Positions 1 to 32,000 of a stretch of DNA of 32,000 nt are shown here, piece by piece; position 1 is the stretch's first letter; every line of letters starts with the position of its first letter. A model generated the notes under the pieces. It did not search any database and was not told the origin of the DNA. It saw only the letters and a program-made list of their open reading frames with translations. The stretch is taken from contig CAWAEW010000031.1 in assembly GCA_963781055.1 (NCBI GenBank), positions 16,366 to 48,365 of the forward strand, given 5' to 3'. Origin of the DNA: Terriglobia bacterium. Lineage in GTDB: Bacteria; Acidobacteriota; Terriglobia; Acidiferrales; UBA7541. A program made the translations under genes and the position numbers.

Positions 1-395
1 TTGATGGAGCGGGTGATCAGGCACGTCTTTTCCGCCTTTTCCAGCAAGCGGTTTGCGCGTTCACGATCTTTTTCCTGGGCAATTTTCAGGCGAGGATGCA
101 GATTCACCTGCGCGAATCGCCATCCTCCCTCCTCCTTGTTGAGAAGTCCGCGGACTTCCACATCAAGCGAGAGAAATTCAAACTTGGAGAAATGGGCCAT
201 CCCGGAAAAAGTGCTCACAAAGCAACCGGCCACCGATGCCAGGAACAAATGCTCGGGCGTCCACCGTCCTGCTTCTCCCTGAAACTCAGGCGGGGCGCTG
301 AAGGCAATGGGGGGCTGAATCCCGTCGGAAGTTACCACTCCGCTGCGAACATCAATGGATTCCGCCCTTACACGATATGTATATTCTTTTTCCAT
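1..395 (-). CDS. OsmC/Ohr family peroxiredoxin-like protein; C-terminus runs off the left window edge
   Basis: Not in the supplied ORF track. My reverse-strand translation from ATG 395-393 (GGAGGA at 405-400) gives MEKEYTYRVRAESIDVRSGVVTSDGIQPPIAFSAPPEFQGEAGRWTPEHLFLASVAGCFVSTFSGMAHFSKFEFLSLDVEVRGLLNKEEGGWRFAQVNLHPRLKIAQEKDRERANRLLEKAEKTCLITRSI..., open to base 1. The two Cys (SVAGCF, EKTCLI) sit where OsmC-family catalytic cysteines lie. Confidence 0.75.
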   Translation of the reverse strand, partial: MEKEYTYRVRAESIDVRSGVVTSDGIQPPIAFSAPPEFQGEAGRWTPEHLFLASVAGCFVSTFSGMAHFSKFEFLSLDVEVRGLLNKEEGGWRFAQVNLHPRLKIAQEKDRERANRLLEKAEKTCLITRSI

Positions 396-724
396 ATCGT
401 CCTCCTTTTCTCCATATCCCAGCTATCTCTATCACTCATATAGACAGATCACGGCGCAGGGAACAGTGATATTCATCACAGTAGGCATTGTTGTGAAATC
501 CCTCCGGGTGTGACCCGGGACACAGCAACTCTTCAATCGACTTTCGTAATTTCTCCGAAGATTCCTGCTCCCGCTTGGCCATCGCAACTTTTCTGTCCCG
601 GCAAGCAGCTTGGAATTCAGATCGCTCGCATCAGGTCATGATATTGTTTGCAGTGGGGGAAACAAAGTTCAGTTGCAGCAATTTGCCGGTGCTTGCCGTG
701 TGTGGATAGAAGAGCAAAATTGTA

Positions 725-3159
725 ATGACCAAGACGAGCGATCAACTGCCGGTGCCGCCCGAGGAACTCTACCGGCGCTGTGACATTGCAAAATTCCAAT
801 TCAAAAGCACCGCGGAACTCGAAGAATTGTCCGAATCCATTGGCCAGGACCGTGCTCTGGAGGCTGTTCGGTTCGGAGTCGGAATTCGCCGGCAGGGTTT
901 TAATCTTTTTTTGTTGGGACCCGCGGGAACGGGAAAGTATGCCCTTGCGCACGATTTCCTTTTAAAGCAAGCCGCCACGGAAACGACGCCTGAGGATTGG
1001 TGCTATATCAATAACTTTGACGGTCCGGAAAAGCCGCGCACTTTGCGGCTTCCCCCCGGACGCGGCGTTCTGCTGCGCGAAGATGTCACGCGCCTGCTTG
1101 AAAATCTCAAGTCGGCAATCCCCTCCGCCTTTGAAACCGAGAATTACAGGGCCCGGAAGCACGCCATCGAGCAGGAAGTAAAAGAGCGCCAGGAAAAGGT
1201 CTTCGAAGAACTTCAGCAAGAGGCCATCCAAAAAAGTATCGCGGTGATTCGCACCCCCACGGGCTTTGTGCTTGCTCCCACGCGAAACAACGAAGATCAT
1301 AAATCCCGAGGAATTCGAGAAACTCCCCGAATCGGAACATCGGAAAATAGAATCCTCCATTGCCGAGTTGCAGGAGAAGCTCCACGGCGCCTTGCAAGAG
1401 ATACCGAGGTATGAGCAGGAGGGCCGGGAGAAGTTGCGCGCGACTGAATAGCGAAGTCGCTATCTTCGCCGTGGGACATTTGATTGGCGAACAGCGAAAG
1501 AAATACGCCGATCTTCCGCAAGTGGTGGCCTTTTTCAATGCAGTGCAAAAGGACATCATTGAAAACGTGAACGAGTTCCTTGCCCCGCCGGAAAATCCTC
1601 TGGCGGCGATGATGGGCGTTTCCATGCCGCTGGGACCAAAGGACTCAGCACTGTTGCGGCGCTACCAGGTGAATGTGCTCGTCGATCACGGCGAAAATCA
1701 CGGTGCGCCTGTCGTGTATGAGGATCATCCGACCTACCAGAACCTGATCGGTCAAGTGGAATACATCGCCCAGATGGGCGCGCTTTCCACGGACTTCAAT
1801 CTGATCCGGTCGGGCGCCCTGCATCGGGCAAACGGCGGTTACTTGATTCTGGATGCCTATAAATTGCTTTTGCAGCCGTATGCCTGGGATGCGCTGAAGC
1901 GATCGTTGCGTTCTTCACAGATTCGGATTGAATCACTCGGGCAGATGCTGAGTCTGGTCAGCACGGTTTCCCTGGAACCCGAGCCGATTCCCTTGAACGT
2001 CAAGGTCGTTCTGGTTGGCGAGCGATTGATGTACTATCTGCTTTGTTCTTTCGATTCCGAATTCAGTGAACTCTTCAAGGTGGCCGCGGATTTCGAAGAG
2101 CACATGGATCGCGGCCCGGACACGGACCTCTTGTACGCACAGTTAATCGGCGCAATCGCGCGCCGGGAAGGACTCCTTCCCTTCGACCGCGGCGCCGTTG
2201 GGCGAGCGATCGAGCACAGCTCGCGCATGGCTGGAGATTCGCAAAAAGTCTTGACGCACCGCCGAACTCTTGCGGACTTGCTGCGCGAGGCGGATTACTG
2301 GGCCCGCCAGGCCGCTCAGCTCACGGTACGTGCGGAGGATATCCAACGCGCCATCGACGCTCAAATTCACCGCTCTGATCGCATGCGCGAGCGATTCCTG
2401 GAAGAAATTTTGCGCGGAACGCTCCTGATTGACACGCAGGGTGAAAAAATCGGCCAAGTGAATGGACTCTCCGTAATCGAGCTGGCTCACTTTGCCTTCG
2501 GGCACCCTACACGAATCACGGCGCGTGTCCGGATGGGAAAAGGGGAGGTTATCGATATTGAGCGCGAAGTGGAACTCAGCGGCCCCATCCATTCCAAGGG
2601 CGTGCTGATCCTGTCCGGCTTCCTGGGAGCGCGGTATGCCGCCGATCATCCGCTCTCGTTGTCCGCCAGCCTGGTTTTCGAACAGTCTTATGGCGCCGTG
2701 GAAGGGGACAGCGCCTCGTCGGCGGAACTGTACACGCTGCTTTCCGCCCTTGCCGGCGTGCCAATCAAGCAATCTTTCGCCGTCACCGGATCCGTTAATC
2801 AACACGGGCAGATTCAAGCAATCGGCGGGGTCAACGAGAAAATCGAAGGTTTCTTCGACCTGTGCAAGGCTCGAAATCTGGATGGGCAAGGCGTGATCAT
2901 TCCGGCTTCCAATGTTCGGCACCTTATGTTGAGGCAGGACGTCGTGGATGCTGTTCGCGCCGGGAAATTCACAATCCATGCGGTGGAAACCATCGACCAT
3001 GGAATCGAGATTCTGACTGGTGTGCCAGCGGGTGAACGCGACGCTTCCGGGAAGTTTCCGGACGGCAGCGTGAACCAAAAGGTGGAGGCGCGGCTTGTCG
3101 ATTTTGCCCAGAAAAGGCTGGCCGCCGTTCGCCGAACTCAAACAGAGGGCGAACTATGA
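725..3159 (+). pseudogene. Lon-related ATP-dependent serine protease (AAA+ N-domain, helical insert, C-terminal S16 Lon protease domain); frame broken twice as sequenced
   Basis: Three consecutive track ORFs (725..1414 frame 2, 1266..1451 frame 0, 1360..3159 frame 1) join into one protein: ...TGFVLAPTRNNE / IINPEEFEKLPESEHRKIESSIAELQEKLHGALQEIPRYEQEGREKLRA / LNSEVAIFAVGHLIGEQRKKY... Walker A is LLGPAGTGK. Lon catalytic Ser context is GDSASSAE and Lys context is GGVNEKIEGF. Shifts lie at ~1292-1296 and ~1440-1450. Confidence 0.85.
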
Positions 3160-4028
3160 GCGAGCCCAATCCCATGTTTGTGATTCGACGAATTCTTGTG
3201 GCCCTCGATACCTCTCCGCATAGTTTGGCGGCCCTGGACGCTGCCGTAAATTTGGCGGCGAAGATGAATGCCGAACTACTCGGACTCTTCGTCGAAGACA
3301 TTGCGCTCTTGCGTCTCGCCGATGTCCCTTGTGCCCGTGAAGTCCTCTATTTTTCGGCCGCGGAAGTTCCGCTGAGCCGGGCGAGCATGGAATCCAGTCT
3401 CAGAATCCAGTCCGAGCAGGCCCGAGAGGCGCTGGCGGCGGCAGCACAGCGCGCCCAAGTGGAATGGTCGTTTCGAACCGTGCGCGGCGATGTCTCATCG
3501 GAAGTTTTGGCTGCCGCGAGCGACGTTGATCTCCTGGCCATGGGCAAAGGCGGATGGTCCTTGGACCGGATGTTTCGAATGGGTTCCACTGCCCTGGAGC
3601 TTTCGGCAAGCTCGATCCCCGTTCTTCTGCTGCCAGAAAGCGGATTGCCCCCCAAAGCATCTTTGGTGGTTTATTACGATGGTTCGCAAGCTGCGAAACG
3701 TGGGTTGCTTGCCGCCCTACAGTTGGCAGACTCCGGCATGGACGGTATTACTGTCCTTCTTGACGCGGCAAACCGGGACGACGCGATACTGCTGCAGGAC
3801 GAAATCGATACCCTGACACGGGGCACAGCCAAGAAGTTTCGCTATCGTCAGATTGATCCGCACGACAAGGCGTCCCTGTTGCGGGCGCTTGAGGCCGAGA
3901 GGACAGGAGTTCTTGTGTTGGGAGGCCGGGAATTCCTCAAGAAACTTCCGCCATTGGATGTGCTTCTCCGCGAGACCGACATGTCCTTGCTGCTGCTCGG
4001 CAACGAACCAGGTGCAAAAATCGAGTAG
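3156..4028 (+). CDS. Universal stress protein family, tandem USP domains
   Basis: 290 aa. N-terminal IRRILVALDTSPHSLAALDAAVNLAAKMNAELLGLFV is a typical UspA-fold start, and a second USP-like half begins at SLVVYYDGSQAAKRGLLAALQLA. The ATG overlaps the Lon-like stop as ATGA (3156-3159). Confidence 0.85.
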   Translation: MSEPNPMFVIRRILVALDTSPHSLAALDAAVNLAAKMNAELLGLFVEDIALLRLADVPCAREVLYFSAAEVPLSRASMESSLRIQSEQAREALAAAAQRAQVEWSFRTVRGDVSSEVLAAASDVDLLAMGKGGWSLDRMFRMGSTALELSASSIPVLLLPESGLPPKASLVVYYDGSQAAKRGLLAALQLADSGMDGITVLLDAANRDDAILLQDEIDTLTRGTAKKFRYRQIDPHDKASLLRALEAERTGVLVLGGREFLKKLPPLDVLLRETDMSLLLLGNEPGAKIE

Positions 4029-4136
4029 AGCCAATAGGGAGTCTAAGATGAAATATCAAAATGGTGGCAAGCTCGGGTGACACCATGCGGCCCATGCCAT
4101 TGTGCAGTGCCAGAGCGCGGGCCCTGGCAATTGGTC

Positions 4137-4394
4137 CTATCCTCCCGTCTGAGCAATCCCCTCCGCGACGCGATCAGGAAAATACAGACAGACGGGATCT
4201 AAAGTCCAAATCACGCGGATCCCGGGGCGTTCCTCATGCTGAGGATTGTTGACCTCGTGGTCGTCCCGGCACTCGATGCACACAAGTGCCTGGCACAAGC
4301 TGCAGGTTTCGATGTGAGCGTCGCAGAAGTTCCGCGAGCACTCGGAGCATTCCCTCCGTCCCTCATGCGAACAGCCGGCAGTCGCGCATTTCAT
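4137..4394 (-). CDS. Small cysteine-rich (zinc-finger-like) hypothetical protein
   Basis: 85-aa ORF MKCATAGCSHEGRRECSECSRNFCDAHIETCSLCQALVCIECRDDH... has 9 Cys in the first 42 residues, including CxxC pairs. AAGGA lies ~7 nt upstream of the ATG. No family recognised. Confidence 0.45.
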   Translation of the reverse strand: MKCATAGCSHEGRRECSECSRNFCDAHIETCSLCQALVCIECRDDHEVNNPQHEERPGIRVIWTLDPVCLYFPDRVAEGIAQTGG

Positions 4395-4450
4395 AGATCA
4401 CATCCTTTGCCCGTGGCAAATACGCAGTTCATTGAAAAGCTCCTCTTAAT

Positions 4451-4939
4451 TCATGAAATTGCCGCCCGTCCGATTTCTAGTGCTGGAACTGTCCGATCAA
4501 CCTCGGCTTCGCCGAGGATATGGCCTTTCATGGCGCGCTCCAGTTGAGCTTTGCTGGCTCCTGCCTTGAGTTTAATCATGCGGTCCAGCGCGTAGAGTTT
4601 GAAGAAATAACGGTGCGGGTTGCCCTTGGGCGGGCACGGCCCATTGTAGCCAATCTTGCCGAAATCATTCCGGCCCTGGCGCGCTCCATCGGGAAGATGG
4701 GGATCCTTCGCGATACCCTCGCCTAGCTTGCAAGCGTCGCCGGGAAGATCATAGAGCACCCAATGGACCCACGTGCCTGCCGGGGCGTCAGGATCGTCCA
4801 GGATAAGAGCGAAGCTTTTCGTTCCGGCGGGCGATTCGGCCCACTCGAGCGCAGGTGAAATATCCGGCCCGTCGCACGTGAATTTCTTCGGAATGAAGCC
4901 GCCGTCTTGAAACGCCGTGGTACTCAGATGAAATGCCAT
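4451..4939 (-). CDS. YbhB/YbcL (PEBP, Raf-kinase-inhibitor-like) family protein
   Basis: The internal Met of track ORF 4451..5161 (ATG 4939, GGAGAAGG upstream) gives MAFHLSTTAFQDGGFIPKKFTCDGPDISPALEW...LDDPDAPAGTWVHWVLYDLP...GYNGPCPPKGNPHRYFFKLYALD, the PEBP signature. The last ~15 codons may be out of frame; an alternative stop is at 4476-4478 (see findings). Confidence 0.85.
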   Translation of the reverse strand: MAFHLSTTAFQDGGFIPKKFTCDGPDISPALEWAESPAGTKSFALILDDPDAPAGTWVHWVLYDLPGDACKLGEGIAKDPHLPDGARQGRNDFGKIGYNGPCPPKGNPHRYFFKLYALDRMIKLKAGASKAQLERAMKGHILGEAEVDRTVPALEIGRAAIS

Positions 4940-5034
4940 GGTTGCCCTTCTCCATGCCGCGTGGAAGCGCCTGGCCGAAAGAAAGCTGGACGCTGGCCGA
5001 CTTCTCAGCGATTGAAGATGACCGCAAGTTCGCT

Positions 5035-5493
5035 TCAGGCGTCCGCCGTCCATCCCCCTCGATCCGTCCCGATGGACTTGGAAATTTCCGCAAGGGTCTT
5101 GGCTACAATTCCATTGGGAGCGTGCAGCGCGACGTCGGCCTGCGCGACGATTCCGACACAATGCCCCTGATTGTCCACGACAGGGATCCTCCGGATCTGA
5201 TGGTGTTGCATCAGTGCTTCGCAGTCCTCCAGAGTGTTCTCGGGCGCGCAGGTCACGGGATTTCGCGTCATCACATCGGCAATCTTTGTCCGTTCAGCGA
5301 GTTTTGCCTCCGCAACGACGCTGCAGCACAGATCGCGGTCGGTCACGATCCCCTCGAGATTTGGGTTCAGAATGTCGGTCACGACGGGAAGGGCTCCCAC
5401 TCGATGCAGCTTCATGCTTCGAGCTGCTGCCTGCGCCGTGTCCGATGGGGTACAGAAAATCACTTTTGTCGACATTACATTTTTCACGAGCAT
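5035..5493 (-). CDS. CBS domain pair protein
   Basis: Start at ATG 5493, with AAGGAGGA 7 nt upstream. MLVKNVMSTKVIFCTPSDTAQAAARSMKLHRVGALPVV...IADVMTRNPVTCAPENTLEDCEALMQHHQIRRIPVVDNQGHCVGIVAQADV shows two CBS motifs. Confidence 0.85.
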   Translation of the reverse strand: MLVKNVMSTKVIFCTPSDTAQAAARSMKLHRVGALPVVTDILNPNLEGIVTDRDLCCSVVAEAKLAERTKIADVMTRNPVTCAPENTLEDCEALMQHHQIRRIPVVDNQGHCVGIVAQADVALHAPNGIVAKTLAEISKSIGTDRGGWTADA

Positions 5494-5737
5494 CTTGGTA
5501 TCCTCCTTGACAACGCTTCCGAATATGAGAGGCCAAACTATCCGGGTTTCGCTTCGTATGTATCTTATGGACCCTGCAGGAACTGCGCGCCGTGACACAC
5601 GTCACCGATATACGTTTTGCGCGTCACCGCCTGGCGGCCTCTTATTGCGACTTGTCTATAAGCGAGCATCGGCGGCTGATCGGATGGCTTGTCGTTCGGT
5701 GAAAAAAATGAAGTTGGCATGCGTCGCTCGATTGCAA

Positions 5738-7160
5738 TCAGCCTTTGACGCAGATTACGGGTACGAGGCGGGCGACTCGCCGCGCCAATTTTGCCTGCTC
5801 TGCGGCTATGGCAACAGCACTGACATCTTTGTAGGCGCCGGGCGCTTCTTCGGCAACACCGCGAAAAGACCGGGTGCGAATCAAGATGCCGCGTTCGCGA
5901 AGTTCTTCGATGAGTTGGCGACCCGTGCCAGCGCTTGGTCGCCTGGGTTCGGCTCATCGCCCGTCCGGCGCCATGGCAGGCCGAGGAAAACGCCAATTTT
6001 TCACTCTGCTTCGTGCCGGCGAGAATATAGGACTCGGTTCCCATCGTCCCGCCGATCAGCACCGGCTGTCCCACTGCTTGGAGCGGAGCCGGCAGGTCGG
6101 GATGCCCCGGGCCGAAGCTGCGAGTTGCGCCTTTGCGATGCACGAACAGCTCTCGAAGAGCGCCATCGACGGAATGCTGCTCAATTTTGCAGGTGTTATG
6201 AGAAACGTCGTACAGCAAAGTAAGTTTGGCGTCCGGCAAAATCTGGCTAAACGCGCCACGCACAAGATGAGTGATGATTTGCCGGTTTGCCAGGGCGCAA
6301 TTGGTGGCGGCACGCATCGCCCCCAGATAATTTTGCCCCAGTTGTGAATGAATCGGTGCGCAGGCGAGTTCACGGTCTGGAATGGGGTGATACCCCTGGA
6401 TTACCATGCTCTTCAGATAGTCCGTGCCGACCTGATGGCCGAGTCCCCGCGATCCGCAATGAATGCTCACGACGATATCGTTTTCGTGCAATCCCATGGC
6501 CTCGGCCGCCGCGGCGTCGAAAATTTGCGCGACCCGCTGGACTTCCAGATAGTGATTGCCTGAACCCAGCGTTCCCATCTCTTCGCTTTGACGCTTCTTG
6601 GCCTCGCGCGAAACGCACTCGGGCTTCGCGCCAATGGCCTGCCCGCGCTCTTCCGTGCGATCGAGATCCTGCGGGTTTCCGTATCCTTGTCCCACGGCCC
6701 ACTGCGCGCCGCCGCTAAGCATGTTGTCCATTTCGTGTTCGCTGAGCCGGATCGCGCCGGTGCTGCCAACCCCTGCGGGAACGCTTCTGAACAGCGCATC
6801 GGCAAGCTCGGTCTTTTCGGGCTCCAAGTCTTTCGCGGTGAGAGTGGTCTGAAGTGCGCGCACTCCGCAGGAAATATCAAATCCGACGCCTCCCGCGGAA
6901 ATCACCCCTCCCTCGTTCGGATCAAACGCCGCAACACCGCCGATTGGAAATCCGTAGCCCCAATGGGCGTCCGGCATCGCGTAGGCCGCGCGTTGAATTC
7001 CGGGCAACGTGGCGACATTAATCAGCTGCTCGCGAACCTTTTCGTCCATGTCCGTGATCAATTGCTTGTCCGCGTAAATGATTCCAGGCACGCGCATCTG
7101 ACCGGTGGGCTTGATCCACCATTCAAAATCCGAATAACACAGAAGCGATTGTGGGTCCAT
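5738..7160 (-). pseudogene. rtcB: RNA-splicing ligase RtcB (3'-phosphate/5'-hydroxyl RNA ligase); one +1 frameshift near the 3' end as sequenced
   Basis: Track ORF 5565..7226 carries MRVPGIIYADKQL...ATLPGIQRAAYAMPDAHWGYGFPIGGVAAFD...SSACHGAGRAMSRTQATKRWHG, then turns to Arg/Cys-rich nonsense. The next frame reads RQLIEELRERGILIRTRSFRGVAEEAPGAYKDVSAVVAIAAEQAKLARRVARLVPVICVKG*, the canonical RtcB C-terminus, with stop at 5738-5740. The shift is at the GGG run (plus-strand CCC 5922-5924). Start chosen at ATG 7160 (GGGAG 5 nt upstream); alternative is ATG 7187. Confidence 0.9.
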
Positions 7161-7179
7161 AAATACTCCCGCGCGCCAT

Positions 7180-7596
7180 TCAGACATCAATGACGCATTG
7201 CGCCAGCCATTGGCCGTCCGGGTCACAATGGACTTTCAGCGCCGTGACCGTCGCGCCTTTTGCTTCGACTGCAACTTGGTGGCGTTCAGGGTCCACTTTT
7301 TCTCCGGCGAGTGTGCCCGTCAGCGAGCAGCCATCCAAAACGATTCGGAACACGCCAAACAGCATCTTCCTGACCGCCATTTCGTAAATGATTGCGTTGA
7401 GCCAACTGACCAGTAAGAGTTCGATGTCCGGGGCATCGCACCGAACCTCGATCCTCTCTTGCGGCTCAATCGTGGATACGTCCGCTACGACGGCCGTGAG
7501 CGCAATGGCCGCTTGTTCGAACGCCTCTTCCACGGAGCTTCCGATCCCGCGAACGCCGATGTCCGAACCATGCGAAAAGTGTTCCCATCTTGCCAT
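7180..7596 (-). CDS. Archease (RtcB activator/chaperone)
   Basis: [37 protein letters not shown]...[16 protein letters not shown] matches the archease pattern (W-E-H-x-x-H-x-x-D-I-G-hR-G). It lies immediately upstream of rtcB on the same strand. The start is ambiguous (7596, 7602 or 7626). Confidence 0.85.
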
Positions 7597-7893
7597 ACGC
7601 ATTCCACGCCCGGAGACGAAGAACATCGTCCGGAGAAGCTCCTTTGCGGAGCGGCATCCTCCGCGTTCGCTTCATTCCAGTTATCGCAGCTTTAATTTCC
7701 CCTTGATGAACTTGTAGTCCAGTCGTCGATCTTGATGCTGTGATGGGTATCACTTCGCGGAGTGAGCTAGCTCATAGACATCTGAATGGAATAGGGATTA
7801 AAATATTTTTGGAAATGGAATTTGCGAGACTCATCGCCCGAAGTTTGCATTTGCCATGTGAGCCACAGGGTTGATGAGCGCAGGGAGGACGAT

Positions 7894-8259
7894 ATGAAAA
7901 ACCAAGCGGAAGTTCAAAATGCAAAAACGGAATGCGCGAGTCACGGATCAGGATTCGGCTTCTTGGTGGCCGGATTAGGGATCGGAGCGGCGCTCAGCGT
8001 GTTCCTGGCTCCGCAATCAGGGGAAGAAACGCGCAAATGGATCGCGACAAAGTGCCTGGATGGAGTCGATGCCGCCAATGCGAAGGTCCGACAGACGCGT
8101 CTTCGCGTGCATGAATTGGTGGATGAGGGTCAGCGGAAGGTTAGCGAGGCCGTAATGGCAGGGCGTGAAGCGTTTAACGCTGCAAATATGGAAGCGAAAA
8201 CGGCGCCAAGTCAGGTCGATAAATCGAGCCAGACACCCGGAGAAGGGAAACTTCAGTAG
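7894..8259 (+). CDS. YtxH domain-containing (general stress) protein
   Basis: ATG 7894 is preceded by GGGAGGA. The hydrophobic GFGFLVAGLGIGAALSVFLAPQSGEETRKWI segment is the YtxH signature, followed by a coiled, charged tail. Confidence 0.75.
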   Translation: MKNQAEVQNAKTECASHGSGFGFLVAGLGIGAALSVFLAPQSGEETRKWIATKCLDGVDAANAKVRQTRLRVHELVDEGQRKVSEAVMAGREAFNAANMEAKTAPSQVDKSSQTPGEGKLQ

Positions 8260-8318
8260 GTCCATAATAAGCGCCTAAGCGTCTAAAGCGGTTTCGGGTA
8301 GAAAAGAGGTTTCCTTCC

Positions 8319-8628
8319 ATGCCCAAAAGGAAAACAACGCGCAAGAAGAAAACCACGCATCGCAAGAAAGCTGCGCCGGAGAGACTCGCCCCGAAAGACT
8401 GGCGGGTCGTGGAGATCACGGCGGCCGAACCAGGCGGGTCTTGGGCCGGATGCAGCGGGGCAGTCAGGTGACATTGAAGGTTTGTCAACTGTTGCAACTG
8501 GGAATTCAGAGAGCGTGGCCGAACTGGTTGAAGAGGGGCAGGACTTGGAGGCTGAAAAGGTAAGTGGGGTCGAAAATGCCCCCGATCCGGATGAGGCGGA
8601 AGTCACGACACACCATTACCGGGAATAG
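8319..8628 (+). pseudogene. Small bipartite protein (Lys/Arg-rich N-terminus, acidic C-terminus), conserved hypothetical; +1 frameshift as sequenced
   Basis: ATG 8319 gives MPKRKTTRKKKTTHRKKAAPERLAPKDWRVVEITAAEPGG, then stops at 8469. The next frame continues LGPDAAGQSGDIEGLSTVATGNSESVAELVEEGQDLEAEKVSGVENAPDPDEAEVTTHHYRE* (stop 8626-8628) but has no start codon of its own. Removing one G from GGG 8436-8438 joins them. I recall the ESVEELxEEGQxxEAExVxGVE motif from hypothetical proteins of soil bacteria, but cannot verify it here. Confidence 0.45.
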
Positions 8629-8655
8629 GACACTTCATTAAATCCTATTCCCGGT
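8618..8655 (+). terminator. Perfect 13-bp stem hairpin spanning the stop codon of the small basic/acidic gene
   Basis: ACCGGGAATAGGA (8618-8630), a 12-nt loop, then TCCTATTCCCGGT (8643-8655). No immediate U-tract, so a terminator function is tentative. Confidence 0.35.
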
Positions 8656-8739
8656 CCGCCTGCGTGCCTTCAGTTTATTGAGAGGGTTTGGATGCCAAGA
8701 CGAGTAGGCTCGCTTGGCAGGCGGTGAGAATTGCCCGCA

Positions 8740-9371
8740 ATGCCCAAAAAAAGCGCAGGTCTGCTGTTGTATCGCGGAACCGGTCGGCTCGCTGGAAGTG
8801 TTGCTGGTGCACCCTGGAGGTCCCTTCTGGGCGAAGAAAGATGATGGAGCTTGGTCTATCCCCAAAGGTGAATTTGATCCGGGCGAGGACCCGCTGGACG
8901 CTGCCAAGCGAGAGTTTCGAGAGGAAACAGGCCTAGTCGCTCAGGGAGAATATCGGCCTTTGAGCCCTATTCGCCAAGTAGGCGGAAAGATCGTTCATGC
9001 ATGGGCAGTGCAATGTGATGTTGACGCTGCGGCGGTCAAAAGCAACACTTTTTCCATGGAATGGCCGCCTAGATCGGGCAAGGATGCGGGAATTTCCGGA
9101 AATAGACCGAGCCGAGTGGTTCAAAATCGGCGTGGCAAAACGAAAAATCCTGAAAAGCCAGTTGGGCTTGCTGGAGCAACTCGAAGAAGCCATGGCTTCA
9201 GCCCAAGAAAACGTGTCAGGCTTTACTCTCTACTCCGCAGCATCGCTCATCCAGGAAAAATGCAAATCAAGAAGCGCGCCGCAAATAATTGTGAAGATGC
9301 TCGGCCTCGGCGGAATTCCGCAAATTGCGGATCACTTGCTTCTCAATCTGCCGGATGCGTTCTCGCGTTAA
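8740..9371 (+). pseudogene. NUDIX hydrolase; two +1 frameshifts as sequenced, 3' end uncertain
   Basis: ATG 8740 gives MPKKSAGLLLYRGTGR (frame 1). Frame 2 follows: SLEVLLVHPGGPFWAKKDDGAWSIPKGEFDPGEDPLDAAKREFREETGL (complete Nudix box GX5EX7REUXEEXGU) ...SNTFSMEWPPRSGK. Frame 0 follows: MREFPEIDRAEWFKIGVAKRKILKSQLGLLEQLEE.... Shifts lie at ~8785-8790 and at G 9083. As sequenced, the last frame runs to 9371 and overlaps the convergent sigma gene by ~105 nt, which is suspicious. Confidence 0.8.
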
Positions 9372-10862
9372 ACCGAGAGTCGCGCCCACTTCTTCCAGGG
9401 TATGCTCGTCTCCGTCAAAGCCGAAACGCATGCGGATGATCTGCTCTTCCCGCGGCGTAAAAGCTCTCAGCGCCTGGGCCGCCTTCTCTTGCAGGTCCTT
9501 GCTGATCACGGCTTCCGACGGCGACGCAACAGTTTTGTTCTCGATCAGATCGCCCAAATGCGACTCTTCCTCCTCGCCAACCGGCATATCGAGGGAGAGA
9601 CATTCCTGCGCCGTCTGCATCAGGTCACGGACCTTGCCGACGGGAACCCCCATGCGCGCCGCGATTTCTTCCGAAGTGGGTCGCCGGCCCAATTGCTTCG
9701 TCAGTTCCTGTTTCATGCGCGCGGCCCGGTTGATCGTCTCGGTCATGTGCACGGGAAGGCGAACCGTACGGGACTGGCCGGCGATCGCTCGGCCGACAGA
9801 CTGCCAGATCCACCAAGTGGCGTAGGTGGAGAACTTGTAACCGCGGCGCCAGTCGAACTTGTCGACCGCCCGCATCAGGCCGATATTTCCTTCCTGGATC
9901 AGGTCGAGAAGATCAAGGCCTCGGTTCTGGTATTTCTTGGCGATCGAAACCACAAGACGCAGGTTTGCTTCCGCCAGATCTTTCTTGGCTTGGCCGGTTT
10001 CGGTCTCGCCTCGCTGGATCATTTCGATTGTTCGCTTGAGTCCCTTCAGGCTGGAGCCAGCCGCAGCTTCCATCCGCCTCAATTCCGCGCGGCGCACAGC
10101 CAAGGCTTTGTGGACTTCTTGAAGGCGCTGTTGGGAGGCGGATTTGGACCTGCGTTGCAGACCGAGGATTTCATTCTCCAGGGCCAAGATCTTCTGCAAA
10201 ACTTCGCGAACTTTTGCGGTGAGGCGCGCCTTTTCGGCCGGATTCAACTTGATCGCGCGAACCAGGCGCGAAATCTCAACCCACGTGCGCGCCCGCCGAT
10301 ACCCGATGTGCAGTAAAGCAGCCTTATTTGATTTCGGAATTCGACGGAGATGCCCCGAGTCCCGCAAAATGGACTTGTGAAAGGCTGCGATTTCGCTGGT
10401 GACTTGTAGGAGTTTCCGGGTCTGCTTTTCGCGCTGCGCCGGAGTCAGCAGCTCGTCGCCTGCGTCCACGATTTCTTCGATGGAACGCTCCTGGCGACGC
10501 ACAGTTTCCGCGGCATGCACCAGCTCAGCCCACACAATGGGGGAGCGCGAAAGCGCCTTTTGAGCTCGCATTTGGCCGCGCTCGATCCGCTTCGCCAGGC
10601 GTACTTCCCCATCCCGCGTGAGAAGCGGCGTTCGGCCCATCTCGCGAAAGTACATGGTGACCGGGTCGGCCGACTCCGCCAGTGCCTCTACTGTGCGATC
10701 ATCAAGATCGGCTCCCGCCTCATCGGCGTATTCCGGCATCTCGCTTTGGACGTCACCGGGGACGGAAACGTCCATTTCCTCAGCGGTCTCCGCCCCATGG
10801 GCAACTTGGTCAAGTTCCTCGTTTATAGATAACAATAGCTGCTCCCGTTCCCCTGGACGCAT
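9267..10862 (-). CDS. rpoD: RNA polymerase sigma-70 family factor, RpoD-like with a long non-conserved insert and atypical region 2
   Basis: Region 1.2 is [29 protein letters not shown]. Region 2 is [76 protein letters not shown]. Region 4.2 is [28 protein letters not shown]. Start chosen at ATG 10862; the longest ORF starts at GTG 10949. Confidence 0.85.
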
Positions 10863-11040
10863 GATCGAACCCCGACACGGCTCTCCCCATCCTTTAGTTA
10901 AATCTCGCCGGAGAAAGCCGGAATCACTGCCGAAAGGGCCTAGCCTCACTTCGCCAATGTTGGTCCAAGGTGACTATAAATAATAGATGCTCCAGCGCCG
11001 CAAAAGACGCAAGTAAACCACTTTTTGGGGAGCGGCAAGG

Positions 11041-11784
11041 TCATTGGGGCGCTATCACGGTGTCGATAAACTGGCGCATCCGGCGATAGTGGGAACCTTT
11101 CCAATAGATCCGTCCACATTGAGGGCAATTGTAAAATTCATGGAAATGCTGCCGCGTCCGCGGCATCAGGCGGTCGCTGATCATCTCCTTTGAAATCGGG
11201 CGCAGCATGGCATTGCAATGCATGCACCGGCGAAAAGGCATGATTGCCCGGGCCAGGTCGAAACGCTGCAACAACTCGGCCAGTTGCCGGGCGGGCTCGG
11301 TTGCTCGCAGGTAGCAGCCGCGCGTGACCACGGTACGCATGAGCAATCCGCGGTCTCGAGTCAGCAAAATCCTGTCTTCGTCGGCGGAAAATTTGGCCAA
11401 CTCCTCATCCGCATAATCATTCCGGTAGAGAGTGTCGAAGCCCAGCATTCGAAGGTAAGCTGCCAACCGTCCCAGGTGCGTGTCGGCAACAAACCGCGTC
11501 TCGGCTGGAGGCTGCGGGCGCAAATGCGCGTGCGGTGAAATGTCGATGGATTGAAATTCGGGATAGACGCTGATTATGTCGCCATCTTGCACCTGGTAGG
11601 TGAAGTCCACTGGTTGCCCGTTGGCAAGGATCAGATCCACTTCCGTGTGTGGCACGCCCAGGGACTCGATCATATCTTTGACCGACCCGCTCACGTGAAA
11701 GCTATACGTCATGGTTCGCGCCCTTTTTTCGGGCGGCAGAAAGTCATTCAAATCCGCGTAGAACCGCACGCCAGCCTGTTTCAT
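11041..11784 (-). CDS. Mut7-C RNase domain protein with N-terminal ubiquitin-like (ThiS/MoaD-like) domain and C-terminal zinc ribbon
   Basis: ATG 11784 has AAGGGA upstream. MKQAGVRFYADLNDFLPPEKRARTMTYSFHVSGSVKDMIESLGVPHTEVDLILANGQPVDF is the ubiquitin-like part. RFVADTHLGRLAAYLRMLGFDT...ILLTRDRGLL is the PIN-like Mut7-C part. CMHCN...CPQCGRIYWKGSH is the zinc ribbon. Confidence 0.8.
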   Translation of the reverse strand: MKQAGVRFYADLNDFLPPEKRARTMTYSFHVSGSVKDMIESLGVPHTEVDLILANGQPVDFTYQVQDGDIISVYPEFQSIDISPHAHLRPQPPAETRFVADTHLGRLAAYLRMLGFDTLYRNDYADEELAKFSADEDRILLTRDRGLLMRTVVTRGCYLRATEPARQLAELLQRFDLARAIMPFRRCMHCNAMLRPISKEMISDRLMPRTRQHFHEFYNCPQCGRIYWKGSHYRRMRQFIDTVIAPQ

Positions 11785-11939
11785 GGACGCGATCCCTTGG
11801 GAGAGCAACAAGCCATATACGGGGTCGCTGTCCAACCCACCAGAGATGAAGCAGTGATCTGTCTTCTATGTGTCGCCATCGGATTAGGCAGGATTTTGTA
11901 GCGCCCTCCTTCAGGCCTGCGTGTGATTGACTGCAAAGT

Positions 11940-11957
11940 GCCCGCCTTCAGGCGGGC
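11940..11957 (-). terminator. GC-rich hairpin downstream of the MFS gene (terminator-like, weak U-tract)
   Basis: GCCCGCC (11940-11946), TTCA loop, GGCGGGC (11951-11957). On the minus-strand RNA it is followed by ACUUUG. An alternative pairing of GTAGCGCC (11898-11905) with GGCGCTAC (11955-11962) competes with it. Confidence 0.35.
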
Positions 11958-12019
11958 GCTACACTCAGGACCAGGTTTTCAGCAGGCCTCGCGGCCCGAC
12001 CTTCCGGCTTTTCTGCCCG

Positions 12020-13441
12020 CTACTCGATCGGAATTACAACCGCGTCGCTAATCTCAAATGTTTTGTGAGTCCGGCGAATATATTTCCATGCCACCAAGGT
12101 GGCGATGAACAAGAGTCCCAGGGAAATTATCGAAGCCGTTTTCAATCCTCGAATAATTTGAGCGGACGAGTTCCCTGCCAGCGCGCCGAAAATCGCCACG
12201 CCAATGGCTCCGCCTGTCTGCCGGGCGGCATTGATAACCGCGGAAGCGGTTCCGGAGCGGCTGCGATCCACGCTGGAAAGCACGGTGGCCGTCATCGCCG
12301 GAATGGCAAAGCCCATGCCGGCGGGAATGACGATGAAAGGAAGGAGCATTGTGGCGTAGGAAGTCGCGGGCCCCAGTTGGGAGAGCATCGTGAATCCGGC
12401 AAACGTCCCGATCGCTCCCAGGATCATCGGCAGGCGCGGCCCCATTCTGGACCCGACAACGCCGCTGGCCACATTGGAAACGATGAACGTGCACATCAGC
12501 GGGAGATAAGCAAGTCCGGTACGCAAGGTTGAATATCCGCGCGCCTGCTCCAGGTAGAGGCTCAGAACAAAAAATATTCCGTAGAAGGAAAGATTCATGA
12601 AAGTCCCGAAAATCACGGCCGGGCTGAAATTGGGCAGACGGAAAATTTCAAATGGGAGCATAGGCTCGTTCGATTTTGTTTCCGCGAAGTAAAACGCGAT
12701 TGCTGCCGAGACGGCGAGAATACCACCTCCGATCACCAGCGGATGGCCGATGCCCAACGGTCGAGTTTCGATCACCGAACAGGTCAAGCCGCCGACGGCC
12801 AGGATCGCAAGCAATTGCCCGAGCGGGTCGAGGTGGTGCTTCGCCTTCGCACGAGCGATGGGCGGAACCGAGCGCAGGGTCAAGTAAATGCCGATGGCGC
12901 AGAGCGGGAGGTTGACCAGAAAAATACTTCGCCACCCCAGGCTGCTGACCAGCAACCCGCCGGCGACCGGGCCCGCCGCGATGGCCACGCTACCGCCCGC
13001 GGTCCAAAGTCCAACGGCGCGAGCCCGCAGGCCGTGATCATTGGCAGCCGCATGATTGAGCAGCGCCAGCGAACTGGGGATCAATAATGCACCGCCCGCG
13101 CCTTGCACAGCGCGGGCAGCGATCAGCATCGCGACATTCGACGCCAGCCCGCAGGCGAGCGATGCGGCGGCGAAGATTGCAAGGCCCGCAAGATAGGCAC
13201 GCCGGGAACCGAACCGGTCGCCCAGCACTCCCGCGGAAAGCATCAGAACCGCAAATGGCAACGTATAGGCGTCAACGACCCACTGCAGCCCGGCAACGTG
13301 CACGGACAATCCCGTGGCGATGCGCGACAACGCAACGTTCACGATGGTCACATCGAGCTGCGTTACTACAAAACCAAAACTGGTGGCGGCAATAATCGAG
13401 TTGATCCCGGTACCGGCCGTTTCCTGGGTTGTGGTGGTCAT
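12020..13441 (-). CDS. MFS transporter, DHA2 (EmrB/QacA-like, 14-TMS) drug:H+ antiporter family
   Basis: ATG 13441 gives MTTTTQETAG...FVVTQLDVTIVNVALSRIATGL...LGDRFGSRRAYLAGLAIFAAASLACGLA...ARAVQGAGGALLIPSSLALL, typical DHA2 motifs. The protein is hydrophobic throughout and the frame is intact. Confidence 0.9.
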   Translation of the reverse strand: MTTTTQETAGTGINSIIAATSFGFVVTQLDVTIVNVALSRIATGLSVHVAGLQWVVDAYTLPFAVLMLSAGVLGDRFGSRRAYLAGLAIFAAASLACGLASNVAMLIAARAVQGAGGALLIPSSLALLNHAAANDHGLRARAVGLWTAGGSVAIAAGPVAGGLLVSSLGWRSIFLVNLPLCAIGIYLTLRSVPPIARAKAKHHLDPLGQLLAILAVGGLTCSVIETRPLGIGHPLVIGGGILAVSAAIAFYFAETKSNEPMLPFEIFRLPNFSPAVIFGTFMNLSFYGIFFVLSLYLEQARGYSTLRTGLAYLPLMCTFIVSNVASGVVGSRMGPRLPMILGAIGTFAGFTMLSQLGPATSYATMLLPFIVIPAGMGFAIPAMTATVLSSVDRSRSGTASAVINAARQTGGAIGVAIFGALAGNSSAQIIRGLKTASIISLGLLFIATLVAWKYIRRTHKTFEISDAVVIPIE

Positions 13442-13704
13442 GTGATCAGTCAGGCACCACGATCTCGCCGCTCCACTCCTTTGGAAGCGGACGTTCGTCA
13501 ACCTTCCCGATCTAATGTACAGGAAAATCGGTTGCAGCCGAGGGCTGCGTGGCGCGGGTTTCTTGCTTCAACCAGGATACTGGAGGGTTGCAAGCGCTGC
13601 CTGCCTACGGTTTCGCGCTTTTCGGCTGACTATCGCTCACGATTGGATAATAACACTACAGCGCCCAGGCACCGCTTGATTGGTTTGGCTCTTGCGGGGG
13701 GTGC

Positions 13705-13745
13705 CCCATCCTTTCGCGAAGTTGCGAAAGGATGGGTTCTTTAAG
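13705..13745. terminator. Perfect 13-bp stem hairpin plus short T-tract, orphan position between MFS upstream region and tRNA-Lys
   Basis: CCCATCCTTTCGC (13705-13717), GAAGTT loop, GCGAAAGGATGGG (13724-13736), then TTCTTT on the plus strand. No plus-strand gene lies upstream. It sits 62 nt downstream of the minus-strand tRNA-Lys 3' end, but the minus orientation lacks a U-tract. Confidence 0.4.
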
Positions 13746-13798
13746 AACTCACAGATGAATTACTGGCCTAGACATCTTTCAACCGGCGGATTTGATGT

Positions 13799-13873
13799 TG
13801 GTAGGGGCGGTGGGGATCGAACCCACGACCTTCGGCTTAAAAGGCCGCTGCTCTACCACTGAGCTACGCCCCT
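13799..13873 (-). tRNA. tRNA-Lys: tRNA-Lys (anticodon UUU), CCA encoded
   Basis: The reverse complement reads AGGGGCG TA GCTC AGTGGTA GAGC A GCGGC CTTTTAA GCCGA AGGTC GTGGG TTCGATC CCCAC CGCCCCT A CCA. It folds as a cloverleaf with a 7-bp acceptor stem, a TTCGATC T-loop and anticodon TTT. There is one G-A mismatch at the 27:43 position. Confidence 0.9.
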
Positions 13874-13990
13874 GCAAATGAATCAGAACATCTTACACGA
13901 AAAAGAGGGAGCGCACATGCGCCGGTTGAGGCCGGCATTGGAAGGGATCATCCCATCCCCCTAACGATCTTGCACCGTATGGGAGATCGG

Positions 13991-14015
13991 AAAAATCGCC
14001 TGCCAGATGCAGGCG
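13991..14015 (-). terminator. Rho-independent terminator (minus strand) ~240 nt downstream of hpf
   Basis: Minus-strand RNA: CGCCUGC AUCUG GCAGGCG followed by AUUUUU. On the plus strand the arms are 13997-14003 and 14009-14015, with the A-run at 13991-13996. Confidence 0.5.
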
Positions 14016-14212
14016 CAATGAAACGCTTACGTAATGGAGCGAATCCTGGGGAGTATCATTCCCTGAATCCGGATGGGCGCGAGAAATCAGGGTGAAGTCA
14101 CCATTCCAAATCGTGCGGCGGATTCGTGCAAAATCGAAGGCGCCTGCGGCGCTGTTGAGCAACACCCCTTGCACAGCGTTGCTTATAATCCATAGGTTGC
14201 GTAGGCAAGCCG

Positions 14213-14244
14213 CAACCCCAAACGAAGCAATTGGTTCGGGGTTG
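14213..14244 (-). terminator. Hairpin immediately after the hpf stop (10-bp stem, no U-tract)
   Basis: Minus-strand CAACCCCGAA ... UUUGGGGUUG with a 12-nt loop. The stem contains a G-U pair that is a C-A mismatch on the plus strand, so the structure is specific to the minus-strand transcript. Confidence 0.3.
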
Positions 14245-14254
14245 CTCGAGAACT

Positions 14255-14602
14255 TCAGGCCAACGCTTTCGCGCGTGGCCGCTTGCGCTTCCATTCGTAG
14301 TCCTTGCGGAGCAGGGCCATGTGTTTCTTGATCTGCGTTTCGATTTCGGAGAAGGCCGCCTTGACGCTTTTGCGGACGTCGGCCCCTTCCCCGGTAGCGT
14401 GCAAAGTTCCGGTCGGAAGCGAAAGATTCAGAGTGAACGAGTAGCTTTCCTTTCGCGGATGCTTCTCGATGTTTCCGTGGAACTGCACCAGATCGGGAGC
14501 GTACCGCGTCAAGAGCTTCTTCAGTTTCACGACGTGCTGTTCGGTTTCCTTTTCAATCGGCTCGCGCCATTCCTCATTTCCATTGCGAATTGCAACTTTC
14601 AT
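14255..14602 (-). CDS. hpf: Ribosome hibernation promoting factor / RaiA family (short form)
   Basis: ATG 14602 has GGAAAGG upstream. MKVAIRNGNEEWREPIEKETEQHVVKLKKLLTRYAPDLVQFHGNIEKHPRKESYSFTLNLSLPTGTLHATGEGADVRKSVKAAFSEIETQIKKH fits the HPF/YfiA beta-alpha-beta-beta-beta-alpha pattern and length. Confidence 0.8.
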   Translation of the reverse strand: MKVAIRNGNEEWREPIEKETEQHVVKLKKLLTRYAPDLVQFHGNIEKHPRKESYSFTLNLSLPTGTLHATGEGADVRKSVKAAFSEIETQIKKHMALLRKDYEWKRKRPRAKALA

Positions 14603-14766
14603 GGGATGACCTTTCCGGGGAAGAATTCGTAGCGGCTTGCAATGGGCGGCACATTTCGTGAATTCATTTGCGATTTCAGAATAGCAATTCCGGAAGGCGG
14701 TTGCAAACGGCAGTTCCAGAGTACTTTCCAAGACCTAGAACAAATCCGCCAAAAAAGAACCCAGAC

Positions 14767-15226
14767 TTATTTCTTGAAGAGATTTTCAAACGCCTGGCGC
14801 GCATCGAGCGGCCGCGAAACTCTTTCCGGGGAAGCCGATTGACTGGTCAGCGGGCGCCGACGGCGCCGTATCCTTCTCGATGGTGGTGCGAAATTCGTAG
14901 AAGGTGCAATCGTTTCGCTGGTCTTTCCGGGCAATGCGCTCGGGCACGGGCTTCATGCACTCGAAACGCGCGGCGGTATCGAAATAGGCGCACTGTTTGC
15001 AGGAGTGCAATTCATACCCGCATTTCGGGCACTTGCCTTTGGGGTCAAAGCCCGGCTGCAGGACGGCCCCGCAATTGGAACAGCGCGCGCGCGTAATGGT
15101 GCCGACCATTCGCGGCGTGCGCGGCCCGATTTGATCTTGTCTCGGATGGCCTTCCGGCGGCCGTCTCTCTTTTTTCTGGGGCTTGTCGGCACTCATGTAG
15201 CCCTGTTGCTTATACTTCCGCTCCAA
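14767..15226 (-). pseudogene. Conserved hypothetical zinc-ribbon protein; +1 frameshift near the 3' end as sequenced
   Basis: TTG 15226 has GGAGG 6 nt upstream. MERKYKQQGYMSADKPQKKE...RCSNCGAVLQPGFDPKGKCPKCGYELHSCKQCAYFDTAARFECMKP contains CxxC pairs. After ...SIGF the next frame gives PERVSRPLDARQAFENLFKK* (stop 14767-14769). Removing one C from CCCC (plus-strand GGGG 14828-14831) joins them. Confidence 0.6.
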
Positions 15227-15366
15227 AGAAAACCTCCAGGGGGATGCTTAGATCATACTCTGAATCGCCGTGCACAACACGTAAATAACGCAATCTTGTA
15301 AATATTCTTGTATTTCGTGGCACAACCAGGAACCCGCAATGCGCCTCCGCGAAGACCGCGGCGCGG

Positions 15367-16789
15367 TCAACTGTGTCGGGCCCACAGCCGCGCCAACCCT
15401 TCCGGCTTCAGGTCAGGCTGCAAAAATGTCCGCGGCGTGCCGGCATCGGCCAGAATTGCTTCCGCGGCCAGGTATCCGCTGCGGACCGCCCCTTCCATGG
15501 TCGATGGCCAGCCGGTGGACGGTCCAATCTCCCGCAAGAAACAATTTCGCCACGGGACTTTTCTGCGCGGGACGCCACTGGTCCGAGCCGGGCGCGGGCG
15601 AAAACGTCGCGCTCATTTCCTTGACGACGGTTCCCTTCACCAGGGTGGCCTCGCGCGTTGCGGGAAGCACTCCGCGGAGTTCTCCCAGGCACAGCGCGAT
15701 GATTTCCTGGCGCGAACGCTGGGTCAAACTGTAGGACGCGCTGATCACCAACTGCAGATATTGTCCGCTGTTTTCTCCGCCTTCGCCATATAGCTGCGTC
15801 TTATTGAATACCCACTGCGTCGTGGTATCGACCAGCGTGAGAAACGGCTCGTGCATCACGGTCCGGTCAAACCAGAGATGCACTCCGGTGATCGGAGAGG
15901 CCCGCAATTTTTTCAAATTTGAGAACACCGGCTCGCGCTCGGCCACGTCCGGCGGCAGCAGTTCGGGCAAGACATCTTGCGGCACCGCCGCCAGATAGTA
16001 GTCGGCCGTTTCGACGGAACCATCGTCCCTCAACACGCCTTCGACGCCGCCATTTGCCACGAGAAAACCGCGCACGCCGGCCCGCAAAATCACTTCCCCG
16101 CCCCGCTTTGTAATGGCTTCCTTGCAGCCGTCGTACAAATTGCCGAGCGGCACGCGCGGGATGCCGATGCGATATCCGCGACGTGTCGAAAGAAACGCCT
16201 TCCAGAACACATCGATGCCGTACTGCGCGTCGATGCGGTCCAGCTCTTCATCGAGCGCGCTGACCAGAATGACTTCCCAAAATCGCCGGATCGCGCGATC
16301 GGTCTGCCGGTGTTTCTGAAGCCAGGCCAGCATCGAGATGCCGGTTCCGGCACTGGAAGCGTCCGCCGGACGCCCGCCGCTGCGCGCGATTGCCAGGAGC
16401 GCCCCGGCGATGGCGCGCTTGTCGGCCCAGCCGAGCAACGGAAACTTCAGGAAAGAAGGCGCCATGTGCAAGGGCGCGGGCAGCGCGGCCGCCTTCATCG
16501 AGCCGCGGCGTCCGTCCGGGGCGGCAAAATACAGCCGGTCGAAAAATCGAATCTTGTCCGCCGCGCCGGCCCTTCGGTAGAAATCTTCCAGGTTCGTGCA
16601 GCATCCCAGCGTCACGTGCTGGCAATTGTCCACATGCTCGCCGCCGGGCAACACGTAGGACGCGGCGCGGCCGCCCAAATGGGGCCGCTGTTCGAGCAAA
16701 CGCACGCGGAAGCCGGCTTCAGCCAGCGCGACGCCCGAGGAAAGTCCCGCCAGGCCGCCGCCGATCACGATCACGTTTTTCAAGGACAT
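15367..16789 (-). pseudogene. hpnE: Hydroxysqualene dehydroxylase HpnE (FAD-dependent amine-oxidase/phytoene-desaturase fold); +1 frameshift near the 3' end as sequenced
   Basis: ATG 16789 gives MSLKNVIVIGGGLAGLSSGVALAEAGFRVRLLEQRPHLGGRA (GxGxxG FAD fold). After ...KLFLAGDWTV the ORF degenerates. The next frame reads TGWPSTMEGAVRSGYLAAEAILADAGTPRTFLQPDLKPEGLARLWARHS* (stop 15367-15369). Removing one C at ~15517-15521 restores DWTVTGWPSTMEGAVRSGY. Confidence 0.85.
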
Positions 16790-17702
16790 TATCCCGGGTA
16801 AGCCGCGCGAAGCGCGCGCGGGCAATGAACAGCATTTTTTCCGCTTTACTCAGACGGACGCGCTCGCCGAACACCGCAAAGTCGACCGATTCCATGCGGG
16901 CAAGCAGGGCGCTGTACGTGTGCACCAGGAGCCAGAGCGCGCCGCGGCTGTCCGCGTCCACCAGATCGAATAGTTCAGAGGATTCTTCGTAAATCCGCCA
17001 GGCGCGATCGGCTTCGAAGCGCAGAAGCTCGCGGACACCGAGCGTGGCTTCGTTGCGCGAAAAATCTTCCGGCGAAACGCCGTACCGCGCGAGATCCTCC
17101 TCGGGGATGTAAACGCGGCCGAGGGCGGCATCTTCATGGACATCACGAATGATGTTCGTAAGCTGAAACGCCAGGCCAAGTCTCTCGGCGAGGTCGAGGG
17201 CCCGGGGATCACTATAACCAAAAACATGCGTGCAGGTGAGTCCCACAGTTCCGGCAACGCGGTAGCAATACTCGCGGAGTCGGTCAAAGGTCGCATAGGA
17301 CTTGACGGTGAGGTCCATTTCCGCGCCGGAGATCAAATCATGCAGATAGCGCGCAGGCATGTTGTAGCGGCGCATGGTATCGACCAAAGCCGGCAGGACT
17401 TCCCTTTCACCGCAAAGAGTTTCCCCAGGCAGGGGCTTGGCGGCCGCGCCATCGAAAACCTGGGAACGCCCGGTGACCGCTTCATCAAACGCCGCGCGCC
17501 ACTTGGCGAGTCCGCGCTGTTTGGTTTCGAGATCTTCGCCTTCGTCGGCGACGTCATCGACCAGGCGCATGAAAGCGTAGAGTGCGGCAAGGCCATCGCG
17601 CTTGGATTTCGGGAGCAGATAGAATGCGTAATAGAAATTGCTGCGGGCGGCGCGAGCGATCCGGTGGCAATTCTCGTACGACCGCGCGACCTCGTTCGTC
17701 AT
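16719..17702 (-). CDS. hpnD: Presqualene diphosphate synthase HpnD (squalene/phytoene synthase family)
   Basis: ATG 17702 gives MTNEVARSYENCHRIARAARSNFYYAFYLLPKSKRDGLAALYAFMRLVDDVADEG...YCYRVAGTVGLTCTHVFG...QLTNIIRDVHEDAALGRVYIP, with both Asp-rich motifs. As sequenced, the stop at 16719 overlaps hpnE by 71 nt. An alternative frame ends in TAATG exactly at the hpnE ATG (16789-16791). Confidence 0.85.
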   Translation of the reverse strand: MTNEVARSYENCHRIARAARSNFYYAFYLLPKSKRDGLAALYAFMRLVDDVADEGEDLETKQRGLAKWRAAFDEAVTGRSQVFDGAAAKPLPGETLCGEREVLPALVDTMRRYNMPARYLHDLISGAEMDLTVKSYATFDRLREYCYRVAGTVGLTCTHVFGYSDPRALDLAERLGLAFQLTNIIRDVHEDAALGRVYIPEEDLARYGVSPEDFSRNEATLGVRELLRFEADRAWRIYEESSELFDLVDADSRGALWLLVHTYSALLARMESVDFAVFGERVRLSKAEKMLFIARARFARLTRDNVLEKRDRDRRRPGGTFLGRRAG

Positions 17703-18705
17703 GCCAAGCGGACCCGCGACCGCATGGGAAGGCAGACATCCACCTTCGACAATGGCGGGTCGCAGCGGCGCGGCAGAGGGCGAAGGCGCGGGCGCATGGT
17801 CGCGAACAAACAGGTGTTGAATGAGAGCGCGCGCAAGCAACAGCGCCTGCTTTGATTTTGGAATCGACGGCCGGCGCTGCAGCGTGTTGTAACCGGCGGC
17901 CTCGATGGCGTCCAGCACGGCCAGCCCGCCGCGGCTGAACATCTCGATGTCCACGCGCATTGCGGAATCGATGGTGCGGGCCAGCGGCAGGCCTTGGTCG
18001 AACAATTCGCGCGTGCGTGAAATTAAATCCTTCATCAGCGAAACGTACCGCGCATCGAAGCGGCGCGCGACAATGTCATCTTCCGTGAGGCCGTGCGCCG
18101 CGAGCGTTTCCAGGGGAATATAAATGCGGCCCTTCTCAAGATCGCGGGACACATCCTGCCAAAAATTCGCCAGTTGCAGCGCCGTGCAGGTCGCGTCGGA
18201 AAGTTTCTGCCGCTCGGCATCGCGATACCCGCACAAATACAAGACCAGACGGCCGACCGGATTCGCGGAATAGCGGCAATACTCGAGCACTCCATTCCAG
18301 GTGGCGTAGCGGTGAACGGTCTGGTCCTGGCGAAACGCGACGAGCAGATCCGAGAACGGCTCGATAGGAATATCGCACGCGGCAATGGTGCCGCTGCAGC
18401 GCGATGAACACGGGGTGCGACGCCCGGCCCGCGTAGCAGTCGCGAAGTTCCTGTTCCCACTCACCCAGCAATTCGAGCGCCCTCGCGGGATCGGAAACTT
18501 CGTCTCCCAGATCGTCCGCCCAGCGGCAATAGGAATAGAGATTATAAAAATGCTGGTGGAGGCGTTTGGGAAGCAGCCAGGAAACCACGTTGAAATTTTC
18601 GTAGTGGTGAGTGGCCAGCCAGCGCGTGTAGCGCTCGGCCTCCGCGACCGTGCAGCCGGACGCAGGCGCATTCCGGGCAATTTCGAGTTCAGCAGGATTT
18701 TGCAT
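17699..18705 (-). pseudogene. hpnC: Hydroxysqualene synthase HpnC (squalene/phytoene synthase family); one clear +1 frameshift, and no in-frame stop before hpnD as sequenced
   Basis: ATG 18705 gives MQNPAELEIARNAPASGCTVAEAERYTRWLATHHYENFNVVSWLLPKRLHQHFYNLYSYCRWADDLGDE...HPVFIALQR, then shifts at ~18388-18394 into TIAACDIPIEPFSDLLVAFRQDQTVHRYATWNGVLEYCRYSANPVGRLVLYLCGY...LQLANFWQDVSRDLEKGRIYIP (inside track ORF 16719..18680). That frame runs straight into hpnD. The +1 frame instead ends in an ATGA overlap with the hpnD ATG (17699-17702). Confidence 0.85.
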
Positions 18706-18768
18706 GTTGCTCGACCGGCCGCCGGAGAGCCCGGCGCGGCCCGAACGATCCCGTGCGGACGCGGGCTG

Positions 18769-19804
18769 CTACGGGATCACCGCGACTTTCATTTCGCCGT
18801 TGCGATGCTTCATGTGCTCGAACATTTTGGGAAGTTCGGTGAGCGGAATTTCGGCGTTCACAAAATCACTCGAACGAATTTCGCCGCGCGACACCGATTC
18901 CAGAGCTTCCCGGATGAACTGCGGCGTGTGATGGAACGTGGACTTGATCGTGATTTCCGAATAGTGGAGCGTGTTCGGGTCCACCGGCACGAGCGTGCCC
19001 CGCGGGCAGCCGCCAAACAGATTGACGGTGCCGCCGCGGCGCACCATCTGCAGCGCCCATTCCCACGTTTGCGAGGTTCCCACCGCCTCAATCACCGAAT
19101 CGGCGCCGCGCCCGTGCTCGGTCAGTTCGCGAACGGTTTTGATCGGGTCGGAAAGATCCGGCGCGATAAAGGCGGCGCGCGCGCCGGCCTTCTCGGCGGC
19201 GCGAACCTGATTCGGTTCTCTTGCCGAGCGCGATCACCTTCACGCCCCGGCCGGACAAAATGCGAATGAATTTCAGGCCGATCGGCCCGCAGCCGATCAC
19301 AATCGTGGTGTCGCCCGGCTGTATGCCGGTCTCGTGAATTCCGCGAAGCACGCAGGCCAGCGGCTCAACCATCGCGGCATCCTGAAAGGAAACGTGTTCC
19401 GGGATCACCAGCATGTTCTGGCGGACGATGCGGCCCGGGATGCGCATGTATTCGGCGTAGGCGCCGTTGTTGAACAGCAAATCCTCGCACAGATTGCTTT
19501 GCCCCTTGCGGCAAAACAGGCAGATGTTGCAGGGCGCCGAATTCGATGGCACCACGCGAGCGCCGACGGCAAGGCCGCCGATCACGTCGGAACCCAGTTG
19601 TTCGACGACGCCGGCAAGTTCGTGCCCGAAGACGGCGGGCGGCGTAATCATTCGCGCGTGGTATCCGCGTTTCCAGACTTTCAGGTCGGTGCCGCACGTC
19701 AGGGCTACCTTGACGCGGAGCAACGCTTCATCCGCCGCGAGTCTGGGGATGTCCACGCTCTCTATTTTGAGATTCTCGCTGCCATAGAGAACCGCAGCGG
19801 TCAT
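18769..19804 (-). pseudogene. Zn-dependent alcohol dehydrogenase (MDR superfamily, threonine/sorbitol-DH-like), ADH-1; +1 frameshift as sequenced
   Basis: N-terminal part (track ORF 19088..19858): MTAAVLYGSENLKIESVDIP...LTCGTDLKVWKRG...GHELAGVVEQLG...SAPCNICLFCRKGQSNLCE (structural Zn Cys4) ...VIGCGPIGLKFIRILSGRGVKVIALGKR. The next frame continues PNQVRAAEKAGARAAFIAPDLSDPIKTVRELTEHGRGADSVIEAVGTSQTWEWALQMVRRGGTVNLFGG...MKVAVIP* (track ORF 18769..19095). Removing one A at ~19216-19217 joins them. An alternative start, ATG 19855, overlaps the ADH-2 stop as TGATG. Confidence 0.85.
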
Positions 19805-19854
19805 GTGACCGTTGCGCCCGCTCTTCTTTTCGCTTCGTAACTCTTCGGTTCGCA

Positions 19855-20958
19855 TCAAGGATGCATCACCACTTTCAAGGAATCTCCTACCGGCCGGGCG
19901 GCCAGTTGCAACGCCCGGTCCATATCTTCCAACGAAAAACGATGTGAGATCAATTCGCGCACCGGCAACTGCCGCGAAAAGATCAGCCGGGCGGATTCCT
20001 CCTGGCGGTCCACCGCGGCGCTATAGCTTCCCAGAATTTCCTTCTCTTCGACGCCCACCGCGGCCGCCGGAAACTCGATCTTCATCTGCGGATCGTTTTG
20101 GGCGAACAGCAGAACGCGCCCTCCGGGCCGGGCCAAGGCCAGGGCATCGGTCAACGCGGAAGGAATCGGCACGGCAACCAGCACGACGTCGGCGCCGCGC
20201 CCTCCGGTCTGTGCACGAATTTCGTCCGCAAGCAGGCCGTCGCGCGGATTCAAAGCCAGATCGGCGCCCAGCGACTCGCTCTTCGCGCGGCGCTCCGGCA
20301 TCGGATCGCTGCCGATAACGGAAGCGCCCCGAAGCTTCGAAAGCATCATCAGGAGCAAGCCAATCGGCCCAAGCCCCATCACCAGGACGGTCTCTCCCGC
20401 TTCCACGCGAGCCTTTTCCACGGCCTTAATGCACGTATTGACGGGCTCGATAAACGTGGCTTCATCGAAGCTGATATTTTCCGGAATGGCCACCATCCCG
20501 CGCTCGGCGACCCACGGCATGGCCCGCACAAACTGCGCAAACCCGCCGCCATTGGGATCGAAGCCCGCCGTCAATCCCACTTTCTTGTAGCCGGGGCATT
20601 GCGAATACAATCGCCGGGCGCAGTAAAAACACGCGCCGCACGGAACGTGATGAAAGCTCATGACGCGGTCGCCCAGCTTCCATTTTGTCACGCCGGCGCC
20701 CACGGCCACCACGGTTCCCGAAACTTCGTGCCCGAAAATTTGAGGGGCGGCCACAAATCCATGCTCGATCTTTTTGATATCGGTGCCGCAAATTCCGCAG
20801 GCCGCCACGCGGATCAGCACTTCCCCATCCGCGATCACCGGCACGGGAACGGTTTCGACGACGACGCGTCCCTTGCCGCGGTACACGGCCGCGCGCATCG
20901 TGGCCGGCACCAGCGGCGGCGTAAACGAAGTTTCGAGTATGGTTCCCCACTGGCTCAT
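19855..20958 (-). CDS. Zn-dependent alcohol dehydrogenase (MDR superfamily), ADH-2
   Basis: ATG 20958 overlaps the hpnG stop as ATGA (20955-20958). MRAAVYRGKGRVVVETVPVP...AACGICGTDIKKIEHG, GHEVSGTVVAVG, HHVPCGACFYCARRLYSQC (structural Zn site), VMGLGPIGLLLMML (Rossmann GxGxxG). The frame is intact. Confidence 0.9.
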   Translation of the reverse strand: MSQWGTILETSFTPPLVPATMRAAVYRGKGRVVVETVPVPVIADGEVLIRVAACGICGTDIKKIEHGFVAAPQIFGHEVSGTVVAVGAGVTKWKLGDRVMSFHHVPCGACFYCARRLYSQCPGYKKVGLTAGFDPNGGGFAQFVRAMPWVAERGMVAIPENISFDEATFIEPVNTCIKAVEKARVEAGETVLVMGLGPIGLLLMMLSKLRGASVIGSDPMPERRAKSESLGADLALNPRDGLLADEIRAQTGGRGADVVLVAVPIPSALTDALALARPGGRVLLFAQNDPQMKIEFPAAAVGVEEKEILGSYSAAVDRQEESARLIFSRQLPVRELISHRFSLEDMDRALQLAARPVGDSLKVVMHP

Positions 20959-21707
20959 CGCACGGCCACCGTATCCTGCTCGATCGGAATGAGTCGATCG
21001 GCAAGGGTTCCCGTAAAAACGTCCAGGAAATTCGAAAGCTGGTTGGATGCCGCCCGGCAATCGCGCGCCAGAGCGAGCAGCGCCGGCAAACCGAACGGGC
21101 GGCGCAACACCTGAGCGACCACTCCGCCCACGCGAATCTGGCCGCGCGCATCGCGCACGCTCTCAAAATCGTATGGCATATCGAACTCGGCGGTGTCGCT
21201 GATCGCGCGCACGGCGAGCGCAGGCACTCCGTAGCGCGCCGCTTCCGCCAGAATCGTGTAACTTTCCATTTCCACGGCTTCCGCCTGGCTTCCCAGCTTG
21301 CGTTTATGTTCCGCGCGGGCCACCAGCGTTCGCGACGTCGCGAAGCGCTCGACTTGGCGCGCGCCGCAATCCACGGCCGTTGAAAGCAACTCGCGATGGC
21401 TGGCTACCGCTACCGGTTCGCCCACTTCACTTACCAGGCGCGCCGCCAGGATGTCCCCCGGACGATATCCGTTTTGCAATGCGCCCGCCAGCCCGGTCGA
21501 TATGCAAATGTCGGGCCTCGACGGAAGCACCTGCCGGATCGCTTCCAGCGCATGGGATTGTCCCATGCCCGTCAGAATAGCGCGGACCCGGGCGCCGCCA
21601 AACTGAGATTCGAAGACAGGCCAGTCCCCCGGCAGGCGGCGAAATTTCCTGCGCCGCTGCCACGGCGAAAATTCCGCCTGGACCGCGAATGTCACCAATA
21701 TATTCAT
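20955..21707 (-). CDS. hpnG: Hopanoid-associated phosphorylase/nucleosidase HpnG (PNP_UDP_1 family)
   Basis: MNILVTFAVQAEF...RVRAILTGMGQSHALEA...ICISTGLAGAL...AEAVEMESYTILAEAARYGVPALAVRAISD is an MTA/SAH-nucleosidase-like fold, located between hpnA and the hpn genes. The start is ATG 21707 or GTG 21719. Confidence 0.8.
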   Translation of the reverse strand: MNILVTFAVQAEFSPWQRRRKFRRLPGDWPVFESQFGGARVRAILTGMGQSHALEAIRQVLPSRPDICISTGLAGALQNGYRPGDILAARLVSEVGEPVAVASHRELLSTAVDCGARQVERFATSRTLVARAEHKRKLGSQAEAVEMESYTILAEAARYGVPALAVRAISDTAEFDMPYDFESVRDARGQIRVGGVVAQVLRRPFGLPALLALARDCRAASNQLSNFLDVFTGTLADRLIPIEQDTVAVR

Positions 21708-21723
21708 GGCCACGGACACTCAA

Positions 21724-22749
21724 CTACGCCGCATGGGCGCGTGCGACAGGTTGCGCCCCCCTGGCAGCGATATACCCGTTCGATTCATACCAACGCGCCG
21801 CGCGTTCCATCGCGGCCTCGATCGGCCCGGGCGCGAAACCAAGCTCCCGCCCGGCCTTGGACGCATCCACAAACATTTTGTGCCGCGCCATGCGCACGCC
21901 TTCCAGCGGAATCCGCGGCTCGCGCCCCAGCATTCGCGACACCGCCGTATCCACGCATCCTGCAGCATATGCCAAAGCGTGGGGAAATTTCCATTGCGGC
22001 GCGCGCCGCCCGGTGATCCCGGCGAGAATGTCGAGCATGCCCTTCAGCGTCAGATTGACGCCTCCGAGGATATACCGCTCGCCGATGCGGCCGCGTTCGG
22101 CGGCGAGCAGGTGTCCCCGCGCGCAATCTTCCACCGGAACAAAGTTCAATCCCGTATCCACGTAGCCCGGCATGCGCCCGTTCATAAAATCGACGATGAT
22201 CTTTCCGGTCGGCGTGGGTTTCCAGTCTCCCGGTCCCACGGGCGTTGTCGGGTTGACGATGACCACCGGCAGCCCCGCTCCCGCCGCGCGCAAGGCGCAT
22301 TCTTCGGCCATGAATTTCGATCGCTTGTAGTGGCCAATCATTTCATCGACCGAAGACTGCGTTGCTTCGTTCGGCAATTCTCCCTTGCGGGGAACGGCCA
22401 CCGTCGCGACGGTGCTCGTATAAACGAACTTTTCAACTCCCGCACGCCGCGCGGCTTCCAGCAGATTCTGCGTGCCGGTCACATTCGATTCGTAAATCTC
22501 TCGCGGGTCGCGCGCCCAAAGCCTGTAATCGGCAGCTACATGATAGATGCGCGTAACACCCGCAAGGGCACGTTCCAGCGACGCGACATCCCGCAAATCC
22601 CCGGTAACGCGCTCTGCCCCGAGCCCTTCGAGAGCGCGAACGTCGCTCGACGGCCTGGCCAGTACGCGGACATCTTCCCCCCGATCAACCAGTTGGCGGG
22701 CAACGTGGCTTCCCAGGAAGCCGGTCGCCCCTGTAACCAGCGTCTTCAT
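21724..22749 (-). CDS. hpnA: Hopanoid-associated NAD-dependent sugar epimerase/dehydratase family protein HpnA
   Basis: MKTLVTGATGFLGSHVARQLVDRGEDVRVLAR (TGxxGxxG), an active-site YxxxK within IGHYKRSKFMAE, 341 aa. The ATG overlaps the hpnH stop as ATGA (22746-22749). Confidence 0.85.
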   Translation of the reverse strand: MKTLVTGATGFLGSHVARQLVDRGEDVRVLARPSSDVRALEGLGAERVTGDLRDVASLERALAGVTRIYHVAADYRLWARDPREIYESNVTGTQNLLEAARRAGVEKFVYTSTVATVAVPRKGELPNEATQSSVDEMIGHYKRSKFMAEECALRAAGAGLPVVIVNPTTPVGPGDWKPTPTGKIIVDFMNGRMPGYVDTGLNFVPVEDCARGHLLAAERGRIGERYILGGVNLTLKGMLDILAGITGRRAPQWKFPHALAYAAGCVDTAVSRMLGREPRIPLEGVRMARHKMFVDASKAGRELGFAPGPIEAAMERAARWYESNGYIAARGAQPVARAHAA

Positions 22750-23886
22750 AGCACTCGTAATCTGCCGTCCGAAGAAACCAGGTCCGGTGTCGACGGCGGT
22801 GGAGGCATCAGCGTGGAACCTCCCCCGGTAGAGCCGCCGGTGGGACTAATGCTTCCGGCTTTTTCAGGATGGCCGCCCATCTTCCCCGAAAGCTGCCATT
22901 TCAGCATGGTCCAGGTATCGCCCAAATTCCGCTTCGCGCCCAGCACCGGCGTGGTTTCAAATCCCACGTGCATCATGCAATCGGCGCAGCGCGGATCATT
23001 TCCCGGCCCGTAATTTTCCCAAGGTGTTTGATTCACCATCTCGCGGTACGATTCATGATGGTTATCGGTGATGACGTAGCAGGGACCTTTCCACCCGCGC
23101 GGGTTATACGTAGGGCGTTCCCCAGGCCGTGCACTCCAGTTCGCGCTCTCCCCGCAAAAAGTCGAGATAAATGGGGGAAACCATCAGGTTGTGTTTATCG
23201 AGCAGGGACACCGCTTCGCGGAATTTTTCGCGAATGTCCGCGCGCGACATGAAAATGTCCGTCGTCTGCACCGCCGCGTAGCCGTACGCCGGCGCGAGCA
23301 TGAATCCATCCACGCCCAGCGTGTCCAGATAGGCGTACAGGTCGGAAATCTCGTTCAGGTCCGTCTCCTTGTAGATCGTGGTGTTCGAGCAGACCAGGAA
23401 TCCGGCGGCCTTGGCGGCCTTGATTCCCTCGATGGCCTCGCGGAACACGCCGTCCCTCTCCACGCAAAGATCGTGCGTCCTCTCCAGCCCATCCAGGTGG
23501 ACGTTGAAGAAGAAGCTGGAGGTCGGCTTGAATTCATGGAGCCGTTTGCGGATAAACATGCCATTGGTGCACAAAATAATGTGGCGCCCGCGGTCCAGAA
23601 TTTCCCGCGTCAGCCTGCCGATTTCCGGATAAATCATGGGTTCGCCGCCGCAAATCGAGACCACCGGCGCTCCGCATTCATCCGAAGCGGCAACGCACTG
23701 CTCGACCGGCATGACTTCGCTGATCGTGGACTTATACTCGCGGATCCTGCCGCATCCGGTGCACGTCAAGTTGCACGAGTGCAACGGCTCCAGCATCAAT
23801 ACCATCGGAAACTTTTGCGCGCCTCGGAAACGTTGCGTGGCCACATATTTTGCGAGGTTCGCGGTCATTTTCAGCGGATATCTCAA
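22746..23886 (-). pseudogene. hpnH: Adenosylhopane synthase HpnH (radical SAM); +1 frameshift as sequenced
   Basis: TTG 23886 has GGAGAG 5 nt upstream. ...FPMVLMLEPLHSCNLTCTGCGRIREY (CxxxCxxC radical-SAM cluster) ...ECTAWGTP then stops. The next frame continues TYNPRGWKGPCYVITDNHHESYREMVNQTPWENYGPGNDPRCADCMMHVGFE... (track ORF 22746..23039). Removing one C from CCC (plus-strand GGG 23113-23115) joins them. Confidence 0.9.
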
Positions 23887-23895
23887 TTCACTCTC

Positions 23896-25905
23896 CTAAG
23901 CCTTCTGCCGCTCGAATTCCTCGGGCCGCAACTGCAACCCGCAGAATTGAGCGGTCCTGTTTGCCGTGTTGCGATACCGCGCGAGCGCGTATAACGGAAA
24001 ATAATTGCGGTACAAATGATATTTCAGATAAAAAACACAAGGAAATCCAGTGCCCGTAAACTCATTCTCCGCCCAGGAACCATTGGCTTCCTGCTGCTCG
24101 ACCAGATGGTTCACCGCCCGAGCGATCGCCGGGTCCTCCGAATCGCCGGCCGCCAGCAATCCAATCAGCCCCCACGCCGTCTGGGAAGCCGTGCTGGCGC
24201 CTTTGCCTTTCAGCGCGGGATCATAGTAAGACGCGATTGATTCTCCAAATCCACCGTCGGGATTTTGCACAGCACGAAGCCATCCGACCGCTCGCTGGCA
24301 GTATTCGCGGGCCGTCAAGGCCACCGTTTCCAGGGCGCGCAGCACTCCACTGGTCCCATAGACGTAATTCACTCCCCAGCGCCCGAACCACGGCCCTTCC
24401 GCAGTTTGATCTTTCAGCAGGAATTGTACCGCACGCCGGATCACCGGATGGCTTGCGGGCCAACCATGACGCCCCAGACATTCCACGACGCGCGCCGTGA
24501 CATCCGCGGTCGAGGGATCGATCATCGCGTTGTGGTCGGCAAACGGAATGTGGCACAGAAAATGCCTGTCGTTATTATGGTCGAAAGCGCCCCAGCCGCC
24601 GTCGCGGTTCTGCATGGCCAGCAGCCATTCGAGGCCGCGCCGCGTCGCGGCTTGCATCCGCGCCTTGTCCGGATAATCCACGCGCTGCAGCGCCATTAAG
24701 ACAAACGCGGTATCGTCGACGTCCGGATAAAAATCGTTGCGAAACTCAAACGCCCAGCCCCCCGGCATCACGCCCGGAGTCTTGACCATCCAGTCGCCCG
24801 ATCCAACAATCTGATTTTCAAGCAGCCAGTCCGCCGCCTCGACCAAGGCCGGATGATCCGGCGGCAAACCCGCTTCCTCCAGCGCCACCATGGCGATGGC
24901 CGTGTCCCAAACCGGCGAAACGCACGGCTGCACGCGGATGGTGTCTCCCTGCTCGATCTCGAATCGCGAGAACTCTCCAATTTCGCGCGCGGTGAGCGGA
25001 TCGTCCGGCGAATGGCCCAGCGCCAGAAGCGCAAAAATGGAGTTCATCATGGCCGGATAAATCGCGGCCAATCCCTCGGTTCGTTCCAGGTGCTCCAGCA
25101 GCCATTCGCGCGCCTGGCGCAGCGCCCGTTGCCGCAAGGGCTTCCAGGGCACGCGTTCATAGAGCTTGAGGCCGCGATCCAGCGCCAGAAAGAAATTCCG
25201 CCAGCTGAAAAGTTGCTTATCCCATTCCAGGCCGAGCGCCTTGCGCGAAGGGTCCCGGTACAATGTTTCCACGGAAATGCCATCCGGCACGTCGAATCGG
25301 GGCTTGTGCGCGTACAGGATCGTCAGGGGAATTACAATTCCGCGCGTCCACGACGACATCTCGTAAATATTGATCGCAAACCAATTCGGGAGGAGCATCA
25401 ATTCGGGCGGCACCGCCGGCACCATGTTCCAGCCGACCGCGCCTACCAGCGCCAGATAAAGCCGCGTGTAGGAATTCGACGCCTCGAGGCCTCCGAGTTC
25501 GTGTACACGAGCGCGGGCGCGAAGCAGATATTCGGATTCCGCCGGATCGCCCGCGAGCCTCAGCGCCACGTACGCTTTGATCGTTGCATTCAGCTCGGAC
25601 GGCCCGCCGAAATAAATGTTCCAGCCCCCATCCTCCAGTTGCCGCCGCCTCACGTAGTTAGCAAGCTTTGCAATCCGGTCGGGCCGCGCCTTGCCGATCA
25701 CGTGCAAATAAAAAATGTAGTCGGATTCAAGGGTTGTGTCGGCTTCGAGTTCGCCGAGCCAGTATCCCTCAGACGCCTGCAGGGAAAGGAGATAATTCGC
25801 ACCGCGATCGATCGCTTCGGAAAGGCGCTCTGCCAAAGCCGGAAAGACACCCGAAGATCGAGCGCCGCCGGACTCTTCAAATTGTACTCGCGTTCCTAAT
25901 GCCAT
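23896..25905 (-). CDS. shc: Squalene-hopene cyclase
   Basis: 669 aa, intact. It has repeated QW motifs, the catalytic DxDD in FYPDVDDTAFVLMAL, GGWGAFD, and the typical C-terminal GTGFPCVFYLKYHLYRNYFPLYAL. Confidence 0.95.
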   Translation of the reverse strand: MALGTRVQFEESGGARSSGVFPALAERLSEAIDRGANYLLSLQASEGYWLGELEADTTLESDYIFYLHVIGKARPDRIAKLANYVRRRQLEDGGWNIYFGGPSELNATIKAYVALRLAGDPAESEYLLRARARVHELGGLEASNSYTRLYLALVGAVGWNMVPAVPPELMLLPNWFAINIYEMSSWTRGIVIPLTILYAHKPRFDVPDGISVETLYRDPSRKALGLEWDKQLFSWRNFFLALDRGLKLYERVPWKPLRQRALRQAREWLLEHLERTEGLAAIYPAMMNSIFALLALGHSPDDPLTAREIGEFSRFEIEQGDTIRVQPCVSPVWDTAIAMVALEEAGLPPDHPALVEAADWLLENQIVGSGDWMVKTPGVMPGGWAFEFRNDFYPDVDDTAFVLMALQRVDYPDKARMQAATRRGLEWLLAMQNRDGGWGAFDHNNDRHFLCHIPFADHNAMIDPSTADVTARVVECLGRHGWPASHPVIRRAVQFLLKDQTAEGPWFGRWGVNYVYGTSGVLRALETVALTAREYCQRAVGWLRAVQNPDGGFGESIASYYDPALKGKGASTASQTAWGLIGLLAAGDSEDPAIARAVNHLVEQQEANGSWAENEFTGTGFPCVFYLKYHLYRNYFPLYALARYRNTANRTAQFCGLQLRPEEFERQKA

Positions 25906-26079
25906 GGCTTATGCCCAAACCTCAACCATATGTGATGCAGTTCCATCAAGGAACGTTCGTCTGAATACACCAAATCTTCTGCCCTCAGTGACGTTTAGTA
26001 TGCCTTGGGATTTTTATCTCATTTGCCCGGATAGACGTATCCATCCGCCTCAAGAAAGACCCCGGAACCCCCGGTGCCT

Positions 26080-26108
26080 ATTATCTTCAGTATTTAAACG
26101 CGGGTCAA
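26080..26108 (-). promoter_or_regulatory. Sigma-70-type promoter candidate for the shc/hopanoid operon
   Basis: The minus strand reads TTGACC (plus 26103-26108), a 17-nt spacer, then GATAAT (plus 26080-26085). It lies in a lower-GC 256-bp gap between the lpxD stop and the shc ATG. The predicted leader is ~165 nt. Confidence 0.4.
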
Positions 26109-26161
26109 CAGGGATTGCGTTTGGTGTCAAATGAGTAGATAGCACGTTTCTTTCCAATTCC

Positions 26162-27196
26162 TTAGCGGCTCTTGGGGCTGCCCGTTTCATTGCCTTTTTC
26201 GAGGTTCCGGATACGTTTGGCAAGTTCCGGCAAACGGCTGAACCAGGCAAATTGCTCCTTGAACTTATCCAAAGGCCGTGCGGGTGTCCCCCAAACGATC
26301 TGCCCGCTGCGAACAATTTTACCTGGCAGGATTCCTGCTTGTCCGCCAATCACGGCGCCGTCTTCGATCTCGCAATGGTCTCCCAAGCCGGCCTGCCCGC
26401 CAAAAGCCACATTACGCCCAATGATGGCCGAACCGGAAATGCCCGTTTGCGCCGCAATCACCGTATTTTCGCCAATGCGCACGTTATGCGCAATGTGAAC
26501 AAGGTTGTCCAATTTTGAACCAGCGCCAATTTCCGTCCGATCGAGCGATCCGCGGTCGATGGTCGTATTCGCCCCGATTTCCACGTCATCATGGATCTCA
26601 ACTTCTCCCACCTGTGGAAATTTCCAGCGTTTCCCGCCGGCTTCGACGTACCCAAACCCGTCCGATCCGATCACTGCGCCGGAATGCAGGATCACGCGGT
26701 TGGCGAGACGCGCCCCTGCGTAGAGCGTCACGCGGGGATACAGCCTGCATTGTTCGCCGATCGTGGCGGCGCGGCCCACGAAACAAAATGCGCCAATTTC
26801 GGTGTTCGCGCCGATTGTCACTCCGTCCTCGATCACCGCGTAAGGCCCCACGGCAACTCCATTCGCAAGCCGTGCCGTGGGCGAAATAACGGCGGTCGGG
26901 TGAATCCCCGCCGCAATCGGAGCCGGAGGCAGGAGCCATTCCGCCGCGCGGGCAAAGGTGAGTTTCGGATTCTCCGAGCGAAGCAGTGTCTTTCCGGCAA
27001 GCGCCAGGCCCTGCGGAATCACGACGCACCGGGCGGCCGAGGCCGCGGCCCGCTCCAGATGCTTGGAAGTCTCCACATAAATCAGGTCCGAGGCGCGTGC
27101 CGAAGCAGGCGCGGCAACGCCGGAGAGTGCCGTCGAGCCGTCGCCTTCCATCGTGCAGCCCAGAAATTGCGCGAGTTCGCTTGCAGTGCGTGTCAT
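26162..27196 (-). CDS. lpxD: UDP-3-O-(3-hydroxyacyl)glucosamine N-acyltransferase LpxD
   Basis: ATG 27196 has GAAGGAGAG 7 nt upstream. The N-terminal [10 protein letters not shown]...[24 protein letters not shown] is followed by long left-handed beta-helix hexapeptide repeats ([14 protein letters not shown]..., [41 protein letters not shown]). Confidence 0.9.
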
Positions 27197-27233
27197 AGCG
27201 CGTCTCTCCTTCATGAAATGCTTTCCAATCGTG

Positions 27234-28190
27234 TCATTTTGGCGACGGATAGGCCTGTGACTCGCCGAGCGGACGGGATTTCCACCGGCGATGCAGCCAA
27301 AGCCATTGATCCGGGTAGCGGCGCACGTAATTTTCGATCACGCGCGTGAACTGCTGCGTATTTTCTAAAATGTCCCTTGCGTCGTCACCCGTGCGAGTCA
27401 GTTTCACAGCAGGCTCAAAGCATAGCCTGTATTTTCGCAACGCCGCGTCCCAATGCAAGAATCCGGGCACGACGGCGGCATCGGTGTGCAGCGCAAACCT
27501 CGCAAGGCCCGCCGTGGTGCAGGCCGGGATGCCGAAAAAATCGACGAATACGCCCTCGGCGTGCAAGGTATTGTGATCGGCCAGAATTCCAACCGTGCCG
27601 CCCTCGGCCAGGACTTTCAACACCGCCCGCGCCGATTGATTTTTTTCGATGGGCAAGTTTCCGCTGAGGCAGCGGTACCGCGTCACGAGCGCATCCACGA
27701 GCGGGTTATCGATGCCGCGCGCCAGGAAATGCAGCGGGTGGCCAAACAGCGCCTGGGCAAACGGTGCGACCTCCCACGCGCTCATGTGGCCGGTGAGAAA
27801 CAGGACCCCTTTGCCGCGCACCTGCGCCGCCGCAAAATTCTCAAAACCGTCCAGAAGAACTATCCGGTCAATATTTTGTTTCGTGTATTTGGGAAAATGG
27901 GCAAATTCCGCCGCCATCCATCCCAACTGCCGCACCATGCCGCGAATAGCCGCGCGACGCTGCTTCTTGTCCCAATCCGGGAAGGCAAGGCGCAAGTTCT
28001 CGTCTGCCGCGCGCCGCAATCCCGGCCGCAGCCACAATAGAAATGCGGCCTTGCCCGCGCCCACAAATCTTGCAATGGGACGCGGCATCGCGCCAAGCGT
28101 CTTGAGCAGCAGCCACGCCACTGCATATTCCGCACGTTCTCGCACCCGGGGATTATACCGGGTGCGGGCTCTGCTTGGTGCCCGCATCAT
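27234..28190 (-). CDS. Lipid A biosynthesis lauroyl/myristoyl-type (LpxL/HtrB family) acyltransferase
   Basis: 318 aa. ...[32 protein letters not shown]..., [11 protein letters not shown] (HX4D/E acyltransferase motif), GILADHN, and the C-terminal [13 protein letters not shown] typical of the family. Confidence 0.8.
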
Positions 28191-28256
28191 AAAAGTGCGG
28201 GGAATACTTTCGCCGCGTTACTGAAAACTCTGCCCGCCAATGCTAGACTCACTCGC

Positions 28257-29885
28257 TTGGATTCTGCCGCCCCAATTCGATCGCGCGCCGCCGAAGAAGG
28301 CAATTTCGAGATTCCCCTTTGGAGCGTGCCACTCATTCTCGTCGTACTCTACGTGTGTTTATTCAGCGGGCTGGGCGCGCTGGGCCTGGTGGGCCCGGAC
28401 GAACCGCGTTACGCCGCGATTGCCCGGGCCATGGCCGAAACGCGCGACTGGGTAACGCCCCGGCTGTGGGGGACGCCTTGGTTCGAGAAGCCGGTGCTGT
28501 ATTACTGGGCCGCCGGAATTTCCATTCGCATTTTTGGCGTAAGCGAATTCGCCGCGCGCCTGCCTTCGGCTCTTGCCGCATTGCTCGCCGTCGTTGCCGT
28601 GGCGTGGACTGCCCTGCGATCGTTCGGCGCGCGCGCTGCGTGGTTCTCTCTGCTGATGCTGCCTACGTCGGTCGCCATGATTGGCTTCTCGCGCGCCGCG
28701 AGCCCCGACATGCTGTTTGCCGGGCTTCTGACCGCCGCAATGGCTGTCGCCGCCGAAATATTGCAGAAACCCCGCCCAGGGCCGATTTTGCGTATCGCAT
28801 TCGGATTTTTCCTCGGCGCTGCCGTGCTTGCAAAAGGCCCCGCCGCCGTGATCCTTGCCGGCGGCGCGACGCTGCTTTGGGCAGCGATTTCGCGCGAGTG
28901 GCGCGCGCCGTTTCGCTTCCTGCACCCTCTAATTATCGTTGTCTTCTGCGCGACATCATTGCCGTGGTACGTCCTGTGTGCGCTGCGCAATCCTGATTTT
29001 CTCCGAGTTTTCATCCTGCAGCATAATTTTGAGCGCTACCTCACTCCCGTCTTCGAGCACCGCCAGCCGTTTTGGTTTTATGTGCCGATCCTGTGCGTGG
29101 CGACCATGCCTTGGATTGTTGCGCTCGTCCGCGCTTTCTATCGGAAATGGAATGGGGAGGGGTGGCGGCATTCTCTATCGCTTTTCGCTTTTTGCTGGGC
29201 CATTTTCCCGCTGCTCTTTTTCAGTTTTTCGCAGTCCAAGCTGCCCGGCTACATCCTTCCAGCGATTCCTCCTCTGTTTCTTTTCATGAGCCGCGCCGTG
29301 GAGCGCCTGTTTGCGTCGAGTAACCGGGGAGCGGCCGTTTTCACTGGAATCACTGGAGCGTTATTTATCGCAGCGGCCATCTTTTCGGAAAAAGCCCTGC
29401 TCCGAACCGGCCATTTTTTCAATATTTCCACTGGCCGTATAATTTTTCTGCTGCTCCTCATCGGGGTTGGCGGATTGATCGCCGCCGGCCTCAGTGTGTG
29501 GAAACGGCCCAGGGCCGCGCTCACTGCGCTCGTTTTGGTCGTCGCTTCAATTTTAGTTTTTCTGAACTTTGGAGTCCTTCCCGCCGCTGACGCACGTATC
29601 TCCGCGCGCCCCGCCGCGCTCGACGCTTTGCGGCTGGACCCTGCCGGCCAAAATATCGCGTTCAGCGACCTCAAAAGAGATTGGCACTACGGGCTGAATT
29701 ATTATTTCGGGCGTGAGTTGCCGGAATGGACTCGCGGCGCGCCGCTGCCGGAATGGTTGTTTACATCGGAGAAAAACGCCAACGAACTCGAGCGGCGGGG
29801 AGACGGCGTCCGCGAAGCGAGCCGCGTGGGCGCGCCGTTCGTCGTCCTGCTTCACATCTCGCTGGACGTCCGGAACTCGCCTTAA
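28257..29885 (+). CDS. ArnT-like glycosyltransferase family 39 (PMT_2) membrane protein
   Basis: GLVGPDEPRYAAIARAMAETRDWVTPRLWGTPWFEKPVLYYWAAGISIRIFGVSEFAARLPSAL is the GT39/ArnT N-terminal signature (DE-x-RYA ... KPPL-like). It is polytopic and hydrophobic, 542 aa. The only in-frame start near the 5' end is TTG 28257, so the start is uncertain. Confidence 0.8.
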   Translation: MDSAAPIRSRAAEEGNFEIPLWSVPLILVVLYVCLFSGLGALGLVGPDEPRYAAIARAMAETRDWVTPRLWGTPWFEKPVLYYWAAGISIRIFGVSEFAARLPSALAALLAVVAVAWTALRSFGARAAWFSLLMLPTSVAMIGFSRAASPDMLFAGLLTAAMAVAAEILQKPRPGPILRIAFGFFLGAAVLAKGPAAVILAGGATLLWAAISREWRAPFRFLHPLIIVVFCATSLPWYVLCALRNPDFLRVFILQHNFERYLTPVFEHRQPFWFYVPILCVATMPWIVALVRAFYRKWNGEGWRHSLSLFAFCWAIFPLLFFSFSQSKLPGYILPAIPPLFLFMSRAVERLFASSNRGAAVFTGITGALFIAAAIFSEKALLRTGHFFNISTGRIIFLLLLIGVGGLIAAGLSVWKRPRAALTALVLVVASILVFLNFGVLPAADARISARPAALDALRLDPAGQNIAFSDLKRDWHYGLNYYFGRELPEWTRGAPLPEWLFTSEKNANELERRGDGVREASRVGAPFVVLLHISLDVRNSP

Positions 29886-29893
29886 CAAAAGCG

Positions 29894-30826
29894 TTAAGGA
29901 TTGCCCGCGGGCGGCAAATTCGCCAGGAAAAAACTCACGATGCGGTTTTCGTATTCGCGCTTTTCATCGTCCAGCATCCCCGCGTAATTTCCGTGCGCCA
30001 GGGTCACCAGCTCGTGCGGCGCGGGCGAAGCCTGGAACAATTCACGGGTGCTCGCGGCGAGAATCGGCTCTTCCGGCGTTTGCATATAGAGCTGCGCGAC
30101 ACCCGCCAGCTTCTGGATGCGCAGATTCAGCGGCGGCGCGTTTCGATACTCGGGATTCAGCCAGTCAAATCCCAGCCTTACCATGCGGATAATAATAGGA
30201 AACGAACCAAGTCCCATCCGGTTGGCGAGCAGAGCGGCCATATCTTTGGGACGGTTGTAAGGGGATTCCGCCGCGACCGCGCGCACCCGCGGGTCTCCCT
30301 CGGCTTCCGATAGCGCCACGTACGCGCCCAGGTTGGCGCCCCACAGGCCGAAATGTTCGGCGTCCACATCGCCGCGGTTTGCGACCGCGTTCATGGCCGC
30401 ACGCAGCTCGGCGACTTCGTGAAACCCCAGCGTGGACCGGCCGCCACTTGCTCCCTGCGCCGAAAAATCAATGAGCAGCACGTTGTACTGGTGATCCTGC
30501 AGCGCCGAAGCCAGCGTGAGCAACTCTCCTCGGCTCGATTCGTAGCCTGGGCAGAGAATTACGGAAGGAGCCGATTTCAAGCCCGGGAAAAACCAGGCGT
30601 CGCGCTGCCCTTCGCCCGCCACGCTATAGGACATGACCTGGGGATGACCCGGAAGATTCTGCAAATCAATCTCGGAGTGGCTTTGCGCCGGCAAAACGAT
30701 CTGGTACACCACATACCCGGAGATCGCCGCAGCCGCCAGGAACCCGAAAAAAGCGAGCGCCAAAATGGCGATGACGAGCTTGGAGTACCATGCCGTGGGA
30801 TATCGCAGTTGGGAAATGAAGCCCAT
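29894..30826 (-). CDS. Membrane-anchored alpha/beta-hydrolase fold protein with Asn at the nucleophile-elbow position
   Basis: ATG 30826 gives MGFISQLRYPTAWYSKLVIAILALAFFGFLAAAAISGYVVY (TM anchor), then ...VILCPGYESSRGELLTLASALQDHQYNVLLIDFSAQGASGG...HFGLWGANLGAYVAL (GxNxG where GxSxG is expected) ...LAHGNY. The 5' extension of the track ORF to 31036 would overlap the GNAT gene start at 31035 and lacks support. Confidence 0.7.
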   Translation of the reverse strand: MGFISQLRYPTAWYSKLVIAILALAFFGFLAAAAISGYVVYQIVLPAQSHSEIDLQNLPGHPQVMSYSVAGEGQRDAWFFPGLKSAPSVILCPGYESSRGELLTLASALQDHQYNVLLIDFSAQGASGGRSTLGFHEVAELRAAMNAVANRGDVDAEHFGLWGANLGAYVALSEAEGDPRVRAVAAESPYNRPKDMAALLANRMGLGSFPIIIRMVRLGFDWLNPEYRNAPPLNLRIQKLAGVAQLYMQTPEEPILAASTRELFQASPAPHELVTLAHGNYAGMLDDEKREYENRIVSFFLANLPPAGNP

Positions 30827-31034
30827 GCGCTCGGAATCGTGGCCAGAGGGCGAAGCTGAGCCCAGCCGGTCCAGACGCTGGGGCGCACGACGCGACGCTC
30901 GGCTGGCGCATGTTAACACAGTTGGCGGCGCGCCGTGGCCGGATGGTCTCTTCAATGTTTCTGAAATACACCGGGTCGTCACTATGGTAAAAAGGATTAT
31001 GTGCGCCGCGACCCAAAGGCTGGAAACCTTCCCC

Positions 31035-32000
31035 ATGCAGATCGTTGATCTGCGCCAATTGTCTTCCCGGCAGCTGGAACCGTTGCTGGCCGAGGAGGCC
31101 AGGCAATGGAAGGAAGAACTCCGCTGGGATTATCAGGCTTCGGTTGAACTGATCAAGAAATTCGTGGACGCGCGATCTCTTACCGGCTCCGCGATCCTGG
31201 AAAACGGGCGTCCGGTGGGATACGCGTTTTATGTTCTGGAAGAGCACAAAGGATTGGTGGGGGGGCTGTTTGTCTCTCCGCGTTACTCGCAGCAGGAGTT
31301 GAGCCATCGGCTCCTGACCGACACGCTCACTACTTTGAACGGCATTCCAAAACTCGATCGCGTGGAAGCCCAACTGATTCCCTTCGGTTATGCGCTCGAC
31401 CAAGTCCTTGCCGATTACGGATTCCGCCTCTACCAGCGGCAATTCATGATCGCGCCGCTGGCCCCGGCCAACAACATGGAGGCCATCGACGTCCTCCCCG
31501 GGCTGATTCGCGAGGGGCCGGGCGAGGGCCTGATCCTGGATCGCTGGGATCACCGCTATTTCGAGCCCTGCGCGCGATTGATCCAGCTCGCGTACGCCAA
31601 TCACGTCGACGGCGAAATCAACGATCAGTACCGCAGCGAATCCGGCGCGCTGCGCTTCTTGAAAAACATTATTATTCTGCCCGGCTGCGGACAATTCCAG
31701 CCCGAAGCCTCCTTCGTGCTGCGCCCGCCCCATGCCGGTTATCTCGCCGGAGTCATTTTAACTTCGCGCGTATCCGAAGGCGTGGGCCACACCACGCAAA
31801 TCTGCGCCATGCCCGGATATCAGGGACGCGGCTTGGGCCGCCGCCTGATGGAAGCCTCCATGCAAGCGCTGCGCGTGCGCGGGTTCACCGCCGTTTCGCT
31901 GACGGTCACGTCCGGCAATGAACGCGCCGTCCGCCTGTACGAAAAACTTGGATTCGCAACCGTAAAGAAATTCGCGGCTGGTGTGTGGACCGCCTATTAA
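31035..32000 (+). CDS. GNAT family N-acetyltransferase (two GNAT-like halves)
   Basis: ATG 31035 gives MQIVDLRQLSSRQLEPLLAEEARQW.... The C-terminal half ICAMPGYQGRGLGRRLMEASMQALRVRGFTAVSLTVTSGNERAVRLYEKLGF carries the Q/RxxGxG/A acetyl-CoA motif. Stop TAA is at 31998-32000. The start is ambiguous; upstream in-frame Met codons lie at 30984 and 30999. Confidence 0.7.
   Translation: MQIVDLRQLSSRQLEPLLAEEARQWKEELRWDYQASVELIKKFVDARSLTGSAILENGRPVGYAFYVLEEHKGLVGGLFVSPRYSQQELSHRLLTDTLTTLNGIPKLDRVEAQLIPFGYALDQVLADYGFRLYQRQFMIAPLAPANNMEAIDVLPGLIREGPGEGLILDRWDHRYFEPCARLIQLAYANHVDGEINDQYRSESGALRFLKNIIILPGCGQFQPEASFVLRPPHAGYLAGVILTSRVSEGVGHTTQICAMPGYQGRGLGRRLMEASMQALRVRGFTAVSLTVTSGNERAVRLYEKLGFATVKKFAAGVWTAY

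Follow-up and report, generated by a model that had tools for sequence, protein, structure and literature searches.

Two Zinc-Dependent MDR Dehydrogenases of the Acidobacterial Squalene/Hopanoid Operon: Conserved Context and Candidate Roles

Introduction

Among the main lipids of bacterial membranes are the bacteriohopanepolyols, from which the hopane biomarkers of the geological record derive, and in soil the Acidobacteria rank with the most abundant bacteria. In the stretch of 32,000 nucleotides analysed here (the window), which comes from the subdivision-2 (Ca. Acidoferrales) genome of a soil acidobacterium, two genes for Zn-dependent MDR alcohol dehydrogenases, ADH2 and ADH1, stand among the genes for squalene and hopanoid synthesis. 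The question is whether one or both of them could be the dedicated NAD(P)H reductase that takes ribosylhopane, made by HpnG, as its open-chain C-35 aldehyde to bacteriohopanetetrol (BHT). The preliminary description of the locus proposed this role and stated that no gene is assigned to the step, which still holds in papers of 2025 and 2026, one of which draws the conversion as non-enzymatic. A literature search for an assigned reductase, or for a link between an alcohol dehydrogenase and BHT, yielded only the acidobacterial study of Sinninghe Damsté et al. (2017, Front Microbiol 8:968, PMC5462960), cited below from its available text.

Organization of the Hopanoid Operon

The operon lies on the minus strand, as do all features given below, and has the order shc-hpnH-hpnA-hpnG-ADH2-ADH1-hpnCD-hpnE. 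Its first gene is the squalene-hopene cyclase gene shc (23896..25905; NCBIfam TIGR01507, 788.7 bits, cut-off 431), preceded on the 5' side by the best promoter-like site of the region, TTGACC-17-GATAAT (26080..26108), a candidate by consensus match only (10/12). A +1 insertion at about 23112-23115, visible in alignments with the relatives L001, L003, and L053, divides the adenosylhopane synthase gene hpnH (22746..23886) into a 260-aa part (TIGR03470, 322 bits) and a 97-aa part that matches the C-terminus; hpnH is followed by hpnA (21724..22749), which encodes a hopanoid-associated SDR “sugar epimerase” (TIGR03466, 476.7 bits, cut-off 367.7). The next gene (20955..21719) belongs to the PNP/nucleosidase family, and its best match is TIGR03468 HpnG with 122.5 bits, below the cut-off of 187.1. 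Its place agrees with that of hpnG in published acidobacterial clusters (PMC5462960), and from the top match and the right position the product can be regarded as a divergent HpnG member. On the opposite flank of the dehydrogenase genes, the hpnC-hpnD fusion gene (16719..18705), in which TIGR03464 and TIGR03465 match one ORF, is broken up by a +1 insertion (about 18390-18395) and is intact (660 aa) in the relative L001; such a fusion, described as a hallmark of subdivision 2 / Acidoferrales (PMC5462960), is thus present in this window too. The hydroxysqualene dehydroxylase gene hpnE (15367..16825; TIGR03467, 396 bits) has a +1 insertion at about 15519-15522, its C-terminus sitting in a different frame.

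Two MDR Zn-dehydrogenase genes are indeed located between the hpnG-like gene and hpnC on the same strand, and the junctions first described for them proved correct. The start of ADH2 (19855..20958, intact, 367 aa) overlaps the hpnG stop in the ATGA at 20958-20955; the 367-aa form from this start is the gene-caller choice in nearly all of the best 120 homologs, its N-terminus is partly conserved, and the 4-nt overlap is also found in close relatives and in Terriglobus roseus. For ADH1 (18769..19858) the start is ambiguous, the candidates being TTG 19858 and ATG 19855, both of which overlap the ADH2 stop (TGATG at 19857-19853), and ATG 19803. The Met at 19803 is the conserved one; the upstream start is favoured in this lineage because the NGH codons just 5' of 19803 vary across relatives at third positions only. 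Exactly 63 nt separate the ADH1 stop (18771-18769) from the hpnC ATG (18705). All genes from shc to hpnE, the dehydrogenase pair included, run in one direction with overlapping or very short junctions, and from this gene spacing we infer that the pair is probably cotranscribed as part of the hpn operon. In a terminator scan of the region the terminator-like sites were no commoner than in shuffled sequence; therefore the scan neither proves nor disproves a single transcript.

Integrity of the ADH1 Gene

In the window ADH1 is not an intact gene: one extra base near 19213-19217, as compared with L001, L003, L053, L083, and L086, breaks its frame into a 256-aa ORF (19858-19088), the product of which as read ends in a 45-aa out-of-frame tail, and a 108-aa ORF (19095-18769). 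Read literally, these two ORFs would make ADH1 a genuine pseudogene, and the frameshifts in hpnH, hpnC, and hpnE would fit the decay of the whole operon, but such decay appears very unlikely: all four operon lesions are single-base insertions flanked by 83–93% identity to relatives with no further signs of decay, the 96%-identical contig L083 carries neither the ADH1 nor the hpnC insertion, and the unrelated genes for RtcB (at about 5.9 kb) and a Lon-like protease (at about 1.4 kb) are likewise split between reading frames. The same type of fragmentation was seen in other long-read-style MAGs surveyed (L009, L080), and ADH1 is intact (335–381 aa) in all of the best 120 homologs. Since the window holds at least six frameshifts, the ADH1 lesion among them, this lesion is most likely a sequencing or assembly error.

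Protein Family and Cofactor Signatures

The catalytic Zn site, the structural Cys4 site, and the GxGxxG motif ascribed to both proteins at the outset were confirmed by residue and by Pfam match. ADH2 scores 91.9 bits with ADH_N and 84.9 bits with ADH_zinc_N, and frame-corrected ADH1 77.2 and 70.8 bits, respectively (cut-offs 23.5 and 31.8). The catalytic residues are C54/H77/E78/E171 in ADH2 and C37/H61/E62/E147 in ADH1, the structural cysteines C107/C110/C113/C121 and C92/C95/C98/C106, and the Rossmann glycines G195-x-G197-x-x-G200 and G171-x-G173-x-x-G176; the Zn ligands, Cys4, and GxGxxG are invariant or nearly so in 76 to 82 orthologs. By these features both proteins can be placed in the Zn-dependent MDR superfamily. 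They had been called paralogous, which is right at the superfamily level but not in the sense of a close pair, since ADH1 and ADH2 are 30% identical; they are distant homologs that travel as a fixed ADH2-then-ADH1 tandem.

The two proteins differ in their cofactor motifs. In ADH2, Rossmann strand beta-2 ends with an Asp that nearly all of 82 orthologs keep and that is part of an S/T-D-P motif (S217-D218-P219 in the window), while in ADH1 a Gly/Ala with two basic residues after it is kept (G/A-K/R-R motif; G194-K195-R196). Conserved over 76 to 82 orthologs, and likewise in the pairs from Vicinamibacteria and Armatimonadota described below, these motifs suggest, as motifs only, an NAD-type preference of ADH2 and an NADP-type preference of ADH1. 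The pattern of separate cofactors is not universal, because the hpn-linked ADH1 of one locus (L175) has an acidic, NAD-like residue.

None of the curated equivalog families (NCBIfam) accepts ADH1 or ADH2, the scores being 3- to 6-fold under the cut-offs. L-threonine 3-dehydrogenase gave 168.5 bits for ADH2 and 136.4 bits for ADH1 with TIGR00692 (cut-off 458) and 158.4 and 125.6 bits with NF003808 (cut-off 380), scyllo-inosose 3-dehydrogenase IolM (NF041097, cut-off 450) 162.7 and 149.4 bits, and NADPH-dependent aldehyde reductase Ahr (NF047908, cut-off 470) 82.7 and 79.4 bits, respectively. Among solved structures, the two proteins come closest to the NADP ketose reductase 1E3J, to threonine and sorbitol dehydrogenases, and to the putative dehydrogenase 4EJ6; human sorbitol dehydrogenase 1PL6 is matched with E = 1e-33 (ADH2) and 1e-26 (ADH1), no better than threonine dehydrogenases or generic alcohol dehydrogenases. 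Sorbitol / L-iditol 2-dehydrogenase is an automated JGI name of the homologs, and the names in all sources are generic and automated. The AlphaFold2 model of ADH2, built from a shallow 14-sequence alignment, is poor (mean pLDDT 52). The sole informative fusion among long homologs is a 39%-identical relative joined to a sugar-1-phosphate nucleotidylyltransferase, and no HpnG-ADH fusion was found among them. The 667-aa double-MDR protein P0335 was considered as an ADH-ADH fusion and rejected as an internally duplicated sorbitol-dehydrogenase-like protein, 27–30% identical to either ADH.

Synteny in Terriglobia

Contrary to the preliminary description, which did not count these dehydrogenases among known members of the hpn gene set, they had already been named ug1 and ug2 in the acidobacterial hpn clusters of the Sinninghe Damsté et al. 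study (PMC5462960). ADH2 stands after hpnA-hpnG as ug1 does (cluster C), ADH1 stands before hpnC-hpnD-hpnE as ug2 does (cluster A), and by this order (after hpnA-hpnG; before hpnC(D)-hpnE) ADH2 and ADH1 are ug1 and ug2. The order recurs in 79 of 80 species genomes. In the available text ug2 is a Zn-binding alcohol dehydrogenase of about 350 aa and the protein type of ug1 is not described; both are given without function, and it is HpnA that is proposed for the ribosylhopane-to-BHT conversion. What is added here is the occurrence of the tandem in Vicinamibacteria and outside the phylum and the contrast of NAD-type and NADP-type signatures.

The gene-neighbourhood survey suggested as a check on the reductase role gave a clearly positive result within Terriglobia. 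The ADH2 ortholog (47–88% identity) is part of an hpn cluster in 79 of 80 species genomes and on 69 of 80 metagenome contigs, so that the association with hpnG/hpnH/shc expected of a ribosylhopane reductase is found in this class, and the orthologs without hpn neighbours are mostly on short contigs. ADH1 directly follows ADH2 in 78/79 and 72/72 evaluable loci of the species genomes and the metagenomes, respectively. The linkage recurs in separate lineages, among them Acidobacteriaceae, Acidoferrales, and a clade with the order ispH-hpnA-ADH2-ADH1-hpnD-shc. Thus, the hpn-cluster pairing, known since 2017 and found here in about 150 related genomes, marks ADH2 and ADH1 as a real, conserved redox pair linked to the squalene/hopanoid pathway, while the role of ribosylhopane reductase is an unproven proposal.

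Distribution beyond Terriglobia

The same tandem occurs in Vicinamibacteria (53% and 50% identity) with no hpn gene within 10 kb, standing in a conserved queF-Pro_dh-ADH2-ADH1 block. Its active-site motifs and cofactor signatures are conserved, 91 of the 126 Terriglobia-conserved positions are identical and only 3 are conserved but different, and these tandems are apparently under purifying selection. The class is reported to be without shc, hpnH, hpnG, and hopanoids and to keep hpnCDE (PMC5462960), and in none of the 4 annotated places examined (L069, L088, L089, and the P0221 contig) does the pair stand beside hpnCDE. A rough NJ tree, which has no support values, places the unlinked clade of Vicinamibacteria inside a set of linked clades. 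More distant tandems in a TARA marine contig and two other contigs also have no hpn context. The cyanobacterial homolog L172, a single gene with no partner, was rejected as an ortholog of the pair.

These unlinked tandems raise the explanation that the pair is a general sugar/polyol redox pair (acting, e.g., on pentoses or on 5-deoxypentoses such as 5-deoxyribose from radical-SAM by-products) that would use neither hopanoids nor squalene as substrate and would owe its position in the operon to an inherited order or a loose physiological coupling. The likeness of active-site positions in linked and unlinked clades, the polyol-dehydrogenase-type features, the nucleotidylyltransferase-fused relative, and the generic names of the homologs are all consistent with it. 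On the other hand, the hpn linkage is kept down to about 45% identity, in several rearranged layouts and in at least two phyla, which inertia alone hardly explains; stop/start codon overlaps are frequent in the linked clusters, and no sugar transporter, kinase, or isomerase stands beside the pair in the contexts seen. A purely general role is considered rather doubtful.

Linkage was also seen outside Terriglobia. In an Armatimonadota MAG the pair stands beside hpnC-D-E, and within 10 kb none of shc, hpnH, hpnG, and hpnA is present; in a low-GC contig (L175) it accompanies hpnC-hpnD plus a convergent hpnH fragment, and the junctions overlap by 4 nt. In these two hpn-linked loci examined outside Acidobacteriota the pair abuts hpnC/hpnD, not hpnG. 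The pair is older and more widespread than its hopanoid linkage, and its most constant neighbour across distant lineages is hpnC/hpnD.

This neighbourhood suggests that the pair might work alongside HpnC/D/E at the squalene stage rather than on the C35 side chain; for instance, it could oxidise and re-reduce the secondary alcohol hydroxysqualene, or a side product, and so invert its stereochemistry or recycle it. All linked lineages, the Armatimonadota locus with hpnC-D-E only and L175 among them, have ADH1 immediately 5' of hpnC or hpnD. Oxidation and then stereoinverting reduction is the classic task of a pair of NAD-type and NADP-type enzymes, which would suit such a step, but the sequence neighbours of the pair are polyol, threonine, and sugar enzymes and not known terpenoid alcohol dehydrogenases. 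The authors of the 2017 study considered ug2 “somehow associated” with hpnCDE, and the Vicinamibacteria, which have the pair, are reported to keep hpnCDE but not shc; yet in that class the pair is away from hpnCDE in 4/4 annotated places, and Chloracidobacterium thermophilum is described as having hpnCDE but lacking ug2 (PMC5462960). Moreover, the three-enzyme HpnD/C/E route is reported to suffice for squalene in E. coli, and therefore no further squalene step is known to be needed. Action at this stage is judged unlikely.

For the ribosylhopane reductase the evidence divides along the same line: hpn synteny within Terriglobia supports it, and the wider distribution, namely, Vicinamibacteria, the hpnC/hpnD neighbours, and C. 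thermophilum, speaks against it. In the window, in close relatives, and in T. roseus ADH2 comes straight after hpnG with the 4-nt overlap, and no block is reported to be better conserved in subdivisions 1 to 3 than hpnA-hpnG-ug1 (PMC5462960); beyond Terriglobia, however, the pair abuts hpnC/hpnD without hpnG, and in split clusters, as far as they are described, the NADP-type ADH1 stays with hpnCDE and not with hpnG. HpnA, ADH1, and ADH2 are the operon's only members with no assigned step, the NADP-type motif of ADH1 would fit a reductase, and polyol/sugar-type MDR chemistry, to which the nucleotidylyltransferase-fused relative also points, suits a ribose-derived head group; but the typical substrates of this MDR branch are secondary alcohols and ketones, not aldose aldehydes, and with the Ahr aldehyde-reductase model the pair reaches about 80 bits where the cut-off is 470. 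We know of no alcohol dehydrogenase in the hpn clusters of Rhodopseudomonas, Zymomonas, and Burkholderia. The available text of the alphaproteobacterial hpn survey makes no mention of one either. The phyletic pattern differs from that expected of a ribosylhopane reductase, which should track the C35 hopanoid producers: the pair and its active site are kept in Vicinamibacteria, and ug2 is missing from C. thermophilum, a reported maker of BHT derivatives (PMC5462960). A dedicated reductase is accordingly an improbable assignment, and because hopanoid-less relatives keep the pair too, it is testable but unproven.

Proposed Role

The reading preferred here, to which we give about an even chance, is that ADH2 and ADH1 are accessory Zn-dependent MDR dehydrogenases of the acidobacterial squalene/hopanoid operon acting as a two-step redox module. 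The two steps would use separate cofactors, ADH2 oxidising with NAD and ADH1 reducing with NADPH, and the target would be a hydroxyl or carbonyl of an intermediate on the way from squalene to bacteriohopanepolyols; the net chemistry could be reduction, stereoinversion, or an aldose-to-polyol-to-ketose conversion. As for the substrate, the ribose-derived C35 side chain, all variants taken together, is a tentative possibility, and a squalene-stage alcohol such as hydroxysqualene is not a probable one. The most specific variant, which we put forward with little confidence, is that in Terriglobia the pair provides the long-missing route from ribosylhopane to BHT, where ADH1 would be the NADPH reductase and ADH2 an NAD-linked enzyme setting or editing side-chain oxidation state or stereochemistry, e.g., at C-34, the pair having been recruited from an older pentose/5-deoxypentose redox pair that would still exist in Vicinamibacteria. 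The survival of the pair in a class reported to make squalene, not hopanoids, narrows what can be expected of its role, and with its very stable synteny the pair offers concrete, cheap candidates in the acidobacterial hopanoid operon.

Comparison with Known Systems

A ribosylhopane-reducing NADPH-dependent activity is reported in extracts of Methylobacterium organophilum (Bodlenner et al. 2015, cited in PMC12583986). If the reductase reading were true, the two reactions would coincide, and the NADP-type signature of ADH1 would fit; however, the activity is described there without a gene, and the alphaproteobacterial survey, as available, mentions no alcohol dehydrogenase.

By family the nearest systems are those of the polyol/threonine-dehydrogenase MDR branch, including human sorbitol dehydrogenase (1PL6), whitefly NADP(H) ketose reductase (1E3J), threonine dehydrogenase (2D8A/2DFV), and galactitol-1-phosphate 5-dehydrogenase (4A2C). 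ADH1 and ADH2 share with them the ADH_N plus ADH_zinc_N architecture, the structural Cys4 lobe, GxGxxG, and the catalytic Zn ligands Cys, His, and Glu, the last within an “EP” motif, and the G-K-R of ADH1 aligns with the A-R-S of the NADP-specific ketose reductase. The identity to 1E3J is only about 30% (from alignments), the best E-values against any solved structure are only about 1e-40, and the curated relatives are far off (tdh 168 vs 458, IolM 163 vs 450, and galactitol-1-P DH 134 vs 550 bits); the pair is also set apart by conserved motifs of its own, “TAGF-P-GGGF” and “GSYSA” in ADH2 and “STFHHTP” in ADH1.

By design the proposed module recalls the two-enzyme NAD+/NADPH polyol relays, such as fungal xylose reductase with xylitol dehydrogenase and Bacillus IolG with IolW in inositol epimerisation. 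The partners in those relays belong to other families (AKR, Gfo/Idh/MocA) and the likeness is by motifs only, but, as in the relays, an NAD-type and an NADP-type dehydrogenase are encoded together, a layout that would drive oxidation and then reduction in one direction.

Organization of the Hopanoid Operon and Its Two Dehydrogenase Genes

The squalene/hopanoid operon of the window contains two MDR dehydrogenase genes arranged as a conserved tandem, and its minus-strand genes from shc to hpnE form a single tightly packed string: shc (25905-23896), hpnH (23886-22746), hpnA (22749-21724), an hpnG-like gene (21719-20955), ADH2 (20958-19855), ADH1 (approximately 19858-18769), an hpnC-hpnD fusion (18705-16719), and hpnE (16825 to approximately 15367). 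The shc, hpnH, hpnA, hpnC, hpnD, and hpnE assignments exceed the curated NCBIfam cut-offs, while HpnG is the top NCBIfam match of the hpnG-like protein but, at 122.5 bits, stays under the curated cut-off of 187.1. Across Acidobacteria the latter protein retains 25-50% identity even where the flanking genes retain 50-70%, and thus no other gene of the operon evolves as fast. A promoter-like site was found by sequence scan upstream of shc (26108-26080), while terminator-like sites in the scan were no more frequent than in shuffled sequences.

Directly upstream of shc are located lpxD, a lipid A acyltransferase gene, and a PMT_2/ArnT-like glycosyltransferase gene, both in the window (26162-29885) and in the related locus L001 (1056-4782), so that the hopanoid operon adjoins outer-membrane lipid genes. 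Downstream of hpnE, a gene for a ribosome-hibernation-factor-like protein is accompanied by a small Cys-rich ORF (14255-14731 and 14786-15226, both minus), the latter being conserved next to hpnE in L001.

Both dehydrogenases carry the Zn and Rossmann motifs reported in the preliminary description, and their ADH_N and ADH_zinc_N domains score well over the Pfam thresholds. The two proteins had been called paralogous; they are homologous, but with a mutual identity of only 30% they are old paralogs at best. The ATGA overlap of the hpnG-like stop with the ADH2 start (20958-20955), the TGATG at the ADH2 stop and the ADH1 start candidate (19857-19853), and the 63-nt spacer between ADH1 and hpnC were all described correctly. 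The 367-aa form of ADH2 that begins at the ATGA has the length shared by nearly all of the best 120 homologs, in which the first 20 residues are partly conserved. In ADH1 the universally conserved Met at 19803 is directly preceded by Asn-Gly-His (AAY-GGN-CAY, 19804-19812), whose codons differ among about 30 loci at their third positions only; this pattern argues that translation begins upstream of the conserved Met, and the start probably lies further upstream than in the 344-aa gene models. The overlapping candidates TTG 19858 or ATG 19855 agree with an upstream start in this lineage.

The preliminary description overlooked one extra base in ADH1 at approximately 19213-19217, just past the G-K-R motif, which splits the gene into 256-aa and 108-aa ORFs. 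This base is absent from a 96% identical contig (L083) with an intact protein, and the best 120 ADH1 homologs are all intact (335-381 aa). Insertions (+1) of the same kind relative to related sequences interrupt hpnH (approximately 23112-23115), hpnC (approximately 18390-18395), and hpnE (approximately 15519-15522), and the genes of RtcB (approximately 5880-5900) and a Lon-like protease (approximately 1360-1440) are each split between reading frames. Since at least six disruptions, four of which (all in the hpn operon) were shown to be single-base insertions, occur within 32 kb in genes that are otherwise well conserved, they point to assembly error of a long-read-like pattern rather than to decay. 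The small Cys-rich ORF gives tblastn matches in two window frames, so a further indel is possible there.

Conservation of the Tandem in Terriglobia

In a survey of one genome per species 80 ADH2 orthologs (47-88% identity) were collected, 79 of which are part of hpn clusters; the gene order there is almost invariably shc-hpnH-hpnA-hpnG-ADH2-ADH1-hpnC(D)-hpnE. A metagenome scan seeded with a divergent ortholog yielded 80 loci, 69 with hpn genes, most of the remainder being short contigs. ADH1 directly follows ADH2 in 78/79 and 72/72 evaluable loci of the species and metagenome sets, respectively. The enriched synteny with hpn genes, proposed earlier as a check, is thereby borne out.

A separate clade (L068 2235-9596 and L090-L100) has the order ispH-hpnA-ADH2-ADH1-hpnD-shc, then lysine-pathway genes, and lacks hpnG and hpnH in the vicinity; here HpnA and both dehydrogenases make up an oxidoreductase trio beside the cyclase. 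Acidoferrales-type hpn clusters (68-89% identity) were also met in MAGs labelled Rugosimonospora (Actinomycetota), Verrucomicrobiia, and Dormibacteraeota (loci L011, L019, and L049, and protein P0010), which are probably mis-binned contigs or mislabels.

Enzyme Type and Cofactor Motifs

By sequence both proteins are MDR enzymes of the polyol/threonine-dehydrogenase branch, and their third Zn ligand is Glu. Among solved structures they come closest to the NADP(H) ketose reductase 1E3J (roughly 30% identity in the printed alignments), archaeal threonine dehydrogenases, sorbitol dehydrogenase, and the uncharacterised 4EJ6; neither protein reaches any curated NCBIfam equivalog, the scores falling short of every cut-off 3- to 6-fold. 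The ADH2 orthologs retain S/T-D-P at the end of beta-2, with the acidic residue that classically marks NAD use, while the G/A-K/R-R retained by the ADH1 orthologs falls opposite A-R-S of the NADP-specific ketose reductase in the alignment. The pair is read as a redox module with separate cofactors that would act on a pathway intermediate at an alcohol or carbonyl group.

In the representative search a 602-aa protein (P0257) was found to join a sugar-1-phosphate nucleotidylyltransferase to an ADH2-like domain (39% identity) retaining the hallmark motifs TTAGY..GGGFAEY and GSYSS, and this fusion hints that the ADH2 subfamily acts on sugar or alditol substrates. A generic sugar role of the pair, to which such a substrate range would be congenial, is judged rather unlikely.

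Vicinamibacteria and Other Hosts

The sole species genome lacking hpn linkage (1/80) is a Vicinamibacteria MAG, and in this and three more places of the same type no hpn gene was found within about 7-10 kb. In three of the four places queF-Pro_dh-ADH2-ADH1 are contiguous (L069 8727-12125, L089 7414-10725, and the contig of protein P0221), and in the fourth (L088 2578-9521) Pro_dh and ADH2 are separated by three other genes. The Vicinamibacteria proteins share 53% (ADH2) and 50% (ADH1) identity with those of the window, compared with approximately 30% between the paralogs, and the cofactor motifs are likewise kept. In Terriglobia 126 ADH2 positions are conserved at 90% or more; in 120 Vicinamibacteria sequences 91 of these are conserved with the identical residue and only 3 with a different one.

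Beyond Acidobacteriota, representatives at 42-48% identity were examined for context; three tandems among them have no hpn context, and one further homolog is a single gene. An Armatimonadota MAG (GCA_028871815.1, L170 8946-16323) has the order aminotransferase-ADH2-ADH1-(89-aa ORF)-hpnC-hpnD-hpnE, and the surrounding 10 kb contain neither shc nor hpnH, hpnG, or hpnA; the aminotransferase is threonine-aldolase-like (Beta_elim_lyase). A low-GC contig (L175 2000-6304) carries ADH2-ADH1-hpnC-hpnD and a convergent hpnH fragment, with 4-nt overlaps at ADH2/ADH1 and ADH1/hpnC, two of its three junctions. Its ADH1 has an acidic, NAD-like Glu in place of the acidobacterial G-K-R, so the NADP-type pattern is not universal.

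In a rough NJ tree lacking support values, linked clades surround the unlinked clade of Vicinamibacteria, which suggests an old linkage to the hpn cluster that Vicinamibacteria lost while retaining the pair. The neighbour that accompanies the pair most constantly in these lineages is hpnC/hpnD, not hpnG. Action of the pair at the squalene stage is one reading that can be set beside this neighbourhood, and it is judged unlikely.

The preliminary description had proposed the dehydrogenases as candidates for the unassigned reductase that converts ribosylhopane to bacteriohopanetetrol (BHT), or for another redox step of the side-chain polyol. The BHT step is still attractive, as the known end product of the operon is BHT and, by elimination, no enzyme in it other than HpnA, ADH1, and ADH2 lacks an assignment; however, the polyol/threonine-dehydrogenase subtype, the deeper linkage to hpnC/D, and a contrary phyletic pattern lower it to a doubtful candidate. 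The tandem is kept in Vicinamibacteria, and, according to Sinninghe Damsté et al. (2017; PMC5462960), that class (subdivision 6) makes no hopanoids and is without shc, hpnH, and hpnG, yet with hpnCDE, while in C. thermophilum ug2 (ADH1) is missing though all BHT cyclitol ether genes are present. A redox module acting on a pathway intermediate is the preferred reading, and the pair offers a direct experimental handle on the ribosylhopane to BHT question.

Comparison with Described Acidobacterial Clusters

The preliminary description placed the dehydrogenases outside the canonical hpn set, but their pairing was already published in 2017. In the study of Sinninghe Damsté et al. (PMC5462960) exactly this layout is described in Acidobacteria, with cluster C as hpnA-hpnG-ug1 (ug1 being ADH2) and cluster A as ug2-hpnC-hpnD-hpnE; ug2 is presented there as a Zn-binding alcohol dehydrogenase of about 350 amino acids, ug1 and ug2 are given no function, and HpnA is suggested for the conversion of ribosylhopane to BHT. 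Papers of 2025 and 2026 still assign no gene to this step, an August 2026 review draws it as non-enzymatic, and in the searchable literature no paper apart from the 2017 study ties an alcohol dehydrogenase to it. Both genes and their synteny are already known, their function is unpublished, and the proteins add uncharacterised members to a known kind of enzyme.

Terriglobus roseus DSM 18391 has a split cluster, in which hpnA-hpnG-ADH2 retain the 4-nt overlap and ADH1 is located elsewhere, in agreement with clusters C and A of the 2017 study. The same study reports a fused hpnCD as the hallmark of subdivision 2; the closest genomes found for the window are Ca. Acidoferrales, also labelled gp2, that is, subdivision 2, and the hpnC-hpnD fusion of the window corresponds to this feature.
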